Source: Candidatus Limnocylindria bacterium (lineage in GTDB: Bacteria > Chloroflexota > Limnocylindria > P2-11E). Taken from it: a DNA stretch of 64,000 nt. The stretch is taken from positions 1,534-65,533 of the forward strand of contig DASYUC010000145.1 of assembly GCA_036001645.1 (NCBI GenBank), given 5' to 3'. The translations under genes were made by a program, and so were the position numbers. The notes under the pieces were generated by a model. The model was not told the origin of the DNA. It made no database searches and was given only the letters and a program-made list of their open reading frames with translations. Within the stretch, counting starts at the first letter, position 1; every line of letters starts with the position of its first letter. Positions 1 through 64,000 of this stretch are shown piece after piece.

Positions 1-97
1 AGCTTTCCAGATCGTCCGACCTTTCACGAGCGAGCAGACGAGCGAGGTAGAGTCCTGTCCGGACGGACCTGCGCCGTCGCTTCGGGGAGGGTCTGGA

Positions 98-1780
98 TTG
101 CCGATCAGTGGTCAGGAGCTGCCCGCCGAGCCCGACCTCTGGGCGCCCGTCGGCTTCGAGCACCTGCCGCGCGAGCTCGTGTCGGCCTTCCGGGGCGCCG
201 ACTGGCCGCAGGTGCGGATACGGCTCCAGACCGTAATGGACGGCATGATCACCGATGGCCCCTACGGTCGCGAGCTGTTCCAGCTCGTACTCCAGCTCCC
301 GCTCGGATTCGATCCGGTCTTCGAGCGTTATCGCGCGTCGGCGATGGTCGACCACGGCGATTGGGACGCCCTCCGCAGCTCTCTCGCGGCGCAGCCGCTG
401 GAGCCCGCGGAGGTCCGGGGGATACGCGACATCATCACCGCTCCCGTCGATCGGGCGAGCCTCCCGCTCATGACGGAATTCCACCATCGGGTCCTGTTCG
501 AGACCTACGAGTTCCAGGCTCGTCGCTCGATGGGCCCATACCGCCACTGGGCACAGCGCATCGCGAACTACTACCCGGACCTGCTGTGGCAGCGCGACGA
601 CATCCCGATCGGCAGACACCTCCGCTATCGCCGTCTGCACGACACGATCTGTCTGGCCATCGGCGAGGCGCACGCTGGGCGGCTCGAGGTCGCGCATGCG
701 CTCGCGCGCGAATCGCAGCGCCTCGGGGACGAAGGCGAGCCGATGCGGATCGTCGCGCGCGACTTGGCGGAGCTCGTTCGTCTCGGTATGGGAGAGAAGC
801 GCGAATTCGAGCTCGCGCTGCCCGCGCACGTCTGCCGTCCGACGGGGCCCTCGCCGCAAGGCGTGTGGGAGTTCCTCCTCTTCCTCATGCCCTTCCTCGC
901 GCTCCGAGAGGATGGATCGCTCGGGTGGGCAGCGCGCCTGGCGGAGCGCATCGCGGTCCGGCTGGCCGCGCCGCGGGCCGAGCTGCAGGCGATCTCGTGG
1001 ATCGTGGCGAGCGAGCTTCGTGCGGGACGACGCGGCCGCGACACCGAGCTTGCGGGACTCGTCGCGCAAGCGCGGCGCAGCCCGCCTGGACTCAAGGGAC
1101 TACCGGTGTTCCTGTCGGGCTATGCCGAACGGAGCTACGAAGCGTTCCGCGAGGCCGAGCACCTGGCGCGGCGTGCGGGCAACGTGTGGCTGCAGGTGAG
1201 CGCGCTGGTGTGGATGCTCGCGATCGAGCCGCAGGGTTCGACGGCGCGTCGCCTCCATCGGCTTCTCGACATCACCGCGTGGCGGCAGCCCGTCCTCGCG
1301 CCACCCGAGGTCGCGGCGGACGCCGCGCTGGCGATGACCGTGACCGGCGAGCGTGGCCGATCGATCCTCGAGCTCGCGCTCACGTCCGACCGGCCCGCGG
1401 TGACAACGGAGGTCGTCATGCGCCACCTGGACGACCCGAACGTGACGAACGCCGCGCGCACCGCGGCCGTCGACGTGCTCGGGCTCGTCGGCACGATGCA
1501 GGCGCGGGACATCCTCGCGCGGCTCGCGAAGCGCAACGACGACGTGGGCCGCTCCGCGGCGAAGCTGTCCGCGCGCGCGGGGACGCACCTCTCACTCAGC
1601 GAACGCGAGGTCGAGGTGCTGTCGCTCGCGGCGGATGGCCTGACGAACCGCCAGATCGCGGAGCGGCTCTACCTCAGCCCGCACACCGTGGCGCGGCACC
1701 TCGCGAACGCGCGTGCGAAGCTCGGCGCGTCGAATCGCGCCGAGGCCGCGGTCCGGCTGGAGAAATCGCGTGAGTCATGA
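98..1780 (+). CDS. LuxR-family transcriptional regulator (560 aa), tandem paralog A
   Basis: TTG start at 98 follows GGGGAGGG. The C-terminal LSEREVEVLSLAADGLTNRQIAERLYLSPHTVARHLANARAKLG is a LuxR/GerE HTH, preceded by a HEAT-like stretch. The N-terminal ~450 aa are not recognised. Confidence 0.8.
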   Translation: MPISGQELPAEPDLWAPVGFEHLPRELVSAFRGADWPQVRIRLQTVMDGMITDGPYGRELFQLVLQLPLGFDPVFERYRASAMVDHGDWDALRSSLAAQPLEPAEVRGIRDIITAPVDRASLPLMTEFHHRVLFETYEFQARRSMGPYRHWAQRIANYYPDLLWQRDDIPIGRHLRYRRLHDTICLAIGEAHAGRLEVAHALARESQRLGDEGEPMRIVARDLAELVRLGMGEKREFELALPAHVCRPTGPSPQGVWEFLLFLMPFLALREDGSLGWAARLAERIAVRLAAPRAELQAISWIVASELRAGRRGRDTELAGLVAQARRSPPGLKGLPVFLSGYAERSYEAFREAEHLARRAGNVWLQVSALVWMLAIEPQGSTARRLHRLLDITAWRQPVLAPPEVAADAALAMTVTGERGRSILELALTSDRPAVTTEVVMRHLDDPNVTNAARTAAVDVLGLVGTMQARDILARLAKRNDDVGRSAAKLSARAGTHLSLSEREVEVLSLAADGLTNRQIAERLYLSPHTVARHLANARAKLGASNRAEAAVRLEKSRES

Positions 1781-3453
1781 GTAGCCAGACGCTCCCGGCC
1801 GACCCCGACCTCTGGGCGCCGGTCGGGTTCGAGCACCTGCCGCCCGAGCTCGTGTCGGCATTCCGCGGTGGCGACTGGCCGCAGGTGCGCGTTCGGCTCC
1901 AGACGGTCATGGATGGTGCGATCACCGACGGGCCGCACGGTCGCGAGTTGCTCCAGCTCGTACTCCAGCTCCCGCTCGGATTCGATCCGGTCTTCGAGCG
2001 CTACCGCGCGTCGGCGATGGTCGATCACGGCGACTGGGACGCCCTGCGTAACTCTCTCGCGGCTCATCCGCTCGAGCCCACCGAGATCCTCGGCCTACGC
2101 GACATCATCACCGCTCCCGTCGATCGCGCGACCCTACCCGTCGCGACAGAGCCCCATCATCGGGTGCTGTTCGAGATCTACGAGTTCGAGGCCCGTCGCG
2201 CGATGGGCCCGCAGCGCCACTGGGCGCAGCGCATCGCGAACTACTACCCGGACCTGCTGTTCAAGCGCGACGACATCCCGATCGGCAGACACCTCCGCTA
2301 TCGCCGGTTGCACGACACGCTTCAGCTGGCGATCGGCGAGGCGCAGGCCGGACGCCTCGAGGTCGCGCACGCGCTCGCGCACGAATCGCAGCGGCTTGGC
2401 GACGAAGGCGAGCCGCTGCGCGTCGTCGCGCGCGACCTCGCAGGGCTCGTCCGTCTCGGCATGGGAGACAAGCATGATTTCGAGCTCGCATTCCCTGCGC
2501 ACGCGTGCCGTCCGACGGGACCGTCGCCACAGGGCGTATGGGAGATGCTCTTCTATCTCATGCCGTTCCTCGCGCTGCGAGAGGACGACTCGCTCGCCTG
2601 GGCTGCCCGCGTCGCGGAGCGCATCGCGGTGCGGCTGGCGGCGCCGCGCGCCCAGTTGCAGGCGATCTCGTGGATCGTTGCCGGCGACCTTCGCGCGGGA
2701 CGCCGCAGCCGCGACACCGAGCTCGCGGGACTCGTCGCGAAAGCGCGGCGCGCCACACCGGGACTCCGAGGCCTCCCGGTCTTCCTGTCGGGCTACGCCG
2801 AGCGGAGCTACGAGGCGTTCCGCGAAGCCGAGCATCTCGCGCGGCGCGCGGGCAACGTATGGCTGCAGGTGAGCGCGATGGTCTGGATGCTGGCGATCGA
2901 GCCGGAGAGCACGACAGCACGCCGGCTCCATCGGCTCCTCGACATCACCGCGTGGCGACAGCCGATACTCACGCCGCCGGATGTCGCCGCCGATGCGGCG
3001 CTGGCGATGACGGTGACTGGCGAGCGTGGCCGTTCGATCCTCGAGCTCGCGCTCACCGCGGGCCGACCCGCGGTCACGACGGAGGTCGTCATGCGCCACC
3101 TCGATGACCCGAACGCCACGAGCGCAGGACGGACGGCGGCCGTCGACGTGCTCGGGCTCGTCGGCACGATGCAGGCGAGAGACATCCTCGCGCGGCTCGC
3201 GAAGCGCAACGACGATGTGGGCCGCTCAGCGGCGAAGCTGTCCGCGCGAGCCGGATCGCACAGCTCACTCAGCGAGCGCGAGGTCGAGGTGCTCTCGCTC
3301 GCGTCGGAGGGCCTCACGAACCGCCAGATCGCGGAACGCCTCTACCTCAGCCCGCACACGGTCGCCCGTCACCTCGCGAACGCACGCGGAAAGCTCGGGG
3401 CGTCGAACCGCGCCGAGGCCGCGGTCAGGCTGGAGAAATCACGGGAGCCCTAA
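1777..3453 (+). CDS. LuxR-family transcriptional regulator (558 aa), tandem paralog B
   Basis: The ATG overlaps the stop of paralog A (ATGA). It is collinear with A over its full length and has the same C-terminal LuxR HTH. Confidence 0.8.
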   Translation: MSSQTLPADPDLWAPVGFEHLPPELVSAFRGGDWPQVRVRLQTVMDGAITDGPHGRELLQLVLQLPLGFDPVFERYRASAMVDHGDWDALRNSLAAHPLEPTEILGLRDIITAPVDRATLPVATEPHHRVLFEIYEFEARRAMGPQRHWAQRIANYYPDLLFKRDDIPIGRHLRYRRLHDTLQLAIGEAQAGRLEVAHALAHESQRLGDEGEPLRVVARDLAGLVRLGMGDKHDFELAFPAHACRPTGPSPQGVWEMLFYLMPFLALREDDSLAWAARVAERIAVRLAAPRAQLQAISWIVAGDLRAGRRSRDTELAGLVAKARRATPGLRGLPVFLSGYAERSYEAFREAEHLARRAGNVWLQVSAMVWMLAIEPESTTARRLHRLLDITAWRQPILTPPDVAADAALAMTVTGERGRSILELALTAGRPAVTTEVVMRHLDDPNATSAGRTAAVDVLGLVGTMQARDILARLAKRNDDVGRSAAKLSARAGSHSSLSEREVEVLSLASEGLTNRQIAERLYLSPHTVARHLANARGKLGASNRAEAAVRLEKSREP

Positions 3454-3465
3454 GGCTCGCGATCG

Positions 3466-3795
3466 CTACAGGCGTTCGTACCGCGCGACGTCGAGGACGA
3501 AGACCGTGGCGCCACCGAAGGTGACTTCGACCGGATACGGCATGTAGAACTCCCCCGGTTCCATGATCGGCGGCATCGGACTGATGTGCTGCGTCCGCGC
3601 GTGGCAGGTCTCGCGGATCGTCGCGATCACGTCTTCGACCTGGGCTTCCTCGACGCCGACGATGATCGAGGCGTTGCTCGTCTTCAGGAACCCACCCTGC
3701 GAGTGAAGGCGCGTGACGCGGTACTCCTTGTCGGTGAGCGCGTCGACGAGCGCACCGGCGTCCTCGGGGTGGACGATCGCGACCACGAGCTTCAT
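3466..3795 (-). CDS. darA: PII-like cyclic-di-AMP receptor (DarA/PstA, DUF970)
   Basis: MKLVVAIV...RVTRLHSQGGFLKTSNASIIVGVEE...PYPVEVTFGGATVFVLDV matches the DarA fold signature. I trimmed the 178-aa track ORF to the internal ATG at 3795, because the Arg/Pro-rich N-terminal extension looks spurious. Confidence 0.85.
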   Translation of the reverse strand: MKLVVAIVHPEDAGALVDALTDKEYRVTRLHSQGGFLKTSNASIIVGVEEAQVEDVIATIRETCHARTQHISPMPPIMEPGEFYMPYPVEVTFGGATVFVLDVARYERL

Positions 3796-3824
3796 CCCGG
3801 CCGGACTATACCCTCGCCCTTCGC

Positions 3825-4463
3825 CTACGCCGGTGCGCCGAGGAGCGCGTCGACCTCGCGGCGGATGTCCTTCGCGATCGCCGCCTCGTCGCGGTCGGCG
3901 GCGATGACGACGAAGCGCCGCGGCTCGGCTGCGGCCAGACGCAGGTAGGCGTCGCGTACGCGGACGTGGAATTCCGTCGCGTCGGCCTCGAAGCGGTCCC
4001 ACCGCGCCTCCGCGCGCCAGCCGGAGCGCGCGAGACCCACCTCGACCGGCACGTCGAGGAGGAAGGTGCGATCGGGCACGAGCGTGCCGACCGCGAGTGC
4101 GGTCACCTCACGGATCGCCTGGAGCGGGACGCCGTGAGCGTGACCCTGATAGACGACGGTCGAGTCGAAGAAGCGATCGGCGATGACTATCTTCCCCGCC
4201 TCGAGCGCTGGGCGGATGACCTCGCGCACGAGCTGCGCGCGCGCGCTGCTGAACAGCAGCACCTGGGCCGCCGGGCTCAGCGGGATCTCGCGCGCGTGCA
4301 GCAGGATGTCGCGGATGCGCTCGCCCGCCGCGGTGCCGCCGGGCTCACGAGTGAGGACGACTTCGCGACCACTCTCGGTCAGGGTCTCGGCAAGGCGGCG
4401 CGCCTGGAGCGACTTCCCGGAACCCTCGCCCCCTTCAAAGGAGAGGAAGAGGCCGCGCTTCAC
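3825..4463 (-). CDS. tmk: Thymidylate kinase
   Basis: [14 protein letters not shown]-loop, REPGGT, and DRFFDST motifs. The GTG start at 4463 overlaps the upstream stop (GTGA). Confidence 0.9.
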
Positions 4464-5977
4464 CGATAGATCTGCACGCGGCGAACGGGATCGTGGCCGG
4501 TCGACCGGGACGAAAGGCTCGCGCGCTCCGCGAGCTCGTGCTGGAGCCGCCGTACGTAGGCGTTCTGCGGCGCGAGCTCGATCTCGTCGCTCTGGCCGTT
4601 GGCCACCGCCTCGATCGCCTCGCGCGCCTCCTCGAGCGCCTGATCTTCCGGGCCGCGCCGCAGGTCGATGACGCTCGCGAGCGCGCTCGCGATCTGGCTC
4701 GACGAATTGCTGCGCGCGATGTAGATCGGGATGCCCGAGGACTCGGCGTTGCGGAGGCGCGGGGTCTTGCGCCGGTAGTAGTTCTTCAGCGTCAGCACGA
4801 CGTCCGCGTCCTCCGGCTCGCGAACGATCGCGACCGGCAGACCGAGGCCGCGCGCCGCGTCCTCGACTCGCGTCCACGACACCCCGAACGGATACACCTT
4901 GATGATCTCGCGCATCCCTTCGTCCAGCGGCAGACGTGGCGTGCTCCGCCGCTCGACCGCATCGGCCGGCGCGCGTGTCGGCGCCTGCGTCGTCCGCGCG
5001 ATCTCACCCGTCTCGGTGCGCGAGCGGATCTCGGGCGCGACCGGCATCCCGAGCAGGATCGCGTCGACGACCTGCGACACGTCGTGATAGATCGCGACGC
5101 GCTGATACGCCTGGATCTCCACGAGCACCTGGAACGTTGGCGGCGCCTTGCGCTCGAGGACGGATTTCTGCGTTCCGCGGCGTCGCGCTTCCTCGTCGGA
5201 GAGCGTGACGGTCTGGATCCCGCCGACGAGGTCCGTGAGCGTCGGGTTGAGCATGAGGTTCTCGAGGGTGTTGCCGTGTGCGGTCGCGATCAGCTGCACG
5301 CCGCGCTCGGCGATCGTGCGAGCGGCCGCGGCTTCCTGCTCGGTGCCGATCTCGTCGATGACGACCACCTCGGGCATGTGGTTCTCGACCGCCTCGATCA
5401 TCACCGCGTGTTGCAGCGAGGGCGTCGGCACCTGCATCCGCCTCGCGCGGCCGATCCCCGGGTGCGGGATGTCGCCGTCGCCGGCGATCTCGTTCGAGGT
5501 GTCCACGATCACGACGCGCTTCGCCAGGTCGTCGGCGAGGACGCGCGCGACCTCGCGGAGCATCGTCGTCTTGCCGACACCAGGTCGGCCGAGGAGCAGG
5601 ATGCTCTTCCCCGACTCGACGATGTCGCGGATGATCTCGACGGTCCCGTAGACGGCGCGCCCGACGCGCAGCGTGAGCCCTACGACCTTCCCCGCCCGGT
5701 TGCGGAGCGCGCTGATGCGGTGGAGCGTTCGCTCGATGCCCGCGCGGTTATCGCCGCCGAACTGGCCGATGTGCGAGATGACATACGCGAGATCCTCGGC
5801 GGACACCTCGCGCTGCGACAGGTATTCCTCACGGCCCGCGAAACGAGCTTCCGGGAGGCGACCGAGATCCATGACGATCTCGAGAAGTCCCTCCAGTCCG
5901 TCCAGCGCGCGCACGCGCTGCGTAAGGTCGGGTGGGAGTCCCCGGAGCAGCGCCTCGAGCTCGTCGCTCTGCTGCAT
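4460..5977 (-). CDS. AAA ATPase with C-terminal R3H nucleic-acid-binding domain (ycf45/SpoIIIAA-like)
   Basis: [16 protein letters not shown] Walker [10 protein letters not shown] Walker B, and a C-terminal R3H-like region. Confidence 0.8.
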
Positions 5978-6013
5978 TCACCAAAGAGCATATCGGCGCG
6001 GCCGCAGCATCCC

Positions 6014-6970
6014 CTAGCGCACCACCGCCGGCGCGAGCGCCGGCTCTTCGACGCGGACGGCGAGCTCTTTCACGAAGAGCATCGCCGTGGCCGCGTCGCG
6101 GAAGCCCTCGGACAGCAACGCGCGCGCGACGTGCTCTTCGTATGACCGCACCGGCGATGTGATCGGCCGCCCCGGGGGCAGCGCGCGGACCGCCGCGCGC
6201 ACGAGATCGCGAGCCACATCGACATCGCCGGCCTCGGTGCGCACCTTCAACACGTGCGGGTGGCGATCCATCCCGGCGAACGCCAGCGCGACCGCGCAGG
6301 GCTTCGACTGATCGTGATCGATGAGCGCCATCCGGCGGCGCATCGCGAGCGGATTGCCGCCGATGAGATGCGGCGGGTCGTACGCCCCGCCGCGCCTGCC
6401 GAGGTCGAAGTCCTGCACGGAGAGCTGCTCGGCCCGCTGCACCGCGTGCGGCGTCGTCATCGCGTAGAAACGGAAGAGGTCGTGCGCGTCGACTGACGTC
6501 GCTTCGCGCGCGTGCATCCGCTGCGAGGGCGCGGGCAGCGCGGCGCCCGCCGCCGCGTACCAGGTCTCGCGGGTGTAGGAGTAGAAGCCCGCCTGGAAGA
6601 ACGTCTCGCGGGGGCGCACGTCATCGGGCACCGCCGCGAAGAGGCGCTGCATCCCGGCGCGCGCGGCAGACGCGCTGATGCCCGAGAGCAGCCGGAACGC
6701 GCTATCCGTCCCGCCGGGTTCGGGCAGCGCCGCCAGCATGAGGACGACCCACTCCGGCCGCCGGCCGTCGTAGACGAACGCGGTGCTCCGCAGCTGGCCG
6801 CGGTACTCCTCGAGGTAGACGCGCAGCCGTCCGTTCAGGCCGAACAGCCCGTTGATGAGGCCGCGCCAACCACCGACCGCGCCGCCGGCCAGCGGCACCG
6901 GGAGCGCGGACGCCACGATGCCCTCGCGCGTGTGCACGGCGGACTCGAGCAAGGCAGAGATACGGCGCAT
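6014..6970 (-). CDS. Hypothetical protein (318 aa)
   Basis: Start trimmed to the ATG at 6970, because the longer track ORF would overlap pdxT. I recognise no confident family. Confidence 0.5.
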   Translation of the reverse strand: MRRISALLESAVHTREGIVASALPVPLAGGAVGGWRGLINGLFGLNGRLRVYLEEYRGQLRSTAFVYDGRRPEWVVLMLAALPEPGGTDSAFRLLSGISASAARAGMQRLFAAVPDDVRPRETFFQAGFYSYTRETWYAAAGAALPAPSQRMHAREATSVDAHDLFRFYAMTTPHAVQRAEQLSVQDFDLGRRGGAYDPPHLIGGNPLAMRRRMALIDHDQSKPCAVALAFAGMDRHPHVLKVRTEAGDVDVARDLVRAAVRALPPGRPITSPVRSYEEHVARALLSEGFRDAATAMLFVKELAVRVEEPALAPAVVR

Positions 6971-7005
6971 GTCGAAGGGGGTCGCCGCCCGCGCGGGCAC
7001 GCGCC

Positions 7006-7626
7006 TCAGCGCTTCCCGAGCGAGAGGAAGAGACGATGGAAACGCTCGTCGTGCGTCAGTTCGGGATGGAAGGACGTCGCGAGCAGATTGCCTTCCCGCG
7101 CGGCGACCACCGTGCCGTCGTGCAGCCGCGCGAGGACGGACACGCCCGATCCGACCCGCGTGATCTTCGGCGCGCGGATGAAGACCGCATGGAATGGACC
7201 GCCGGACATCCCTTCGACGTCGAGGTCCGCTTCGAACGAATCGATCTGACGACCGAACGCGTTGCGCTCGACGGTGATGTCCATCAGCTCCGCGAGAGGA
7301 TGCGGATGACCTGGCACGTCCTTGGCGAGGAAGATCGCACCGGCGCAGGTGCCCCACACCGGCATCCCCTTTTCGGCACGCTCGCGAAGCTTCGGAGTGA
7401 TCCCGTAGTGCTGCGCCAGCTTGCCGATCGTCGTGCTTTCGCCCCCAGGGATGATCAGCGCGTCGATGTCTTCGAGCTGTTCGGGCCTTCGCACGTCGAC
7501 ACCTTCAGCGCCGATGCCGCGGAGCGTCGCGAGATGCTCGCTGAAGTCGCCCTGGAGTCCGAGAACGCCGACGCGAGCGGTCTCGTTACTACCGGCTGGC
7601 GAGAACGAGGGAATGAGCTTGCTCAT
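7006..7626 (-). CDS. pdxT: Pyridoxal 5'-phosphate synthase glutaminase subunit
   Basis: VGVLGLQGDFSEH, IIPGGESTT, and WGTCAG catalytic Cys. It lies directly downstream of pdxS. Confidence 0.9.
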   Translation of the reverse strand: MSKLIPSFSPAGSNETARVGVLGLQGDFSEHLATLRGIGAEGVDVRRPEQLEDIDALIIPGGESTTIGKLAQHYGITPKLRERAEKGMPVWGTCAGAIFLAKDVPGHPHPLAELMDITVERNAFGRQIDSFEADLDVEGMSGGPFHAVFIRAPKITRVGSGVSVLARLHDGTVVAAREGNLLATSFHPELTHDERFHRLFLSLGKR

Positions 7627-7662
7627 TCATGAGGACGAGCGACGCCGGTACGAGCGAAGTGA

Positions 7663-8577
7663 TTACCAGCCGCGGACGGCAAGGCGTTCGCCGGCGGGGA
7701 TGGTCTCGAGCGAGAGACCACGCATCGGCTCTCCGAGACCGCGTGACACTTCGGCGATGAGCTTCGCGTCGGTGAAGTGGGTCGTCGCCTCGACGATCGC
7801 CTTCGCGCGGCGCGCCGGATCCTCGGACTTGTAGATCCCGGAGCCGACGAAGTTTCCTTCCGCGCCGAGCTGCATCGTCAGAGCGGCATCGGCGGGCGTT
7901 GCGATGCCACCGGCGCAGAAGAGGACCACCGGAAGCCGCTGATTCTCCGCGACGTCGCGCACGAGCTCGACGGGAACGCGGTATTCCTCGGCCTTCGCGT
8001 CGAGTCCGGTGTCCTTCAAGCCGGCGAGCGAGCGGATCGCGGAGAGGATCGCGCGGAGATGCGTCACCGCCTCAACGATGTTGCCTGTCCCCGCCTCGCC
8101 CTTGCTGCGGATCATCGCCGCACCCTCGTTGATGCGACGCAGCGCCTCACCGAGGTCGCGCGCGCCGCACACGAACGGCACCTTGAACGCGTGCTTGTCC
8201 ACATGGAACTGTGTGTCCGCGGGCGTCAGGACTTCGCTCTCGTCGACGTAGTCGACGCCGAGCGCCTCGAGCACCTGCGCCTCGACGAAGTGTCCGATGC
8301 GGCACTTCGCCATGACCGGAATGGTCACAGCGCTCATGATCTCGATGATCTTTTGCGGATCGCTCATGCGTGCGACGCCCCCCGCGGCGCGGATGTCCGC
8401 GGGCACGCGCTCGAGGGCCATGACCGCCACCGCACCCGCGTCTTCCGCGATCCGCGCCTGCTCGGCGGTGACCACGTCCATGATCACGCCGCCCTTGAGC
8501 ATCCGCGCGAGGCCGCTCTTCAGCGTCCACGTACCGGTGGAGCCGTTCGATCCGGGGGTGTTCTGCGTGGAAGCCAT
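7663..8577 (-). CDS. pdxS: Pyridoxal 5'-phosphate synthase lyase subunit
   Basis: [28 protein letters not shown], and the [15 protein letters not shown] motifs are highly characteristic. Trimmed to the ATG at 8577. Confidence 0.95.
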
Positions 8578-8616
8578 GTGTACGCAATCGTAACGCCCTG
8601 CCCGTAGAATCGGAGA

Positions 8617-9150
8617 ATGGCGGTCGTCGATGCGAACGTGCTCGTGCTCAACCTCGATTTTCAGCCGCTCAACGTGTGCAACGTGCGGCGTGCTGTCGTC
8701 CTGCTCTCGAAGCAGAAGGCGACGGTCATCGAGCAGAACGGCCACATCGTGACGAGCGAGCGGCTCAATCTGCAGTCGCCCTCGGTGATCCGTCTCGTCT
8801 ATCACATCAAGCGACCGCGACCGGTGGTCAAGCTCACGCGCAAAGAGATCCTCCAGCGCGACGACCACACCTGCCAGTACTGCGGCAAGCGAGGGAACGA
8901 CCTCACGCTGGATCATGTGATGCCGCGTCACCGCGGCGGCCAGCACACGTGGGACAACGTCGTGGCCGCATGCCGAGCGTGCAACCACCGCAAAGGCGGT
9001 CGCACGCTTGCCGAGTCGCACATGACGCTCCTTCGTCAACCGAAGCGTCCGCCGGCCACGCCGACGTACCTGTATTCCTCATATGTCCGCGCCGGCGAGC
9101 GCGCATGGGCGAAGTTCATCGGTATGGACGAGACCGCGGCCGCATCCTGA
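8617..9150 (+). CDS. HNH endonuclease
   Basis: CQYCG...[32 protein letters not shown] is an HNH/zinc-finger motif. A GGAGA sequence precedes the ATG. Confidence 0.85.
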
Positions 9151-9190
9151 CCCGCGGCACGGCAGCGACTTTGCACGGGAGCGCGAACGG

Positions 9191-10333
9191 ATGAAGGTCC
9201 TCTTCACCAAACGCACCTACGCACCGATGGGTGGCTCGGAGAGCCTTGCGTATCAATGGGCGACGCGACTGGCGGCGCGTGGACATGACGTGCGCGTCGT
9301 CTGCGGTCAGGCCTTCGACGAGCGACCGCGCTTCGAAGATCACGGTGTCGAGGTCATCCAGGTGAAGCCGCGCGGCGGCTTTCTCGGGTACATGGCCGAC
9401 GCGTCGACGCTGGTGGACCTCATGCGCGTCGAAGAGCTGGAGCGATACGCCGAGGACCGCGACCTGATCCACAACGTCGGCCGCGAGTACCTCGACAGCT
9501 CGCTCACCGTCGCGAAGGAGCTCGACCTGCCGATCGTCCTGACACCGCTCGCGCACCCTGGTCAGTTCCACGGCGGCGACACGCCGGCGGACTTCCTGCG
9601 GTACCGGCGCGCGACGGTGATCACGACGATGACGGACTGGGAGCGTGCATGGTTCGGCGACCAGGGAATCGATCCGTATCGCGCGATCACGACGGGCATG
9701 GGTGCGAACGCGCTGCGCTCCCACGACGGCGTCGCGTTCCGCGCGCGTCATCGCATCCCAGCCGATGCGCCCGTCGTTCTGTACGTCGGACGGCGTGAGC
9801 GCTACAAGGGCTACATCCATCTCCTCGACGCCGCCGAGCTCGTGTGGCAACGCCACGACGAGGCGCGGTTCGTCTTCATCGGCGTGCCCGGCTTCTATGG
9901 TGCGATGGTCGACGAGTTCGCGCGCTACACCGATGAGCGGATCATCGAGATCGAGCGCGCAGGGGCCGTGGAAAAGTCAGCGGCGCTCGACGCCTGCGAC
10001 GTGTATGCGATGCCATCGGCGCACGAGACATTCGGCATCGGTTACCTCGAGGCCTGGCTGCACGAGAAGCCGGTGATCGGTGGCGACATCCCGCCGCTGC
10101 GCGAGGTCATCGCGCACGGCGTGGACGGCTTGCTGGTCCCGCAGAAGGTCGAGCACATCGCGCGTGCGGTGACGCGTCTTCTCGACGCGCCCGAGCTGCG
10201 CCGGGAGATGGGTCGCGCCGGGAACGCGAAGCTGCGCGAGCGGTGGGACTGGGATCTCGTCATGGACCGCGTCGAGGAAGCGCATCAGCGCGCCGTGGGT
10301 GCGCATCTGCCGGCGGACGAGGCGCTCGCCTAG
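9191..10333 (+). CDS. Glycosyltransferase family 4 (GT-B)
   Basis: N-terminal MKVLF...GGSE. The C-terminal E-x7-E region is ETFGIGYLEAWLHEKPVIG. Trimmed to the ATG at 9191. Confidence 0.8.
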   Translation: MKVLFTKRTYAPMGGSESLAYQWATRLAARGHDVRVVCGQAFDERPRFEDHGVEVIQVKPRGGFLGYMADASTLVDLMRVEELERYAEDRDLIHNVGREYLDSSLTVAKELDLPIVLTPLAHPGQFHGGDTPADFLRYRRATVITTMTDWERAWFGDQGIDPYRAITTGMGANALRSHDGVAFRARHRIPADAPVVLYVGRRERYKGYIHLLDAAELVWQRHDEARFVFIGVPGFYGAMVDEFARYTDERIIEIERAGAVEKSAALDACDVYAMPSAHETFGIGYLEAWLHEKPVIGGDIPPLREVIAHGVDGLLVPQKVEHIARAVTRLLDAPELRREMGRAGNAKLRERWDWDLVMDRVEEAHQRAVGAHLPADEALA

Positions 10334-10334
10334 C
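10329..10334. repeat. Left copy of 6-bp target-site duplication CCTAGC
   Basis: An identical hexamer flanks the other IS end at 11356-11361. It fits the NCTAGN target preference known for IS481. Confidence 0.75.
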
Positions 10335-11355
10335 TGAAGTCTCCACAGACGTGAGTCACAAATAGAAGCCCCCGACTAGGGTGCGCGGTGATCAGACCAA
10401 ACACCACTAGTCGGAGGGTCTTCTTTGTACCAGACAGATCGGCTCAATCCGCGGCTCCGGGCGTTCGTGGTCGCTGAGGCGGAGCGCATCGGAGTTACAC
10501 AGGCCGCGCGCAATGTCGGGGTCAGTCGGCGCACGGTGTACCGCTGGCGCCGGCGAGCACCGGAGTTCGACGACCGTCCGTGCCGTCCACACCGGTCGCC
10601 ACGACGCTGCGCGGACGCGCTGGAGGCGAGCGTGCTCGCCCTGCGATTGGAGGAGCGCATCGGGCCGGACCGGATCGGCCCTTCGCTGGGCCTGCACCCC
10701 AGCACGGTCCACCGAATCCTCCGCCGCCACGGGGCTCACCGGCTCAGCCATCTGTTCCCCAAACCGCCGCGCAGCTTCGGCACCTTCGCGCCGCTGCGAC
10801 CGGGCGAGCTCGTCGGCGTGGATATCAAGAGCTTCGGCAGCCTGGGCCGCGGCGGCGGACGCGCGGCAGTCATGCACCACAACCCCCGCCGCAAGGTGGG
10901 CTGGCGGCATCTGCATGTGGCGATCGACATGGCCAGCCGCCTGGTGTTCAGCGAGTTCCGGCCGACCCTGGCCGGCGCCGACGCGATTGCGTTCGTCGAT
11001 CACGCCACGGCGTTCTTCGCCGGGCGCGGCATCCAGGTCGAGCGGATCCTCACCGACAACGGTTCGGCCTACCGCAGCAATCAGTTCGCAGCTGCCTGTC
11101 GTGCTGCCGGTCTGCGGCACACCCGGACCAAAGTCCGACATCCCTGGACCAACGGCCGGGCCGAGCGGTTCATCGGCACGATCCAGCGCGAGTGCGCGTA
11201 CCGCGACCAGTTCAACAGCGACGAGGAGCGGGCGCTGGCGATCGCGCTCTTCGTTCCCTGGTACAACACACTCCGACCGCACCACGGGCTCGGAGGTCTC
11301 ACGCCGCAGAGCTGGTTAGACCGGTGGCGTGTGACTCAGGTCCGAGGAGACCTCA
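10335..11355 (+). mobile_element. IS481-family insertion sequence (~1.02 kb), apparently intact
   Basis: 26-bp imperfect terminal inverted repeats, 22/26 complementary: TGAAGTCTCCACAGACGTGAGTCACA (10335-10360) and TGTGACTCAGGTCCGAGGAGACCTCA (11330-11355). It is flanked by CCTAGC direct repeats and carries a single DDE transposase ORF. Confidence 0.8.
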
Positions 11356-11360
11356 CCTAG
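10425..11360 (+). CDS. IS481-family DDE transposase (integrase core domain)
   Basis: N-terminal HTH (GVSRRTVYRWRRR). rve-type core: VGVDIK..., TDNGSAYRS, and NGRAERFIGTIQRE. The TTG start at 10425 follows GGAGGG. Confidence 0.9.
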   Translation: MYQTDRLNPRLRAFVVAEAERIGVTQAARNVGVSRRTVYRWRRRAPEFDDRPCRPHRSPRRCADALEASVLALRLEERIGPDRIGPSLGLHPSTVHRILRRHGAHRLSHLFPKPPRSFGTFAPLRPGELVGVDIKSFGSLGRGGGRAAVMHHNPRRKVGWRHLHVAIDMASRLVFSEFRPTLAGADAIAFVDHATAFFAGRGIQVERILTDNGSAYRSNQFAAACRAAGLRHTRTKVRHPWTNGRAERFIGTIQRECAYRDQFNSDEERALAIALFVPWYNTLRPHHGLGGLTPQSWLDRWRVTQVRGDLT

Positions 11361-11361
11361 C
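11356..11361. repeat. Right copy of 6-bp target-site duplication CCTAGC
   Basis: Identical to 10329-10334. It contains the TAG that terminates the transposase ORF. Confidence 0.75.
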
Positions 11362-11369
11362 CTTCCACC

Positions 11370-12509
11370 GTGCGTGTCGTCATCGCGAAGAAGCTCCTCT
11401 CCACCGTCGGCGGGTCCGAGGCGCTCGCGCGCGCTCTCGACCGCGAGCTGCGAGCGCTCGGCCACGACGTCACGCTCGTCGGTATGCGTCCGGCGTGGGA
11501 GCGGCCGGGCGTGCCGCGTGAGGCCCTCGCCGCGCCGCCGGGGCCGGTGACGATCCGCGCGAACGGAACGCACTTCGTGTTCATCCCCGCGCGCGGTGGT
11601 CGTATCGGAGCCGCCATCGACGGACTCTTGCCGACCACGCTGGTCCGCCCGGACGATCTTCGACGCGCGGTCGCCGGCGCGGACGTCGTGCATTCGATCG
11701 CCCGGGAGTGGGCCGGCCCGCTGGAGCGGGTCGCGCGCGACGCGGGCGCCGCGTTCGTCGAGACGCCGCTGGTCCATCCCGGACAGCCCTTCTCCGGCGC
11801 GGGCGCGGCAGATGTCGCGCGCTACCGGCGAGACGACGCGGTCATCGCGCTGACCGAATGGGAGGCGGGCTGGTACCGCGGGCGCGGCGTCCGTCAGGTG
11901 CACATCACGGGTATCGGGCCGAACCTGCACGCGCTGCCCGAGGTCCCGCGCGACCCGGCGACGGTGCTCTTTGTGGGGCGACGCGAGCGATACAAGGGCT
12001 ATCACGCACTGCGCGCCGCGGCGCGGCTGGTGTGGGCCGAGCGGGCGGACGCGCACTTCGTCACGATCGGTCAGGCCGCGTGGAACGCCGCCTTCGACCG
12101 CGGCCCGCACGACCCGCGCTGGGTCGACCGCGGTGTCGCGACGGAGGCGGAGAAGGCGGAGGCGTTCGCCCGCGCGACGATCTTCGCAATGCCGTCGGAG
12201 CACGAGACGTTCGGTCACACCTATCTCGAGGCGTGGAGCGCCGGGCTGCCCGTGATCGCCGGCGACATCGCCCCGCTGCACGAAGTGGTGCGTGAAGGCG
12301 TCGACGGACTTCACGTCGCGAACGAGCCGCGCGCCATCGCCGACGCGATCCTCGCGTTGCTGCGCGATCCCGAACGCGGCCGCCGTATGGGCGCGGCCGG
12401 ACGCGAGCGGCTACAGCGCGAGTTCTCGTGGCCGGCGGTCGCGAAGCGGACCGATGCGGCCTATGTTGCGGCGATCTCCACGCGCGACGGGCGTCGGGCG
12501 CGGATGTAA
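11370..12509 (+). CDS. Glycosyltransferase family 4 (GT-B)
   Basis: MRVVIAKKLLSTVGGSE at the N-terminus and ETFGHTYLEAWSAGLPVIAG near the C-terminus. The GTG start lies 8 nt after the IS target duplication. Confidence 0.8.
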   Translation: MRVVIAKKLLSTVGGSEALARALDRELRALGHDVTLVGMRPAWERPGVPREALAAPPGPVTIRANGTHFVFIPARGGRIGAAIDGLLPTTLVRPDDLRRAVAGADVVHSIAREWAGPLERVARDAGAAFVETPLVHPGQPFSGAGAADVARYRRDDAVIALTEWEAGWYRGRGVRQVHITGIGPNLHALPEVPRDPATVLFVGRRERYKGYHALRAAARLVWAERADAHFVTIGQAAWNAAFDRGPHDPRWVDRGVATEAEKAEAFARATIFAMPSEHETFGHTYLEAWSAGLPVIAGDIAPLHEVVREGVDGLHVANEPRAIADAILALLRDPERGRRMGAAGRERLQREFSWPAVAKRTDAAYVAAISTRDGRRARM

Positions 12510-13243
12510 GCGCTCGCGATGCGACCCGCGACGCCCTCGAGCTTCACCTCGCGTGTCACCTCGATGTCGATCGCGTCAAACCCCGCGTCCTCCAGGTCCC
12601 TGGTGTAGTCCGCGAGCGAGATCGTCCCTGCGACGCAGCCCGCCCAGAGGTCGAGCCGTTTCTTCGCGTCGGGCGCGAGTTCCTCGAGCGCGACCATGTC
12701 GGCGACCGCGAAGCGGCCGTCGGGCCGGAGCACGCGGAACGCCTCGCGCAGCACGGCGCCCTTGTCCGCGGCGAGATTGATGACGCAGTTGGAGATCACG
12801 ACGTCGACCGACGCGTCCGGCAGCGGAACGCTTTCGATCGTGCCCTTCAGAAAGGTGGCGTTGCCGAGACCGGCCTTGGCCTGGTTCTCCCGCGCCACGG
12901 CGAGCATCTCATCGGTCATGTCGACGCCGTAGGCGTGACCGCCCGGCGCGACGCGGCGCGCGGAGAGGAGGACGTCGAGGCCGGCCCCGGAGCCGAGGTC
13001 GAGCACGACCTCGCCGGGATGGAGATCCGCCAGCAGCGTGGGGTTGCCACAGCCGAGGCTGACGCTCGGGTCCAGCCCGAGGCTCGCGAGCTCTTCCGCC
13101 GCATAGCCTTCGCCGCAGCCATTCGCATCGCAGCAGCTGTCATCGCAGCACGACGAGCCCTTCGCCATGTCGAGCGCTCGCTCTGCGTACCTCGCGCGTA
13201 CGGTCTCCTGGATCTCGTTCCCTGTGTCCTCCGGACGACCCAT
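12461..13243 (-). CDS. arsM: Arsenite S-adenosylmethionine methyltransferase
   Basis: SAM motif VLDLGSGAGLD. The three conserved ArsM cysteines sit in LGCGNP, SNCVINL and WAGCVAG, and there is an N-terminal CC..CC cluster. Start is either the ATG at 13243 (preferred) or 13279. Confidence 0.88.
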   Translation of the reverse strand: MGRPEDTGNEIQETVRARYAERALDMAKGSSCCDDSCCDANGCGEGYAAEELASLGLDPSVSLGCGNPTLLADLHPGEVVLDLGSGAGLDVLLSARRVAPGGHAYGVDMTDEMLAVARENQAKAGLGNATFLKGTIESVPLPDASVDVVISNCVINLAADKGAVLREAFRVLRPDGRFAVADMVALEELAPDAKKRLDLWAGCVAGTISLADYTRDLEDAGFDAIDIEVTREVKLEGVAGRIASAYIRARRPSRVEIAAT

Positions 13244-13252
13244 CGATGGGTC
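13237..13252. promoter_or_regulatory. 16-bp perfect palindrome GACCCATCGATGGGTC over the arsM start
   Basis: Read directly. It shares the half-site ACGACCCAT with the neighbouring 12-6-12 palindrome. Confidence 0.5.
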
Positions 13253-13270
13253 TCGATGCCTAATGTCTAG

Positions 13271-13300
13271 ACGACCCATTGATATTTGTCAATGGGTCGT
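13271..13300. promoter_or_regulatory. 12-6-12 perfect inverted repeat (candidate ArsR operator) in the arsM/arsR divergent spacer
   Basis: ACGACCCATTGA TATTTG TCAATGGGTCGT sits in an AT-richer patch 15 nt upstream of the arsR ATG. Confidence 0.6.
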
Positions 13301-13314
13301 GTAGCATCGCAGCC

Positions 13315-13656
13315 ATGGTGAAGCTGGACGTCCTGCCCGCACGGGAGCGAGGCGTGTGCTGCGCTGTTGAGCTCGAAGTGCCGCCGGTGCGGGCGACGGA
13401 GCTGGCCGATGTCCTGAAGGCGCTGGCCGATCCAACACGGTTGCAGATGATCCTCGCGCTCCGCGCTTCGAAGGAGCCGGTGTGCATCTGCGACTTCACC
13501 GCCACGTTCGATCTGTCGCAGCCGACGCTCTCGCATCACATGGCGAAGCTGCGTGAGGCGGGTCTCGTCGAGGCGACGCGACAGGGGATCTGGGCCTACT
13601 ACCGCCTGAAGCCGCACCTGCCCGCGCACGTTCGAAAGATCATCGACGCCCTCTGA
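13315..13656 (+). CDS. arsR: ArsR/SmtB-family metalloregulator
   Basis: LADPTRLQMILAL...PVCICDF...LSQPTLSHHMAKLREAGLV is a wHTH with the CxC metal site. Trimmed to the ATG at 13315. Confidence 0.85.
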   Translation: MVKLDVLPARERGVCCAVELEVPPVRATELADVLKALADPTRLQMILALRASKEPVCICDFTATFDLSQPTLSHHMAKLREAGLVEATRQGIWAYYRLKPHLPAHVRKIIDAL

Positions 13657-13659
13657 CCG

Positions 13660-13971
13660 CTAGTGCGAGGCGCGGGCCTGACGGCGCCTGATCACGACGA
13701 CGGAAAGCAGCACGGCGACCTGAAGCACTAGGACCGCGGCGATGATGAGGACCGGCGTTTCGGGTGCGCCGAGTGCCTCCCGAAACGCGCCGGTAGCGTC
13801 GAGGGCGGCGATCACTCCGATGCCGATGACCGCCGCTACCACGGTCCAACCGAGAGAGACGTCGGGCGTGACTGCCGCAAGCCAGTTCGGCGCCCGGGTG
13901 CTGCGCTGAAGCAGCCTGATTCCGATCAAGAGAAGTCCGATCGTCACCGCCGTCCAGATCGGCGAGATCAT
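13660..13971 (-). CDS. Small membrane protein (103 aa, ~3 TM), unknown function
   Basis: Hydrophobic segments separated by short loops. It is the last gene of the MauE/Cys-rich precursor operon. Confidence 0.5.
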   Translation of the reverse strand: MISPIWTAVTIGLLLIGIRLLQRSTRAPNWLAAVTPDVSLGWTVVAAVIGIGVIAALDATGAFREALGAPETPVLIIAAVLVLQVAVLLSVVVIRRRQARASH

Positions 13972-13999
13972 CGCCTCACCTCCTGAGTGCCCCGGTCCA

Positions 14000-14821
14000 T
14001 TATCCGCACGGCTTGCAAACGTAGTAGCAGGAGTACGCGGTGACGACGCTGCACATGACCACGGTCACGACCTCGCAGACGGCACCACACAGTGGGCAGA
14101 TGATCGCGAGCCCGCCGCAGACGACGGTGCTCTCGTAGAGGCATGAGAGCTCCACGGTAAGAGCGCACACGATCGAACACATGACGCCTTCGACACCGCA
14201 GTCCGCGTTAGGCGCGGCAAGGCCCGGCGGTCGCCCTCGGCCGGATGTGCGGATGACCTTGCGCGTGCCGTCCGCGAATACGATCGTCGCCTCAGCGGTC
14301 CCGAGAAATACTGTGGATCGCCGGCGGGCGGCGCCGGACTGCACGTCGAAGACCTCGACGGTCCTCTGATCGACGTCGTTCCACCGCAGGACGAAGGACT
14401 TGAGGCCTCCCTGTGCCTCGAGGGCGTGATACAGCTTTGCCGAGCGCCCGTGTCCGTCCGAGAACGGCATGGCCACAAAGTGCCCGCGCAGGCGCGGGTC
14501 CGTCTTGAGGTGCGCTCGCGATCCGTATGCCAGGCCCGGCTGCGCGACCATCCCATCGCTCTCGAGCGCGGCCCAGAGCAGGCGTCCGGCCCCATCCGCT
14601 CGTGCGTCACCGAGCGCGCGACCGATCGCGGCTCGATCGAGCTGCTCGATGACCATGTTGCCCTCCGTCGTGGCCCCCGCGCCCGAGCTCGGCGGCTCTC
14701 CGGCCAGCGCGATCTCAGGCATGAGCCCGCTCGCCTTTGCGACGAGGCCTCCCGCACCGGCTGCGACGATGGACAGGACTTTTCGCCTCGAGAGGTCAGT
14801 CACGTTCGTCCTCCTGTTCAT
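14000..14821 (-). CDS. Tat-signal secreted precursor (273 aa) with 12-Cys hydrophobic C-terminal tail (halocin C8-like architecture)
   Basis: MNRRTNVTDLSRRKVLSIVAAGAGGLVA is a twin-arginine signal. The last ~66 aa are CGVEGVMCSIVCALTVELSCLYESTVVCGGLAIICPLCGAVCEVVTVVMCSVVTAYSCYYVCKPCG. The ATG at 14821 lies 1 nt after the MauE-like stop. Confidence 0.7.
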   Translation of the reverse strand: MNRRTNVTDLSRRKVLSIVAAGAGGLVAKASGLMPEIALAGEPPSSGAGATTEGNMVIEQLDRAAIGRALGDARADGAGRLLWAALESDGMVAQPGLAYGSRAHLKTDPRLRGHFVAMPFSDGHGRSAKLYHALEAQGGLKSFVLRWNDVDQRTVEVFDVQSGAARRRSTVFLGTAEATIVFADGTRKVIRTSGRGRPPGLAAPNADCGVEGVMCSIVCALTVELSCLYESTVVCGGLAIICPLCGAVCEVVTVVMCSVVTAYSCYYVCKPCG

Positions 14822-14822
14822 T

Positions 14823-15383
14823 TCACGTTTGGCCTGTCGTTGGAGCGACTGAGAGCGTGGGCGTGATGCGGACCCGCGATCGGACACCAAGCGCGCCCGA
14901 CGAGAGCGTGCTGGCAAGGAAGACGGCTGCGAGAGCAGCGTTCGCGAGCGACCACGGAGCGGACGCGTTCCGCGCCAGCTCAGCCGCCGTCAGCGCCGCG
15001 ACGAGAACGACATTCCGCGAGACGAGCGTCCATGAGATGAGGGTCGACGGGCGGTCCGCACCGCAGCCGCACGGATGGCGTCTGCCGTTCCACAGCGAAC
15101 GCGCCATGGCCATCTCGAACGCGGCCAGCAACCCGCCCGCACCGAGCGCTGTGAGATCCCTCGCCAGTCCGAGGACCAACGCGGCGCCGAGACCGATCTC
15201 GATCCACGGCAGGGTCCGCGCGAACAGCCGCTGCTGATCGCCGCTCCCGATCTCATATCGGCCGACCGCGGCGATGACCGCGCTCTCGTCCGCGCGGACC
15301 TTCACGATCCCCGCGACGAGCAGGAACGCCCCGATGATGAGCTCCACTCCGAGAGAAACTGCCCCCATTGCCTCCGCCACCAT
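14823..15383 (-). CDS. MauE/DoxX-family redox-associated membrane protein
   Basis: Four-TM profile with a PCGCG motif, as in methylamine-utilisation protein MauE. Confidence 0.7.
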   Translation of the reverse strand: MVAEAMGAVSLGVELIIGAFLLVAGIVKVRADESAVIAAVGRYEIGSGDQQRLFARTLPWIEIGLGAALVLGLARDLTALGAGGLLAAFEMAMARSLWNGRRHPCGCGADRPSTLISWTLVSRNVVLVAALTAAELARNASAPWSLANAALAAVFLASTLSSGALGVRSRVRITPTLSVAPTTGQT

Positions 15384-15451
15384 TCGCCTCCGAACGCCCC
15401 GGCATCGTTACTCAGGTATCCGTGGCCACAAGTCGGACGTTTGACCGACAG

Positions 15452-15688
15452 CTAGGGACGGCCGCGCATCCAGAGAGCCACGGCGGCCGCCCGGGAACGG
15501 ATCTGCAGGTCGTCGAAGAGCCGCTCGAGGTGCGTTCGGACGGTCCGCTGCGAGATCCCTAACCTCGCGGCGATCTGCTTGTCGCCGAAGCCGAGCGCGA
15601 TGAGCTCCACGATCTCCGACTCTCGCGCGGAGAAGAGCGGCGCTGCGGACCCTTCGTCTGACGCTGATCGACCCTCCGCCTGGCGCAT
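15452..15688 (-). CDS. Stand-alone LuxR/GerE HTH protein (78 aa)
   Basis: SARESEIVELIALGFGDKQIAARLGISQRTVRTHLERLF. Confidence 0.7.
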   Translation of the reverse strand: MRQAEGRSASDEGSAAPLFSARESEIVELIALGFGDKQIAARLGISQRTVRTHLERLFDDLQIRSRAAAVALWMRGRP

Positions 15689-15787
15689 GCCGCGACCTTA
15701 GTAACAGTCCGTCGATGGCACATCGCGCGAATTGACCATCGCCGCAGGACCATTTGCTGGGCCCGGCGACTAGACTCGCGAGCGGAC

Positions 15788-16822
15788 TTGCGAGATGTGA
15801 TCGGGCAGCGTCGCCTGCTCGCCAGGCTTGGCGAGCGAGCGGCCCGGGGCGACGTGGCCCATGGATACGAGCTCAGCGGTCCGCGGTCGATCGGAAAGCA
15901 CACGCTGGCGGTGCGGTTGGCGCAGACACTCAACTGCGCGACCGAGCCGACGGTGCCGGGCGGATGCGGCGTTTGCCTCGCCTGCCGGAAGATCGAGCGC
16001 GGTCTGCATCCGGACGTCCGCGAGATCACGCGGCTCGTCGACCAGGCGAAGCGCGATGACCGCAAGAACATCACGATCGAGCAGATCCGCGAGATGCAGC
16101 AGGACCTCGCGCTGCGGCCGCTCGAGGGCCGCCGGCGTGTCGTCATCATCGACGACGCCGCCGACCTCTCGGAGCACGCCGAGGTCGCATTGCTCAAGAC
16201 GCTGGAGGAGCCGCCGTCGCACGCGGTGCTCCTGTTGATCACCCCGACACCGTCGCGCCTGCTCGAGACCATCCGGTCGCGCCTGCAGCCGTTGCCGTTC
16301 CGTTCCGTCGCGCGTGTCGAGATCGAGCAAGCGCTGGTCGCCCGGTTGGGCCAGAGCGCGGCGCGCTTCGCAGCGCCCGCGGCGGGCAAGCCCGGCATCG
16401 CGCTCGCGCTCGCGATGGACGACGGCGCGCGGACGGCCCGCAAGCAGTTCGAAGCCGAGTTCTACCGTCTCGTCGGCAGCAAGCTCACCGAGCGGTTCGC
16501 GTGGGCCGCCGCGCTCGCGGACGAACGCGACAGCCAGAAGCGAAGCGAGCTCATCGAGAACCGCTTGGTGAACTGGAGCGAGCTCGTCCGCGATGCCGCC
16601 GTGGCCGGGACCGGCGTCGCCGATCGCGCGATGCGGCCCGACCGCGATGACGAGAGTCGCCGTCTCGCTGCGAAGGTGTCGACGCGGGAGCTCGTCGATC
16701 TCGCGCAGCGTATGGAGCGGTGGCGGCGTGACGTCGTCGAGACGACGGTCAGCGCACGCATGCTGCTCGAGCTCTTCGTGCTGAAGCTCCCATACGACGA
16801 AACATTTGCGGAGGCTGCCTAG
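15788..16822 (+). CDS. holB: DNA polymerase III delta' subunit
   Basis: HGYELSGPRSIGKHTLA, zinc module CGVCLACRKIERGLHPDV, and ALLKTLEEPP. The TTG at 15788 or the GTG at 15797 is the start. Confidence 0.85.
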   Translation: MRDVIGQRRLLARLGERAARGDVAHGYELSGPRSIGKHTLAVRLAQTLNCATEPTVPGGCGVCLACRKIERGLHPDVREITRLVDQAKRDDRKNITIEQIREMQQDLALRPLEGRRRVVIIDDAADLSEHAEVALLKTLEEPPSHAVLLLITPTPSRLLETIRSRLQPLPFRSVARVEIEQALVARLGQSAARFAAPAAGKPGIALALAMDDGARTARKQFEAEFYRLVGSKLTERFAWAAALADERDSQKRSELIENRLVNWSELVRDAAVAGTGVADRAMRPDRDDESRRLAAKVSTRELVDLAQRMERWRRDVVETTVSARMLLELFVLKLPYDETFAEAA

Positions 16823-17830
16823 ATGCGTACCGTCGTTGGCGCTCGCTTCATGAAAGCTGGGCGCATGTACTTCTTCGATCCCGGTGCGGTGAACGATTAC
16901 CGCGTGAACGACTGGATCATCGTGCGCACCGACCTCGGCGTCGACGCCGCACGAGTTCAGATCCTGCCGACCGATTCACCGCTGGTGCAGGTCGACCCGC
17001 CGCTTGGCACCGTCGTGCGCAAGGCGTCGGTCGCGGACGTGCTCGAGATCAACAAGCGCGAGCGCATGGACGCCGACGCGGCGGTGACGGCGGGCGAGAT
17101 GGTCCGCTCCACCGGTCTGCCGATCAAGATCCTCGGCGCGGACTGGCAGTTCGACGGATCCGCGCTCACGATCTTCTACTCCACCGACCCGTCGGGGCGC
17201 CCGCCCGCGGACGCGGATATGTCCGAGCTCAACGCGGCATTCGCGGCTCACTTCGGTACACGCGTCGAGCTCCGCCGCATGGGCGCGCGCGACGAGACGA
17301 AGGTGATGACCGGCGTCGGCACGTGTGGACGAGAGCTCTGCTGCTCGAGCTGGCTCGACAAGTTCTCGAACATCTCGATCCGCATGGCGAAGGAGCAGGA
17401 CCTTCCGCTCAATCAATCGAAGCTCACCGGGGTGTGCGGCCGCCTCAAATGCTGCCTCATCTACGAGCTCGAGACGTACCAAGAGGTGAAGGGCAAGCTT
17501 CCGAAGCTCGGCGAGACCTTCCATATCCCCGCGTGCGTCAGCGGATCCTGCGGCACATCCGGTTGCGCGACGACGCAGGGCGTCAACGTGGTGAAGGAAT
17601 CGATCGTCGTCGGTCTGGTCGATGGCGGTCGCGCGGAATACACCGCCGCGGAGCTCGGAGTCACGTTCGATCCGGTGCCCGCGCATACGCGCGGCGTCGG
17701 CTCCTATGGCGGCGACGAAGTGCCACGGCAGGAGCGCCCGACGCCGGTGCGCGATGGCGCTGCGAAGAGAAAGCGCCGTCGCCGCGGACGTCGTGGCGGT
17801 CGCGACCGCGGAGCGCCGCCGGCGTCCTAG
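16823..17830 (+). CDS. PSP1 domain protein (YaaT/RicT-like)
   Basis: MYFFDPG, and Cys clusters GTCGRELCCSSWL and GVCGRLKCCLIYE. It follows holB directly, as in Firmicutes. Confidence 0.85.
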   Translation: MRTVVGARFMKAGRMYFFDPGAVNDYRVNDWIIVRTDLGVDAARVQILPTDSPLVQVDPPLGTVVRKASVADVLEINKRERMDADAAVTAGEMVRSTGLPIKILGADWQFDGSALTIFYSTDPSGRPPADADMSELNAAFAAHFGTRVELRRMGARDETKVMTGVGTCGRELCCSSWLDKFSNISIRMAKEQDLPLNQSKLTGVCGRLKCCLIYELETYQEVKGKLPKLGETFHIPACVSGSCGTSGCATTQGVNVVKESIVVGLVDGGRAEYTAAELGVTFDPVPAHTRGVGSYGGDEVPRQERPTPVRDGAAKRKRRRRGRRGGRDRGAPPAS

Positions 17831-18288
17831 GCGCGCTCCTTCAGGAGATCTCGCGTCAGCTCCGCCTGTCCGGCGTGTTCCGCTGCGTGTGCGATCGAGT
17901 GGACGACCATCGCCTGGACCGAACGGGTCGAGACGGGTCCCACCAGGTCTTCGTCGAGACGACCCGGCGGCAAGTTGTCGAGGACATCGACGATGCCGCG
18001 TTTCACGACTTCCCATCGGGCGCGGACGCCCGCGATGTCCGCCTTCGCCGCGAACTCCTCGTCGCGCGTGCCCCCCGGTTTGTGCCCGGCAATGTTCACG
18101 AGGATATGGCGCTCGGCCGCGCCGACGGTGTGCGCGGCGAGCACGAGCAGGCTGTTGGCGCCCTTCGCCGCGGGCTGCCAGGTGAGCTGGTCCACGCCGA
18201 GACCATCCGTCGCGCCGATGACGCGGTCGACCTCGCGCAACAGGCGGTCGCGCATCTCAGCGAGCTCGCGCTTCGGAGCGGGACTCAC
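17827..18288 (-). CDS. DinB-family (four-helix bundle, metal-binding) protein
   Basis: His triad context: LAAHTVGAAERH ... VVHSIAHAAEHAGQ. Confidence 0.6.
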   Translation of the reverse strand: MSPAPKRELAEMRDRLLREVDRVIGATDGLGVDQLTWQPAAKGANSLLVLAAHTVGAAERHILVNIAGHKPGGTRDEEFAAKADIAGVRARWEVVKRGIVDVLDNLPPGRLDEDLVGPVSTRSVQAMVVHSIAHAAEHAGQAELTRDLLKERA

Positions 18289-19262
18289 CGAACGCGGCTT
18301 ATGACGAAGTCGGCGACGTCGCGGAGAGCTTCACGCTCGCCACGCGCGGGCAGGCCGTCGAGCGCACGAAGAGCGGCGTCATGGAATCCCAGTGCACGCG
18401 CGCGTGCTCGCTCCGGTCCGCCGCTTGCGCGGATGATCCGCAGCAGGTCGACCACCTCGCCGTGCGACTTGCCCGGCGCGACGATGCGTCTCGCGAGCTC
18501 GCCGTCCTGGCCACCCGATTCGGCGGCGTAGATCATCGGGAGCGTCGCCATCCCCTCCTCGAGGTCGCGGCCGACCGCTTTGCCGAACTCGGCCTCGTCC
18601 CCGACGAGATCGAGGATGTCGTCGGTCATTTGGAACGCGAGACCCAGGTTCGTCCCGAAGGCGCCAAGCGCGGCCACGTGCTCGGGGTCGGCCTCCGTGA
18701 GGAGCGCTGCCCCCTGGCAGCACGCGGCATAGAGCGACGCGGTCTTGAGCTCGATGCGCTCGAGGTACTCGGCTTCGGTCGGCATCGTCGGTGGCGAGGT
18801 GACCTCGTTGAGCTCGCCGTCGCAGAGGGCGAACACGGTCTGCGCGACGATCGCGATCACCTCGGGCTTCGGCAGGACCGCCGCAAGCGCGTATGCCTTC
18901 GCGAAGAGATAGTCACCGACGATGAGCGCGACATCGCCATCCCACATCGCGTTGACCGTGGGGATGTTCCGGCGGACATCGGCGCGATCGACGATGTCGT
19001 CGTGGACGAGCGACGCGGTGTGCACGAGCTCGAGCGACTGGGCGAGGTTGAGCACGGTCTCCGGGTCATCACGGGTCCCGAACCGCGCCGAGAGGAAGAC
19101 GAGCGTGGGGCGGAGAAGCTTGCCGGGGGTCTGAAATACGTGTTCCACGGCCGCCTGGAACGTCGGATGACCACCACGACCCACCGCGAGGAGCCGGCGT
19201 TCGAGTTCCCTGAGCTCCCCCTCTACCGGCGCGTAGAACGCCGCACTCGACACCGCTCCCAC
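18285..19262 (-). CDS. Polyprenyl diphosphate synthase (trans-IPPS, long chain)
   Basis: First and second Asp-rich motifs LVHDDIVD and FQMTDDILD. Confidence 0.85.
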   Translation of the reverse strand: MGAVSSAAFYAPVEGELRELERRLLAVGRGGHPTFQAAVEHVFQTPGKLLRPTLVFLSARFGTRDDPETVLNLAQSLELVHTASLVHDDIVDRADVRRNIPTVNAMWDGDVALIVGDYLFAKAYALAAVLPKPEVIAIVAQTVFALCDGELNEVTSPPTMPTEAEYLERIELKTASLYAACCQGAALLTEADPEHVAALGAFGTNLGLAFQMTDDILDLVGDEAEFGKAVGRDLEEGMATLPMIYAAESGGQDGELARRIVAPGKSHGEVVDLLRIIRASGGPERARARALGFHDAALRALDGLPARGEREALRDVADFVISRVR

Positions 19263-19306
19263 AAGCCCAGTCTAGGTGCGCGTCGCGTACATGCGTACGC
19301 GCGGGG

Positions 19307-19367
19307 CAGCTATCGGACGCGTCGCGAGCGAGAGTCGAGACCGCGGTATCGGGCGATGTGCCCGCTG
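19307..19367 (+). repeat. Partial copy (C) of the GC-rich palindromic intergenic repeat family
   Basis: GAGCGAGAGTCGAGACCGCGGTATC matches the copy B interior at 22/25. GCGATGTGCCCGCTG matches the copy B arm at 14/15. The central ~45 nt are missing. Confidence 0.6.
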
Positions 19368-19374
19368 TCGACCC

Positions 19375-21726
19375 TTACGGCCGCTTGGTCGGTTTCGGTG
19401 TCGGGAGCGGACGCGGCGGCGGCGTCGCCGACGGACGTGGGAGGGCGGACGGATTCGCCGAGGGTGACGTCGATGGCTTCGGTGCGAAGCCGCAGATGTT
19501 CCAGCTGAAGCGTCCGTAGCTATATGTGCCCGAGACCGCGCCCGAAGCCCAGGAGTTGTAGTACGGCTGCCAGTCGGCGAACGGCGCGATCAGGCGGATG
19601 CCGCATGAGGTGTAGAAGTCGGCGTCGTTCGTCTTGGGCTCCGTGCCCTCCACGTAGTGCTCGTTGAAGCGGAAGCCGCTGGGGCAGGACGGGCCGGGCA
19701 GCATGCCGGAGCCGTTTCCGCCCATCTTCGACGGGTTCACGCACACCGTACGATCGACGATGCCCGCGGGCTTGTCGTACCACGTGGGCGGGAGCCCCCC
19801 GACGACGGTCTTCATGTAGTCGCGCCACAGCACGCCGGGGCCGAGCGCGGACGAGATGCCCTTCATCTCGGAGTTGTCGGAGTTGCCCATCCAGATCGCC
19901 GTGAGGCGCTGGGGCACCCAGCCGATCGCGAGCACATCCTTCTGGTCGTCGGTCGTTCCGGTCTTGAGCGCGGCGGTCCGGCCGATGTTGGTCCACGGGC
20001 CGAACACGAACGAGCCCTCCGGGTTGGTGTTGTCCTTGAGGATGTCGGCCATGATCCACGCCTGCCGTGGATCGAGGACCTGCTTTCCCTCGGGCTTGGA
20101 CCAGTCGCGCACGACCTTCCCGTTCGGATCGACGATCTTGTGGATGAACGTTGGCTCGACTCGCACGCCCATGTTCGCGATGACCTGATAGGCGCTCGCC
20201 ATGTCGATGAGGCGCATCTCGCCCGCGCCGATGCCGAACGACAGACCGAGCTGGGTGCGGTCCCAGTCCCGGTCGATGCCGAGCTGGTGGATCGTGTCGA
20301 TGATCGCGTCGATGCCGACGGTCCGCGTGACCTGAAGCGCGGGCAGGTTCAGCGACTCGCGCAGCGCCTGGCGCATCGTGGTCGGGCCGTGCTGCTCCCG
20401 CGTGGCGTCCTTGGGCTCGTAGAAGGTCCCGCTGCCGTCCGGCATCCGCCATTGGATGTCGTAGAGACGCGTCGATGCCGTCATTCCCGCTTTGAGCATC
20501 CCGGTGAGGTAGGTGAACAGCTTGAACGTCGAGCCCGGCTGCCGGTACGCGATGCCGGCGTGGTCGTAGTCGCCCTGCATCTTCGGCGTGTTGCCGTAGT
20601 AGTCGTAGCTGCCGACGTAGGCGAGGATCTCACCGGTCGTGGGATCGATCGTGATCAGTGCCGCGTTGTTCACGTTGAAGCCTTTCAGGCTGTCGACGTG
20701 ATCGCGGACTTCCTTCTCCGCGAGCTGCTGCATGTTCCAGTCGAGCGTCGTAAAGACGGTGTAGCCGCCGCGATACGCGGCCTTCTCGCCGAGCTCCCGG
20801 ATGATCTGCTCGCGAACGCGGAACGTGAAGTGCGCCGCGTAGAGGGACGTCGATGCGGCTTTCACGACGATGGGCTCGGCCTTCGCCGCGTCGGCCTCGC
20901 TCACGGTGATGTAATTGCTCTCGACCATCGCGTCGAGGACCTGCGCACGCCGCGCCTTCGCGGCACCCGGGTTCTGCACCGGATCGTAGTCCGACGGTCG
21001 CTGCGCGAGACCGGCGAGCATCGCCATCTGTCCGAGCGTCAGCTTCATGAGGTCGGGCTGGTCGAAGTAGGTCTTGGCGGCGGCCTCGATCCCGTAGGCC
21101 TGATTGCCGTAGTAGATCTGATTCAGGTACATCTCGAGGATCTGCTTCTTGCTGAACGTGCGGGTGGCCTCCATCGCCAGGATCGCTTCCTTGATCTTTC
21201 GCGTGAAGGTCGGCTCGTCGCCGAGCAGCCGCGTCTTGATCAGCTGTTGCGTGATCGTCGAGCCACCCTGCGAGATCGTGCCGCTCGCCGCGTTCGCGTT
21301 CATCGCGCGGACGATGCCGCCGATGTCGATCCCCGGATTCGACCAGAAGGACTTGTCCTCGATCGCGATCGTCGCTTCCTGCATCCTCTGCGGGACGGCG
21401 TCGAGGCTCACGAGCTCGCGGCGCTCCTCCTCGAGCGTGTAAAGGAGATGCTCACCCGAGCGATCCCAGATCTTCGTGGTCTGCGGGATCGGGATCGTCG
21501 CGAGGTCGTGCGCGGCCGGCAGGTCGGCGGCGAAGTAGCCGAACACGGCCGCCGCCGCCACGCCCCCGAGGGCGAGCATCGCCAGGAAGAAGGCGCTGAT
21601 CCCGCCGGCCAGTGGGCCAAGCCGTTGACCGGCTCCAGGGCGGCGGGAAAGACGCCCGCCCTTCCGTAGTGGAAAGCGATACGAGCGGTAAGAGCGTCCC
21701 AGGGTGGACCGACCCGCGGATGCCAT
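19375..21726 (-). CDS. Class A penicillin-binding protein (transglycosylase/transpeptidase)
   Basis: GT51 motifs (IAIEDKSFW, GGSTITQQL), transpeptidase STFK and KTGTT, N-terminal TM, and a Pro/Ser/Thr-rich C-terminal tail. Confidence 0.9.
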   Translation of the reverse strand: MASAGRSTLGRSYRSYRFPLRKGGRLSRRPGAGQRLGPLAGGISAFFLAMLALGGVAAAAVFGYFAADLPAAHDLATIPIPQTTKIWDRSGEHLLYTLEEERRELVSLDAVPQRMQEATIAIEDKSFWSNPGIDIGGIVRAMNANAASGTISQGGSTITQQLIKTRLLGDEPTFTRKIKEAILAMEATRTFSKKQILEMYLNQIYYGNQAYGIEAAAKTYFDQPDLMKLTLGQMAMLAGLAQRPSDYDPVQNPGAAKARRAQVLDAMVESNYITVSEADAAKAEPIVVKAASTSLYAAHFTFRVREQIIRELGEKAAYRGGYTVFTTLDWNMQQLAEKEVRDHVDSLKGFNVNNAALITIDPTTGEILAYVGSYDYYGNTPKMQGDYDHAGIAYRQPGSTFKLFTYLTGMLKAGMTASTRLYDIQWRMPDGSGTFYEPKDATREQHGPTTMRQALRESLNLPALQVTRTVGIDAIIDTIHQLGIDRDWDRTQLGLSFGIGAGEMRLIDMASAYQVIANMGVRVEPTFIHKIVDPNGKVVRDWSKPEGKQVLDPRQAWIMADILKDNTNPEGSFVFGPWTNIGRTAALKTGTTDDQKDVLAIGWVPQRLTAIWMGNSDNSEMKGISSALGPGVLWRDYMKTVVGGLPPTWYDKPAGIVDRTVCVNPSKMGGNGSGMLPGPSCPSGFRFNEHYVEGTEPKTNDADFYTSCGIRLIAPFADWQPYYNSWASGAVSGTYSYGRFSWNICGFAPKPSTSPSANPSALPRPSATPPPRPLPTPKPTKRP

Positions 21727-21775
21727 GCGCAGGGTGTAACGAATGCACGCCTCGTGCCATTAGCAGGGCGCTAGG

Positions 21776-22207
21776 TCATCGCCTGGTCGGCAGCAACCCA
21801 CTCAAGCGCCGCAGCAGCTTCGCGAGCGGCGAGGACGGGGGTGCGGCGAGCGCCTCCCGGAGGCCGCGCTGGGCGGCTCTCGCATCGCCCTCCCAGGTCT
21901 CGATGAGCGCGCGATCGTCGTCCCGAAGCGTGTTCGCAGGACCGCGGCGTTCCATCGCCGACTCGGTATCGGCGACCCGCGAATAGAGGTCGGCGAGCGG
22001 GGTGAACGCGGCGGCAAGACCGCTTTCGATCGTCGCGCGGTGTCGCGTGAATTCGCCGATCTCGAGCACGACGGCCTGATGCGTCTGGTCGAACATGGAC
22101 GTGAGCTCGAGGTTCGCCGCGAGCTCGCGATCGACGTCGGCGACCGCGCGTTCCAGGCGGCGCCGCTCTTCCCCGTCTGGCTGTCGGAAGATCCAGGGGA
22201 ACCCCAC
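21776..22207 (-). CDS. Hypothetical protein (143 aa)
   Basis: ORF only. It is divergent from the AAA ATPase gene. Confidence 0.4.
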   Translation of the reverse strand: MGFPWIFRQPDGEERRRLERAVADVDRELAANLELTSMFDQTHQAVVLEIGEFTRHRATIESGLAAAFTPLADLYSRVADTESAMERRGPANTLRDDDRALIETWEGDARAAQRGLREALAAPPSSPLAKLLRRLSGLLPTRR

Positions 22208-22282
22208 GCGACGATGCTCCCATAGCGGCGTGCATGCATCGCGTGATACCTATTGATACATCTCATGTATATTCGGGGTGAC

Positions 22283-23482
22283 ATGCCGGGACCCTTCGGA
22301 CGCGTGAGCGCTCCCCCGCCTCATTTTCCCGTCGGCGGACCCGTGCCGGCGTCCGACCTCGTCGGCCGTGAGACCTACATCCGCCGCCTGGTCGAGCGCC
22401 TGGGCGATGGCAATCACGTGCTCGTCGCCGGCCCGCGACGCATCGGCAAGACGTCGATCATCTTCGAGGTACTCCGACGACTGAAGCGCCGCGGTGCGCT
22501 CACGGCGTACGTTGACTGCCTCGGAGCAACGGATATCCGCGGTCTCGGCGAGCGGCTGATCGATGCGGTCCTCGAGAACGTCTCGGGGGTCGAGCGCAGC
22601 TTCGAGCAGGCCAAAGCGGTCGCCGCGGGAATGCGTCCCTCGGTGAAGGTGAAGTACGAGCACATCGAGCTCGCGCTGCAGCTCGCGCGCGAGAAGAACG
22701 CGCAACGCTTCTTCGAGGGAGCGCTCGATCTACCGCGGGCGCTCGCGTCGCGGACGGGCAAGCGTGTCGTGGTCGCGTTCGACGAGTTCCAGGCCGCCGG
22801 CCGCCTCGGCCCGCGCGTGTTCGACGTCATGCGCACCCACTTCCAGGCCCAGAAGGGTGTCGCGTACGCGTTCCTCGGCTCGGAGGAGGGGATCCTCGAG
22901 GAGCTCTTCAGCGAGAAGGGTCGCGCCTTCTACCGGTTCGCGGTCCCGATCGACCTCGCGGAAGCCGGCGGTCATCGCTTCGGCATCGCGCCGGACGACT
23001 GGCTCACCTACCTGCGCGAGAAGTTCGCGGAGAAGAAGATCGCGATCGACGACACCAGCGTCGATCGGCTGCTCGACGCGACCGGCGGGCATCCGCAGGA
23101 CACGATGCAGGTGTGCGCCGCCCTCTACTACCTCATGCGCGACGCGGCACAGCGCGTGGTGACGGCCGACCTGCTCGCCATCGCGTACGAGCAGGCGCTG
23201 CGCGAGCTCGAGCGACCGTTCGCGCTCCACTGGTCCGAGCTCGGAAAGCAGAAGTACCTGCAACTCGTCGCGACGCGCGTCGCGCAAGGCGCCGTGCTGT
23301 TCGCGTCGGAAACGACACCGGCGGTGCCGCGGCCCGAGGTCCTGCGCGCACTCGAGTCACTGCGGGCTCGCGGCCTCGTGACTCGGCTCGGTCGCGGGCG
23401 CTACGAATTCGTCGAGCCGATGTTCGGCGAATACGTCCGCCGAGTGGCGGGGACCGAAGCCTATATCGTTCCGAAGCGCTGA
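22283..23482 (+). CDS. ATP-binding protein, AAA/Arch_ATPase-like with C-terminal wHTH
   Basis: VLVAGPRRIGKTSI Walker A and VVVAFDEFQ Walker B. The ATG at 22283 follows GGGGTG and is preferred; the track start at 22253 lies inside an AT-rich promoter-like patch. Confidence 0.7.
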   Translation: MPGPFGRVSAPPPHFPVGGPVPASDLVGRETYIRRLVERLGDGNHVLVAGPRRIGKTSIIFEVLRRLKRRGALTAYVDCLGATDIRGLGERLIDAVLENVSGVERSFEQAKAVAAGMRPSVKVKYEHIELALQLAREKNAQRFFEGALDLPRALASRTGKRVVVAFDEFQAAGRLGPRVFDVMRTHFQAQKGVAYAFLGSEEGILEELFSEKGRAFYRFAVPIDLAEAGGHRFGIAPDDWLTYLREKFAEKKIAIDDTSVDRLLDATGGHPQDTMQVCAALYYLMRDAAQRVVTADLLAIAYEQALRELERPFALHWSELGKQKYLQLVATRVAQGAVLFASETTPAVPRPEVLRALESLRARGLVTRLGRGRYEFVEPMFGEYVRRVAGTEAYIVPKR

Positions 23483-23676
23483 TGGCACTGACACTCGAGC
23501 TACGGAAGGGCGCGCGGGTGCTGTACAGAGATCCGATCGAGGACACCTGGCGCCAGGGTCAGCTCGTTCGCGGCTCGCCGAACGGCGAGGAGTGGCTGAT
23601 CAAGGACCGCTTCGGTCAGTACTGGGTGCCGGTGACCCAGCTGCGACCCGCATCGGAGCCGCAGCCGGGTCACTAG
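23482..23676 (+). CDS. Small hypothetical protein (64 aa)
   Basis: The ATG overlaps the ATPase stop (TGATG). Family not recognised. Confidence 0.4.
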   Translation: MALTLELRKGARVLYRDPIEDTWRQGQLVRGSPNGEEWLIKDRFGQYWVPVTQLRPASEPQPGH

Positions 23677-23678
23677 GT

Positions 23679-23942
23679 CTAGACCGTGGTCGTCGCGCGA
23701 CTGCCGACCGCTCGCCAGATCAAGAGCACGATGATCGAGCCGAGGATCGAGCCGACGAGACCGGCAGCCGAGATCTCGAGCGTGCCGCCGAACAGCAGTG
23801 CTGCGAGCGTTCCGCCGACGAGAGAGCCGACGATGCCCAGGACCATCGTCCCGAGCCAGCCCATGGGATCGGGACCGGGCACGAGCGCGCGAGCGATGAA
23901 GCCCGCGACGAGCCCGACGAGCAGGAATGCGATTATGCCCAC
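23679..23942 (-). CDS. GlsB/YeaQ/YmgE-family (transglycosylase-associated) membrane protein
   Basis: MGIIAFLLVGLVAGFIARALVPG...GIVGSLVGG is a typical Gly-zipper TM pattern. Confidence 0.8.
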   Translation of the reverse strand: MGIIAFLLVGLVAGFIARALVPGPDPMGWLGTMVLGIVGSLVGGTLAALLFGGTLEISAAGLVGSILGSIIVLLIWRAVGSRATTTV

Positions 23943-24006
23943 GTGAACACCTCCGCGGAAATATCGGGAAAGGGGGGTGCAGGAGGCGTGCCGTGGGCTT
24001 TTGCTG

Positions 24007-24078
24007 TACCCCCGAGGCGGATCGAACGCCTGTCTACGGCTTCGGAGGCCGCCGCTCTATCCACTGAGCTACGGGGGC
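24007..24078 (-). tRNA. tRNA-Arg (anticodon CCG)
   Basis: Reverse complement GCCCCCGTAGCTCAGTGGATAGAGCGGCGGCCTCCGAAGCCGTAGACAGGCGTTCGATCCGCCTCGGGGGTA folds as a cloverleaf. The anticodon loop is CTCCGAA. No CCA is encoded. Confidence 0.85.
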
Positions 24079-24115
24079 GAACGGGTCGATTGTACCTACG
24101 CTAGCGTGACGTCAG

Positions 24116-24862
24116 ATGTCCGTTAGCGTGAACACGATGTCCGACCGCGACAAGGAGCTATCGCTCGTCCAGCACTTGGGGGAGTTCCGCGACCGCCTCA
24201 TGGTGGCGTCGATCGCGGTGGTCGTCACGACGGCGATCTCGTTCGTCTTCACGACGGAGATCATCAAGCTCCTCATCCTTCCGGTCGGCGAGGGGATCAA
24301 GCTGTCGTCGTTCAACCCGACCGAGAACTTCGCGACCTACATGCGCGTGGCGCTGTTCAGCGGCATCGCGCTCGCCATGCCCGTCATCCTGTACGAGATC
24401 TACGCGTACATCGATCCAGCGCTGCATGCCAACGAGCGCCGCTTCGCGTTGACGCTGGGCCCGTTCATCCTGCTCTTGTTCGTCGGCGGGATGCTCTTCT
24501 GCTACTTCTTCGTGTTGCCGAACGCCCTGAAGTTCCTCATCAACTTCGCGAGCGACGTGTTCGAGAATCAGCTTCGGGCCTCGGAATACCTCTCGTTCGT
24601 CACGACGTTCATCCTCGGGATGGGCATCGTCTTCGAAATGCCGGTGCTGATCTTTGCGCTGATCAAGGTCGGAGTCGTCCGGCATTCATGGCTCGCGAAG
24701 CAGCGGCGCTACGTCGTCGTCGTCGTCCTCATCGTCGCGGCGATCGTGACCCCCACACCCGACCCCTTCAATCAGCTCCTGGTCGCGATCCCTATGTATC
24801 TCCTGTTCGAGATCGGTCTTTTCCTCGGACGCTTCGGCGGAGGTCGTCGAGCCGCATCTTGA
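24116..24862 (+). CDS. tatC: Twin-arginine translocase subunit TatC
   Basis: [13 protein letters not shown]-terminus and a six-TM TatC pattern. Confidence 0.9.
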
Positions 24863-26111
24863 GCTTCGCCTCCGCTCCGAGGTCCGTCGGCACGTAGTAG
24901 CGGCGGCCCTGGAGCGACTCGGGGAGGTAGGTCGTGTCGGGCGCGACGTGATCGTCGTAGTCGTGCGCGTACTTGTAGTCCTTCCCGTATCCGAGCTTGG
25001 ACATGAGCGGCGTCGGCGCATTGCGCAGGTGCAGCGGCACCGGGTCCGCGCGGGTCTCGGCGAGGTCCTTCTGCAGCTCCCCGAGGCCACGCTTCAGTGA
25101 GTCCGACTTCGGCGCGAGCGCCAGGTACACGGTCGCCTCCGCCAGGGGGAACCACCCCTCGGGAAATCCGATGAGATGCGTCGCCTGCTGCGCCGCGGAC
25201 GCGATGACCAACGCCTGCGGATCGGCGAGCCCGATGTCCTCGCCGGCGAGGATGACGATGCGACGCGCGATGAACATCGGGTCCTCGCCCGCGTCGATCA
25301 TGCGCATGAGCCAATAGAGCGCGGCATCCGGATCCGATCCGCGGACGCTCTTGATGAACGCGCTGATCGTGTCGTAGTGCTGATCGCCGGCGCGGTCGTA
25401 GAGCAGGCTGCGGCGCTGCATGGCCTCGCGGACGTCCGGCAGTCCGATGAGACGCATGCCTTCCGCGTTCGGCGCGATCGCGTCGGAGGCAAGCTCGAGC
25501 GCGTTGAGCGCGACGCGCGCGTCACCGTTGGACACCGCGACGAGCGCATCTTCGGCCTCCGTCGTGAGAGACACCTTGCCGGCGAGACCTCGCTCGTCCG
25601 TCAGCGCGCGGCGCACGATGATGCGGACGTCGTCTTCCGATAGCGGCTGCAGCACGTAGACGCGCGATCGCGACAGGAGCGCAGAATTCACCTCGAACGA
25701 AGGGTTCTCGGTCGTAGCGCCGAGGAAGGTGACGTCACCGTTCTCGACGTACGGAAGGACCACGTCCTGCTGCGCCTTGTTGAAGCGGTGGATCTCGTCG
25801 ATGAAGAGCACCGTGCCCTGGTTCGTCAGCTGCCGCAGCTTGCGCGACTCCTCGATGATCTTTCGCAGCTCTGCGACGCCGCTCGACACCGCGGAGATCG
25901 CCACGAAGCGCGCCTTGGCCTTCTTCGCGGCGATCGCGGCGAGCGTCGTCTTCCCCGTTCCGGGTGGTCCCCACAGGATCATCGAAGGAAGCTGCCCGGC
26001 GTCGATCGCCCGACGGAGCATGCGGTCGTCGCCGACGAGATGCGGCTGGCCAACGAACTCGTCGAGGTCGCGCGGACGCATGCGCGCGGCGAGGGGCTGC
26101 GGGGACGGCAT
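24792..26111 (-). CDS. rarA: Replication-associated recombination protein A (AAA ATPase)
   Basis: [30 protein letters not shown], and [11 protein letters not shown]. Confidence 0.9.
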
Positions 26112-26131
26112 CAGCCGATTCTGACACCGGG

Positions 26132-26155
26132 ATCCCCCTCCCCCCGGGGTAGGAT
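26132..26155. promoter_or_regulatory. Candidate CsoR operator (C-tract/G-tract pseudo-palindrome)
   Basis: ATCCCCCTCCCCCCGGGGTAGGAT lies 7 nt upstream of the csoR-like GTG. It resembles known TACCC..GGGGTA-type CsoR boxes, but the symmetry is imperfect. Confidence 0.35.
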
Positions 26156-26161
26156 GCGGCC

Positions 26162-26428
26162 GTGAACGAAGAGACCCGCAAGGATGTCATCGCGAGGCTG
26201 CGTTCGATCGCCGGCCATCTGAAGGCGGTCGAGCGCATGGTCGAAGAGGACAAGTACTGCGTCGACGTGCTGAGGCAGACCATGGCCATCGAGAAAGCGC
26301 TCGACAAGGTCGACGCAGTTGTGCTCGAGCAGCATCTCGAGACCTGCGTCGCCGACGCGTTCCGCCAGGGACGCTCCGAGAAGACGGTGAAAGAGCTCGC
26401 GGAGATCTTCAGCACCGCTCGCAGGTGA
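26162..26428 (+). CDS. csoR: CsoR-family metal-sensing repressor (C-H-C fingerprint)
   Basis: [16 protein letters not shown]...YCVDVLRQ...EQHLETC has Cys, His and Cys at the Cu(I)-ligand positions. Confidence 0.8.
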
Positions 26429-27303
26429 CACTCCTGTACGCCATTGGCGTCGGCGCGGTGGTGAATGTCATCGTCCTGATCGTCAGCATCGTCCTCCGCC
26501 TTTCGAACGTGCGGTTGGATTGGATCGCCGTGCCACCGGCCCTCCGCGCAGCCCTCTCCGTCAGCGAATCCCCGGCCATCGTCATCGCCGTCGCTGCCGG
26601 CACGATCGTCGCGGCACTCGGCATCGGAGCGCGCCGCGAGCTCGTCCGTCTCGCTCTGCTCGGGCTGGCCACGCACGCAGCGCTCGTCATCAACCGCTTT
26701 CTCGGTGTGGCCTTCACGGGCCGGGCCACAGGTGACGGCTCCGCCGACGCTTTTCTCCTCACACCCGAGGTCCTCGCGTTGCTCGCCGTCTGCCTTGTCC
26801 TTGGCATCGGGGTCGGTCTCATCGTCCGCGGCTTCCGATTGCGTGTTCGGTGGTGGCGACTTCCGGAACGCTTGGTGCCAGCCGCGGGTTTCGCTTTCGT
26901 GATCGGCACGGTCGCCAGCGTCCTATGGCCGGCACCATTCCTGGCCCAACTACTCGCCCCGACGGCGCTCGCGGGCGCGGTCCTCTCGCTGCCGCTGATC
27001 CTCGCGGGCCCGATCGCCGGCGGGGCGTACGCCTCTCGCGCCGGCGCGGATTACCGAGGCATCGCGCTCTTGGGTGCCTACATCACGCTGCCAGTGATCG
27101 TCACCCTAGTCGTCGGCACCGTCGCCGACGTTGGCCGGTTGAACGACCCGCGATTCGACGCCTTCGCGGGACAGCTGCGCGGGACGATCGCGCTCTCCTG
27201 GTTCCTGGTCGCGATGCGACTCGCCGGGTGGCCGCTCGGCGCCGCGTTTGTCCAGGGCTTCCTCACACCGGAGGCTTCCACCCGGGCGGAGCAGGCTCCC
27301 TAG
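26425..27303 (+). CDS. Polytopic membrane protein, unknown family (292 aa)
   Basis: The GTG overlaps the csoR stop (GTGA). It has ~8 hydrophobic segments and almost no Cys, His or Met. Confidence 0.55.
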   Translation: MTLLYAIGVGAVVNVIVLIVSIVLRLSNVRLDWIAVPPALRAALSVSESPAIVIAVAAGTIVAALGIGARRELVRLALLGLATHAALVINRFLGVAFTGRATGDGSADAFLLTPEVLALLAVCLVLGIGVGLIVRGFRLRVRWWRLPERLVPAAGFAFVIGTVASVLWPAPFLAQLLAPTALAGAVLSLPLILAGPIAGGAYASRAGADYRGIALLGAYITLPVIVTLVVGTVADVGRLNDPRFDAFAGQLRGTIALSWFLVAMRLAGWPLGAAFVQGFLTPEASTRAEQAP

Positions 27304-27305
27304 CC

Positions 27306-27334
27306 GATACTTCAACTATTCTTTAAGATACTTC
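27306..27334. promoter_or_regulatory. AT-rich patch with direct repeat GATACTTC-N13-GATACTTC upstream of an ArsR-family gene
   Basis: Repeats at 27306-27313 and 27327-27334, 21 bp start to start. This is the only AT-rich stretch in this spacer. Confidence 0.3.
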
Positions 27335-27369
27335 TCGGGCGGTCATCATGGCGTCCGTGAAGGGGAGCG

Positions 27370-27669
27370 ATGCTCAGTCAGTCGTACCTCCGCGAGCTGA
27401 AGGCGTTCCACCGCGCGCTCGGCGACGTCACGCGGCTCCGCGTCGTGCAGATCCTGGCGACCGAAGGTGAGTTCCCTGTCTCCGAGCTCGTTCGGCGTCT
27501 CCGGATCAGCGCGCCACTCATGTCGTGGCATCTGCGCCGCCTCGCCGGCGCGGGCATCGTCCGAACCGAGCGGGTCGGCCGCGAGGTCCGCTGCTCGTTC
27601 GATCGGGAGCGCTTCGCAGAGCTCCAGGAGCGGAGCTTCCGCGCGCTCGTGAATCGGTCGACGCCGTGA
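27370..27669 (+). CDS. ArsR-family transcriptional regulator (99 aa)
   Basis: LGDVTRLRVVQILA...VSELVRRLRISAPLMSWHLRRLAGAGIV is a wHTH. Confidence 0.8.
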   Translation: MLSQSYLRELKAFHRALGDVTRLRVVQILATEGEFPVSELVRRLRISAPLMSWHLRRLAGAGIVRTERVGREVRCSFDRERFAELQERSFRALVNRSTP

Positions 27670-28280
27670 GCATCGTGCCCGGTCGCCTCGCCGGCTCTCT
27701 CCGTGGCGGTCTCGCCCCGGTGGCCCGTCGCCTCCAGAGGCTCGGGGTCAGAGCGAACACCGTCACGGTCCTGGGCTTCTTCCTCACCGTCGTCGGCGCC
27801 GTGCTCCTCGCGACGGCGCAGCCCGCTCCCGCACTGGTCGTGCTGCTGCTCGGCACCCTCTGCGACACGCTGGACGGTCAGCTCGCGCGCGCGGCCGGCG
27901 GCGGCACGCGATTCGGCGCGTTCCTTGACTCCACGCTCGACCGCCTCTCCGACGCGGCGCTCGCGATCGCGGCGGTCCAGCTCGGCGCCACGCTTCCCGA
28001 CCCCGTGCTGTACGGCGACGGCCTCGTCCTGCTGGTCGCATCGTTCCTCGTCAGCTACATCCGCGCCAAAGCGGAATCGCTCGGCGAACGCGCGAACGTC
28101 GGCGTCGCTCCGCGCGAGGCGCGTATCGCGCTCTACCTCATCGGTGTGGCGGCGTGGGCCGTCACGGGATTCACCTTCCTGTTCGCGGCGGCGGTGGTCG
28201 TCGCCGCGTTCCTCGCCACCCTCACCGTCATCCAGCGCATCGCCCACCTGGCGAACGCGCTCAATGAAAAGAAAGGTTGA
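27666..28280 (+). CDS. CDP-alcohol phosphatidyltransferase, phosphatidylinositol-phosphate synthase-like (PgsA1-like)
   Basis: [30 protein letters not shown] motif. The GTG overlaps the ArsR stop, and the gene is adjacent to ino1. Confidence 0.75.
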
Positions 28281-28290
28281 AATAACGGAG

Positions 28291-29427
28291 ATGCCCACAA
28301 AGAAGCGAACGACGCGCGGCCGTGCCATTGGCCGCAAGATCCGCGTCGCGATCATCGGTGTCGGCAACTGCGCGAGCTCGCTCGTGCAGGGCGTGCACTA
28401 CTACCGCAACGCGAAGCCGGGCGACCCGATCCCGGGGATCATGCACGTCGATCTCGGCGGTTATCACATCCGTGACGTGGAGTTCGTCGCGGCGTTCGAC
28501 GTCGACAAGAACAAGGTCGGCAAGGACCTCGCCGATGCGGTCTACGCGAAGCCGAACAACACCTATCGCTTCGCCGACGTGCCCAAGACGGGTGTGAAGG
28601 TGAGCCGGGGTATGACGCACGACGGCATCGGGAAGTACCTGTCCAAGGTCATCACCAAGGCGCCCGGCGAGACCGCGGACATCGTCAAGATCCTTCGCGA
28701 CACGAAGACCGACGTCGTCGTCTCGTATCTCCCCGTCGGCAGCGAGGAAGCGACGAAGTGGTACGTCGAGCAGGTCCTCGAAGCGGGATGCGCGTTCATC
28801 AACTGCATCCCCGTCTTCATCGCCCGGGAACCGTACTGGCAGAAGCGCTTCGCGGCGAAGGGCCTGCCGATCATCGGCGACGACATCAAGTCGCAGGTCG
28901 GCGCGACCATCACGCACCGCGTGCTCACCCGGCTCTTCATGGATCGTGGCGTGCGGCTCGACCGAACGTATCAGCTGAACTTCGGCGGGAACACCGACTT
29001 CCTGAACATGCTCGAACGCGAGCGTCTCGAGTCGAAAAAGATCAGCAAGACGAACGCGGTCACGAGCATGCTCGACTACCCTCTGGACCCAGATGACGTC
29101 CACGTGGGCCCGTCCGACTACGTCCCGTGGCTGCTCGACCGCAAGTGGTGCTACATCCGTATGGAGGGCACGACGTTCGGCGACGTGCCGCTGAACGTCG
29201 AGGTGAAGCTGGAGGTGTGGGACTCACCGAACAGCGCGGGCGTCGTCATCGATGCGATCCGCTGCTGCAAGCTCGCGCTCGACCGGGGCCTGGGCGGCAC
29301 GATCGTGGCGCCGTCGGCGTACTTCATGAAGTCGCCGCCGCGACAGATCCACGACGACAAGGCGCGCGAAGGCGTCGAGGCGTACATCAAGGGCTCGGAC
29401 CAGACCACGCTCGCGGGGAAGGCCTAG
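28291..29427 (+). CDS. ino1: myo-Inositol-1-phosphate synthase
   Basis: [38 protein letters not shown], and NFGGNTDF. The ATG at 28291 follows ACGGAG; an alternative ATG is at 28264. Confidence 0.9.
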
Positions 29428-30347
29428 TGCGGCTGCGCGTCCCGTTCCGGGACGGCCTCGTGTACTGGTCGTGGCGCACGGCGGCAGCGCTGGTCCAGCG
29501 CCTCCCCGAGCGCCTCGTGTACTTCGGAGCGGTCGTGGGTGGTGAGTTCGCGTATCTCGTCTGGCGTCGCAGGCGCGAGATCACCAAGCGCAACTTCGCG
29601 GTCGTCCTCGGGCGATCGGCGGGGGATCGGGAGGTCGCGAGCGTCGCGCGCCGTGCCTTCCGCAACTTCGGCAAGTACCTGACGGAGATCATGCGGTTCC
29701 CATCGATGGGCCAGGCCGAGCTACACGACCTCGTGAGGATCGATCCGACCTCGCACCAGCACCTGCAGGCCGCGCGAGACGCGGGCCACGGGATCATCTT
29801 CGTCTCCGCGCATTTCGGGAACTTCGAGATCGGTGGCGCGCGGATCGCGCAGGAGATCCCGCTCACGGTCGTCGCCGACGAGCTCGAGAACGTGCGGCTC
29901 ATGGACTTCCTGGTGGCGAACCGCGAGCACAAGAACGTCGTCATCTTGCCGCCTCAGGGCGCGACCCGCCGCGTGCTCGCCGCCCTACGCCGCAATGAGA
30001 TGGTGGGCTTCATGATGGATCTCGGCCCGCGCGCTCACGAGCTCGACAACGTGCAGGCGACCTTCTTCGGCGTCCGCACCGCCTTCCCGACCATCGCCGC
30101 GGCCCTCGCCCGCGTCTCGGGAGCGCCGATCATCGTCGCGGCGGTCACTCGAGACCGCGACAACTCGTTCAAGGGAGTCGCCCTCCCGCCGCTCTTCGTC
30201 GAGCGCACGAAGCAGGCGGCGAGCGACCTGGAGCGCGCGACGCAGGCGATCGTGCATGCGCTCGAGGGACTGATGCGACCGGAAGTGGACCAGTGGTACA
30301 TCTTCCGTCCGATGTGGCCGGCGCCCCTGGACGCCGCCGCGACCTAG
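29427..30347 (+). CDS. Lysophospholipid/lipid A-type acyltransferase (HtrB/PatA-like) 1
   Basis: LPLAT pattern (SAHFGNFE HX4D-like region). The GTG overlaps the ino1 stop (TAGTG). Confidence 0.7.
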   Translation: MRLRVPFRDGLVYWSWRTAAALVQRLPERLVYFGAVVGGEFAYLVWRRRREITKRNFAVVLGRSAGDREVASVARRAFRNFGKYLTEIMRFPSMGQAELHDLVRIDPTSHQHLQAARDAGHGIIFVSAHFGNFEIGGARIAQEIPLTVVADELENVRLMDFLVANREHKNVVILPPQGATRRVLAALRRNEMVGFMMDLGPRAHELDNVQATFFGVRTAFPTIAAALARVSGAPIIVAAVTRDRDNSFKGVALPPLFVERTKQAASDLERATQAIVHALEGLMRPEVDQWYIFRPMWPAPLDAAAT

Positions 30348-30349
30348 CG

Positions 30350-31195
30350 GTGCTCACGGGAGCGCTCTCCCGCGCGGCGGAGCGCGCCCTGCCGCTGATG
30401 CCGAAGGCGCTCATCGGCCCCTTCGCCGAGGTCGTGGGGAGTCTCGCCTTTCTTGCGGCGCCACGTGCTCGGCGCGCCGTGCACGCCAACCTTTCGGTGA
30501 TCGCTCCCGAGCGGAACAGCCATGCTGTCGTGCGGCGCGTCTTCGTCGAGCAGACCCGCAACTACGTCGAGATCTTTTCGATCCCGCGGACGGATCCCAA
30601 GAAGCTCCTCGCCGAGATCCGGGCGGATGGGTGGGAGCACGTGGCCCGCGCCTACGAGCAGGGCAAGGGAGTGATCCTCGCCAGCGCGCACCTGGGGCCG
30701 GTGTCCTTCGTTGGCCAGATGGTGCTCGCGCACGGTTATCCGGTGGCGCTGCCGATCGAGATCGCGACGTCGGAATTCCAGCGGTCGGTGAACCGCGCGC
30801 GGAGCGGCGCCGGTCTGCAGCTCATCCGTACCGACTCAGCGCTGGGCATCTTCCGCTTCCTCCGCGACGGGAAGGTGCTCGGTATCCTCGCCGACCGCGC
30901 CGTGACCGGCGTCGGCGAGCGGGTCGAGTTCTTCGGGCGCGAGGCGCTGCTTCCCTCGGCTGCCGTCGTGCTGTCCTTGCGCACCGGCGCGCCCCTCGTG
31001 CCGTCTTTCGCGGGACGGAGCGACGGCGTGCTCACGGCCACGTTCGAGCCGCCGCTCGAGATCCCGAATACCGGCGACCGCGACGCGGACGTGCGCGAGG
31101 GCGTCCAGCGTTTCGCGCGGGTGCTGGAGCGCTACGTGCGCCGTTCGCCGGATCAATGGACCGTCTTCGAGGACTTCTGGCATGGGCCGCGCTGA
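30350..31195 (+). CDS. Lysophospholipid/lipid A-type acyltransferase (HtrB/PatA-like) 2
   Basis: SAHLGPVSF region, paralogous to the preceding gene. GTG start at 30350. Confidence 0.7.
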   Translation: MLTGALSRAAERALPLMPKALIGPFAEVVGSLAFLAAPRARRAVHANLSVIAPERNSHAVVRRVFVEQTRNYVEIFSIPRTDPKKLLAEIRADGWEHVARAYEQGKGVILASAHLGPVSFVGQMVLAHGYPVALPIEIATSEFQRSVNRARSGAGLQLIRTDSALGIFRFLRDGKVLGILADRAVTGVGERVEFFGREALLPSAAVVLSLRTGAPLVPSFAGRSDGVLTATFEPPLEIPNTGDRDADVREGVQRFARVLERYVRRSPDQWTVFEDFWHGPR

Positions 31196-31910
31196 CCTTC
31201 AGCTGCACTCCGACCTCGGGGACGGGCTCGCGTCGCCGGAGGCGATCCTCGACGCGGCGGAGCGCGTGGGACTCGATCTCATCGCGCTCACCGATCACGA
31301 CGACATCCGCGGCGCATTCCTGCTGCGCGACATCGCCGCGCGCCGCTCGAGCCCGGTCGAGATCGTTCCCGGCGTCGAGGTCACGACCCGCTCGGGTCAC
31401 CTGCTCGCGCTCTGGATCGAAGAGGAGCTGCCGATGTTCGCGGCGCTCGCGGACACGGTGTCGCGCATCCATCGCGCGGGTGGGGTCGCGATCGTGCCGC
31501 ATCCCCTCTCCTACCTCACGTTCTCCGTCGGCGAGGGCGCCCTGCGCTCGCTCGCGGCCGCCGCCGATCCCCTCGTCCACGTCGACGGGATCGAGACGCG
31601 CAATCCCTCCTACGCCGGCCGCGTGCGGGGCGCCCGCGCGACGTGGCTCAACGAGAACGTGCTGCACGTCGCGGAGACGGGCTCGAGCGACGCCCACCAC
31701 GCCAGGCTGGTCGGCACGACCTGGACCGACTTCGAGGGCAAAGGCTCCGCTGCGCTGCGTCGCGCGATCGCGGATCGCACGACACGACCGGACGGAAGAC
31801 ACTGGACGCTCGGCGAGCACCTTGACGGGGTCGCGCGTCAGCAGTGGCGCTCGATGGTGCGCGATCCGGTGAAGCGCGCGAGGAGACGCATCAGGAAGGC
31901 CAGAGATTGA
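31182..31910 (+). CDS. PHP-domain metal-dependent phosphoesterase
   Basis: DLQLHSDLGDG, ALTDHDD, VPHP, and SSDAHH are the PHP His/Asp motifs. Confidence 0.8.
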   Translation: MGRADLQLHSDLGDGLASPEAILDAAERVGLDLIALTDHDDIRGAFLLRDIAARRSSPVEIVPGVEVTTRSGHLLALWIEEELPMFAALADTVSRIHRAGGVAIVPHPLSYLTFSVGEGALRSLAAAADPLVHVDGIETRNPSYAGRVRGARATWLNENVLHVAETGSSDAHHARLVGTTWTDFEGKGSAALRRAIADRTTRPDGRHWTLGEHLDGVARQQWRSMVRDPVKRARRRIRKARD

Positions 31911-33028
31911 TCAAGATCGGGATCGTGTCGCCGTATGCGTATCCGCGTCCGGGCGGCGCGAACGCGCACATCCGCGAAACGTACGAGCGGCTACGGGACA
32001 TGGGCCATGAGGTGCGGATCATCACCGCGCCCTGGGGCGACGACCCGCCGGCGCGTGACGTGATACAGGTCGGTCAGGCCATCGCGGTGCCCTTCAACGG
32101 GAGCATCGGTCGCGTGACGCTGTCGCTGCGCCTCGAATGGCTCGTGTCGCGGATGCTCGAGCGCGAGAAGTTCGACGTCATCCACCACCACGAGCCGTTC
32201 GTCCCGTTCCTTTCGTTCCAGATCCTCGACTCCGCCAAGTGCCCGCACGTCGCGACCTTCCACGCGTTCGGCGGGTTCTCGGTCTCGTACTGGGCCGGCC
32301 GGATCGCGCTCGATCGATACATGAACAAGCTCGACGAGAAGATCTGCGTGTCGAGCGCGGCGCGCCACTTCATCCGGGCGTACTTCCCCGGCGAGTACAA
32401 GATCATCCCCAACGGCGTCGACGTGCAGTTCTATGCGAACGCGCGGCCCTTCCCGGAGTTCAAGGACGGCAAGACGAATATCCTCTTCGTCGGGCGCCTC
32501 GAGCCCCGCAAAGGCGCGATGTATCTGCTGCAGGCGTACGCGAAGCTGAAGCCCAAGTACCCAGACACACGGCTCATCATCTGCAACTGGGGTCCGCAGC
32601 TCGGAAAGCTCCGGCGCTTCGTCCATGACAACCACCTGCAGGACGTGCTGTTCGCTGGCCGCGTCGACGACATCGACAAGGCGCGCTTCTACAAGACCGC
32701 AGACATCTTCTGCGCGCCGTCCACCGGCCAGGAATCGTTCGGGATCGTGCTGCTCGAGGCCATGGCCGCCGGCCTCCCGGTCGTGGCGAGCGACATCCAC
32801 GGCTACAAGCGTGTCGTACAGCGAAATGTTTCGGGCCTTCTCGTCGAGCCACGGGACCCCGATGGCATCGCCGCGGCGTTGGAGCGGCTCATCTGCGACC
32901 CCGCTCTGCGCGTACGACTGGGCGAGGCTGGCTCGCGCCGCGCGCCCGAATTCGACTGGTCGCACGTCACCGCGCAGCTCGTCGGCGTGTACGAGGAGGT
33001 CATCGGGAAGCGCCGGGCCATGGTCTAG
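31907..33028 (+). CDS. pimA: GT4 glycosyltransferase, phosphatidylinositol mannosyltransferase-like
   Basis: Collinear by eye with mycobacterial PimA: IGIVSPYAYPRPGG, FDVIHHHEP, IPNGVD, and ESFGIVLLEAMAAG. The TTG start overlaps the PHP stop. Confidence 0.7.
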   Translation: MIKIGIVSPYAYPRPGGANAHIRETYERLRDMGHEVRIITAPWGDDPPARDVIQVGQAIAVPFNGSIGRVTLSLRLEWLVSRMLEREKFDVIHHHEPFVPFLSFQILDSAKCPHVATFHAFGGFSVSYWAGRIALDRYMNKLDEKICVSSAARHFIRAYFPGEYKIIPNGVDVQFYANARPFPEFKDGKTNILFVGRLEPRKGAMYLLQAYAKLKPKYPDTRLIICNWGPQLGKLRRFVHDNHLQDVLFAGRVDDIDKARFYKTADIFCAPSTGQESFGIVLLEAMAAGLPVVASDIHGYKRVVQRNVSGLLVEPRDPDGIAAALERLICDPALRVRLGEAGSRRAPEFDWSHVTAQLVGVYEEVIGKRRAMV

Positions 33029-33045
33029 AGTTTCCCGCCAAGGGG

Positions 33046-34710
33046 GTGGTCGCCGTGCATCGTTCGCGAATCGCGCCCGTACTGGTCCTGGCCCTTCTTC
33101 TTGCTGCCTGCACGCAGCCGACGAAACCGGCCACGCAACCGTCGGCATCGGTGGCCGTCGGCGAAAGGCCGGTCGCCGGAGGCACACTCACGTTCATCGT
33201 CAACGCTGAGCCGCCGTCGTATGACGGACATCGTGAGACGACCTTCGCGCTGCTCCACCCGATCGCGCCGCACTACAGCCTGCTGTACAAGTTCGACCCG
33301 AACGAGCTCACCAAAGTGATCCCGGATGTCGCCGCAGAGATGCCGCAGGCGTCCGCCGACAAGATGACGATCACGGTGAAGCTGCGGCAGGACGTGAAGT
33401 TCCACGACGGGACCCCTATGACGTCCGAGGACGTCAAGGCCACGTACGACAAGATCATCTTCCCGGATGCCGCGAAGGGCGTGACGTCGCCCCGCGCCGG
33501 CGCATACGCGGTGGTCTCCGCGGTGAACGCACCGGACAAATACACCATCGAGTTCAAGCTGAAGTACCCGTCGGCCTCGTTCCAGACGAACCTCGCGTCG
33601 CCGTGGAACTTCATCTACAGCGCCGCGAAGCTCAAGACCGATCCGCGCTGGTACGAGAAGAACATCATGGGCACGGGCCCCTTCACGTTCGACGGCAACA
33701 CCAAGGGCCAGGACTGGAAGGGGAAGAAGAATCCCGACTACTTCGGGAAGGACAAGGACGGCAACAAGCTCCCGTACCTGGACGCCTACAAGGCGCTGAT
33801 CATCACCGACGCGAACGCTGGCGTGACCGCGATCCGCAGCAAGCAGGCGATGATCGAGTTCCGCGGCTTCACGCCGTCACAGCGCGACGACCTGTCGCGC
33901 GCGCTTCCCAACGACCTCGCGATCCAGGAAGCGCCGTGGATCTGCGTCAACTACGTCGTTCCCAACTCGCAGAAGAAGCCCTTCGACGACCCGCGCGTGC
34001 GCCGCGCGCTGTCCCTCGCCGTTGACCGCTGGGCGGGCGGCGAGGCCCTCTCGAGGACCACGATCGTGAAGGACGTCGGCGGTCTGATGCGGCCCAAGGG
34101 TCCGTTCGCGCAGAGCGACACCGAGCTGGTGAAGATCGCCGGCTTCGGCAAGGACGGCAAGGCGAACAAGGAGGCCGCGAAGGCACTCCTCGCCGCCGCC
34201 GGCGTACCGAACCTGTCATTCAAGTTCCTCAACCGCAACATCACCACGCCGTACGAGCCGGTCGCGGTCTTCCTCATCAATGAGTGGAAGCAGGTCGGCA
34301 TCACGGCGACCCACGACGTGAAGGAGACCTCGCCCTACCAGGCGGACCTGCGCGCCGGCAACTTCGAGGTCGCGCTCGACTTCAACTGCGACTTCCTCGA
34401 CGAGCCGGACCTGCAGCTCGCCAAGTTCTGGTCGGCGAGCAAGGCCGGTAAAGGGCTCAACTTCGCGTACTACGACGACACCAAGCTCGACGGCATGATC
34501 GACGCACAAAGCCGCGAGACCGATCCGGCCAAGCGCCTCCAGGCCGTTGCGGCCATCGAGAAATACGCGATGGACGAGATGGCCTACCAGTACCCGGTGC
34601 TCTGGTGGTACCGGATCATCCCGTACCTCAGCGCCGTTCGCGGCTGGAAGATCGGCTCGAACCACTACACGAACCAGGATCTCGCGACGGTCTGGCTCGC
34701 GAAGAAATAG
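33046..34710 (+). CDS. ABC transporter substrate-binding lipoprotein, family 5 (peptide/nickel type)
   Basis: Lipobox LLLAAC and SBP_bac_5-like length and motifs. Confidence 0.85.
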   Translation: MVAVHRSRIAPVLVLALLLAACTQPTKPATQPSASVAVGERPVAGGTLTFIVNAEPPSYDGHRETTFALLHPIAPHYSLLYKFDPNELTKVIPDVAAEMPQASADKMTITVKLRQDVKFHDGTPMTSEDVKATYDKIIFPDAAKGVTSPRAGAYAVVSAVNAPDKYTIEFKLKYPSASFQTNLASPWNFIYSAAKLKTDPRWYEKNIMGTGPFTFDGNTKGQDWKGKKNPDYFGKDKDGNKLPYLDAYKALIITDANAGVTAIRSKQAMIEFRGFTPSQRDDLSRALPNDLAIQEAPWICVNYVVPNSQKKPFDDPRVRRALSLAVDRWAGGEALSRTTIVKDVGGLMRPKGPFAQSDTELVKIAGFGKDGKANKEAAKALLAAAGVPNLSFKFLNRNITTPYEPVAVFLINEWKQVGITATHDVKETSPYQADLRAGNFEVALDFNCDFLDEPDLQLAKFWSASKAGKGLNFAYYDDTKLDGMIDAQSRETDPAKRLQAVAAIEKYAMDEMAYQYPVLWWYRIIPYLSAVRGWKIGSNHYTNQDLATVWLAKK

Positions 34711-34752
34711 CGAACTAGCGAAGAGGCAGGGGCCGTCCGACACTAGGGCGCC

Positions 34753-35700
34753 ATGAGGCGCTACATCGTCGGGCGGCTCCTGCTGATGATCCCCACGCTC
34801 ATCGGCGTCGCGATCCTCACGTTCGTGATCATGCGGGCGGTCCCCGGCGACATCGTCGAGCTCCGCTACGCGGGATCGAACGTCCCCCAAAACGTCATCG
34901 ACCAGGAGCGCCACCTCCTCGGCCTCGACAAACCGCTCTGGGCGCAGTTCACGGACTGGATGACGTCGATCTCACGCCTCGACCTGGGTCAGTCGCTCTG
35001 GACGGGCCACTCGGTGATCGAAGAGGTCCAGGGGCGGATGCCGCTTTCGATCGAGCTCGCGCTGCTGGCGACGCTGTTCGCGGTCGTGCTCGCGATACCG
35101 CTCGGCGTCGTCGCGGCGGTCAAGCAGGACACCTGGATCGATTACGCGATCCGCGTCTTCAGCATCGGCGGCCTGGCGATGCCGAGCTTCTGGATCGGGA
35201 TCATGATGGTCCTGATCACGCTGACGTTCTGGGGCTGGGCGCCGCCGGTGGTCTTCACGCCATTGTTCGACGATCCGGTCGCGAACCTCGCGGGACTCAT
35301 CCTGCCGGCGATCGCCGTTGGCTACCGGTACTCCGCGGTGTCGATGCGCATGACGCGCTCGACGGTACTCGAGGTCCTTCGCGAGGACTACGTGCGTACC
35401 GCGCGCGCGAAGGGATTGCGCGAGACGCTCGTCGTCGTCCGTCACGCGCTCCGGAACGCGCTGCTGCCGGTCGTCACGGTGGTGAGCCTCGAGTTCGCGT
35501 TCCTGATCGGCGGCCTGGTGGTGACGGAGCAGGTGTTCAACCTCAACGGCATCGGCAAGCTGCTCGTGGACGCGGTCGCGCACCGCGACTACACGCTCGT
35601 CCAGGCCCTCGTGCTGCTCCTCGCCTCGGTCTTCGTGCTCGTGAATTTCGTCGTCGACATGGTGTACGTCGTGCTCGATCCGCGGATCCGGTATTCGTGA
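34753..35700 (+). CDS. ABC transporter permease (DppB/OppB-like)
   Basis: MRRYIVGRLLLMIPTLIGV N-terminus and the EAA-loop region EDYVRTARAKGL. Confidence 0.9.
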   Translation: MRRYIVGRLLLMIPTLIGVAILTFVIMRAVPGDIVELRYAGSNVPQNVIDQERHLLGLDKPLWAQFTDWMTSISRLDLGQSLWTGHSVIEEVQGRMPLSIELALLATLFAVVLAIPLGVVAAVKQDTWIDYAIRVFSIGGLAMPSFWIGIMMVLITLTFWGWAPPVVFTPLFDDPVANLAGLILPAIAVGYRYSAVSMRMTRSTVLEVLREDYVRTARAKGLRETLVVVRHALRNALLPVVTVVSLEFAFLIGGLVVTEQVFNLNGIGKLLVDAVAHRDYTLVQALVLLLASVFVLVNFVVDMVYVVLDPRIRYS

Positions 35701-36635
35701 CACAGGTCAGCGATGCGCGGGCTCGCCCCGACGAGAGCGAGGAGTTAGCGAAGCGCCGCTACCTGGAGTCGACGGGTCGCCGGCGATTCGTCCGCTTCTG
35801 GGGCGACTTCGTACGCCGACGGCCGCTCGGCACCGCCGGCGCCGTGCTCATCCTGATCATGCTGCTGGCGGCGGCCTTCGCCGATGTCGTCGCGCCATAC
35901 GACCCGACCGCGATCAACTTCGTGGACCTTCTGAAGCCGCCGGCGCCCGATCACCTGCTCGGCACCGACAACTTCGGGCGCGACGTGTTCTCACGCGTCA
36001 TCTTCGGATCCCGGACCGCGCTCCTCGTCGGTTTCACCGCCTCGTCGGTGGGCTGCACGCTCGGTCTCGTGCTCGGTGTCCTCGGCGCGTACCTCGGCGG
36101 CCGCGCCGATCAGGTCATCCAGCGGCTGATGGACGTGCTGCTGTCGTTCCCCCTCATCGTCATCGCGATCGCGGTCGTCGCGGCCCTGGGGACGGGCGAA
36201 GACAAGATCGCGAACGTCATCGCGGCGATCACGGTGCCGATCATCCCCCGGGTGGCCCGCGTGGTGCGCTCGAGCGCGCTCAGTGTCGTGCAGATGCCGT
36301 ACATCGAGGCGGCGCGCTCGGTCGGGACCGATGCGGTCCGCATCATGCTCTGGCACGTGGCGCCGAACGTCTTCGCCCCGTACCTCATCATGCTGACCGC
36401 GTTCCTCGGGCAGGCGATCCTCCTCGAGGCGTCGCTTTCGTTCCTCGGCCTCGGCGTCTTCGAGCCCACGCCGTCGTGGGGCCTGATGCTCCGCGGGGCG
36501 GGCATGCAGTTCCTCGAGCGCGCGCCATGGCTCGCCATCGCGCCGGGCGTCGCGATCAGCATGGCCGTCTTCGGCTTCAACCTGTTCGGAGACTCGCTGC
36601 GCGACGCGCTCGACCCGCGGCTGCGGACGGCCTAG
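35697..36635 (+). CDS. ABC transporter permease (DppC/OppC-like)
   Basis: HLLGTDNFGRDVFSR and the EAA loop YIEAARSVG. GTGA overlap with the upstream gene. Confidence 0.9.
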   Translation: MTQVSDARARPDESEELAKRRYLESTGRRRFVRFWGDFVRRRPLGTAGAVLILIMLLAAAFADVVAPYDPTAINFVDLLKPPAPDHLLGTDNFGRDVFSRVIFGSRTALLVGFTASSVGCTLGLVLGVLGAYLGGRADQVIQRLMDVLLSFPLIVIAIAVVAALGTGEDKIANVIAAITVPIIPRVARVVRSSALSVVQMPYIEAARSVGTDAVRIMLWHVAPNVFAPYLIMLTAFLGQAILLEASLSFLGLGVFEPTPSWGLMLRGAGMQFLERAPWLAIAPGVAISMAVFGFNLFGDSLRDALDPRLRTA

Positions 36636-36637
36636 CG

Positions 36638-37330
36638 GTGCTGCGCGCGCGCGACGTCATCCGGCTGCACATGGGCCACTTCATCGCCCCTGAGCACCTG
36701 CCGTTCGCGGGAGCGGCGGTGGTCGTGGACGCGTTCCTCGTGCGACATCCCAGCGGTCCGGTGCTGCTCGACACCGGCATCGGCGTCGGCCTGCCCGAGG
36801 TGGAGGCGATGTACAAGCCGGTGCGGACTCAACTCGAAACGGTGCTACGCGATGCGGGAGTCTCGGTCGGTGAGATACGTGCCGTCGCGAACTGTCATCT
36901 CCACTTCGACCACTCCGGCAACAACTTCCGATTCCCAGGCGTCCCGATCCTCGCGCAGAAGGTCGAGCGCGAGGCGGTCGCGGCGCCGAACTACACGCTC
37001 CCCGGGCCGGTGGCCGAGTTCGACGGCGCGCGGTTCGAGCTCCTCGAAGGCGAGGCTGAGATCGTGCCCGGGGTGCGCATCGTGCCGACGCCCGGGCACG
37101 TCCCTGGTCATCAGTCGTTCGTCGTCGAGACGCAGGAGGGGCGCATCGTGATCGCCGGGCAGGCGTTCCAGGATGCCGCGATGTACGCGCGGGACCTCTA
37201 CGCGTGGCGGCTCGACCGCGAGGGACGACCGCATCCGCAGTACGCGCCGTGGGTCGCCCGTCTGCAGGAGCTCGACCCATGGCGGGTCACGTTCGCGCAC
37301 GATCTCGCGATCTGGCAGCGCGCGGCGTGA
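36638..37330 (+). CDS. MBL-fold metallo-hydrolase (lactonase-like)
   Basis: CHLHFDHSGN (HxHxDH) and TPGHVPGH. GTG start just after the upstream TAG. Confidence 0.75.
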   Translation: MLRARDVIRLHMGHFIAPEHLPFAGAAVVVDAFLVRHPSGPVLLDTGIGVGLPEVEAMYKPVRTQLETVLRDAGVSVGEIRAVANCHLHFDHSGNNFRFPGVPILAQKVEREAVAAPNYTLPGPVAEFDGARFELLEGEAEIVPGVRIVPTPGHVPGHQSFVVETQEGRIVIAGQAFQDAAMYARDLYAWRLDREGRPHPQYAPWVARLQELDPWRVTFAHDLAIWQRAA

Positions 37331-37376
37331 CCCGCACAGAGGTGCAGGATCGCGTGCGGGGGAGCGCTGGAGGCGG

Positions 37377-37619
37377 CTAGGCCTTGCGGCTGAGGCCGCG
37401 GATCTGGGTCAGCGCGAGGAACGCGAACACCGCCGCCATGGCGATCCCGACCATGAGCGCGGCGCTGCCGATGCTGAACACATCCCCGGACCGATCGGTC
37501 CCGAGGATCCCGCCGGCGATACCGGCGGTCGCGATCGACGTCGAGTAGTACGCGAGCGCGAGTCCCATGACGGTCAGACCGATGAACGCGAAGGCCTTGG
37601 GCCACGATTGGTTCTTCAT
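37377..37619 (-). CDS. Small membrane protein (80 aa)
   Basis: ORF with 2-3 hydrophobic segments. No family recognised. Confidence 0.4.
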   Translation of the reverse strand: MKNQSWPKAFAFIGLTVMGLALAYYSTSIATAGIAGGILGTDRSGDVFSIGSAALMVGIAMAAVFAFLALTQIRGLSRKA

Positions 37620-37700
37620 ATGGTGGCATTCAATTTCGGGCGCTCGCCCGCGTCAAGACCCCAAAGGTAACCCGCAACGGAATCGAACCCGGAGCGTTGA

Positions 37701-37720
37701 TGCGGCATCGCGATGCCGCA
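37701..37720. repeat. 20-bp perfect palindrome TGCGGCATCGCGATGCCGCA
   Basis: Read directly. The GCATCGC/GCGATGC core resembles the inner arm sequence of repeat copy B. Confidence 0.6.
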
Positions 37721-37787
37721 GTCGCGCTGACACCAGCGTGGTACGGCCCGCCGCGTCAGACGCGCGTCAGGTCCCCGCATGGCGCTG

Positions 37788-37819
37788 GCGATCGCGGTCT
37801 CGAGCTCTTTCGCCCGCTG
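37788..37819 (-). repeat. Possible degenerate remnant (D) of the palindromic repeat family
   Basis: GCGATCGCGGTCTCGAGCTCTTTCGCCCGCTG aligns to the copy B segment GCGATCCCGCGGCCTCGACTCTCGTTC...CCCGCTG, but needs several indels. Confidence 0.35.
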
Positions 37820-37900
37820 CGAGCCGATCATGACGCGCGCGCCTTGGTCGTCTCGACGAGAACGCCCTCATCGCCACTCACGTTGTACGCCCACCTTTCC

Positions 37901-38674
37901 TCACTCTCCCTTCCATACCGGCTTCCGCTTCTCCATGAAGGCCTGCACGCCCTCGCGGAAGTCCCGGCTCATGTAGCAGAGGAGGATGAGGTCGGCGCTC
38001 TCCTCCGGGAGCATGCGCTCGCGGATGCGCCGAAGCGCCTCCTTCGTCGCCTGCAGCGTCAGCGGCGCGTGCGACGCGATCGTCCGCGCGAGCTCGTCGA
38101 CCCGCGGCACGAGCGCGTCCTCGTCCTTCGTGACCTCGTGGTAGAGGCCGATCCGAAACGCCTCGTCCGCGTCCAGGAGACGCGCGGTGAAGACGATCTC
38201 CTTCACGCGCGCGACCCCGACGAGCGACGACAGGCGCACGAGGTTGGCCATCGAAAAGCAGTTGCCGAGGGTCCGCGCGACCGGGACGCCGAAGCGAGCG
38301 GAGGGCGCCGCGATGCGCAGGTCGCAGGCGGCGGCGATCGCGGCCCCGCCGCCCACGACCGGGCCTCGCAGCGCGGCGATCGTCGGGACGCGCACGCGCT
38401 CCAGCGCGGTCATCCAGGCATCCATACGCGCTTCGTACTCGAGCGCGTCCTGCTCCTTCGTGAATCCGCTGAACTGCGAGATGTCAGTGCCCGAGACGAA
38501 TGCGCCGCCCGCGCCGGTGAGCACGAGAGCGCGAACGCCGCGATCGGCATCCACTTCGCGGGCGACCTCGGCCATGCGCTCGTACATCGCGAACGTCATC
38601 GCATTGCGCGCCTCGGGCCGATTGAACGTGAGCCACACGACGTCGCCACGGCGCTCGACGAGCACTTCGCTCAC
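37901..38674 (-). CDS. Enoyl-CoA hydratase/isomerase (crotonase family)
   Basis: LTFNRPEARNAM, VLTGAGGAFVSGTDI, and GPVVGGGAAIAAACD. Confidence 0.85.
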   Translation of the reverse strand: MSEVLVERRGDVVWLTFNRPEARNAMTFAMYERMAEVAREVDADRGVRALVLTGAGGAFVSGTDISQFSGFTKEQDALEYEARMDAWMTALERVRVPTIAALRGPVVGGGAAIAAACDLRIAAPSARFGVPVARTLGNCFSMANLVRLSSLVGVARVKEIVFTARLLDADEAFRIGLYHEVTKDEDALVPRVDELARTIASHAPLTLQATKEALRRIRERMLPEESADLILLCYMSRDFREGVQAFMEKRKPVWKGE

Positions 38675-39867
38675 GCCGCCGCCACCGTCCCGCGCGCCAC
38701 GAACGCGCGGACCTCCTCATCGGAGTGTCCGATCTCACGAAGCACCTCGGTGGAGTGCTCGCCCAGCAGTGGCCCGGCACGCTCGAGGCGCGCCGGTGAA
38801 GAGCGCAGGCGCAGCGGGGTGCCCAGCGCGCGGACGGTCCCGAGCCGCGAGTGCGGCAGATCGACGAAGAAGCCTCGCTCGCGAAGGTGCGGATCGTCGA
38901 AGACCTGGCCGTAGTCCTGGATCTCCGCGCAGGGAACGCCGGCCTGTCGCAGCACCGCGAGCCAGTGCGCCGCCGGACGGGTAGCGGTGACCTCTTCGAT
39001 GAGCGGGATGAGCTCCACTCGGTTGCGCTGCCGGAGGGTCCCATCCGCGAAGCGCGGATCGCGCTCCAGGCGTTCGAGTCCGAGCGCAGCGCAGAACGCG
39101 CGCCAGGTCGGCACGGTGGTCGCTCCGAGCACGAAATGCGCGTCCGCGGCGCGCACCGCCTGGTACGGACCGACGAGCTTGTGGGCGGATCCGGCCGCGC
39201 GCGCGATCTCTCCGGTGGTAAAGAACTGTCCGGCCTCCCAGACCGCGAGAGAGACCGACGACTCGTACATCGAGATGTCGACGAGCTGCCCGCGGCCATC
39301 GCGCTGGCGGACGCTCAGCGCGGCGAGGATGCCGATCGTCGCGTACAGGCCCGCCGCGAGGTCGGAGATCGACACGCCCACCTTTACCGGCGCGCCTCCC
39401 TCCTCGCCCGTGACGCTCATGAGACCGCTCATCGCCTGAACGATGATGTCGAGCGCCGGACGGTCGGCGTAGGGGCCGTCGAGACCCCAGCCGGTGACCG
39501 CGGCGTAGACGAGGCGCGGATTCGCGTCGAGCAGGGCCTGCGGCTCGAGGCCGAGGTCGCGCATCGTGCCGGGCCGGAGGTTCTCCACGACGACATCGGC
39601 CCGCGCGGCGAGGCGTCGAAAGATCTCGGCGCCGGCCTCCTGCTTCAGATCGAGGGCGACGCTGCGCTTACCGCGATTGAGTCGCACGAAGTTGCCGCTC
39701 TCGCCGTCGACGAACGGCTCGAGGCGTCGGGACAGATCCCCGCCACGCGGGTCCTCGATCTTGACGACGTCGGCACCGAGATCCCCGAGCTGCATCCCAC
39801 AGAACGGACCCGCCATGTAGTTACCGACCTCGAGGACACGGATCCCCTCAAGGGGTGGTGGAGGCAT
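38671..39867 (-). CDS. Family III CoA-transferase (CaiB/BaiF)
   Basis: LEGIRVLEVGNYMAGPFCGMQLGDLGADVVKIE and a conserved Asp region. Confidence 0.85.
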   Translation of the reverse strand: MPPPPLEGIRVLEVGNYMAGPFCGMQLGDLGADVVKIEDPRGGDLSRRLEPFVDGESGNFVRLNRGKRSVALDLKQEAGAEIFRRLAARADVVVENLRPGTMRDLGLEPQALLDANPRLVYAAVTGWGLDGPYADRPALDIIVQAMSGLMSVTGEEGGAPVKVGVSISDLAAGLYATIGILAALSVRQRDGRGQLVDISMYESSVSLAVWEAGQFFTTGEIARAAGSAHKLVGPYQAVRAADAHFVLGATTVPTWRAFCAALGLERLERDPRFADGTLRQRNRVELIPLIEEVTATRPAAHWLAVLRQAGVPCAEIQDYGQVFDDPHLRERGFFVDLPHSRLGTVRALGTPLRLRSSPARLERAGPLLGEHSTEVLREIGHSDEEVRAFVARGTVAAA

Positions 39868-39907
39868 GCGCGGAGTCTAGGGAGAGAAGCCGAGCCATCG
39901 TCGGAGC

Positions 39908-40006
39908 CAGCGGGCGCATCGCTCTCTCGAAACGGGCCCGCTCCGCGCGCTTGCGCCCCGGAGTGCGATCCCGCGGCCTCGACTCTCGTTCGCGATGCGC
40001 CCGCTG
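39908..40006 (-). repeat. Full copy (B) of the GC-rich palindromic intergenic repeat family
   Basis: Perfect 15-bp arms CAGCGGGCGCATCGC (39908-39922) and GCGATGCGCCCGCTG (39992-40006) enclose 69 nt. The interior is homologous to copy A in reverse orientation. Confidence 0.8.
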
Positions 40007-40044
40007 ACTCCCATCCCTACGAGCGCATGAGGACTGGATCGCGA

Positions 40045-41151
40045 CTAGCACTCCCCCCAGCGCTCGGCCACCTTGCCGTCGCGGAGTCTCCAGACACCCG
40101 ACACGCCGCCACTCGAGCCGATGATCCAGAGATCCTGGCCGCGAGCGAACACGCTCGTCAGGACACAGGTCGTTCCGATGTCGACGCGTTCGAGCACAGG
40201 CTTCGGTGCGACCTCAGGGGCGACAGGACTGACGAGAAGCGCGCCCTGGACCCTGAGCACGACGCCGTCGTCACCCACGGCCCACGCGGTCGATCCCACC
40301 GCGGTGACCGAACGCAGCGGAGTGTCGATCCCGGACTCGACCTTCGACCACTCGAGCCCGGAGAGCGCGAGGACCGTCCCGCCGTCGCCGACGGCGACCG
40401 CGGTGTCGATCTTCGGCGCCGCGATCGCGCGAAGCGTGACATCCACGCCGGTCTTCACCGGCCGCCAACCGGCGGCCTCGAGGCGATAGCTGATCCCCTG
40501 GCTCCCGACGACCCAGGCGGATTGCGCATCGAAGACGATCAACGCGTTCAGGTCCTCCTCGATGCCGGCCGCGTACGGCTGCCAGGTCCCGCCGGACAGC
40601 AACATGACCAGACCCTGAGTGCCCACGACCATCGCGCCCTGTGGCATGGCCGCGACGCCCCTGAGGTCCTCGAGCGTCACGTCGAATGTGTTGATCGAAC
40701 GCGCGCGGTCGTCGACGATGAGGACGGCCCCGACCGGGCCGACGCCGTAAAGGATCCCGGCGTCGCACGACGCATGAGTGAGGGTCCGCAGCGTGCCGTC
40801 CACCTGAGTCCAGTCCTTCCCGTCGTAGCGGATCAGGCCGCCGCCGTTGCTCACCACCCAGAGTCCCTGCTCCGTGACGCAGCCGGCGGACAGCGTCTGC
40901 CGGAAGACGGAGGGATCGGTCGTCGGCACCGGCGTTGGCGTCGGGACCGCGACGGTCGGCGTGGGACGCGGTGTCGCGCGCGGTCGCGCGATGGTTCCCA
41001 CCGCGAGGCCCCCTCCGATCGCCGCGACAACGAGGAGCACGGCGATGATCCCGGCGTACGAGAGGGGTAACGGGCTGGCTTTCGCCGGCGCGGGGCTGGG
41101 AGGACCCTGGACCTCTGGTGGCGGTGGCGGTGGCGGCGTCGTCGCCATCAC
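40045..41151 (-). CDS. Membrane-anchored beta-propeller-like protein (Ycf48/BNR-like repeats), Pro-rich N-terminus
   Basis: MMATTPPPPPPP, one TM, then repeated G-x-V/I-x...W-x-x-V blades. The ATG overlaps the htpX stop. Confidence 0.5.
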   Translation of the reverse strand: MMATTPPPPPPPEVQGPPSPAPAKASPLPLSYAGIIAVLLVVAAIGGGLAVGTIARPRATPRPTPTVAVPTPTPVPTTDPSVFRQTLSAGCVTEQGLWVVSNGGGLIRYDGKDWTQVDGTLRTLTHASCDAGILYGVGPVGAVLIVDDRARSINTFDVTLEDLRGVAAMPQGAMVVGTQGLVMLLSGGTWQPYAAGIEEDLNALIVFDAQSAWVVGSQGISYRLEAAGWRPVKTGVDVTLRAIAAPKIDTAVAVGDGGTVLALSGLEWSKVESGIDTPLRSVTAVGSTAWAVGDDGVVLRVQGALLVSPVAPEVAPKPVLERVDIGTTCVLTSVFARGQDLWIIGSSGGVSGVWRLRDGKVAERWGEC

Positions 41152-42068
41152 ATCGCCTCGAGGCGGCGGATGCGCTCGGCGATCGGCGGGTGTGTGTCGA
41201 ACAGCCCGTCCAGGGCACGCGGCGCGTCCTTGAGCGGGTTCGCGAAGTACAGCGATGCGGTCGCCTTGTTCGCCACCTCGAGCGCCTCCTTGTCCGCGGC
41301 GATCTTGCGCAGCGCATTCGCCAGACCAGGCGGATAGCGCGTGAGAAGCGCGCCTGAGGCGTCGGCGAGGTACTCACGCTGTCGCGACACGGCGAGCTGG
41401 ATCAGCGTCGCGACGATCGGCGTGAGGATCGCGAGCGCGAGCGCGATGATCAGGACGATCCCACCGCCGCCGCCGCGATCGCGTCCGCGACGCCCGCCGC
41501 CACCCCACGCGAAGGAGCGGAGCATCCAGTCCGAAAGGAGCGCGATCGTTCCGACGAGCACGGTGACGAGAAGCATCACGCGGATGTCGTGGTTGCCGAC
41601 GTGCGAGAGCTCGTGCGCGATCACGCCTTCCAGCTCCGTGCGGTCGAGCTTGTCGAGCAGCCCGCGCGTCACGGCGATCGACGCGTGCTTCGGGTCGCGG
41701 CCCGTCGCAAACGCGTTCGGCGCGGTGTCATCGATGAGATAGATACGCGGCGGCGGGATGCCCAGTCCGATCGAAAGGGTCTCGATGATGTTGCGCAGCT
41801 GGGGCTCCTTTCCCCGTGCGAGCTCGCGCGCCTGGCTCTGCGCGAGGACGAGCTTGTCACCGGCGAAGTACGACGCCGTGGCGGAGACGCCGGAGAGGCC
41901 GAGCGCGGCGGGGACCATCGCGACACCGCCGCCAGGCGCGAATACCTCACCGACGACGTAGCCGAGGGCGATGAGTATGCCGGTGAACACCGTGATGAGC
42001 GCGACGGTGCGCCAGCGGTTCGCGGCGACGGCGTCGTAGATGTTGAGCCGCGCGGGCGGAGCTGCCAC
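41148..42068 (-). CDS. htpX: M48-family zinc metalloprotease HtpX
   Basis: HELSHVGNHD zinc motif, N-terminal TMs, and a C-terminal THPPIAERI. Confidence 0.85.
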   Translation of the reverse strand: MAAPPARLNIYDAVAANRWRTVALITVFTGILIALGYVVGEVFAPGGGVAMVPAALGLSGVSATASYFAGDKLVLAQSQARELARGKEPQLRNIIETLSIGLGIPPPRIYLIDDTAPNAFATGRDPKHASIAVTRGLLDKLDRTELEGVIAHELSHVGNHDIRVMLLVTVLVGTIALLSDWMLRSFAWGGGGRRGRDRGGGGGIVLIIALALAILTPIVATLIQLAVSRQREYLADASGALLTRYPPGLANALRKIAADKEALEVANKATASLYFANPLKDAPRALDGLFDTHPPIAERIRRLEAM

Positions 42069-42073
42069 TCGGG

Positions 42074-42637
42074 CTAGCTGAACGACACCTTCGGCACTTC
42101 ACGCTGGGCCGGTTCGGTCATCTCGAAGTACTGCTCGATGGTGAAGCCGAACATCCCCGCGAGGAGGTTGGTCGGCACGGTCTGGATGGCGGTGTTGTAG
42201 TCGCGAACGTTCCCGTTGTAGAAGCGGCGCGCGAAGGCGATCTTGTCCTCGGTGTCCCTCAGGTTCTCGGAGAGATCCTTGAACTCCTGCACCGCCTGCA
42301 GCTGCGGGTACGCCTCGGCGACCGCGCGTAGATTCACCAGGGCGGCGCCGAGGGCCGTTTCCGCCTGTGCTCGCTGCTCGGGGGAGCCGGACTGCGCCGC
42401 GGTGATGGCGGCGGCCCGCGCCTGCGTAACGGACTCGAATGTCTGTCGCTCGTGCGCGGCGTAGCCCTTCACCGTCTCGATGAGGTTGGGGATCAGGTCC
42501 CAGCGCCGCTTCAGCTGGACATCGATGTCCGACCACGCCTCACGCACGCGCTGACGCATCGTGACCAGGCGGTTGTAAAGACCGATGACGAACACGACGA
42601 TGAGCGCGACGACGATGAGCGGGATCAAGATCTCCAC
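42074..42637 (-). CDS. lemA: LemA-family protein
   Basis: N-terminal TM, then YNRLVTMRQRVREAWSDIDVQLKRR and RRFYNGNVRDYN. Confidence 0.9.
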   Translation of the reverse strand: MEILIPLIVVALIVVFVIGLYNRLVTMRQRVREAWSDIDVQLKRRWDLIPNLIETVKGYAAHERQTFESVTQARAAAITAAQSGSPEQRAQAETALGAALVNLRAVAEAYPQLQAVQEFKDLSENLRDTEDKIAFARRFYNGNVRDYNTAIQTVPTNLLAGMFGFTIEQYFEMTEPAQREVPKVSFS

Positions 42638-42669
42638 GGCGTCCTCCCCTTCCGGCTACGACAGGTCAA

Positions 42670-44166
42670 TCATGACATCAGCGGAGCCAGCGCCTCTTCC
42701 AGCAGCCGTTGGCGCTCCATCCCGGCGCGCAGGCGCGCGTGCGCGGCCGGACGCGGTCGGAACGTGCGCCCGACCGGCGAGCGCACCGCCGTGATGTCGG
42801 GGAGCGCGCCGATCCGCTCGAGCGCGACGATCGTCGCGCCGCGCGCCGATCCTTCGCCCGCGAGGCTCATGAGGAGCGGTCGGTCGATCGCATCGGCAAA
42901 GAGCTGCATGAGCCAGGGCAGCGCGAGCAGCGTGCCGCCGGTGGCGATGACGCGTTCGATGCCCGGCATCGCGCGGCTCGTGACCTCCCAGAGGCGGGCG
43001 ACGCGATAGGCGATGCCCTCGACCATCGCGCGCGCGACATCGTCGGCGGTCGTGCCGAGACCGATCCCCGCGAGCGCGGCGCGCGCCGCATCGTTCCACG
43101 TCGGGCTGCGATCGCCGGCGAGCAGTGGAAGCGCGATGACCGGCGTATCCGCCGGTGCGCCGCGGAGCGCGCGTGGCACATCGACGTCCGGGAACATGCG
43201 CGCGAGCCAGCTGAGCACGTTCCCGCCGTTCGAGAGGGCGCCGCCCGCGACGACGTGGGACGCGTCGAGTCGGTAGGTCCAGCCGCCTGCAACGATCGGC
43301 GGATCGTCGGTCGCGTACACCACGCGCATCGCGCCGGAGGTCCCGAGGAACAGCGATGCGGTGTCGCGACCGATCGCCCCTGCTCCGACGTTGGAGCAGG
43401 CGCCGTCGCCGATCGCGGGCACCCATTTCGCGTGCGCCAGTGCGGGCCACCGGCGACCGAAGGACGGGAGCATCCCCACCTCCGGTGCGTCATCGATCGG
43501 CGACAGCGTCTCCTCGCCGACGACGAGGTGCGACAGGAGCGGGCGATCCCAGCGGCGCGCGCGCTGGTCATACAGGCCTGTGGCCGACGCCATCCCGTGC
43601 CCGGCGCGACGCGCACCGAGGATCCGCAGATGCAGGTATTCGCCGAGCGACATCCACCACGTCGTGCGTGCGTACGCGTCCGCGTCGTGCTCGCGGAGCC
43701 AGCGCAGCTTCGCGGGCAGGTACGAGGCGTGGAGGACACATCCGGTACGCGCGTGCGTGGCGGTCGGATCGACCTCGCGCCGCAGCGCCGCCGCCGCGCC
43801 GCGTGCACGCGTATCCGCCCACGTGAGCACGCGCGTCGTCGGCCGGCCGTGCGCGTCGACGCCCACGAGGCTGTGCCAGAACGTCGATGTGGCCACGGCC
43901 GCGATCTGACCGGCGCGGCGGCCGGCGCTCGCGAGGACGGTGTCGATCGCGCCGCACGCGGCGCGCACGCGCTCCTCCGCATCCACCGTGACCTCACCGT
44001 CGGCGGAGGTGCGCACCGGTCGGTCGGCCTGTGCGATACAGCGAACGATGGGCCGCCCGCGCGCGTCGAAGAGGAACACACGTAGACCAGAGGTGCCGAT
44101 GTCCAGCGCGAGCACGAGTGGCGCGCGCGCGTCGCGCAGTGGGATCGCGAGCGGCTCGCGCAGCAC
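42670..44166 (-). CDS. FGGY-family carbohydrate kinase (gluconokinase/xylulokinase-like)
   Basis: LALDIGTSGLRVFLFD, GTSGAMRVV, and IATGG. Trimmed to the GTG at 44166, because the longer track ORF runs through the upstream kinase-like gene. Confidence 0.7.
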   Translation of the reverse strand: MLREPLAIPLRDARAPLVLALDIGTSGLRVFLFDARGRPIVRCIAQADRPVRTSADGEVTVDAEERVRAACGAIDTVLASAGRRAGQIAAVATSTFWHSLVGVDAHGRPTTRVLTWADTRARGAAAALRREVDPTATHARTGCVLHASYLPAKLRWLREHDADAYARTTWWMSLGEYLHLRILGARRAGHGMASATGLYDQRARRWDRPLLSHLVVGEETLSPIDDAPEVGMLPSFGRRWPALAHAKWVPAIGDGACSNVGAGAIGRDTASLFLGTSGAMRVVYATDDPPIVAGGWTYRLDASHVVAGGALSNGGNVLSWLARMFPDVDVPRALRGAPADTPVIALPLLAGDRSPTWNDAARAALAGIGLGTTADDVARAMVEGIAYRVARLWEVTSRAMPGIERVIATGGTLLALPWLMQLFADAIDRPLLMSLAGEGSARGATIVALERIGALPDITAVRSPVGRTFRPRPAAHARLRAGMERQRLLEEALAPLMS

Positions 44167-44183
44167 GGCGCGAGTATGCGCGA

Positions 44184-45203
44184 CTAGGCCATCGCCGAGC
44201 GCATGAGCGGCGGGCGCGTGGCGCGTGGCAGCCGGAGCCGTACGAGCGAGCCGAGCGTCGAGGGACTCTCGATGTCGAGCGATCCGCCGTTCGCCTCCAT
44301 CAGGAGACGGGCGAGCTCGAGGCCGAGGAAACGATCGGCCACCGCGACCGCACGCGGGTCGGCGGCGCGTTCCGGGTCGTCGAACAGTGCGCGATCGTCG
44401 ACGCGCAGCGGCACGCGAGAGCGGTCGCTCACGTCGACCCAGGCCGACTGCGCGTCGACCCGGACCGCGACGTTCACGTACTCGGTCGAATGCTGCAATG
44501 CGCTGCGGATGACGCTCTCGATCGCCTGCTGCAGGCGATCGACGTCGGCATCGACGGTCGGTCCCTCCGCCCCGAGCGTGATGATCACGCGCTGTTTGTC
44601 GGCGATCGCCCGCACGGACTCGCGTACGACCTCGTTGAGATCCAACTGTCTGCGCGTGAGCAGGAGGCGCTCGCTCTGGAGTCGTCCGAGCGAGACGAAG
44701 TCGCGCGCGAGGAACTGCAGCTCCTGCGCGCGCCGCTGCAGCTCCTGCACCGCGCCGTGGGCCTCGGAGTGCGCCGGCGTGGCGCGGTCGAGCCTCGTCG
44801 CGAGCGCGGCGATGGCTTCCACCGGCCGCGGGAGCTCGTAGTCGAGGACGCGAAGGAATTCTTCGCGTTGACGGTCGACCGCGGCGAGGCGCGCCGAGCT
44901 CGTGCGCTGCCGGTCGAGAAGCAGCGCGATCGCGATGAAGATCACCATGCGCGTGAAGCCATTCCAGATCGACGGTAGGAGCGAGACGACGCCGCGATTC
45001 GTTGTGTCGGCGAAGAGCCACGCAAGGGCTCCGGCGATCGCGACGATCACGCCCGGTCCGCGGCCGACGTTCCAGGCCGTTACGACGACCGGGATCAGAT
45101 AGAAGAGCGAGAAGCCGATATCGGGTCCGGTGAGGAGATCGACGAGGCAGATCGAACCGACGGCCACGAGTGAGAGTGCGGTCAGCGAGGCCTTTCGACC
45201 CAC
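44184..45203 (-). CDS. Membrane sensor histidine kinase-like protein with degenerate catalytic motifs
   Basis: DUF4118-like TM N-terminus. The HisKA-like helix reads FLRVLDYELPRPV, with Tyr where the phospho-His is expected. The N and G boxes are not recognisable. Confidence 0.65.
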   Translation of the reverse strand: MGRKASLTALSLVAVGSICLVDLLTGPDIGFSLFYLIPVVVTAWNVGRGPGVIVAIAGALAWLFADTTNRGVVSLLPSIWNGFTRMVIFIAIALLLDRQRTSSARLAAVDRQREEFLRVLDYELPRPVEAIAALATRLDRATPAHSEAHGAVQELQRRAQELQFLARDFVSLGRLQSERLLLTRRQLDLNEVVRESVRAIADKQRVIITLGAEGPTVDADVDRLQQAIESVIRSALQHSTEYVNVAVRVDAQSAWVDVSDRSRVPLRVDDRALFDDPERAADPRAVAVADRFLGLELARLLMEANGGSLDIESPSTLGSLVRLRLPRATRPPLMRSAMA

Positions 45204-45204
45204 G

Positions 45205-47055
45205 CTACGCGAGGAGCGCGCGTACCGCGGCGGCGATGTCGCGACCCGCGATACCGGCCGCTTCGAGCAGCTCCGCGGGCTTACCCGACGAGGGCATCTC
45301 GCGCACCGCGAGGTGCCGGAGGGCGATGTCCTTCACGCCAAGTCGCACCAACCCCGCGACGACCGCGTCTCCCAAACCTCCTTCGGCCCAGTGGTCCTCG
45401 ACGATGACGAGCCGGCCACCGGTCTCCCGCAGCGCCTTGGCGATGCCGGCGGCGTCGAGCGGTTTCACCGAATAGGCATCGATGAGCCGGATCTTCACGC
45501 CGGACTTCGCGAGCTCGTCCGCGGCTTTCAGGCCCTCGTGAACGGTGATCCCGGCCGCGACGATCGTGACGCGATCGTCCGCACCGCCGCCGCGCACGAC
45601 CCGGCTGCCCCCGATCGGGAACTCGTCCTCCGGGCGATAGAGGACCTGGGTCTTCTCGCGCGTGGTGCGGATGTACGAGATGCCGCGCAGGTCGGCCATG
45701 GCCGCGACGAGCTTCGCGGTCTGATTCGCGTCGCAGGGATACAGCACGGTGCTGCCGTGTACCGCGCGCATCATCGCGAGGTCCTCGAGCCCCATCTGTG
45801 AGGGACCGTCCTCGCCGATCGAAACGCCGGCGTGCGAACCGCAGAGGCGGATATCGGCGCGTGAGACCGCGGCCATGCGGATGAAGTCGTACGCGCGCGT
45901 GAAGAATGTCGCGAACGTCGACGCGAACGGCACGAAACCGACGACCTGCATCCCGACCGCCACCGCGACCATGCGCTGCTCGGCGATGTACATCTCGAAG
46001 AAGCGGTCCGGTGCGGTCTTCTTGAAGTCCTCGGCGTGCGTCGAGTTGCTCACCTCGGCGTCCAGCACGACCACGTCCGCACGCGCCGCGCCGAGCGCCG
46101 CGAGCGCCTCGCCGTACGCCTTGCGCGTCGCGACCGGCTCGGTGTAGCGCTTCAGGTCGGGCGCCTTTCTCTGTGGCAGCGGCGCGGGCCGCCACGCCGG
46201 CGGGCCGTGCACGTCGAACGCGCGCGACGGCTCATCTCCGATCTCCGCGAGGGCCTGCTTCGCCTGCTCCGCATCGAGTGCCTTGCCGTGCCAGCCCGGC
46301 TTGTCCTCGAGGAACGACACGCCCTTGCCCTTCACGGTCCGCGCGACGATCGCAGTCGGACGGGAGGACGACCGCGCGCGACCGAGCGCGTCGTCGATCT
46401 GGGCGAGATCGTGGCCGTCGATCACGATCGGGTCCCAGCCGAACGCCTCCGCCCGTGAGGCATACGCGTCGGTGTTCCACTCGAGCTCGGTCGGGCCGCG
46501 CTGGCCAAGGCGGTTGATGTCGAGGATCGCCGTCACGTTCTCGAGGCCCTCGTGGCCGGCGAGATCGAGCGCCTCCCAGATCGAGCCCTCGGCCGTTTCG
46601 CTGTCGCCGACCAGGACCCACACCTGGAAGGGCGCCTTCAGCAGTCGCTTTCCCGCGAGCGCGACCCCCACGCCGATCGGCAGACCCTGTCCGAGCGAAC
46701 CGGTCGCGACGTCGACCCACGGAAGGATCGGCGTCGGATGACCCTCGAGGCGCGATCCGAATTTCCGGAAGGTGAGGAGCTCCGCATCGTCGATCACACC
46801 CGCTGCTCGGAACATCGCGTACACGAGCGGCGACGCATGTCCCTTGGAGAAGATGAGGTGATCGTTCGCGAGCGACTCCGGCCGCTGGAAGTCATAGCGA
46901 AGATGGCCCGCGAGCAGAACGGCGATGAGGTCGGCCGCGGACAGCGATGATGTCGGATGGCCGGATCCGGCGGCGGTCGAGCAGCGGATGCTGTCGGCGC
47001 GCAGCTGGCGCGCCAGCGTGCGGTACAGATCGAGGCGCGTCGCGGCCTCGCTCAT
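45205..47055 (-). CDS. tkt: Transketolase
   Basis: GSGHPTSSLS, the GDS(E)xxEG ThDP region, and full length. Trimmed to the ATG at 47055. Confidence 0.9.
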   Translation of the reverse strand: MSEAATRLDLYRTLARQLRADSIRCSTAAGSGHPTSSLSAADLIAVLLAGHLRYDFQRPESLANDHLIFSKGHASPLVYAMFRAAGVIDDAELLTFRKFGSRLEGHPTPILPWVDVATGSLGQGLPIGVGVALAGKRLLKAPFQVWVLVGDSETAEGSIWEALDLAGHEGLENVTAILDINRLGQRGPTELEWNTDAYASRAEAFGWDPIVIDGHDLAQIDDALGRARSSSRPTAIVARTVKGKGVSFLEDKPGWHGKALDAEQAKQALAEIGDEPSRAFDVHGPPAWRPAPLPQRKAPDLKRYTEPVATRKAYGEALAALGAARADVVVLDAEVSNSTHAEDFKKTAPDRFFEMYIAEQRMVAVAVGMQVVGFVPFASTFATFFTRAYDFIRMAAVSRADIRLCGSHAGVSIGEDGPSQMGLEDLAMMRAVHGSTVLYPCDANQTAKLVAAMADLRGISYIRTTREKTQVLYRPEDEFPIGGSRVVRGGGADDRVTIVAAGITVHEGLKAADELAKSGVKIRLIDAYSVKPLDAAGIAKALRETGGRLVIVEDHWAEGGLGDAVVAGLVRLGVKDIALRHLAVREMPSSGKPAELLEAAGIAGRDIAAAVRALLA

Positions 47056-47131
47056 GGTCGCCACGGTCACACGGTACCGCAGTGAGAGGTCCTGGACCGA
47101 ATATCCTCGGTCGCACCACGGGGGTGACGGC

Positions 47132-48028
47132 ATGGAGATCGGGCTCTACGGCCTGGGCCGGATGGGCGGCAACATGGTCACGCGTCTGGTCCGCGGCGGT
47201 CACCGCGTCGTCGCGGGAAATCGGAGCCCGGGGCCGGTCGACGAGTCCAAGGCCGGTGGCGCGGTCGGCGCCTACACGATCGAGGAGATGGTCGAACAGC
47301 TGCGGCCCCCGCGCGTCCTCTGGTCGATGGTGCCTGCGGGCGAGGCGACCGATCACACGCTCGATGAATTCGCGCGTTATGCGAGCAAGGGCGACGTACT
47401 GGTCGACGGCGCCAACTCGTACTTTCGCGACTCCATTCGCCGCGCGCAGAAATACACGGCGCTCGGATTCGATTTCCTCGACGTCGGCGTCTCCGGCGGC
47501 GTATGGGGACTCGAGAACGGCTATTGCATGATGGTCGGCGGCGAGGCACGCGCGGTGCAGCGCGTCACGCCGGTGCTCGACACGCTCGCGCCTCCGAACG
47601 GGTGGGCGCATTTCGGGAAGAGCGGCGCGGGCCATTTCATCAAGATGGTCCACAACGGGATCGAGTACGGGATGATGCAGGCGTACGGCGAGGGCTTCGA
47701 GCTCATTCACGCCAGCGAATTCGACATCGATATGAAGCGCGTCGCGCAGGTCTGGCTTCAGGGAAGCGTCGTGCGGTCGTGGCTCCTCGAGCTCGCCGAG
47801 CGCGCGTTCGAGCAGGAGGGCCCCGACCTCGCGAACATCAAGGGCTGGGTCGCCGATTCCGGCGAGGGGCGGTGGACGATCATGGAGGCGATCGCGCACG
47901 ACGTACCCGCGACCGTGCTCGCGCACTCGCTCTTCGCGCGCTTCACCTCTCGTCAGGACGACTCCTACGCGATGAAGGTCGCGGCCGCGCTGCGCAACCA
48001 ATTCGGCGGGCATGCGGTGAAGAAGTGA
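47132..48028 (+). CDS. gnd: 6-phosphogluconate dehydrogenase, short (YqeC/Gnd-like, decarboxylating)
   Basis: IGLYGLGRMGGNM Rossmann motif, DGANSYF, and GAGHFIKMVHNGIEYGMMQAYGEG. Confidence 0.85.
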   Translation: MEIGLYGLGRMGGNMVTRLVRGGHRVVAGNRSPGPVDESKAGGAVGAYTIEEMVEQLRPPRVLWSMVPAGEATDHTLDEFARYASKGDVLVDGANSYFRDSIRRAQKYTALGFDFLDVGVSGGVWGLENGYCMMVGGEARAVQRVTPVLDTLAPPNGWAHFGKSGAGHFIKMVHNGIEYGMMQAYGEGFELIHASEFDIDMKRVAQVWLQGSVVRSWLLELAERAFEQEGPDLANIKGWVADSGEGRWTIMEAIAHDVPATVLAHSLFARFTSRQDDSYAMKVAAALRNQFGGHAVKK

Positions 48029-48065
48029 GCGAGGGACGCGGCGCGCTGGGTTCGCCGAGGTGATC

Positions 48066-48172
48066 GCGGCGGCGGGCGTCTCTGGAGCGAAGTCGAGCCC
48101 GCGGGATCAGCAGGTCGGCGCGCCACGGCAGCGAAGCGGGCCCGTTTGAGCGACAGAGACGCCCGCCGCCGC
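48066..48172 (+). repeat. Full copy (A) of the GC-rich palindromic intergenic repeat family, in the zwf leader
   Basis: Perfect 19-bp arms GCGGCGGCGGGCGTCTCTG (48066-48084) and CAGAGACGCCCGCCGCCGC (48154-48172) enclose 69 nt. The right arm ends 5 nt before the zwf ATG. Confidence 0.85.
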
Positions 48173-48177
48173 GGCGT

Positions 48178-49701
48178 ATGACCGTCGCGCTCGCCAATCC
48201 GCTCCGCGAGGGTCTGCGGCTCGCGCGAACCCCGGAGCCGGCGTGTCTCGTCATCTTCGGTGCATCGGGCGACCTCACCGCGCGCAAGCTCATCCCGGCG
48301 CTCTACAACCTCGCGCTCCAACATCTGCTCCCGGCGAGCTTCGCGGTGATCGGTTCCGCCCGCCGCCGGATGACAACGGACGAGTTCCGCTCGGAGCTCC
48401 ACGACGCGGTCGCGGAGTTCAGCCGCACCAAGCCGATCAACGAAGAGGTCTGGTCGACATTCGCTCGGTCGATCCACTACGTCCCGACACCCGACGACCG
48501 CAGCTACGACGAGCTGGGGCACGTCCTCGCCCGCATCGACGGCGAGATCGGCGCGAACGGCAATCGTCTCTTCTACCTCGCGACGCCCCCGGCCGCGTAC
48601 GAGCCGATCATCCACGCGATCGGCGCTCATGGACTGCGTGGCGAGACCGGCTGGTCGCGCGTCGTCGTGGAGAAGCCGTACGGCCACGACCTCGAGAGCG
48701 CGATGCACCTGACGCACGTCGTCCAGGAGGTCTTCCGCGAGGACGAGGTCTTCCGGATCGACCACTACCTCGGCAAGGAGACCGTGCAGAACATCCTGGT
48801 CCTGCGCTTCGCGAACAGCATCTTCGAGCCGATCTGGACACGTCAGCACGTCGATCACGTGCAGATCACGGCCGCCGAATCGATCGGGATCGAAGAGCGG
48901 GCGGGCTACTACGACAGCGCCGGTGCGATGCGCGACATCGTTCAGAACCATCTCCTGCAGCTCCTCGCTCTCGTCGGGATGGAGCCTCCGTCCGCGTTCG
49001 ACGATCGTTCGGTACGCGACGAGAAGGTCAAGGTGCTGCGCGCGCTCCGGCGGATCGCACCGGACGAGGTCGGCGACCTCACGGTCCGCGGCCAGTACGG
49101 TCCCGGGTTCATCGGCGGCGAGCGTGTCGTGGGCTACCGCGATGAGCCTGGCGTCGCGCCGAACTCGCAGACCGAAACGTATGTCGCGCTCAAGTGCTTC
49201 ATCGACAACTGGCGCTGGGAAGACACGCCCTTCTACATCCGGACGGGGAAGCGGCTGCCGAAGCGCTCCACCGAGATCGCGATCCGCTTCCGGGTCGCTC
49301 CGCACCGGATCTTCACCCGCGAGTCGTCTCTGGGCCTCGACGCGAACGAGCTCGTCATACGGATCCAGCCCGACGAAGGCATCTCCCTCACGTTCGGGGC
49401 GAAGGTGCCGGTGCAGGGCCTGAAGATCCGTTCGGTGAACATGGACTTCGGATACGGCGAATCGTTCATGGTCGACGCGCCCGACTCGTACGAGACGCTC
49501 ATCCTCGACGCGCTCCGGGGCGACGCCACCCTCTTCACGCGCCGGGACGAGGTCGAGCAGCAGTGGGCATTCGTCGACCCGATCCTTGCCGGCTGGCAGG
49601 CGGGCCGGCAGGAGCTCGCGCTCTACGCCGCCGGCACGTGGGGGCCGGAGTTGGCCGACGCGCTCATCGCGCGCGACGGTCGGAGCTGGCGACGGCCGTG
49701 A
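48178..49701 (+). CDS. zwf: Glucose-6-phosphate dehydrogenase
   Basis: VIFGASGDLTARKL, RIDHYLGKE, and EKPxG motifs. Confidence 0.95.
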   Translation: MTVALANPLREGLRLARTPEPACLVIFGASGDLTARKLIPALYNLALQHLLPASFAVIGSARRRMTTDEFRSELHDAVAEFSRTKPINEEVWSTFARSIHYVPTPDDRSYDELGHVLARIDGEIGANGNRLFYLATPPAAYEPIIHAIGAHGLRGETGWSRVVVEKPYGHDLESAMHLTHVVQEVFREDEVFRIDHYLGKETVQNILVLRFANSIFEPIWTRQHVDHVQITAAESIGIEERAGYYDSAGAMRDIVQNHLLQLLALVGMEPPSAFDDRSVRDEKVKVLRALRRIAPDEVGDLTVRGQYGPGFIGGERVVGYRDEPGVAPNSQTETYVALKCFIDNWRWEDTPFYIRTGKRLPKRSTEIAIRFRVAPHRIFTRESSLGLDANELVIRIQPDEGISLTFGAKVPVQGLKIRSVNMDFGYGESFMVDAPDSYETLILDALRGDATLFTRRDEVEQQWAFVDPILAGWQAGRQELALYAAGTWGPELADALIARDGRSWRRP

Positions 49702-50831
49702 TCGGGGTCGACGAAGCGTTCTGGGGTGCGCGCGCGACGAGCATCGACGCGCTCGAGCGCGAGCTGGCTCGACTCAGACGCGCCGCGCTGGCACACGCGA
49801 AAGAGCGCGGCCACACGCTCGCGCGAGCGTCGGTGCTCAATCTCGTCGTCTACGCCGAGCGCGAGGTGCATGCGCGACGGGCAGCGCGGACCGTCGCGGA
49901 TCTCGCCCTTCGGCATCCCTCTCGCGCGATCGTCGTGCTGGGAGACCGGGGTCGCGAGGGCGTGCTCGCGTCCGTGCAGCTGCATTGCCATGTTCCGCCG
50001 TCCGATGGTGGAAAGCCGGTGTTGTACGAGCAGATCCTCGCGCGAGTGCGGGGGGACTTCGACGAGCGCGTCGCGAGCGTCGTCATCCCGCTGCTCGTTC
50101 CGGACCTGCCGGTATTCCTGTGGTGGACCGGGACGCCACCGAGCGACGCGCGGCACGTGGACGATCTCGTGACGCTCGCGGACCGGCTCATCGTCGATTC
50201 GGCCGACTTCGCGCGCGCCGACCTCACGTTGCCTGAGGTCGCGCGCCTTTCGCGCCTGCGCGTCGGCATCACCGATCTCAACTGGGCGCGGCTCACGCAC
50301 TGGCGCGAGCTCGTCGCGCAGTTCTTCGACGTACCCGCCTGGCGCCCGTTCCTGGGTGGGATCACGGGCATCCGCGCGGGGTTCGCCGTCGATATGGATG
50401 GCCGCGACATCCATCCATCGCAGGCGCTGCTGCTCCTGGGATGGATCGCGTCGCGGTTGGGCTGGCGTCCGGTGGAAGCGCTCGCCCCCTCGGAGGCCGG
50501 CGGCCTGCTCTTCAAGATGGCGCGCGCGGACAACGCGCCGGTCATGGTGCGCCTGCGACCGCGATTCGAGCGTGGCCTCGACACCGGCGACGTATCGGGC
50601 GTCCGTATCCAGGCCGCGGTCGGTCGCAACACGGCGGAGTTCGTGATCAAGCGCGCGCCGGACGAACGCCACGCGACGGCGACCGCGATCATCGACGGCG
50701 TGGTCCGCGCGGAGCGCGTCGTGCCGCTTCCCGCGCTCGGCATCCGCGAGCTTCTCGGCGAGGAGCTCGCGATCGCGGGGAACGACCACGTCTACGAGGC
50801 TGCGCTCGCGGCGATCATGGCGCTGGCCTGA
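49698..50831 (+). CDS. opcA: Glucose-6-phosphate dehydrogenase assembly protein OpcA
   Basis: It follows zwf with a GTGA overlap and has the DLPVFLWWTG motif. Confidence 0.8.
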   Translation: MIGVDEAFWGARATSIDALERELARLRRAALAHAKERGHTLARASVLNLVVYAEREVHARRAARTVADLALRHPSRAIVVLGDRGREGVLASVQLHCHVPPSDGGKPVLYEQILARVRGDFDERVASVVIPLLVPDLPVFLWWTGTPPSDARHVDDLVTLADRLIVDSADFARADLTLPEVARLSRLRVGITDLNWARLTHWRELVAQFFDVPAWRPFLGGITGIRAGFAVDMDGRDIHPSQALLLLGWIASRLGWRPVEALAPSEAGGLLFKMARADNAPVMVRLRPRFERGLDTGDVSGVRIQAAVGRNTAEFVIKRAPDERHATATAIIDGVVRAERVVPLPALGIRELLGEELAIAGNDHVYEAALAAIMALA

Positions 50832-50842
50832 GCTTTGCGACC

Positions 50843-52123
50843 ATGACCGGCATGCCATCGGACGAGCGCGGCGCGGCGGCGAAGCGCGAGGACACGAAAG
50901 AGGGTCGACTCCTGGCGGGCCGTTACCGCCTCGTCCAGAGGATCGACGAAGGCGGCGCGGGCGAAGTGTGGCAGGCGCGCGACGAGCGGCTGGACCGCGA
51001 CGTCGCCATCAAGATCCTCGGCCCGAGCGCCGACGAGGCGTTCCGCGAGCGCTTCGCGGACGAGGCGCGGCGCGCCGCATCGGTGTTGCATCCGAATGTC
51101 GTGACCGTCTTCGACGAGGGCCGCGACGGTGCGGACGCGTTCATGGTCATGGAGCTCGTGCGCGGGCGAACGCTGCGCGACGTCATCGCCGACCGCGGTC
51201 CGCTGCGCCCGCACGAGGCCGCGCGCATCGTCGCGCAGGTCGCGGCCGCGCTCGACGCGGCGCACGAGGCCGGCGTGATCCACTGCGACGTAAAGCCCGC
51301 GAACGTCATCGTGGACCAGCAGGGCACCGCGAAGCTGACGGACTTCGGTATCGCGCGAGCGGCGCGCGGACCGCGCGAGCACGAGCTGATCGGCACCGCG
51401 AGATACATCGCGCCCGAACGCATCGAGGGCAAGGCGCCGACCGAGCGAAGCGATGTGTACAGCCTCGGCCTCGTCGCGTACGAGCTCATCGCGGGGCGCC
51501 CGCCGAACGCGGAGATGGACACCGAGGACCTGCTACGTGTCCGACTCGAGGGACGGCCGCCATCGCTGCGCTCGGCGCGCGTCGGCATCGGCGATGAGAT
51601 CGACCGAGTCGTCGCCAAAGCGCTCGCGCGAGACCCGCAGGGCCGCTACGCGAGCGCCGGTGCGTTCGCGCAGGATCTCCTCGCGGCCTCGCAGCGCGAC
51701 GACGCGACGAGCCTCCTGTCGCCTGTGACCCGGCCACTGCGCAGCGGCGGCCGGCGCGAGTTCCACGTGGACACGACGCTCGCGCTCCTCGCCATCGTCG
51801 CCGTCCTCGTCGCGACGCTCGCGATCTTCGCGTCGTTCCAGGGCCGTGCGGTCGATGCGCGGCCCACGGCCAGTCCATCGGCGTCGGCGCCGGCACGCGT
51901 CGCGCCGAACGTCGTCGGAAAGGATGTCAACGAGGCCGGTCGGCTGCTCATCGCGGCGGGATTCCAGTCGCCGGTGCCGTGGGAGGTGGATCCGGCCGCG
52001 CGCGGCCAGGCCTGCAGCGTCGCGCGCCAGGAGCCGCAGCCCGGCACGGCCGTCCAGCCGGGCGCGACCGCGCGCCTCTTCCTCGTGGGCGGCAAGGACT
52101 GCGGCGGGAAGTCGAAGGACTGA
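50843..52123 (+). CDS. Ser/Thr protein kinase with TM and one C-terminal PASTA domain
   Basis: GGAGEVWQA...VAIK, HCDVKPANV, DFG, and APE. PASTA-like VAPNVVGKDVNEAGRLLIAAGF. Confidence 0.9.
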   Translation: MTGMPSDERGAAAKREDTKEGRLLAGRYRLVQRIDEGGAGEVWQARDERLDRDVAIKILGPSADEAFRERFADEARRAASVLHPNVVTVFDEGRDGADAFMVMELVRGRTLRDVIADRGPLRPHEAARIVAQVAAALDAAHEAGVIHCDVKPANVIVDQQGTAKLTDFGIARAARGPREHELIGTARYIAPERIEGKAPTERSDVYSLGLVAYELIAGRPPNAEMDTEDLLRVRLEGRPPSLRSARVGIGDEIDRVVAKALARDPQGRYASAGAFAQDLLAASQRDDATSLLSPVTRPLRSGGRREFHVDTTLALLAIVAVLVATLAIFASFQGRAVDARPTASPSASAPARVAPNVVGKDVNEAGRLLIAAGFQSPVPWEVDPAARGQACSVARQEPQPGTAVQPGATARLFLVGGKDCGGKSKD

Positions 52124-52128
52124 CGCGC

Positions 52129-53057
<929 letters not shown>

Positions 53058-53061
<4 letters not shown>

Positions 53062-56000
53062 GGCCCCAGCCGGTCCAGAAGCCGTCGCGCGACCGGCAGG
53101 CCGAGCGCGACCGCCGCGGCGCCGATCACGACCGCGCCTTCGATGATCCAGGCCGCCAACACCGTCGCCCCCGTGAGCACGCTGGCGCTCACCGGGGTCG
53201 GGCATGACTCGGTCGGATAGAACGTCGGGTCGTAGTGCCAGGTGGGAAGGATCTCGAAGATGCTCCCGAGCTCACCCGGGATCGGCAGGCCGGAGACGTA
53301 CGGATAGAAGATGAGGAACGACGCCGCCGCGAGGCCGAGGAACACCAGGACGGCCTTTCGCCGGCGCTCCCACAGCACAGCGAGCATCGCGGCGAGGCAG
53401 AGCAGGTAGAAGGGCAGCACGGTGAAGAAGTGATAGAAGAAGAGCACGCGTGAGATGGGGATCCACGCGACGTACTGTGCGAGCATCGCAAGGGACAGGA
53501 CGCCGAGCGAGTGCGACCGCGCGCGGATCGCGAGTGCGATCGTGAGCGCCGCCGCCGGCAGCGCCGCCCAGAACAGCACGATGTTGCCGGCGTCGTAGAT
53601 GTAGCCGTTCGTTCCGCCGGTGCTCGCGCCGAAGTACCAGTAGACCGGTTTGAGATCGAGCGGCCAGCTCCACCACGGCGAGCCCGCGCAGTGCGGCGCG
53701 GTGAGCGAGCTGTGGTACCAGTACATCTGCTGCGTGAGCTCCCAGAGATTCCAGCCGTACGGCGCCGTCGGTCCCCCGAACCAGCTCACGTAGCTCGCGA
53801 GATAGACGAGCAGCGGGATCACCGCGAATGACGCGAACAGGAGCGCGGCGTTGCGCCCGCGACCCGCGAGGAGATCGAGCGGACCGCCCGTGCCCGGACG
53901 CCCACGTTCGTACGCGAACGCGGTCACGCCGACGGAGAGGACGAAGACTCCACCGAGGGTGTAGGCGGCGGCCCACTTCGAGGCGAGGCCCAGCCCGAGC
54001 AGGACCCCGGCGATCGCGATGTCGAGCATCGCGGAGCGCCTGGGTCGATGCGCTGCGACGATGAAGTACCAGGCGGCGACGATGAAGCTCGCCACGTAGA
54101 TGTCGTTCATGCCGATGCGCGCCTGCGCGAGCATCGATCCGCAGAGCACCACCGCGGCGCCGACGAGCCACGCCGTCACCGGCGAGGCGAAGAGGCGGCG
54201 TGCGAGCAGGACGAGAAAGAACGCGAGGATCGCGCCGAGAACGACGCCGGGCAGGCGCCAGGCGAGAGCGTGACGACCGGTCTCGATCCGCTCGGCGCCC
54301 GCGGATCCGGTCACGAGAAGCTTGTCGTCGTCGTTGTCGAAAGCGAGGAGCGATCCCGACACGGGGATCGACGCGAAGGGCGACGCACCGTGGACCTCCA
54401 CGACGACGAGGCGGCCCTCCGCGAGCGCGTAGAGGAACTGCGTGCGCGGCACGAGCACCAGAGCGGTGGCGCCGGATGCGAACGTGCCGGTGCGTGCGTT
54501 CCCGAGCTTGACCGAGTCGCGCTGACCGTTGGGCAGCTCGTACACGTCGAGGACCGGCGCATCCGAGCGCGCCACGAAGAGACGGTTCGGCCCCTGCGCG
54601 TAGGCGATCGCGCGAGCGGGCCCGCCGCCAGGGAGCTGCCGCGTCTCTCTGCCGGTGGTGGGATCGACGACGTGGACGTCGCCGCGTGCGTCGAGGACGT
54701 ACAGCTCGCTCCCGTCCGTGTTCGCTGCGACAGCCGCGGCGCCGAGCTGCACGACGATGGGCGCTGCGTCGATCGCGGTATAGATCGCGACGCCGGAGTC
54801 GCTCGCGACGACGATGCGACCGCCCGACACGAGCAGCGCGGTCACCGGTCCGCCGATCGGAAGGCGCGTGCGTGGGGGCGCGAGGCTGCCCAGGGACTCG
54901 GTGCTCTGGAGGAGCTCGGTGTCGGTCGCCCAGAGGATGTGAATACCGTCGAGCGCCAGCGCTCGCACGCCGAGCGCGCCCTTCACCACATCGCGGCCGG
55001 TCGTGCTGTCGCGCGCACGCAGCGTGATGACGCCGTCGGCCGACGCGAACCCGCGCGTCCCGTCAGACCCGACCGCGAACGCGACGACGTTCGGGCGCGG
55101 CAGTGACTCGCGACCGACAACGCGGTCGTCACCGAAAGCGACGATGCCGACCGCCATGATCTCTTTGGCGAGATGCGGGTGCGTCCATTCGTACGGATCG
55201 CGTTGCGCGAGCAGCTCGAACGCGGTGCGCGCGTGGTAGACCTCGTCGAAGTACATGTCGCGCGGGTGATCGAGCCGATAGCCCCGCGTGAGCAGGACCG
55301 CGAGCGCGACGAGCAGCGCGACGGTGACGTCGCGCCGCGTCGGCGCATGTCCGCTCGCGAGCGCCGCCGGCAGGCGCCACGCCGCGCGCGGCTCGGCCGG
55401 CGCCGACGCCGCAGGAAGAGCGACCTCCCCCGACGGCTCGAGACGCGCCTCACCGCGGATCAGCCGCCAGACGGCCAGACCGGCGGTGCCGAGCATGAGG
55501 AGCGCGATCAGGATCTGACCGTTCCGCGTGAACAACGTGGCTTCGAGCCAGGCGGGCGTCTTGAGATCGACCGCGGGTCCTCCGAAGCGGACCCCGTCGT
55601 AGCGCGTGAACGCGAAGTAGAGCGACAGCGCGAACAGCAGCGAGAGCGACACGTACGGCCAGAGCAGACGGGCGCGCATCGCCGCGAGCGGGAGCAGGAG
55701 CACGAACGCGGGGAACAGGTATCGCTCGTGGGCGCGAGTGGGGAGGAAGTAGAACGCGCAGGCGGCGATCGTGCCCGCCGCGAGGAGCGTCGCGGTGTCG
55801 CGACGCTGCCACAGCGGCACGCACGCGGCGAGCAGGCCCGCGACGAGCAGGACGACGCCGAAACCGAAATAGGCGTCGTCCGGCTTCCAGAAGTCGCCGA
55901 CGATCGACCACACATTGAACGCGAACAGCGACGTGTACTGATAGGTCTCGGCCGCCTTCCGCACGAGGTCGAACAGCTCCACGGGGCCGGCCCGGAATGG

Positions 56001-56696
56001 CGCGCCCAGCACCAGCGCGGTCGCGGCGGACGCGGCGCCAACGCGGACCAGCGGTTCCCAGCGTCGCTCGCGGATCAGCTCGATGAGGACCGCGGCGCCG
56101 ATCACGACGATCCCGATGCCGAACTGCGGCTTGATCATCGCGGCGATGGCCGCGAGCGCACCGGCGGTCGCCCAGCGGCCGCGGCCAGCCGCGACGAGCG
56201 CCGCGAAGAGCGGAAGGGATCCGACGGCGTCGATCTGCCCCCAGTACGGACCGGCGAAGATCGCACCCGGTGACAGAGACCACAGGCCCGCGGCCAGGAT
56301 CGCGCTGCCGCGTCCCGCGTGGCGCCAGGCGAGCATGGCCGCCCCCGTCGCGATCGCGACATCGGCCGGGATGCTCGCTGCCTTCACCGCGAGGCGGAGG
56401 AACTCGCCATCGAACATCGCGCCGAGGAACCAGAGCACGTAGAGATACGCCGGCGGGTAGTCGCTGAAGTACTCGGGCGAGTAGAAGGCGCCCGGGCCGA
56501 CCTGGACCAGGTGCTCGGCCCAGGCCTGAAAGGTGCCGACGTCGGTGACGAAGCCCGGCGAGCGCAGCGTCAGCAGGCGCAGCACGACGCCGAACGCGAT
56601 CAGTCCGGCGATCGCGAGATGCGCGCGGCGGTCCGCTCGTTCGTCGGAGGACCGCGGGGGGTCCTCGGGGGGCAGAGCCCCCCGGCGGCTGGTCAC
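53058..56696 (-). CDS. Fused double GT-C glycosyltransferase (N-terminal GT-C module plus PMT-like module with inserted beta-propeller-like domain)
   Basis: The N-terminal ~480 aa are polytopic (SDYPPAYLY, AHERYLFP). The second module has DMYFDEVYHARTA and the C-terminal SPWWSWPL 4TMC-like region. About 330 soluble aa with YVTN-like repeats lie between them. The GTG at 56696 overlaps the upstream stop (GTGA). Confidence 0.7.
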
Positions 56697-57883
56697 TGCC
56701 AGTAGTCGAACCGCGTGATCGCGACCATCGCGTACAGGTTGATCGCGACGGACACCACGACGACCGCGACGAAGAGCCACGACGGTCGCGGGCGCCACAC
56801 GCTGCCGTGGCGGGCGTCGCCCACGAGCGCGAGCGCGATGAGGAACGGCTGCGCGTCGATCGAGAACCGATAGCCGAACTGCTGAAAGCCGACGGTCCCG
56901 TGAAGGATGTCCGGTAGGAGCGCGAGCAGCGCGGCGAGCGCCACGGCCACCGTGCCGATGTCACGCCGCAGGCCGCGGAGGCCTGCGAAGAGCCAGAGGA
57001 ACGCGGGCGTCGTCAGGAACAGGGCCGTGCCGATGCCGCGTGGTCGCAGGAAGAACGGCGTTCCCTCGACCAGGTCGGGCGGCTCGAGGAAGATCGCGTA
57101 GAAGTGGCGCGGCAGGTAGAACGGCGAGAACAATCCGCGCGTGAAGAAGACGTCGCCCTGCGTGAGCTGAACGTATCCCGCGTCGAAGACCGAGTCCCAC
57201 CGCAGCACGTTCCAGCCGACGTACATGAGCGCGAACGGAACACCCCCGAGCACGACCCCGGCGAGCGCTCGCGGATACGGCGTGTCCGCGCGACGCGCGA
57301 GAAGCAGCGCGAGCGCCGGCGCGGCCGCGGCGACCGGCAGACGAGCCAGCGCCGCGAGCCCGATGCAGGCGCCGACGAGCCAGGCCCGCTCGCCGCGGGC
57401 CGCGAACAGGAAGGAGGCCGATAGGAACGGCATCGCGACGGCGTGCGCCGCGTACCAGGCGCGTCCGTCGACGCTCGAGAAGAACAGCGTGGTCCCGAAC
57501 GTCGAGAGGAGCGCTCCGGCGATCGCGACGAGGCGCGGCGCGCCGAAGGCTCGCAGCGCGAGGAACAGGATCCCCGCGGAGGCGCCGCCCGCGATCCGCG
57601 AGGCGATGACCTGCGAGAGCGCGGTGGGCAGCACGACCGCCAGGGGCATCGCGAGGATCGCCGGCAGCGGCGGGTAGACCACGCACCAGCGCTCCGCTCC
57701 GCACGGCACGAGCTCGTTCAGCCACGGCGGCGCTTCGCTGACCCACCAGTGGCCTTCCAGGAGCGCCTGCGCGAGCCGTCCGTAGTAGTCGTAGTCGGTG
57801 CGGAGGCCGAGCCCGGCGACGACGTACGCCACGGCACCTGCGGCCGCGAGCGCGATCGCGATCCTGCGGTCGCTCCAGGTCAT
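56693..57883 (-). CDS. GT-C fold glycosyltransferase (ArnT/PMT_2-like)
   Basis: 396-aa polytopic protein. Trimmed to the ATG at 57883. It is divergent from a polyprenol-phosphate sugar synthase gene. Confidence 0.6.
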   Translation of the reverse strand: MTWSDRRIAIALAAAGAVAYVVAGLGLRTDYDYYGRLAQALLEGHWWVSEAPPWLNELVPCGAERWCVVYPPLPAILAMPLAVVLPTALSQVIASRIAGGASAGILFLALRAFGAPRLVAIAGALLSTFGTTLFFSSVDGRAWYAAHAVAMPFLSASFLFAARGERAWLVGACIGLAALARLPVAAAAPALALLLARRADTPYPRALAGVVLGGVPFALMYVGWNVLRWDSVFDAGYVQLTQGDVFFTRGLFSPFYLPRHFYAIFLEPPDLVEGTPFFLRPRGIGTALFLTTPAFLWLFAGLRGLRRDIGTVAVALAALLALLPDILHGTVGFQQFGYRFSIDAQPFLIALALVGDARHGSVWRPRPSWLFVAVVVVSVAINLYAMVAITRFDYWQ

Positions 57884-57913
57884 CCCGACGCAACACGCTA
57901 ACCTTGCGCTGCG

Positions 57914-58633
57914 TTGTCCGCACGACTCGGAAGCCTCTCGTTCTTCTTTCCGGCGCTCAACGAGGAAGATCACGTGGAGGCCCTCGTACGCGACGCGCTG
58001 AGCGTGCTGCCGCGCTTCGCGGACGACATCGAGGTCACCGTCATCGACGACGGCAGCACCGACCGCACCGGGAAGATCGCCGACGACCTTGCGAGAGCGG
58101 ATCCGCGCGTCCGCGTCGTCCACCACGGGGCGCGGCGTGGCTACGGCGGCGCGGTGCGCTCGGGCCTCGTCTCCGCGAGGAAGGAGTTCATCTTCTTCAC
58201 CGACGGCGACCGCCAGTTCGAGATCGCGGACCTGGGCCGGCTCATCGCGGCGCTCGACGGTGTCGACGCGGTGATGGGCTATCGCCTCAAGCGACAGGAT
58301 CCGCCGCGGGCACGCTTCGTGGCGTGGGTCTACAACAACGTCATCCGCGTGCTGTTCTTCGGCGGCTTCCGTGACGTCGACTGCGCCTTCAAGCTCTTCC
58401 GCCGAGAGGTCTTCGAACGCGTTCCGCTCGATCGGGTCCGTTCGAACGGCGCCTTCTTCTCGGCCGAGATGCTGATCACGCTACGGCGCGCCGGCGTTCG
58501 GACGCGCGAGGTCGGCGTGCCGCACCACCCGCGGACCGCAGGCAAGGCGAAGGGTCAGCAACCGAAGGTGATCCTCCGCGCGACGGGCGACCTGCTGCGA
58601 CTGCGTCTGCGGCTCTGGGGTCTCCCCCTCTAG
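57914..58633 (+). CDS. GT2 polyprenol-phosphate mannosyl/glucosyl-transferase (Dpm1/Ppm1-like)
   Basis: FPALNEE, VIDDGSTDRT, FFTDGDRQF, and DVDCAFKLFRR. TTG start. Confidence 0.8.
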   Translation: MSARLGSLSFFFPALNEEDHVEALVRDALSVLPRFADDIEVTVIDDGSTDRTGKIADDLARADPRVRVVHHGARRGYGGAVRSGLVSARKEFIFFTDGDRQFEIADLGRLIAALDGVDAVMGYRLKRQDPPRARFVAWVYNNVIRVLFFGGFRDVDCAFKLFRREVFERVPLDRVRSNGAFFSAEMLITLRRAGVRTREVGVPHHPRTAGKAKGQQPKVILRATGDLLRLRLRLWGLPL

Positions 58634-59130
58634 CTCGACCCCTGCCCCGGCGGGTCGTCGGGAAGCGACTGGATGAACTCCTTGAACACCGAGATGTTCT
58701 CGTCGTCCTCGCTCTCCGCGGAGATCGCCGAGCGGTCGAGCACCGTGTCGGACACGAGGATGCGCGCTTCGCAGCGCACGGCCAGCGCGATCGCGTCAGA
58801 GGGACGGCAGTCGATCTCGACCTCGCGCTCGCCGAGCTGCAGGAACAGGCTTCCGTGGAAGACGCCGCCTCCGTTGTCGTCGGCGACGAGATCCTTCACG
58901 ACGATGCGCGTGATCTCGACACCGAGCTTCGTGAGCACATCCATCATCAGATCGTGGGTGAGCGGACGCTCGCTCGCGATGCCGGCGATCCGCGTGGCGA
59001 TGCTGTGGGCCTGGTCGGGGCCGATCCAGATCGGGAGGAGACGATTGGTCTCCTTGGCCTGGAGCAGGACAACGTGCTGACCGGTGAGGACGTGCACCCG
59101 CACCGACTCGACCGTGCATGGGACGAGCAT
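58630..59130 (-). CDS. Bifunctional nuclease (BFN/DUF151) family protein
   Basis: LLPIWIGPDQAHSIA...RPLTHDLM is a typical BFN motif. Confidence 0.8.
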   Translation of the reverse strand: MLVPCTVESVRVHVLTGQHVVLLQAKETNRLLPIWIGPDQAHSIATRIAGIASERPLTHDLMMDVLTKLGVEITRIVVKDLVADDNGGGVFHGSLFLQLGEREVEIDCRPSDAIALAVRCEARILVSDTVLDRSAISAESEDDENISVFKEFIQSLPDDPPGQGSS

Positions 59131-59175
59131 CGCCCTAGGCTAACGCCACTGGCGCCGCGGTCGCCTGTGTCTGCG

Positions 59176-59874
59176 TCATCCGAAGCGCGCCCGCCGCGTC
59201 GCATCGGCCCGCCGGAAGAACACCAGGAGCAGCAGTCCGGCCGCGAAGCCCGCGAGGTGCGCGAAGTACGCGATGTTCTGTGACGCCGCGTGGCCGGAGA
59301 TGCGCAGCTCGGCGACGCCCTCGAGGATCTGGAGCACGATGAACATTCCGATGACGATGAGCGCGGGGACCTCGACGATGGTGATGAACAGCCCGAGGAA
59401 GACCAGCGTCGAGACGCGTGCCGTCGGGAACATGACGAGATAGGCGGCGAGCACGCCCGCGATCGCGCCGGACGCGCCGACCATGGGTGAGGGCGAGATG
59501 AGTCCCTGCCCGATCGCGGCGACGATGCCGCAGAGCAGATAGAAGACCAGGTACTGCGCGCTACCGAGACGGTCCTCGACGTTGTCTCCGAAGATCCAGA
59601 GATAGAGCATGTTGCCGAGCACGTGCAGCCAACCGCCGTGCAGGAACATGTGGGACACGAGCGGCACGAACGTGTCGAACCCCAGATCCCCCGACGCGAT
59701 GCGCCGCGTGAACTCCAGCCAGTCGAACGAGTACCGGTCGAAGAACGCCTCGAGCGCTCCGGGCTGGCGCGTCAGATACACGACGTAGAGCCAGGCCACC
59801 AGGTTCACCGCCAGCAGGAGGCGATTGACGATCGGCACGCTGCGTACGGGATTCGCATCCCGCAGCGGGATCAA
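59176..59874 (-). CDS. Rhomboid-family intramembrane serine protease
   Basis: HMFLHGGWLHVLGNMLYLWIFG and the catalytic GASGAI; His in FAHLAGF. Confidence 0.9.
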   Translation of the reverse strand: MIPLRDANPVRSVPIVNRLLLAVNLVAWLYVVYLTRQPGALEAFFDRYSFDWLEFTRRIASGDLGFDTFVPLVSHMFLHGGWLHVLGNMLYLWIFGDNVEDRLGSAQYLVFYLLCGIVAAIGQGLISPSPMVGASGAIAGVLAAYLVMFPTARVSTLVFLGLFITIVEVPALIVIGMFIVLQILEGVAELRISGHAASQNIAYFAHLAGFAAGLLLLVFFRRADATRRARFG

Positions 59875-61943
59875 CGCACGATGCTCGTCGCCACGATCTT
59901 CGTTCCGTGAATGGTGTAAGCGACCTGCAGCGACTCCGACACGTAGAAGCTCGCGGCCGGCGCCAGGCCCGGCGGGAGCGCGAACCGCGCGAGCTCGCGG
60001 CCCTCGCGTGTGAGCTGGACGATGATCCTGCCGCCGGAGTCGAGCACGTAGATCGAGCGCTGCGCGTCGATGGCCTGGATCGCGTTCGCGCGCGGGGCGG
60101 TCCCCTCCCAGCGAGGCACGAAGTCGATCCGCGCGGCCGTCGCCACGAGCACATTGCGGCGGAAGCGCTGGACGTCACCGGCCGAGGTCACGATCCAGAC
60201 GTCCCCGTCGACGGCGAGCGCCCGCGCGGTGTTGGGCGCGAGCGGCGTGGAGAGGTACGGGGTCGCCGGGCCGAAGTGGGCGCCGTCGCTCGACTCGTGC
60301 TTCCACAGCTGTCCGGTCTCGCTGTCGAGGACGTAGAGGTTGCCCGTGAAGACCGCGAGCGCCGCGGGCGTCTTCCACTTGTCGCGGTCGTCCGGCGTGA
60401 CGTCAACGACCTCGTTGCCCTCGGCCAGCCATAGCTTGCCTGCGTCGTCGAGCGAATAGACCACGAAGTCCTGGATCGCGATCTGCACCGGCGACCCCAC
60501 GCCGCGCACGCCGCGCTCGAGCACCGGCCCCTGCTGGATCGGATCGCCGAACACGCGCCAGAGCTTCCCCGCGCCCGGGTCCGTGACATATAGGCCGTTC
60601 ACGTTCCCCACCAGCTGCGCGAGCTTTGTCCCCGTCCCGAAGCGCGCGAGGTCGAGGATGACGCCGTCCAGGCGGTCGGCGAGGGCACTGATGTCCGCGC
60701 GGAGTGCGGAGAGGTGCTCTTTGTCGGCGAAGGGCGAGCGTGTGGCCTCGTCGATCTTTTCGGTCGCGCTCGCGAGCCTGTCGCGCGCCCCATCGGGGTC
60801 GGGCGGCTTGCGGTCGGCCAGACGGTGCGCCGACGCGATGAAGTCCTCCGCGTTCACGACGGCGAGCTTGTACTCCCGGCCGGCGCGGGTCGACTCGTAG
60901 TCGCGATAGGCGAGCGCACCGACGCCGGTGGCCGCGACGAGGAGCAACACCGCGAGCGTCGTCATCGCCCGGCGCTGACGGCGCGAGCGGGACCGCGCGG
61001 TATCGGGGTGTCGCGGCAGCGGCGCGCCGCCCCGCCGCGGCATGAGCTCGAGGCCGACCGCGACGCTCTTCGTCGCGGCCGACGCGACGGGCGTCGTCGC
61101 CCCACGCACGAGTCGCATCACGCTGTCGCGGACACGTGTAAGACCGTCGAGGCGCGACCGGATGCTGTCGGCCATCGCGATCTCGGAGGGCCGCACGATC
61201 GGCGGTGGCTCCGGCGCGACACGCACCGGCGCGCCCGTGGACTGCGACACCTCGATGAAGATGACCGCGTCGCTGCCGGTGACGCCGTCGGCGATCGCGC
61301 GATTGTGGATGTGCGCGGCGGCCGACCTGGGGTGCAGCGTCACCGCCGCGTTCTTCAGCGTCTCCGCCCCGAGTCCGTCGACGAGCGCGGCGCTCGCGAG
61401 GATGACCGTGTCGCCCGCTTCGATCGACTGCCGCCACACCTTCGGCAGCACGTCGGCGTCCGCACCCAGTGATGCGGCCTCACGTGTCGTCGTCCGATGG
61501 ACGAAGTCGGCAAGCTCGCCGGGCTCGTCACCCGGAAGGAAGAGCCGGGCACGGCGGACGAGAAAGACCTGCGCGCCGCCGACCCGCGATGTGTAGAGCT
61601 CGTTGTTCACGACGACGGCGCACGCGCACTGCAGCGTGATGGACCCGCGATGCTCGCGCAGCCGCTGGGCCGCGCGCCGGTTCGCCTGTCGCAGCGCGCG
61701 CCGCAGCGAGACTTCGATCCCCGCGGAAAGGTCGTAGTAGTACTCCTGGCGGGCGAGCTCGGCGATCTCCTTCGCGATCTTCTCGGCGGGGTCCTGCGGC
61801 GAGGCCTCGATCAATAGATAGAGCCGTCCCTTCGTGCGAAGGGTCGCGCCGGTATCCGGCTCGCTCACGAGGATCACGTCGGCGCGGCTTGCTCGCACGT
61901 CCGCCGTGCTACCGACCGTCGTGACGAAGCTCAGCTGCGGCAT
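59871..61943 (-). CDS. Hypothetical membrane protein: N-terminal PP2C-like fold, TM, C-terminal beta-propeller-like repeats
   Basis: 690-aa ORF whose stop overlaps the rhomboid start (ATGA). The domain calls rest only on weak pattern resemblance. Confidence 0.45.
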   Translation of the reverse strand: MPQLSFVTTVGSTADVRASRADVILVSEPDTGATLRTKGRLYLLIEASPQDPAEKIAKEIAELARQEYYYDLSAGIEVSLRRALRQANRRAAQRLREHRGSITLQCACAVVVNNELYTSRVGGAQVFLVRRARLFLPGDEPGELADFVHRTTTREAASLGADADVLPKVWRQSIEAGDTVILASAALVDGLGAETLKNAAVTLHPRSAAAHIHNRAIADGVTGSDAVIFIEVSQSTGAPVRVAPEPPPIVRPSEIAMADSIRSRLDGLTRVRDSVMRLVRGATTPVASAATKSVAVGLELMPRRGGAPLPRHPDTARSRSRRQRRAMTTLAVLLLVAATGVGALAYRDYESTRAGREYKLAVVNAEDFIASAHRLADRKPPDPDGARDRLASATEKIDEATRSPFADKEHLSALRADISALADRLDGVILDLARFGTGTKLAQLVGNVNGLYVTDPGAGKLWRVFGDPIQQGPVLERGVRGVGSPVQIAIQDFVVYSLDDAGKLWLAEGNEVVDVTPDDRDKWKTPAALAVFTGNLYVLDSETGQLWKHESSDGAHFGPATPYLSTPLAPNTARALAVDGDVWIVTSAGDVQRFRRNVLVATAARIDFVPRWEGTAPRANAIQAIDAQRSIYVLDSGGRIIVQLTREGRELARFALPPGLAPAASFYVSESLQVAYTIHGTKIVATSIVR

Positions 61944-61971
61944 CGTCCGCGAGTGTCCCAGACCCAGAGAT

Positions 61972-62265
61972 TCACGGCGCGGGAACGCAGCGCAGACGTG
62001 CGATGCGGCTCGCGGGCGCCCGGTCCGCGAGGGCGTTCAGGAGGTCACGTTCGCGCAGGCGGATCTCTCCAGCCCACTGAGCGGTCGGCACCAGCACGAC
62101 GAGGGTGTCGCCGTCGGTGCGGACCGCGCGCGTCGTCACCGCATCCGCGCCGAGGACCAGCGTCGCGGCCGCATGCCACTCGCGCACCGCGTCCGCGCGC
62201 GCGACGCCCTGGTCGATCCCCAGCGTCCGCAGCGCGCGCTGGACCGCGCGCGCGATCGGCCTCAT
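61972..62265 (-). CDS. DUF721 (DciA-like) protein
   Basis: Small basic protein immediately after recF (ATGA overlap), the canonical DUF721 position. It has a W..(V/I)..T..V.....L.V motif pattern. Confidence 0.6.
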   Translation of the reverse strand: MRPIARAVQRALRTLGIDQGVARADAVREWHAAATLVLGADAVTTRAVRTDGDTLVVLVPTAQWAGEIRLRERDLLNALADRAPASRIARLRCVPAP

Positions 62266-63377
62266 CCGACCTCGCCGCGGCGCACCGGCACCACTGTCGC
62301 GCGCTCGCGGAGCACGTCCGGCAGCGCCGTGGCGATCGCCGCCGTCAGCAGCGTTTGCGCATCCTCGGGGATGGCGCGCGCCAGCGCCTCACGCCGCGCG
62401 GGATCGAGCTCCGACAGCACGTCGTCAAGCAGGAAGACCGGCTGCTCCCCGACGCGTGACGCGAGCCACGCCGCCTCCGCGATCTTGAGGGAGAGCACGG
62501 CGCTGCGGTGCTCACCGCGCGACGCGAACGCCGGCAACATCCGGCCGGCGGCCGTCACGACCAGGTCGTCGCGCTGCGGACCGACGAGCGACGAGCCCTG
62601 CCAGCGCTCGCGGTCGCGCTTCTCGCGCAGCACGACCTGATAAGCGCTTGCGCGCTCCTCGACCGACGTTCCCGCCACCTGTCCGGCGTACGCGAGCACC
62701 AGGCCCTCGGCGCCGGTGAAGAGCTCGGTCGCGCTGACGAACGGCGCGGACAGCTCGGCCACGAGCCCCGAGCGCCGGAACGAGATCGCAGCTGAGAGAC
62801 GAACGAGCTCTCGGTCCCAGAACGCCATCTCCTCCTCGGGCAGCTCGAGCTCGTCCCGCGCGACGCGCAGGAGCGCGTTGCGCTGCTCGAGAACGCGCTG
62901 GAGCTCGCGCATCTCGCGCCGATGCGCGCGGTCGATCTGACCCAGCATCGCGTCGAGGAAGCGGCGACGCGCGCTCGGCGCGGCTCCGAGCAGCTCGACG
63001 TCCTCCGGAAAGAACGCGACGACGACGAGCTCGCCGACGGTGTCTTCCGGGCGCTTCCCCGCCCCGTCCAGCATGTAGCGGCGCGGCCGGCGGCGCTCGC
63101 CTTCAGGGGGCGCGAACAGCAGCGTCTCGATGCGGCGGTGACCCTCGGCGCGATCGACCTCGGTGCGCACGCGTGCGGTCGTCGCCCCCCAGCGGACCAT
63201 CTCGGTGTCGTCGCGAGCGCGCGGCGAATCGCCGCGCGCGATGAGATGGACGGCCTCGAGGAGATTGGTCTTGCCCGCGCCGTTCGGTCCGATGAAAGCG
63301 GTCGCGCCGCGCGCGAGCGGCAGCTCGACCTGCGCGTAACTGCGAAAATCCTCGAGTTCCAGCGCGGACACGCGCAC
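62262..63377 (-). CDS. recF: DNA replication and repair protein RecF
   Basis: FIGPNGAGKTNLLEA Walker A, signature and Walker B LLDDVLSELD. Confidence 0.9.
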   Translation of the reverse strand: MRVSALELEDFRSYAQVELPLARGATAFIGPNGAGKTNLLEAVHLIARGDSPRARDDTEMVRWGATTARVRTEVDRAEGHRRIETLLFAPPEGERRRPRRYMLDGAGKRPEDTVGELVVVAFFPEDVELLGAAPSARRRFLDAMLGQIDRAHRREMRELQRVLEQRNALLRVARDELELPEEEMAFWDRELVRLSAAISFRRSGLVAELSAPFVSATELFTGAEGLVLAYAGQVAGTSVEERASAYQVVLREKRDRERWQGSSLVGPQRDDLVVTAAGRMLPAFASRGEHRSAVLSLKIAEAAWLASRVGEQPVFLLDDVLSELDPARREALARAIPEDAQTLLTAAIATALPDVLRERATVVPVRRGEVG

Positions 63378-63380
63378 GTG

Positions 63381-64000
63381 CTAGGCCGGGATGCGGAGCG
63401 GCATCACCACATGAAGGTAATCCGAGTCGCCGACGATCCTGATGACGCCGGGCGCGAGCGGACCACCCAGCTCCAGCGCGACCTCGGGTGCCGTCAGGCT
63501 GCCGAGCGCATCGGCGATGAACCGCGAGTTGAAGGCGATGGTCGTGTTCTGCCCCTCTACTGTCGCGTCCACCTTCGCCGTCTGGTCGCCGACCTCGGCC
63601 GCGTTCGCGCTGATGATCAGCGGGGGATGGTCGGAGGGATTCACCTGGAAGCGCAGCATGTTCGCCGAGTCTCGCGCGAACAGCGACGCGAGCCGCGTCG
63701 CCTGAAGGAGCTCTTCTCGCTGCACGACGATCTTCGTCGCCGCCTTCCCCTGTGGGATGACCTGGCGATAATTCGGGAACTGCCCCTCGATGACACGTGA
63801 GACGAGGTCGGCCTCCGGGGTGTGGAAGATCACCTGGCTGCCATTCGGCGTCACGAAGATATCGACCGGGTCGTCGCTGTCATCGATGATGCGTTGCACT
63901 TCCAGCAGGCTGCGCGCGGGAATGATGACCTCGAGCTTCCCTTCGACCTTGTCCATGAGCTTCGCGTTGCGGACAGACAGACGGTAGGGGTCGGCCGCGG
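63381..64000 (-). CDS. dnaN: DNA polymerase III beta sliding clamp, C-terminal part (gene runs off the window)
   Basis: Domain II/III-like sequence ending in the typical YLHVVMPLRI tail. The reading frame stays open to the window edge. Confidence 0.85.
   Translation of the reverse strand, partial: AADPYRLSVRNAKLMDKVEGKLEVIIPARSLLEVQRIIDDSDDPVDIFVTPNGSQVIFHTPEADLVSRVIEGQFPNYRQVIPQGKAATKIVVQREELLQATRLASLFARDSANMLRFQVNPSDHPPLIISANAAEVGDQTAKVDATVEGQNTTIAFNSRFIADALGSLTAPEVALELGGPLAPGVIRIVGDSDYLHVVMPLRIPA

What the first reader, a model, noticed from the sequence alone, without database searches (positions are those of the whole stretch)
14000..14821. Tat-exported 273-aa precursor with a 12-cysteine hydrophobic C-terminal tail: halocin C8-like architecture in a bacterium
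Seen: a twin-arginine signal (SRRKVL plus a hydrophobic core) and a ~200-aa soluble domain without cysteines. The protein then ends in ~66 residues holding all 12 Cys in a Val/Ile/Leu/Ala-rich context (CGVEGVMCSIVCALTVELSCLYESTVVCGGLAIICPLCGAVCEVVTVVMCSVVTAYSCYYVCKPCG). Recollection: the archaeal microhalocin HalC8 is a ~76-aa hydrophobic, disulfide-rich peptide. It is cut from the C-terminus of a ~283-aa Tat-signal precursor whose N-terminal part acts as the immunity protein. Size, signal type, domain order and Cys-rich hydrophobic tail all match that layout. I could not align it to HalC8 here, so homology is a hypothesis. Alternatives are a thiol-rich metal or arsenic binder (arsR/arsM are adjacent) or an unusual membrane anchor.
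Basis: partly seen in the sequence, partly recalled or inferred. Interest (0 to 1): 0.78.

Follow-up and report, generated by a model that had tools for sequence, protein, structure and literature searches.

The report
MauE-linked halocin C8-like precursor cassette
This Chloroflexota gene encodes an exported protein whose very hydrophobic 12-cysteine tail is a distant relative of the archaeal antimicrobial peptide halocin C8, and it sits in a conserved four-gene cassette with its own disulfide-forming enzyme and a partner membrane protein that behaves like an immunity gene.

Summary
Window 14000-14821 (-) encodes a 273-aa protein (more likely 267 aa, from GTG 14803). It has an SRRKVL Tat motif, a Cys-free domain, and all 12 Cys in the last 66 residues.

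No curated HalC8 model hits the protein itself (TIGR04449, PF22862). It does belong to a family of at least 83 clusters. As a profile, that family matches annotated archaeal halocin C8-like proteins along their length (hhalign 96%, E 4e-9).

- A MauE gene abuts the precursor in every bacterial locus with enough upstream DNA. MauE is a DsbB-like disulfide generator, and its CGC motif is invariant here.
- Optional cysteines across 71 relatives come and go in nested pairs (phi 0.93-0.96). AlphaFold2 predicts a helical hairpin (pLDDT 76-92). Together these imply a six-rung disulfide ladder.
- In a close relative (L016) everything after the signal peptide is replaced by a 35%-identical allele carrying its own small membrane protein. 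A pseudogenised old tail and an intact old 103-aa gene remain (dN/dS 0.27).

Best reading: a MauE-matured, HalC8-like bacteriocin-immunity cassette. The arsR/arsM neighbours are incidental. Secretion, cleavage and killing are untested.

The parts
15452..15688 (-). Small stand-alone LuxR/GerE-type HTH regulator (78 aa), first gene of the cassette
   Evidence: PF00196 GerE at 53.3 bits. A GerE-family gene lies upstream of MauE in the L001-4, L016, L021 and L023/24 loci. In L014 and L007 it is a roughly 560-aa LuxR-type protein.
14823..15383 (-). MauE-family membrane protein (186 aa), the putative DsbB-like disulfide generator. Its stop codon lies 1 nt before the precursor's ATG.
   Evidence: PF07291 at 75.2 bits against a cut-off of 27. 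It is adjacent in all bacterial loci with enough upstream DNA. Experimental DsbB replacement and the CXC active site are reported in preprint 10.64898/2026.03.05.709764.
15063..15071 (-). Codons for the invariant C105-G106-C107 motif of MauE
   Evidence: Invariant in the alignment of 7 cassette MauE proteins, together with K28 and E62. Coordinates are computed from the ORF start at 15383.
14000..14821 (-). HalC8-like precursor gene (273 aa from ATG 14821, or 267 aa from the likelier GTG 14803). The stop codon is at 14000-14002.
14702..14821 (-). Tat signal region (residues 1-40: SRRKVL, hydrophobic core, ALA|GE candidate signal-peptidase site). It is also the conserved 5' segment at which allele replacement begins.
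   Evidence: Motif by inspection. Tat-substrate signal peptides are the only PDB sequence hits. DNA homology with L016 ends at window 14698, which is codon 41/42. The region is nearly identical even in the 35%-identical allele P0018.
14249..14659 (-). Cys-free N-terminal domain (residues 55-191): two helices plus an eight-stranded sheet or barrel
   Evidence: AlphaFold2 with the 67-sequence alignment gives pLDDT 91-98. Cys-free hhalign against the I clade gives E 5.6e-20 and against the G clade E 4.7e-15. There is no significant PDB fold match, only weak ToxS/VtrC/LolB-like hints.
14210..14233 (-). Conserved linker motif R-P-P-G-L-A-A-P (residues 197-204) just before the first Cys. It is a candidate processing site (inference).
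   Evidence: R197, P199, G200, A203 and P204 are invariant in A1. Similar (K/R)(G/A)PGLAAP-like motifs occur in the T and I clade tails. The segment has low pLDDT.
14003..14200 (-). Cys-rich hydrophobic C-terminal domain (residues 208-273). Predicted helical hairpin 210-241 / 243-269 with an inferred nested disulfide ladder: 208-272, 215-269, 219-265, 227-257, 235-249, 242-245.
   Evidence: paired gain and loss of Cys; pLDDT 76-92; GRAVY 1.47; spacing matches HalC8 C22-x7-C30-x13-C44-x7-C52.
13660..13971 (-). 103-aa small membrane protein (three hydrophobic segments, basic C-terminus), the candidate cognate immunity or partner protein
   Evidence: A small 79-123-aa protein follows the precursor in all loci; those examined are hydrophobic with a basic C-terminus. 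Its type co-varies with the precursor type. It is retained intact under purifying selection in L016 next to a pseudogenised tail.

Best explanation
This is a four-gene cassette: a small LuxR/GerE regulator, MauE, a precursor and a small membrane protein. It makes a halocin C8-like, disulfide-laddered hydrophobic peptide domain.

Proposed mechanism:
1. The precursor is exported by the Tat pathway (inferred from the signal).
2. Outside the cytoplasm, the translationally coupled MauE, a quinone-linked DsbB-like oxidase with a CGC active site, oxidises the 12 cysteines of the C-terminal domain. Whether it does so directly or through an unidentified thioredoxin-like carrier is unknown.
3. The product is six nested disulfides that staple an antiparallel helical hairpin. 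This is inferred from paired Cys gain and loss and from the structure prediction.
4. By analogy with ProC8, the hairpin is probably released from the Cys-free N-terminal domain at or near the conserved PGLAAP linker and acts on neighbouring cells' envelopes.
5. The N-terminal domain, the downstream small membrane protein, or both protect the producer.

The locus behaves like a polymorphic toxin-immunity locus. Alleles are swapped downstream of the conserved signal peptide together with their own small membrane protein, and old partner genes are kept.
For: Family membership and link to HalC8:
- The target-clade HMM finds 83 clusters in 1.8 billion proteins, 38 of them at E<=1e-10.
- Cys-free N-domains of the target clade match the I and G clades at E 5.6e-20 and 4.7e-15. 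The tails match at 1.4e-5 and 2.7e-9.
- The family profile against archaeal halocin C8-like proteins gives 96%, E 4e-9, over 239 collinear columns.
- I and G tails against six archaeal HalC8 domains score above all 150 column shuffles.
- TIGR04449, NF040679 and TIGR04450 give sub-threshold hits to 9, 3 and 4 of 67 members. Those seen in detail lie on the tail, or on the tail plus the end of the N-domain.
- The positive control, HalC8 itself, scores 61.5 bits.

Disulfide chemistry:
- MauE abuts the precursor in every bacterial locus with upstream DNA.
- C-G-C, K28 and E62 are invariant. These match the experimentally defined CXC site and the predicted quinone ligands.
- 13 long members instead carry an N-terminal (F/Y)(D/N)xGCxxC domain resembling a DCC thiol-disulfide oxidoreductase.
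- Optional Cys co-occur only in the pairs expected for an antiparallel register: 223/261 phi 0.96, 219/265 phi 0.93, 208/272 phi 0.93. Residue 245 is accompanied by 239 (44 sequences) or 242 (12) in 56 of the 60 sequences that have it; four have neither.
- AlphaFold2 predicts the hairpin at pLDDT 76-92.

Conflict-locus behaviour:
- In L016 the flanking genes are 79-91% identical (holB, GerE, MauE, 103-aa gene, GT4), but the precursor is 35% identical.
- DNA homology breaks at codon 41/42 and resumes inside the old tail.
- That old tail is a pseudogene with an in-frame stop. The 103-aa gene after it is intact with dN/dS 0.27.
- The new allele brings a 114-aa protein that is 63% identical to the one following the related allele P0023.
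Against: - The window protein and its own clade profile do not reach TIGR04449, PF22862 or the archaeal alignment. The tail-only test gave 12 of 150 shuffles at or above the observed score. Homology to HalC8 therefore rests on intermediates.
- No protease, ABC exporter or thioredoxin-like carrier is in the cassette.
- Apart from the L016 replacement, the type-A locus keeps its position in the syntenic relatives L001-L004, which is less patchy than many bacteriocin loci.
- The allele-replacement evidence comes from one metagenomic contig.
- One earlier study, cited in the MauE preprint, suggested MauE may act as a reductase.
- The helical versus beta nature of the hairpin, and the disulfides themselves, are predictions.
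- No structure coordinates were available to measure S-S distances.
Confidence: 0.55

Rival explanations
1. It is a resident envelope protein, not a weapon. The disulfide-stapled hydrophobic hairpin is a C-terminal membrane anchor that holds the N-terminal barrel-like domain on the outer face of the cytoplasmic membrane. The small membrane protein is a structural partner. The function would be something like lipid or hydrophobic-ligand handling.
For: - The tail is as hydrophobic as transmembrane segments (GRAVY 1.47) and is predicted as two helices of about 30 residues.
- The N-domain gives weak fold hints to the ligand-binding barrels ToxS, VtrC and LolB (prob 0.5-0.66).
- The locus keeps its position in the syntenic relatives L001-L004.
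- No exporter or protease is encoded nearby.
Against: - Disulfide formation by a periplasm-facing CXC oxidase is hard to reconcile with a hairpin buried in the bilayer.
- Replacement of the whole mature region together with a new small partner protein, while the old partner is retained under purifying selection, is the pattern of toxin-immunity loci, not of housekeeping anchors.
- The family-level relation to HalC8 precursors, whose tail is a released peptide, also argues against it.
Confidence: 0.2
2. It is a thiolate-based metal or metalloid binder, a hydrophobic analogue of the Tat-exported copper storage protein Csp1 or an arsenite sink. MauE would keep the cysteines reduced. The paired cysteines would be bis-thiolate metal sites rather than disulfides.
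For: - arsR and arsM adjoin the cassette in the window.
- Paired gain and loss of Cys would also fit two-ligand metal sites.
- One study, cited, proposed reductase activity for MauE.
Against: - arsR/arsM are missing at the same place in L016 and in every other cassette locus.
- ArsR is divergently transcribed.
- There is no sequence or fold match to Csp or any metal-binding protein in the PDB.
- A nearly uncharged, Val/Ile/Leu-rich exterior does not suit a soluble storage protein.
- MauE complemented DsbB, that is, it acted as an oxidase.
Confidence: 0.07
3. The protein is MauE's redox partner, a DsbA-like disulfide carrier for general oxidative folding. The CP(P/L)C motif at the hairpin turn would be its active site.
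For: - MauE proteins are thought to need a thioredoxin-like intermediary, and none is encoded in the cassette.
- The target clade has C242-P-x-C245 at the turn.
Against: - Cys242 is present in only 17% of family members, so the CPxC motif is not a family feature.
- There is no thioredoxin fold.
- A general folding catalyst would not be swapped for a 35%-identical allele between close relatives.
Confidence: 0.04

Closest known systems
Halocin C8 precursor ProC8 (HalI-HalC8) of Natrinema and other haloarchaea; NCBIfam TIGR04449 halocin_C8_dom, Pfam PF22862 Hac8_like_N
   Same: - N-terminal Tat signal, then a Cys-free domain of about 150-200 aa, then a hydrophobic Cys-rich domain of about 70 aa at the very C-terminus.
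- The core Cys spacing C-x7-C-x13-C-x7-C and the loop pattern C-G-x-L-x-I-x-x-P-x-x-G-x-x-C align with HalC8 C22...C52.
- Family-level profile match of 96%.
- Small membrane proteins flank the archaeal genes as well.
   Different: - It falls below every curated threshold.
- It has 12 Cys in a strictly palindromic pattern, against 10 in HalC8.
- It is much more hydrophobic (GRAVY 1.47 against 0.89).
- It is bacterial (Chloroflexota).
- It is always preceded by MauE, which is absent within 5-7 kb of the archaeal genes examined.
- No halT-type ABC transporter genes are present.
Bacterial HalC8 homologues already described (Bacillota TIGR04450 / NF040679 'halocin C8 precursor-like'; Nitrolancea hollandica RHS-HalC8 fusions; Makarova et al. 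2019 as cited in preprint 10.64898/2026.07.27.741052)
   Same: - These are bacterial proteins with a C-terminal HalC8-like domain.
- Some have an N-terminal region structurally similar to HalI.
- One set is in a Chloroflexota species.
   Different: - Those proteins were defined by passing the TIGR04449 gathering score, and only 26 bacterial proteins were found in GTDB r214. The present family fails that score and would have been missed.
- The Staphylococcus ones use Sec signals and have no conserved neighbours. Here the signal is Tat-type and the four-gene neighbourhood is conserved.
Methylamine dehydrogenase small subunit maturation (MauA with MauE/MauD)
   Same: An exported protein with six disulfides depends on a MauE encoded in the same cluster.
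   Different: There is no MauD, no other mau genes and no TTQ enzyme. The substrate here is an unrelated hydrophobic hairpin.
Polymorphic toxin-immunity loci with orphan modules (CDI cdiA-CT/cdiI, Rhs; general knowledge and PMC3482391)
   Same: - A conserved 5' part and a variable 3' part, swapped together with the downstream partner gene.
- A displaced 3' fragment and its partner gene are left behind.
   Different: - Here the conserved part is only a 41-codon signal peptide.
- The 'toxin' is a whole 230-aa mature protein of one fold family rather than diverse enzymatic tips.
- Only one displaced module has been seen so far.
Disulfide-stapled helical hairpins (twin CX3C small Tim proteins, twin CX9C CHCH proteins, plant alpha-hairpinins) - from general knowledge
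   Same: Antiparallel helices are joined by nested disulfides between CX3C-type motifs on each arm.
   Different: Those proteins have two rungs, and a few CHCH proteins have three. This one is inferred to have six, and up to seven in relatives, in a far more hydrophobic sequence.

Membership tests
Halocin C8-like domain family (TIGR04449) / ProC8 precursors | C-terminal domain scores at or above the TIGR04449 cut-off (24 bits) | tested here: not met
   There is no hit at E<=10 for the full protein or the isolated tail. The positive control HalC8 scores 61.5 bits. The best relatives are P0041 at 20.3 bits and P0028 at 16.6 bits.
Halocin C8-like domain family (TIGR04449) / ProC8 precursors | N-terminal HalI-type domain (Pfam PF22862 Hac8_like_N) | tested here: not met
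   No hit for the target or any of the 67 relatives at E<=1. The preprint reports the same failure for accepted bacterial homologues. G-clade N-domains against three archaeal N-domains give hhalign 55%, E 1.2e-4.
Halocin C8-like domain family (TIGR04449) / ProC8 precursors | Profile-level homology to bona fide members | tested here: inconclusive
   The family profile A2 against archaeal A6 gives 96%, E 4e-9. The I and G tails beat all 150 shuffles. The target clade alone is not significant. Its link to the I and G clades is strong.
Halocin C8-like domain family (TIGR04449) / ProC8 precursors | Tat signal, then Cys-free domain, then roughly 70-aa Cys-rich hydrophobic domain at the extreme C-terminus | tested here: met
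   Tat models hit 17 of 67 relatives.
Halocin C8-like domain family (TIGR04449) / ProC8 precursors | Proteolytic release of the C-terminal peptide, antimicrobial activity, and immunity from the N-terminal part | not testable with these tools
   This requires expression and assays. Only a conserved PGLAAP linker in a low-confidence segment is seen.
MauE (PF07291), DsbB-like disulfide-forming membrane protein (the neighbouring gene) | Pfam PF07291 above the gathering score | tested here: met
   75.2 bits against a cut-off of 27, residues 8-132.
MauE (PF07291), DsbB-like disulfide-forming membrane protein (the neighbouring gene) | CXC active-site motif, plus conserved Lys and Glu proposed to hold the quinone | tested here: met
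   C105-G-C107, K28 and E62 are invariant in 7 cassette MauE proteins at 29-77% identity. The motif is defined experimentally. Equivalence of the K and E positions to those in the preprint was not checked structurally.
MauE (PF07291), DsbB-like disulfide-forming membrane protein (the neighbouring gene) | Oxidase activity on this substrate | not testable with these tools
   Inferred only from gene abutment, which is a 1-nt gap here and a 4-nt overlap in L014, L020, L021 and L023.
Polymorphic toxin-immunity locus | Conserved 5' part and replaced 3' part between close relatives, with a displaced 3' remnant | tested here: met
   based on one contig (L016).
Polymorphic toxin-immunity locus | The downstream partner gene co-varies with the toxin type and is kept as an orphan | tested here: met
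   The 114-aa protein of L016 is 63% identical to the partner of the related allele P0023 and unrelated to the 103-aa type. The orphan 103-aa gene has dN/dS 0.27.
Polymorphic toxin-immunity locus | Demonstrated toxicity and cognate protection | not testable with these tools
Csp1/Csp3 copper storage proteins | Soluble four-helix bundle with a Cys-lined core, with sequence or fold similarity to Csp | tested here: not met
   No Csp entry appears among the PDB fold or sequence hits. The exterior is hydrophobic.

The most novel reading that the evidence does not exclude
A previously unrecognised, widespread bacterial branch of the halocin C8 superfamily (at least 83 clusters at 50% identity, in Chloroflexota and other bacteria) is produced by a self-contained cassette. 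In this cassette a dedicated MauE installs a six- to seven-rung nested disulfide ladder on a hydrophobic helical hairpin. That would make it the first natural dedicated substrate for the newly described MauE oxidative-folding pathway outside methylamine dehydrogenase. The cassette would diversify like a polymorphic toxin-immunity locus, by swapping everything downstream of the Tat signal peptide.
Probability: 0.4. Interest if true: 0.75.

Novelty: new variant of a known kind. Interest (0 to 1): 0.62.

Why it matters
HalC8 is one of only three halocin families with a known precursor sequence (H4, C8, S8). Its processing, disulfide map, structure and mode of action are still open. This bacterial branch adds information in four ways:

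- It provides dozens of divergent sequences whose paired cysteine gain and loss predict the disulfide connectivity.
- It supplies an obligate partner enzyme, MauE, that can be tested genetically.
- It offers a natural allele-replacement experiment that points to the small membrane protein as the cognate protective factor.
- It gives the very recent claim that MauE is a general DsbB-like oxidase a concrete, co-encoded substrate.

It also shows that surveys using the TIGR04449 gathering score undercount bacterial HalC8 relatives. For Chloroflexota, whose antagonistic repertoire is poorly known, it is a candidate bacteriocin system.

Tried and rejected
- Direct NCBIfam and Pfam scans of the protein, the tail alone and the N-domain alone gave nothing relevant.
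- A word-indexed search with the recalled HalC8 peptide returned only one protein, P0100, which is 92% identical. My recalled sequence is therefore approximate. That protein's locus holds a stand-alone 114-aa gene and no MauE.
- Re-searching with the A2 profile was limited by the candidate cap and added only a Desulfosporosinus protein.
- A metagenome scan with HalC8 patterns found no confirmed relative.
- tblastn of the target and of P0093 against PLSDB found nothing.
- The target-clade profile against archaeal HalC8, both tail-only and full-length, was not significant.
- PDB fold searches with both models gave no hit below E 0.04.
- The PDB sequence search matched essentially only Tat signal peptides.
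- Makarova et al. 2019 could not be read, because it is not held.
- Rejected: a link to arsenic, because the ars genes are not conserved with the cassette.
- Rejected: compositional evidence for recent transfer, because GC is 64-70% throughout.
- Rejected: any RNA element in the region, because Rfam and ARAGORN find only a distant tRNA.
- Promoter and terminator scans gave nothing usable for the operon.
Full report
OBSERVATION

The minus-strand ORF at window 14000-14821 encodes 273 aa. It has an S-R-R-K-V-L twin-arginine motif followed by a hydrophobic core. Residues 1-207 contain no cysteine. The twelve cysteines are at residues 208, 215, 219, 227, 235, 242, 245, 249, 257, 265, 269 and 272. 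They sit in a Val/Ile/Leu/Ala-rich tail with GRAVY 1.47, one basic residue and four acidic residues.

One refinement concerns the start codon. The upstream gene's stop (TGA 14825-14823) lies 1 nt before the ATG. A perfect AGGAGG at 14815-14810 precedes GTG 14803 by 6 nt, and most orthologues start there at 267 aa. GTG 14803 is therefore the likelier start.

The protein is conserved. Seventeen homologues at 35-100% identity, all unannotated metagenomic or MAG proteins, keep 11 of the 12 Cys invariant or nearly so. The genomes are Chloroflexota MAGs.

IS IT HALC8-LIKE?

Curated models say no for this protein. NCBIfam TIGR04449 (halocin_C8_dom) and Pfam PF22862 (Hac8_like_N) give nothing for the whole protein or its parts. 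A HalC8 peptide that I recalled from memory scores 61.5 bits on TIGR04449. That peptide is 92% identical to a Natrinema protein.

A profile of the target clade was searched exhaustively against 1.8 billion representatives. It finds 83 clusters, 38 of them at E<=1e-10, and most matches run nearly full-length.

I split the 67 full-length relatives (A2) into three groups:
- the target (T) clade;
- an I clade (P0028, P0029, P0041 and others);
- a G clade, whose tails end in ...GYC.

The Cys-free N-domains alone link T to I (hhalign E 5.6e-20) and T to G (4.7e-15). The tails link T to G at 2.7e-9 and T to I at 1.4e-5. The family is therefore real in both domains and is not a compositional artefact.

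Independent curated models then touch this family weakly, at the C-terminal end wherever the hit was seen in detail:
- TIGR04449 hits 9 of 67 members. P0041 scores 20.3 bits against a cut-off of 24 and covers model positions 2-65 of 69. P0028 scores 16.6 bits.
- NF040679 ('halocin C8 precursor-like') hits 3 members.
- TIGR04450 ('putative immunity/bacteriocin fusion') hits 4 members.

I obtained bona fide archaeal proteins, annotated by PGAP as halocin C8-like, from haloarchaeal plasmids. Against six archaeal HalC8 domains the results were:
- G tails give E 6e-5, and 0 of 150 column shuffles reach that score;
- I tails give E 1e-3, also 0 of 150;
- T tails alone are not significant (E 0.048, 12 of 150).

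Full-length, the family profile A2 aligns with three archaeal precursors at 96% probability and E 4e-9. The alignment covers 239 collinear columns from the RR motif through the N-domain into the Cys tail. The shallow T-clade profile alone does not align.

By eye, and in the hhalign alignment, the target's C227-x7-C235-x13-C249-x7-C257 matches HalC8 C22-x7-C30-x13-C44-x7-C52. The loop CGGLAIICPLCGAVC matches CGLLGITIPVAGLSC, with C, G, L, I, P, G and C identical.

Conclusion: this is a remote, transitive homologue of HalC8 precursors with the same architecture. It is not a member by any curated threshold.

Immediately upstream is a MauE-family membrane protein (PF07291, 75 bits). Downstream is a 103-aa hydrophobic protein with three hydrophobic segments. 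Upstream of MauE is a 78-aa LuxR/GerE HTH protein.

The MauE-precursor-small-protein order recurs in different genomic neighbourhoods. The MauE stop and the precursor start often overlap by 4 nt. The order is seen in:
- T-clade loci (L001-L007, L016);
- the related alleles P0021 and P0023 (L021, L023, L024);
- I-clade loci (L014, L020);
- a G-clade locus (L018).

A tblastn check finds MauE in every bacterial locus with upstream DNA. It finds none within 5-7 kb of the archaeal genes. A GerE-family regulator usually precedes MauE.

They are incidental.

MauE AND DISULFIDES

A 2026 preprint shows that MauE proteins replace DsbB in E. coli. It also shows that a CXC motif in the TM3-TM4 loop is essential, and that conserved Glu and Lys residues are predicted to hold the quinone. 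In seven cassette MauE proteins at 29-77% identity, C105-G-C107, K28 and E62 are invariant.

Thirteen longer family members (355-380 aa) instead carry an N-terminal domain of about 100 aa with a conserved (F/Y)(D/N)xGCxxC motif. One of them hits the DCC thiol-disulfide oxidoreductase family PF04134. The one such locus seen is too short to show the upstream genes. Thiol-redox partners are thus a constant of the family.

CONNECTIVITY

The target's cysteines are palindromic: 215+269 = 219+265 = 227+257 = 235+249 = 484. Across 71 aligned tails, six Cys columns are essentially invariant (215, 227, 235, 249, 257, 269).

The optional columns appear and disappear together in exactly the pairs that an antiparallel register predicts:

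| Pair | phi | both / first only / second only / neither |
|---|---|---|
| 223/261 | 0.96 | 15 / 0 / 1 / 55 |
| 219/265 | 0.93 | 48 / 1 / 1 / 21 |
| 208/272 | 0.93 | 63 / 0 / 1 / 7 |

Cys245 is accompanied by Cys239 in 44 sequences and, in the T clade, by Cys242 in 12. In four sequences it has neither. Relatedness inflates such statistics, but several distinct Cys patterns occur.

AlphaFold2 with the 67-sequence alignment gives the following:
- mean pLDDT 80.6;
- N-domain (two helices plus eight strands) at 91-98;
- two long helices, 210-241 and 243-269, at 76-92.

I therefore infer a helical hairpin zipped by six nested disulfides. HalC8's ten Cys can be nested in the same way. I could not inspect coordinates, so no S-S distances were checked. 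The spacing of four residues between rungs is unusual for long straight helices.

The N-domain has no significant PDB match. There are only weak hints to the ToxS, VtrC and LolB barrels.

EVIDENCE FOR A CONFLICT FUNCTION

Contig L016 comes from a close relative. Amino-acid identity to the window is:

| Gene | Identity |
|---|---|
| holB | 91% |
| GerE | 88% |
| MauE | 79% |
| 103-aa gene | 81% |
| GT4 | 86% |
| precursor (P0018) | 35% |

DNA homology runs through MauE and the first 41 codons of the precursor. It stops at window 14698, which is just after the predicted ALA|GE signal-peptidase site. It resumes at window 14187, inside the Cys-tail coding region.

In L016 that resumed stretch is a pseudogenised old tail...GVTEGC*YESAVVCGASPLCPPCGAVCEVVTVILC... 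It has an in-frame stop. The intact 103-aa gene follows it, with dN/dS 0.27. This is similar to MauE at 0.28 and far from neutrality.

Between the two breakpoints sit the new mature region and a new 114-aa membrane protein. That protein is unrelated to the 103-aa type, but it is 63% identical to the protein that follows the related allele P0023 elsewhere.

This pattern has three elements: a conserved leader, a swapped mature region with its own partner, and a retained orphan partner. It is the signature of polymorphic toxin-immunity loci. It argues that the small membrane protein is the cognate protective partner. The evidence rests on one contig.

MECHANISM: WHAT IS SHOWN AND WHAT IS INFERRED

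Shown by computation:
- family membership;
- cassette conservation;
- the MauE motifs;
- Cys pairing statistics;
- the predicted fold;
- allele replacement.

Inferred:
- Tat export, supported by the motif, by Tat-substrate signal peptides being essentially the only PDB sequence hits, and by a tatC homologue about 9.5 kb away;
- oxidation by MauE;
- release at the PGLAAP linker;
- antimicrobial action;
- immunity from the small protein and/or the N-domain.

Rivals considered:
- a resident membrane-anchored envelope protein;
- a thiolate metal binder;
- a DsbA-like carrier for MauE.

None is excluded experimentally. The last two fit the data poorly.

NOVELTY

Bacterial HalC8 homologues are known, in Bacillota, in Nitrolancea RHS fusions and in WOR-3. 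They were defined by the TIGR04449 gathering score, and only 26 proteins were found in GTDB r214. No conserved neighbours were seen in the Staphylococcus genomes examined.

In the held literature no paper mentions both MauE and halocin C8. One genome-mining paper noted mauE in candidate RiPP clusters of Streptomyces.

The present family, its obligate MauE, the nested-ladder prediction and the allele-swap behaviour appear to be undescribed. This is a new variant of a known kind rather than a new category.

Noticed in passing
window 10335-11355: An IS481-type transposase ORF (10425-11360, 311 aa) sits between two GT4 glycosyltransferase genes. The syntenic contig L001 (82-89% DNA identity from window 24609 to 3334) lacks this roughly 1-kb segment, so it is a recent insertion in the window's genome.
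   Followed up: partly
window 12461-13656: The arsR (13279-13656, +) and arsM-like methyltransferase (12461-13279, -) pair is present here and in L001-L004. It is absent at the same position in L016, where the 103-aa gene directly adjoins the GT4 gene. It is an independent insertion or deletion and not part of the cassette.
   Followed up: partly
P0055, P0063, P0065, P0069, P0071, P0073, P0075, P0078, P0081, P0082, P0087, P0091, P0094 (L019:364-1461 for P0055): Thirteen family members of 355-380 aa carry an N-terminal domain of about 100 aa with the motif (F/Y)(D/N)xGCxxC, resembling a DCC thiol-disulfide oxidoreductase, placed before the RR-hydrophobic segment. In these proteins the RR-hydrophobic segment lies about 100 residues from the N-terminus, so it may act as a membrane anchor rather than a cleaved signal.
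   Followed up: partly
L011:4033-4260(-), L011:5304-5510(+), L012:4026-4253(-), L012:5299-5505(+): In the Halobacterium salinarum and Haloferax larsenii plasmids the annotated halocin C8-like gene is bracketed by two conserved small hydrophobic 'hypothetical' proteins, 75 aa upstream and 68 aa downstream. This is reminiscent of the small partner protein in the bacterial cassette.
   Followed up: no
window 14702-14821 and the same region of P0018 (L016:2785-2890): The signal-peptide region is the most conserved part of the protein: 32 of 35 residues are identical in an allele that is 35% identical overall. Signal peptides usually evolve fast. Here the region seems to serve as the recombination anchor, and perhaps it is also a retained membrane anchor, given a weak PF25471 PetC-anchor hit (E 0.051).
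   Followed up: partly
L008:6590-6934: A Natrinema-type contig encodes a stand-alone 114-aa HalC8-like protein (92% identical to the mature HalC8 as I recalled it). It has no long N-terminal domain, and ABC-transporter genes lie nearby. Not all archaeal copies have the ProC8 architecture.
   Followed up: no
window 24006-24078 and about 24120-24870: tRNA-Arg(CCG) is the only RNA gene found in the window. The adjacent stretch is homologous to a tatC gene (PF00902 in L001). The genome therefore encodes a Tat component about 9.5 kb from the cassette.
   Followed up: partly

Follow-up and report, generated by a model that had tools for sequence, protein, structure and literature searches.

The element that lies 5' of a CoA-transferase gene in this 64 000-nt stretch of DNA (hereafter the window), copy B, belongs to a family of interspersed hairpin repeats of ∼110 bp that appears previously undescribed, and it is probably a DNA-level element of the kind of MITEs, REPINs, or Rickettsia palindromic elements (RPEs) and not a gene-specific RNA. 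We read it as a palindromic interspersed element acting at the level of DNA because copies are dispersed, nest within one another, reside in frame within genes, leave remnants, and are free in their orientation. Once resident at a site, the element is inherited vertically, has its interior inverted in place between lineages, and shrinks to remnants by internal deletion.

Read on the minus strand, copy B consists of GGAGTCAGCGGGCGCATCGC, a 69-nt interior, and GCGATGCGCCCGCTGGCTCC. The inner 15 arm pairs (39908–39922 with 39992–40006) are perfect, with position and sequence as given in the original prediction, and five further pairs lie outside them, so that pairing reaches 20 bp through one U-G pair on the minus strand (a mismatch, A-C, when the plus strand is read). 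Copy A lies between gnd and zwf, which encode 6-phosphogluconate dehydrogenase and glucose-6-phosphate dehydrogenase, respectively. Its arms, unrelated in sequence to those of copy B, had been described as perfectly complementary over 19 bp; complementarity is indeed perfect, and it extends over 20 pairs. The interior of copy A is likewise 69 nt long, and the two copies stand in opposite orientation, with the core on the plus strand in copy A and on the minus strand in copy B; equal interiors, differing arms, and opposed orientation had all been noted correctly.

Two blocks are common to copies A and B, GAGCGA(G)AGTCGAGNCCGCGGGATC on the 5' side and G(A/G)AGCGGGCCCGTTT(C)GAG(C/A)GA on the 3' side, and the two apices show no relationship to each other. 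A GC-palindromic centre, earlier attributed to both copies, is present in copy A (GGCGCGCC), and copy B fits that description only loosely. Copy B lies 33 nt past the stop codon of the upstream gene for a 368-aa protein, and the start of the CoA-transferase gene (39867) is 40 nt away when counted from 39908, as originally reported, or 35 nt away when the longer arm, with its end at 39903, is taken. The 3' arm of copy A stops 4 nt short of the zwf ATG (48178). Coordinates are collected in Table 1.

Table 1. Hairpin copies in the window, the parts of copy B, and the genes on either side of it.
Feature	Position	Strand	Remark
Copy B, full hairpin element (20-bp arms, conserved core, apex)	39903..40011	-	covariance model 103 bits
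Copy B 5' arm, GGAGTCAGCGGGCGCATCGC on minus strand	39992..40011	-	aligns in place with the L002, L004, and L032 arms
Copy B conserved 5' core block, GAACGAGAGTCGAGGCCGCGGGATC	39967..39991	-	
Copy B apex, unconserved	39945..39966	-	30–35% identity to orthologous copies
Copy B conserved 3' core block, GGAGCGGGCCCGTTTCGAGAGA	39923..39944	-	
Copy B 3' arm, GCGATGCGCCCGCTGGCTCC on minus strand	39903..39922	-	
Copy A, full element between gnd and zwf	48065..48173	+	covariance model 78 bits
Copy C, degenerate, between PBP1A and polyprenyl-synthase genes	19303..19410 (approx.)	+	covariance model 20 bits
Family III CoA-transferase gene, 3' of copy B	38671..39867	-	orthology anchor for L002, L004, and L032
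Gene for 368-aa membrane-anchored protein, upstream of copy B	40045..41151	-	

The window also holds a third, degenerate copy (copy C), which had escaped the earlier reading. There are exactly three occurrences of the 18-mer AGTCGAGNCCGCGGNATC in the 64 kb, the third being at copy C, which has kept its arm and core intact on the 5' side and is decayed in its 3' half. Full copies in L065 and L051 are orthologues of copy C, which lies antisense to the genes on either side of it.

Search patterns were built from copies A and B. The strict pattern, applied to genomes, identified four true copies among GTDB species representatives, in three MAGs (CF_39, VBEZ01; CF_64, VBFY01; and SMAG_U4607, DASYUY01) that are all Chloroflexi or Candidatus Limnocylindria from soil; two of its six matches (L001 and L006) were due to chance. 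The relaxed pattern, applied to metagenome contigs, yielded at least about 28 further copies, and most of its matches in the 120 metagenome stretches arose by chance, as can be told by eye, and were reused as negative controls. At least about 30 copies were recovered beyond the window, at about 20 distinct and unrelated loci, all of them in Chloroflexota/Ca. Limnocylindria MAGs and soil metagenomes.

A covariance model of 30 copies scored true copies at 78–116 bits, had zero matches at E ≤ 0.01 in control loci (250 kb, unrelated and GC-rich), and added four copies that the patterns had missed (L005:3030–3146, L015:2123–2242, L051:2628–2716, and L136:14340–14456). Three pattern matches on viral contigs were all attributed to chance. 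The 64-kb window holds two to three copies, and only a few extra ones were detected in about 340 kb of related loci. Dihydroorotases that bear the element carry source labels of Chloroflexota or Ca. Limnocylindria, and the family is, as far as sampled, confined to the class Candidatus Limnocylindria of the Chloroflexota. The family had not been recognized originally, and Rfam likewise gave no match to it, whether the whole window was scanned at gathering thresholds or the surroundings of copies A and B at E ≤ 10; the scans returned only one tRNA and one sub-threshold chance match of snoRNA type. In those portions of the literature on Limnocylindria repeats that were accessible, nothing dealing with a hairpin element of this type was found.

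Across the family, GC-rich inverted arms of 15–20 bp, which vary in sequence by locus and keep their complementarity, enclose a conserved strand-asymmetric core (5' GA(G/A)CGAGAGTCGAGNCCGCGG, 3' GGAGCGGGCCCGTTTCGAG(C/A)GA) and an apex of about 25 nt whose sequence is free to vary. In an alignment of 30 copies (A2), 95% of cells were paired, against 34–51% in slid controls, and sixteen pairs showed double changes; none of 500 shuffles reached any of the observed covariation measures, and covariation of the arms is very strong. RNA folding of the purine-rich strand gave z-scores of −4.8 for copy B and −5.6 for copy A, with no shuffle folding as well, and both copies also fold well as DNA, on either strand. 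The threefold 18-mer, folding that beats shuffles, the further copies recovered by pattern, and the empty GC-rich controls place copies A and B beyond chance, a point on which the original prediction had staked itself.

Inside the arms, both strands of the stem are purine-rich and the blocks are only partly complementary. Judging from the aligned copies, the purine-rich strand can form an irregular continuous helix with two tandem G.A/A.G pairs. The outer part of the best-fitting register runs G.A, A.G, N27-N96, C-G, G.A, A.G, G-C, A-U, G-U, U.U, C-G, G-C, and the inner part comprises an unpaired A, G-C, a C that faces a variable position, and a helix of four pairs (5' CCGC / 3' GCGG). This G.A register is supported by covariation at pair 27:96 as G-C, A-U, or G-U (A.A also occurs there), and by the joint deletion of G31 and C92 in copies A and L097, which removes one whole pair. 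The tandem G.A pairs are possible on one strand only, as the complement would have pyrimidine mismatches. Among arm mismatches on the purine-rich strand, 15 are G-T and 6 are A-C, in copies that partly share ancestry, an excess of G-T that weakly favors single-strand folding of the purine-rich strand, as RNA or as DNA. Compared by eye, the consensus sequences of ribozymes, k-turns, group II domain V, and attC sites do not fit the core; for the k-turn, the 3x5 loop is non-canonical, and the 27:96 covariation and paired deletion favor the continuous tandem-G.A helix.

Neighboring genes at about 20 distinct loci were defined by GC3-based gene calling and Pfam annotation. Besides the in-frame pyrC and carB sites, about 18 intergenic loci carry the element, next to unrelated housekeeping genes that encode M23 peptidase, radical SAM, BatA/VWA, glyoxalase, NUDIX, ABC transporter, Rieske, SufBD, PBP1A, polyprenyl synthase, CinA, DUF5667, DNA polymerase III delta', AlkZ-like glycosylase, and FabH proteins. 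Copies are antisense to both neighbors at most loci, sense at few, and located between convergent genes at three. Orientation over these loci is mixed, and some copies are intragenic. The original prediction placed the conserved block on the sense strand and the element between co-directional genes. Both statements describe copies A and B accurately, and neither generalizes: the interior is inverted at the locus orthologous to that of copy B, most intergenic copies elsewhere are antisense or convergent, and other copies sit inside pyrC and carB.

These observations bear directly on whether the element is a structured cis-regulatory RNA or sRNA, for instance a riboswitch-like leader, acting in sense on the downstream gene. 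Such a role would suit the two full copies in the window, which are sense to their flanking genes and near a start codon, and it would agree with the very strong covariation, with conserved internal loops whose tandem G.A pairs exist on one strand only, and with the 15-to-6 preponderance of G-T over A-C mismatches on the purine-rich strand. Orientation and context largely refute it, however. The orthologous copy 5' of the same CoA-transferase gene is inverted at three loci, most other copies are antisense to their neighbors or lie between convergent genes, copies occur in both orientations within coding sequences, the downstream genes have no pathway in common, and no Rfam family matches even at E ≤ 10. 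Nor is covariation proof of an RNA, because template switching yields the same signal and can mimic compensatory evolution (PMC8794818). We therefore regard an RNA acting on the adjacent gene as extremely improbable.

The same reasoning applies to the arms, whose perfect complementarity in spite of divergent sequence had been taken as the signature of selection on a stem. Perfect and divergent they are, but this is not by itself a signature of selection, as template switching produces it without any (PMC8604942, PMC8794818).

No transposase, RAYT, or recombinase gene adjoins any copy at the about 20 loci or occurs among the genes annotated from about 21 to 60 kb of the window, and the RAYT-type transposase for which a search had been suggested was accordingly not found there. 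A tblastn search of about 0.4 Mb for Y1 transposases with approximate IS608/IS200 TnpA queries, a weak test, returned nothing above noise. The flanks of 30 copies contain no direct repeats indicative of target-site duplication and share only a loosely conserved ..GGAGA / GCGAY.. context. Scans for terminators and promoters detected neither a U-tract terminator nor a promoter signal at the element, which as a GC-rich hairpin lacking a U-tract does not qualify as an intrinsic terminator, and GC skew was too weak to tie element orientation to replication. Paralogous duplication of the copy B neighborhood was considered and rejected: the repeats D18 and D20, about 3.93 kb apart, are a chance similarity in a region encoding an unrelated sugar-kinase-like gene.

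Copies within coding sequences lie in the genes for two core enzymes. Those in pyrC (dihydroorotase; L003, L123, L015, and L005) lie in frame between the TPHHL..DWV and KVNPPLR motifs, and those in carB (L005, L015, and L136) in frame between FEPL and QFGGQT. The element is translated as an insertion of 36–46 residues, and both orientations preserve the reading frame in both genes. Aligned with the solved dihydroorotase 3gri, PyrC residues 234–281 stand opposite two residues, an insertion of about 46 aa. The AlphaFold model of PyrC is poor overall, with a mean pLDDT of 55, and the insertion (241–287) scores <50, as do about half of all residues. Rickettsia is known to have palindromic elements inserted in frame (PMC10969869).

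A set of 120 close PyrC homologues (78–100% identity to the query) shows the single insertion site in several states, namely sense, antisense, and short. Forward full copies read ..WEREGSRARVETAT..ERARFERESPPAP.. and inverted full copies ..WEREPSLARNGPAP..SRLSLERAPAP..; composites, which span 83–94 residues over TPHH–NPPLR and are classed as antisense, have a forward 5' half followed by an inverted full copy. Short forms retain only arm-derived residues, and a shortest form also exists. The state switches between proteins whose flanks are 95–99% identical. Opposite orientations share lineage-specific core variants, from which it follows that the pyrC inversions occurred in place: L134 and L133, opposite in orientation, both carry unusual GAGGGTCGAG and CCCGTC(T/G)TYCCGAG variants, and L131 and L132, also opposite, both carry GAGACTGCGAC and GGAGCAGGCCCG.

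The copy B locus behaves in the same way, its interior being inverted in L002, L004, and L032 (MAGs CF_39 and CF_64 included) relative to the window, while the upstream gene end, the CoA-transferase start, and the arms all match in place. In carB, the copies of L005 and L015 have opposite orientations. In-place inversion is thus observed at three of roughly seven loci with comparable orthologues. Within each of ten protein clusters at 90% identity, some with up to 28 members, the state is uniform, assemblies giving the majority orientation only; the flips thus separate one lineage from another, and these clusters show no sign of rapid phase variation.

Programmed invertons, in which an invertase would flip the 69-bp interior so that intergenic copies alter expression and the pyrC and carB copies recode their proteins, are suggested by in-place inversion at these three loci and by the frame being kept in both orientations. 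The conserved core and arms could serve as a recombinase site, and other bacteria do have recoding invertons within genes (PMC10028968). We nevertheless consider this very unlikely, since the flips are fixed between lineages, a recombinase gene is found near no copy, template switching flips spacers in the absence of any enzyme (PMC8604942), and the deletions and nesting at the same sites resemble instability, not a switch. The recoding invertons resemble the present element as gene segments flanked by inverted repeats that keep the frame in both orientations (PMC10028968). They differ from it in that its orientations diverge only between lineages, it is a dispersed repeat, and no invertase was found.

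Nesting and decay are equally evident. In L065, a full copy lies inside the apex of another copy, L130 likewise contains nested copies, and L002 and L051 carry extra solo 3' halves. The short forms look, from their sequences, like deletions between purine-rich direct repeats or from arm to core, and the apparently empty carB site of L135 looks like a remnant. The L005 carB copy repeats 13 bp of upstream gene sequence in inverted form downstream, which lengthens its arms, and GGG/CCC has been exchanged on both arms between the close relatives L131 and L132. No near-identical copies were found at different loci, hence there is no sign of recent transposition, and the evidence for mobility is all historical. 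The palindromic mobile unit envisaged originally is thus upheld in outline, by about 20 unrelated loci, nesting, variation among present, remnant, and absent states, and intragenic copies, but its assignment to REP/BIME/REPIN elements is not, as the architecture differs and no RAYT was found.

We compared divergence within the element to that of adjacent coding sequence. At the copy B locus, third codon positions of the CoA-transferase gene are 68–70% identical between the window and L002/L004, versus 90% identity in the arms, 88–95% in the core, and 30–35% in the apex. At the pyrC loci, synonymous sites are 56–79% identical, the core 76–100% (5' block 85–100%, 3' block 76–100%), and the apex 43–77%. 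Hypervariability of the apex is not a general property: the pyrC apex evolves at about the synonymous rate, and divergence exceeds the synonymous level only at the copy B locus. Arms and core are maintained in place, unlike the decay predicted for a dead selfish element, and the in-place conservation of the core points to a recognition partner.

This constraint also suits a domesticated structural element, no longer mobile, in which a DNA cruciform or an RNA hairpin is kept as a host binding or processing site, examples being a REP/BIME-like nucleoid or gyrase-type site, an mRNA-stabilizing hairpin, or a target for RNase. Conservation of the arms and the core greatly exceeds that of synonymous sites and the apex is free, orthologous copies persist across lineages whose synonymous sites are only 56–79% identical, recent transposition is not visible, and the stability of the hairpin is high for RNA and DNA alike, on either strand. 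A generic hairpin role, however, fails to explain an asymmetric conserved core with free orientation, and copies are readily lost or reduced, sit inside essential enzymes, and have neither a U-tract terminator nor a promoter signal. To our knowledge, no binding partner of the hairpin has been described. On balance, domestication seems decidedly unlikely.

Among known systems, RPEs are the closest to the Limnocylindria element in behavior, and REPINs are the closest in the logic of the hairpin (PMC3116915). Like RPEs, the Limnocylindria element is a palindromic repeat in the range of roughly 100–150 bp that lies between genes as well as in frame in unrelated metabolic genes, where it is translated as an extra peptide segment, and a transposase has been identified for neither (PMC10969869). 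It differs in its unrelated host phylum (Chloroflexota, about 69% G+C) and unrelated sequence, and in having arms that vary by locus around a conserved asymmetric internal core. The Limnocylindria copies described here additionally show inversion in place and insertion into one another.

A REPIN system comes with one cognate RAYT (Y1 HUH) gene, present in single copy and usually with REPINs on its flanks. REPINs are symmetrical, with two conserved inverted REP ends and a variable spacer, whereas the ends of the Limnocylindria element are variable and its conserved blocks are not mutual reverse complements; REPINs are also extragenic, and the Limnocylindria element is found inside pyrC and carB as well. 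Membership of the REPIN/REP-RAYT group fails on architecture and on intragenic copies, and no RAYT was found. The likenesses are a hairpin about 100 nt long whose center is less conserved, compensatory changes across it (PMC3116915), and, as reported for REPINs, remnants and prolonged vertical inheritance at the same sites (10.1101/2021.07.10.451892). Also in line with the definition of REPINs, the Limnocylindria element is predicted to fold as a single strand, of DNA or of RNA, into a long hairpin, and it carries compensatory changes.

MITEs such as Correia/NEMIS, ERIC, RUP, and BOX are likewise small non-coding repeats with inverted termini, found in transcribed intergenic space and occasionally fused in frame to ORFs (PMC10969869). 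The Limnocylindria element does not match a classical MITE, as no target-site duplication (30 flanks), no conserved terminal repeats, and no parent IS were found. Integron attC sites have R''/R' core sites of the form RYYYAAC ... GTTRRRY, in a cassette array beside an integrase gene. They are a poor match as well, since GTTTCGA and GTTTGAG do not fit GTTRRRY and the neighbors are housekeeping genes. Hairpins and quasipalindromes shaped by template switching share with the copies described here homogenized arms, inverted spacers, expanded arms, and "compensatory" changes of several nucleotides (PMC8604942, PMC13100816, PMC8794818). Template switching is, however, a mutational process, and the Limnocylindria repeat is a family of elements.

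We propose that two processes would together account for a DNA-level palindromic interspersed element with these properties. The element has colonized many unrelated sites, including the apices of other copies and the coding sequences of pyrC and carB, by a route in which its purine-rich strand would fold as a single-stranded hairpin and be recognized through the G.A core by a trans-acting enzyme. The candidate enzyme would be an HUH/Y1-type transposase, for which no gene was found. At resident copies, template switching between the arms during replication, a process known to homogenize the arms of inverted repeats, invert spacers, and expand arms (PMC8604942, PMC13100816, PMC8794818), may then produce perfect arms, concerted "compensatory" changes, spacer inversions (for which no enzyme is needed; PMC8604942), and outward arm extension. 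Dispersal to about 20 loci and the conserved asymmetric core are not accounted for by template switching. Conservation of arms and core may reflect recognition by the enzyme, or else a role that they have acquired in the host as a structured site in DNA or RNA. We infer that an enzyme or a host protein recognizes the folded purine-rich single strand by its core, for which the 15-to-6 excess of G-T over A-C arm mismatches is weak support.

A more active version, in which a Limnocylindria relative of HUH/Y1 enzymes or an invertase reads the asymmetric G.A core of a folded single strand and maintains and flips hairpins across the genome, strikes us as unlikely. If true, it would mean either dispersed heritable switches, some of them recoding PyrC and CarB, or a REPIN-like replicator with a new architecture.

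The element carries a caution for RNA-motif discovery, since near-perfect covariation and conserved internal loops occur here in an element whose context marks it as something other than a gene-specific regulatory RNA, and template switching can give such a signal. It probably also breaks metagenome assemblies and misleads gene callers, through long spurious ORFs and extended starts. Its host belongs to an abundant but uncultured soil class, which becomes a second lineage with in-frame palindromic repeats in core enzymes, formerly tied mainly to Rickettsia. Forward, inverted, nested, and deleted alleles at the pyrC and carB sites form a natural series for the evolution of hairpin DNA and for the tolerance of enzymes to insertion.

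A degenerate third copy of the element (copy C) is present in the window, antisense relative to the PBP1A gene and the polyprenyl-synthase gene alike. The 3' half of copy C runs into the PBP coding sequence, overlapping the low-complexity tail that encodes the C-terminus. Two other genomic or metagenomic loci, L065 and L051, carry full element copies at the orthologous site. Within L065 (4630-4930), one full element is nested in the apex of another, and an additional solo 3' half immediately adjoins a full copy in L051 (930-1010) and in a further locus, L002 (1800-1900).

Inspection of the flanks of about 30 copies showed that, within the most frequent subfamily, many members have ..RGGAGA (before CAGCGGG..) and GCGAY (after ..CCCGCTG) in common just outside the paired arms, and this shared context suggests that the conserved unit may reach a few bases past the hairpin ends. 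In the carB copy of locus L005, 13 bp of upstream coding sequence (GACTGGGCGACGC) recur inverted downstream of the element, lengthening the hairpin to ∼37 bp per arm; the orthologous carB copy of locus L015 is without this inverted duplicate.

Many dihydroorotase fragments in public assemblies start or stop within the element or just past it, which suggests that the hairpin is a breakpoint of contigs or gene calls, through either assembly difficulty or strain heterogeneity. In this DNA of ∼69% G+C, long spurious ORFs also traverse the element and neighbouring genes, both in the window and, similarly, at other loci, and automated gene callers may invent or extend genes around the element.

Features of the window and of other element-bearing sequences
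Feature	Position or members	Strand	Remark
Copy C of the element, degenerate	window 19303-19410		between PBP1A and polyprenyl-synthase genes
Spurious 739-aa ORF	window 38851-41070	+	spans copy B
carB copy with extended hairpin	L005:6726-6956		
Dihydroorotase fragments beginning or ending in or just after the element	P0125, P0132, P0166, P0169, P0173, P0174, P0177, P0189, P0192, P0194		protein cluster members
tRNA gene	window 24007-24078	-	Rfam, 65.7 bits
Adjacent paralogous genes, 592 aa and 558 aa	window 2-1777 and 1777-3450	+	

The tRNA gene is the only Rfam match across the window. Seven of the repeat families detected there (D1-D3, D6, D14, D16, and D17) correspond to stretches common to the 592-aa and 558-aa paralogues, 79-91% identical at a constant spacing of 1673 nt. 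The GC skew is very weak (|skew| ≤ 0.04); its cumulative curve is lowest near 40 kb (∼38000-42000), in the vicinity of the point at which genes, and likewise copies B and A, diverge in orientation.

The predicted zwf start codon lies 4 nt past the end of the copy A 3' arm (window 48154-48180). Because no unpaired ribosome-binding sequence remains between arm and start codon, the copy A hairpin could, judging from this sequence arrangement, affect initiation of zwf translation.

Follow-up and report, generated by a model that had tools for sequence, protein, structure and literature searches.

A hairpin in front of zwf in a Candidatus Limnocylindria genome as a probable member of a dispersed family of palindromic repeats

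Between gnd and zwf of a soil bacterium of the Chloroflexota (Candidatus Limnocylindria) lies a long, G+C-rich palindrome, which ends only a few nucleotides before the zwf start codon. It was noticed in a stretch of DNA of 64,000 nucleotides, called the window in the following. A position of this kind raises the question of whether the palindrome controls the entry to the oxidative pentose phosphate pathway, for example as a terminator, an attenuator or a translational gate, as had been considered in a first, sequence-only reading, or whether it came to this place for other reasons. From the results described here it is very probable that the palindrome (copy A) is one member of a dispersed, non-coding family of selfish, REPIN- or MITE-like palindromic repeats of about 107–109 nt, which occurs in soil Chloroflexota (Candidatus Limnocylindria). 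Nothing indicates that the hairpin evolved for the regulation of zwf, and an effect on zwf would appear to be incidental. The repeat family is previously undescribed; the kind of element is well known. A full-text literature search found no paper containing both "Limnocylindria" and "palindromic".

The palindrome in the gnd-zwf spacer

The genes around copy A, which were identified with Pfam, and the parts of the palindrome are as follows.

gnd, 47132–48028 (+): short-form 6-phosphogluconate dehydrogenase, 298 aa, length according to called orthologues; SD-like motif GGGGGTGA upstream
Copy A, 48065–48173 (+): full-length palindromic repeat of 109 nt in the 149-nt gnd-zwf spacer, in the orientation of the genes; covariance score 107.3 bits on the plus strand, 30.8 bits on the minus strand
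Left outer arm of copy A, 48065–48084 (+): perfect 20-bp complement of 48154–48173
Interior of copy A, 48085–48153 (+): 69 nt, asymmetric, with a conserved imperfect inner helix, two motifs and a variable apical region
Right outer arm of copy A, 48154–48173 (+): spans positions -24 to -5 of zwf, followed by 4 nt and the ATG
zwf, 48178–49701 (+): glucose-6-phosphate dehydrogenase, 507 aa; no SD and no -10-like box upstream
opcA, 49698–50831 (+): start overlaps the zwf stop; genes for a PASTA Ser/Thr kinase and a PP2C protein are next

As a description of the DNA, the sequence-only reading proved accurate in nearly all respects. The gnd stop codon is at 48026–48028, and the GC-rich palindrome of about 107 nt lies next to the zwf start, its right arm ending 4 nt before the ATG. 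Complementarity of the perfect arms 48066–48084 and 48154–48172 around the 69-nt interior was confirmed, the 3' arm of this pair covering -24 to -6 of zwf. The outer stem is extended to a total of 20 bp by C48065, as had been stated; its partner is G48173, and the "G48073" given was a typing error. The short palindromes CCGCGG (48099–48104), GGCGCGCC (48117–48124) and GGGCCC (48138–48143) are present, as is the inner stem formed by GCCCGC (48097–48102) and GCGGGC (48136–48141). The conserved and imperfect inner helix consists of GAGCGAAGTCGAGCCCGC and GCGGGCCCGTTTGAGC, the conserved interior motifs are CCGCGGGATC and GCGGGCCCGTTT, and the variable apex extends from about 48109 to 48135. According to a repeat search the dyad runs inward, with arms of 38 nt which are 82% complementary.

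For the RNA of 48060–48178 a fold of -78.9 kcal/mol was predicted, compared to -57.9 ± 3.8 kcal/mol for dinucleotide shuffles (z = -5.47), and none of 200 shuffles folded as well; the very stable multi-stem hairpin that had been expected on the gnd-zwf transcript is thus borne out by prediction. The window has a G+C content of 68.8%. In its whole length, perfect inverted repeats of more than 12 bp within 130 nt were found only in copy A and at 39908–39922/39992–40006, and in ten Markov-simulated windows the inverted repeats never exceeded 12 bp. Copy A is therefore a genuine palindrome and cannot be ascribed to chance in G+C-rich DNA.

A family of repeats and its anatomy

The name "copy A" had implied a repeated palindrome, and a second full copy was indeed found in the window, together with an internally deleted one.

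CoA-transferase family III gene, 38671–39867 (-): identified with Pfam; downstream of copy B; TAGACTCCGCGC-ATG conserved
Copy B, 39903–40011 (-): full-length repeat of 109 nt; perfect 15-bp arms 39908–39922 and 39992–40006, interior of 69 nt; 115.3 bits
Remnant C, 19313–19368 (+): internally deleted copy; 15.6 bits; left half detected by nhmmer with an E value of 1.2e-9

Copy B, with a 368-aa ORF on one side and the CoA-transferase gene on the other, is co-oriented with both; in a blastn comparison of the gnd-zwf spacer with the window it showed 76% identity over 97 nt (about 39910–40004, other strand). The interiors of copies A and B are alike and asymmetric (…GAGTCGAG-CCGCGGGATC … GCGGGCCCGTTT-GAG…); the outer arms have different sequences, and each pair is still complementary. 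Remnant C, a left half fused to a remnant of a right arm, is antisense to both genes flanking it. The window thus holds two full copies and one remnant in 64 kb, at distinct loci, namely the gnd-zwf spacer, the region upstream of the CoA-transferase gene and, for the remnant, the polyprenyl-synthase/PBP1A spacer. A marginal model match at 16479–16585 falls within holB and was regarded as fortuitous.

Members elsewhere were searched for with a pattern made from the two interior motifs of copies A and B. True members were present in Chloroflexota MAGs (L005, L007) and in soil metagenome contigs (L008, L013 and L009/10/12/16, the last group being orthologues of L005). Pattern matches in L004, L006, L011, L014 and L015 had no arms and were discarded as chance; in a viral collection a relaxed core pattern gave 15 loci, none of which was a true member by the covariance model. 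This model had been built from six copies of the repeat and gave 107 bits for copy A and 115 bits for copy B on one strand and about 30 bits on the other, and the element has, therefore, an orientation. With HMMs of half-elements, which were used for remnants and half-copies, half-copies were detected at several loci besides the remnant at 19313–19368. All copies and remnants found are intergenic. The copy in L013 lies between an ABC solute-binding-protein gene and its permease gene, that in L007 upstream of an amidohydrolase gene, and that in L008 downstream of a PSP1 gene, the orthologous site of which is empty in the window. The "A-type" arms of copy A (GCGGCGGCGGGCGyCTCyG) are common to copy A and L013; since these loci are non-orthologous, the arms are part of the repeat unit and define subfamilies. 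By the names of close Zwf homologues the organism was assigned to Candidatus Limnocylindria (Chloroflexota). A zwf product identical to that of the window has been recorded solely in soil metagenome contigs from JGI; in these the element is found in the same place and differs by one or two substitutions.

Copy B represents an abundant "B-type" subfamily, and its ends were set by the points at which soil contigs diverge. When contigs from four soil metagenomes were mapped to 39850–40060 at an identity of at least 80%, the following depths were obtained.

Unique flanks of copy B: 8–19
Two terminal segments of copy B, about 40 nt each: 110–540
Centre of copy B: 20–60

The terminal segments of copy B thus reached 10–28 times the depth of its flanks, an excess to which orthologous copies in co-occurring relatives with diverged flanks possibly contributed and which does not equal a copy number per genome. 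Exactly at 39903/39904 and 40010/40011 the contigs diverged, continuing into many kinds of flanking sequence. Depth profile and divergence points together characterize the B-type as a unit with conserved ends, a variable centre, sharp boundaries and many contexts; a practical consequence is that metagenome assemblies are visibly broken at the ends of the element. Copy A showed in the same test only about 1–3 times the depth of its flanks and thus belongs to a rare, diverged subfamily; another full A-type copy, of about 87% identity, was present in a couple of soil contigs. At the gnd-zwf locus the coding flanks had depths of 100–350 and the element-bearing spacer about 13–22, and some soil contigs contained 111–115 other letters in place of the 149-nt spacer.

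An additional right half attached behind a full copy was seen repeatedly (L005, 1864–1900; L008, 251–283). Joints in soil contigs at 39905–39940, where the sequence "goes back 33–36", match this form, which may reflect the mechanism by which copies of the element arise.

For a test of the predicted structure, eight distinct full copies were aligned with MAFFT without fitting to the covariance model. The consensus consists of an outer helix of 21 pairs, an interrupted inner helix of 11 pairs and a variable apex of about 33 columns, with 94.7% of the cells paired. Double-sided changes occurred in 14 of the 21 pairs of the outer helix and in none of the inner pairs. None of 500 shuffles reached any of five pairing measures, and pairing fell to 33–51% when the 3' partners were slid by 1–3 columns. 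The cells of the outer helix comprised 142 Watson-Crick, 4 G.U, 2 A.C and 10 other combinations; the inner helix contained 11 G.U and no A.C cells, eight of the 11 stemming from one invariant pair. Compensation that leads almost purely from one Watson-Crick pair to another is the pattern to be expected for a DNA palindrome which is kept symmetric by hairpin-dependent copying or by correction from arm to arm; an RNA helix that drifts via wobble pairs would less typically show it. The strand of the model folded better than its complement by 5–10 kcal/mol in seven of the eight copies, which, together with the G.U pairs of the inner helix, is a weak hint that one strand could be the relevant single-stranded form.

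With respect to neighbouring genes, sense orientation was found for copies A, B and L013 and antisense orientation for L005, L007, L017b and L023, so that four of the eight full copies run against their neighbours. Considering the almost pure Watson-Crick compensation and the presence of copies in both orientations to transcription, it would appear that what is preserved is the hairpin itself, most likely in single-stranded DNA when the element is copied, or through correction of one arm against the other. The terminal sequences are GGAG…CTCC (copy B, L007) or CGCGG…CCGCG (copy A), and the G+C content of the element is 0.73–0.74.

Orthologous spacers

Homologues of Zwf with identities of 74–93% were followed to syntenic contigs with the arrangement tkt, then gnd-zwf-opcA-PASTA kinase-PP2C. 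Synteny around gnd-zwf was intact in all relatives traced; the spacers between gnd and zwf were found to contain the following.

Window and L001-3, Zwf identical: 149 nt, A-type copy in sense orientation
L023/24, Zwf 93%: 208 nt, full B-type copy in antisense orientation (89.7 bits) inside an older outer palindrome
L025/26, Zwf 91%: 193 nt, a different long palindrome
L017, Zwf 90%: 103 nt, palindrome with an internal deletion and arms that are still perfect
L019, Zwf 87%: 79 nt, remnant of the right half; one of the arms has been lost
L020, Zwf 86%: about 115 nt, deleted palindrome and left-half remnant
L021/22, Zwf 80%: 16 nt, no element
L027, Zwf 77%: 7 nt, no element
L028, Zwf 74%: 39 nt, no element

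The spacer upstream of the CoA-transferase gene was compared in the same way.

Window: B-type copy in sense orientation
L005, CoA-transferase 92% identical: inverted copy and half-copy
L017: antisense copy with other arms
L020: half-remnant
L025: palindrome of a second family
L019, L027, L028: no element

These comparisons indicate that the element arrived in a sub-clade and was later inverted, deleted, nested and replaced, the gene order remaining constant. When empty and filled sites of the gnd-zwf relatives were aligned, the flanks were too diverged to place the insertion point.

Two of the loci deserve a brief description of their own. At 1840–2047 of L023 the B-type copy is situated in the loop of an older, partly decayed palindrome, and L017 possesses the palindrome without the copy; the sequences suggest a nested insertion at a site of dyad symmetry. 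A second palindromic family is represented in L025 by 8367–8559 (gnd-zwf spacer) and 102–395 (upstream of the CoA-transferase gene). The terminal segments of these two copies, of about 40 nt, are 86–88% identical, and their centres are unrelated.

The gnd-zwf and CoA-transferase spacers have thus been occupied repeatedly by different subfamilies or families among the relatives compared, and this could also reflect selection for a hairpin at these sites. On such a reading the family is mobile, but copies within operons are retained for their effect on the transcript: a generic RNA hairpin would adjust how strongly adjacent cistrons are expressed relative to each other, by stabilising the 3' end of the upstream segment, by offering a processing site for RNase III or RNase E or by slowing translational coupling. 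Recruitment of this kind is regarded as rather unlikely, even though copies A, B and L013 are co-oriented with their genes and intercistronic, L013 being located between genes for a solute-binding protein and a permease, and all seven sampled lineages with Zwf of at least 86% identity retain a long palindrome or a remnant between gnd and zwf. A duplex of 20 perfect base pairs, as in copy A, is long enough for RNase III. Effects of this sort have been reported for REP/BIME, ERIC and Correia elements, an influence on processing by RNase III or RNase E having been shown for MITEs that act in transcripts (PMC2229807). Recruitment is, however, difficult to reconcile with the half of the full copies which are antisense to their neighbours, with the loss of one arm in L019, with the relatives whose spacers of 7–39 nt do without the element, and with the rarity of G.U pairs in the covarying helix.

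An extension of this idea is that a mobilisation system which recognizes hairpins targets a few dyad-symmetric spacers, and that a hairpin which is read through was co-opted to set the ratio of gnd to zwf where the oxidative pentose phosphate pathway begins. Such targeting would be the reason why subfamilies and families repeatedly replace, invert or nest in each other at the same few intercistronic or gene-end spacers. The combination is considered improbable.

Origin of the element and consequences for the operon

For a dispersed selfish repeat, as is preferred here, spreading could have occurred without target-site duplication, e.g., by an HUH/Y1 enzyme (RAYT or IS200-type) acting on hairpins, and such an enzyme would possibly prefer existing dyad symmetry. 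Among the approximately 55 proteins of the window (Pfam) and the called genes of the syntenic loci no Y1 or RAYT transposase was found. The covariation between arm subfamilies is clean, and the recurrent occupation of two spacers could help to find the mobilising enzyme. Copies A and B are on opposite strands, and in a check for replication-strand bias the GC-skew profile of the window showed no clear trend. At the right end of the window recF and the 3' part of dnaN were present (62262–63998, minus strand); the window therefore probably adjoins the region of a replication origin.

Among known systems, REP sequences are units of about 35 nt arranged in mosaics. In Escherichia coli operons REP/BIME elements are read-through intercistronic palindromes (e.g., in the malE-malF spacer) and can stabilise the upstream mRNA. 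The location of the L013 copy between a solute-binding-protein gene and its permease gene is reminiscent of this situation; the element differs from REPs by being a single unit of about 107 nt with an asymmetric conserved interior.

The best architectural match are REPINs, which are REP doublets that form hairpins and are mobilised by RAYT transposases (Bertels and Rainey 2011, PMC3116915). Both are extragenic, about 100 nt long and predicted to form hairpins, with conserved inverted ends and a less conserved spacer, and both show frequent compensatory changes, remnants in the form of singlets or halves, partial tandem forms and no reported target-site duplication (PMC3116915). The pattern of conserved end segments is apparent from the depth of the terminal 40 nt or so of copy B (110–540 versus 20–60 in the centre), in addition to the hairpin and its compensation. 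The element differs from REPINs in that neither near any copy nor in the window was a RAYT/Y1 transposase found, that in its halves no short REP palindrome with a conserved tetranucleotide could be recognized, and that the host phylum is Chloroflexota.

Correia/NEMIS elements of Neisseria, ERIC/IRU of enterobacteria, RUP of Streptococcus pneumoniae and YPAL of Yersinia are non-coding MITEs of 100–170 bp, which are intergenic or intercistronic like the element described here, are co-transcribed with their neighbours and form long stem-loops (PMC2229807). Most of these families possess TA ends, target-site duplications and A+T-rich sequences, whereas the element has none of these. YPAL is likewise not A+T-rich and without TA ends, and it inserts at or next to dyad symmetry (PMC2229807); the nested copy in L023 points in the same direction.

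A classical MITE, i.e., a deletion derivative of an insertion sequence with a DDE transposase that is moved in trans via its terminal inverted repeats, would explain the small size (109 nt), the terminal inverted repeats (20 bp in copy A, 15 bp in copy B), the lack of coding capacity, the dispersal and the internally deleted derivatives; a size under 200 bp, terminal inverted repeats and a non-coding sequence are in agreement with the definition of such elements (PMC2229807). This origin has a low probability, however, since none of the eight copies was flanked by a direct repeat that would indicate target-site duplication, none of the eight copies examined had 5'-TA-3' termini, and the G+C content of 73–74% is the opposite of A+T richness. 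Moreover, the arms differ between subfamilies, and a transposase would need conserved arms. The ends of the sole insertion sequence in the window (10330–11360, rve transposase) are unrelated to the element. This insertion sequence lies between two GT4 glycosyltransferase genes; it encodes a transposase with HTH and rve (DDE) domains (10425–11360) and has 31-nt terminal inverted repeats with CTAG on both sides.

With respect to gene expression, it had been proposed that copy A acts as an intercistronic terminator. An intrinsic terminator would be in keeping with a GC-rich hairpin downstream of a stop codon and, for copy B, with a location between the end of the upstream gene and a probable independent leaderless promoter. 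In the CoA-transferase gene and its orthologues the conserved TAGACTCCGCGC-ATG (39868–39880 in the window) suggests a -10 box that belongs to this gene and a transcript without leader. An SD motif is exceptional among the genes of this lineage; many of them, including those for the CoA-transferase and tkt, have a TAnnnT box about 12 nt before the start; such boxes without SD were seen in many genes of L017–L028, so that the lineage seems to make wide use of leaderless mRNAs. A terminator is nevertheless very unlikely at either copy. A search for a hairpin followed by a U-tract gave no site at copies A and B, the stems being followed by GCGUAUGACC (A) and GACGAUGGCU (B), and consensus scans revealed no sigma-70-like promoter at either copy. 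Upstream of zwf neither an SD nor a -10-like box was present in any lineage compared, including those with spacers of 7–16 nt. RNA polymerase would therefore have to read through the hairpin, and efficient termination at copy A would be expected to silence both zwf and opcA. The two genes would then depend on transcription from gnd, with the hairpin as a passenger in the operon transcript. In soil RNA only two runs shared 5% of words with zwf; their contigs covered conserved coding flanks and came from other organisms.

The remaining proposal concerned a cis-regulatory RNA dedicated to zwf, that is, an attenuator, a riboswitch-like element or a translational gate of the oxidative pentose phosphate pathway. 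The very stable predicted fold which abuts the start codon, with the 3' arm over -24 to -5, and the asymmetric and conserved interior would fit this notion, yet its probability is minimal. Copies of the element were found next to unrelated genes, in sense as well as in antisense orientation, and in orthologous spacers it is absent, inverted, replaced or otherwise altered, the order of gnd, zwf, opcA, kinase and phosphatase genes being constant; the sequence-only reading had itself listed such an outcome as one that would refute its proposal. In the strain variant L001 one outer pair of copy A is broken and not compensated. No match to Rfam was obtained for the element, neither in a scan of the window at gathering thresholds nor in a scan of the L005, L007, L008 and L013 copies with E ≤ 1. 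The absence of a visible SD outside the stem had been noted correctly; it applies, however, to zwf in all relatives, whether or not they carry the element. An arm that hides the ribosome-binding site has consequently nothing to act on in any lineage, and the idea of a gate at the 3' arm is not supported.

For the preferred reading, a selfish repeat lodged in the operon, translation of zwf would probably be carried out by ribosomes arriving from gnd, or by initiation beside the helix which is independent of an SD. With the palindrome folded, only 37 + 4 nt would effectively separate the stop codon of gnd from the start codon of zwf, and this short distance may explain why such insertions are tolerated. 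The hairpin of about -79 kcal/mol may incidentally create a site for RNase III, protect the 3' end of the gnd segment or dampen the coupling between gnd and zwf, effects of a kind known from REP, ERIC and Correia elements (PMC2229807); a generic, incidental effect of copy A on stability or processing of the operon mRNA is thus plausible.

Some further interpretations were discarded. Integron attC sites carry R''/R' cores (RYYYAAC / GTTRRRY) at their ends and are found in cassette arrays with an integrase nearby; the element has termini GGAG/CTCC or CGCGG/CCGCG, no core sites and no arrays, and the window contains no integron integrase. Retrons, CRISPR or small ORFs do not apply, as RT, Cas or integrase genes were lacking and the interior is too short to code. 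A curated cis-regulatory RNA or riboswitch was dismissed, as there was no match to a family of Rfam 15, the neighbouring genes are unrelated and the orientation is mixed. The only Rfam match in the window was a tRNA gene (24007–24078, minus strand; RF00005, 65.7 bits).

Since the striking hairpin at a start codon is, in all likelihood, a dispersed repeat, annotation as a riboregulator of zwf should be avoided; more generally, a hairpin abutting a start codon in an uncultured lineage of high G+C content can be a dispersed repeat. For the biology of mobile elements, an undescribed GC-rich palindromic family without target-site duplication is added, as well as a second family of the same architecture, from a widespread group of soil Chloroflexota which has no cultured model. 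The covariance model and the HMMs of half-elements can be used for masking or mapping these repeats.

Other features of the window were noted in the course of the work. Two adjacent genes for regulators of the LuxR/GerE type, of about 560–590 aa and with overlapping stop and start, are located at 2–3453 (plus strand). Long ORFs without Pfam match were present at 5978–9150, namely 6014–7357 (minus strand), 7036–7632 and 7777–8607 (both plus strand), beside an ORF for an HNH endonuclease (8617–9150); this stretch failed the filter for G+C by codon position which was used for other genes. A cluster resembling those for phosphatidylinositol-mannoside synthesis extends from 27525 to 33028 and comprises genes for a CDP-alcohol phosphatidyltransferase, a myo-inositol-1-phosphate synthase, two acyltransferases of the lipid-A type, a PHP-associated protein and a GT4 glycosyltransferase.
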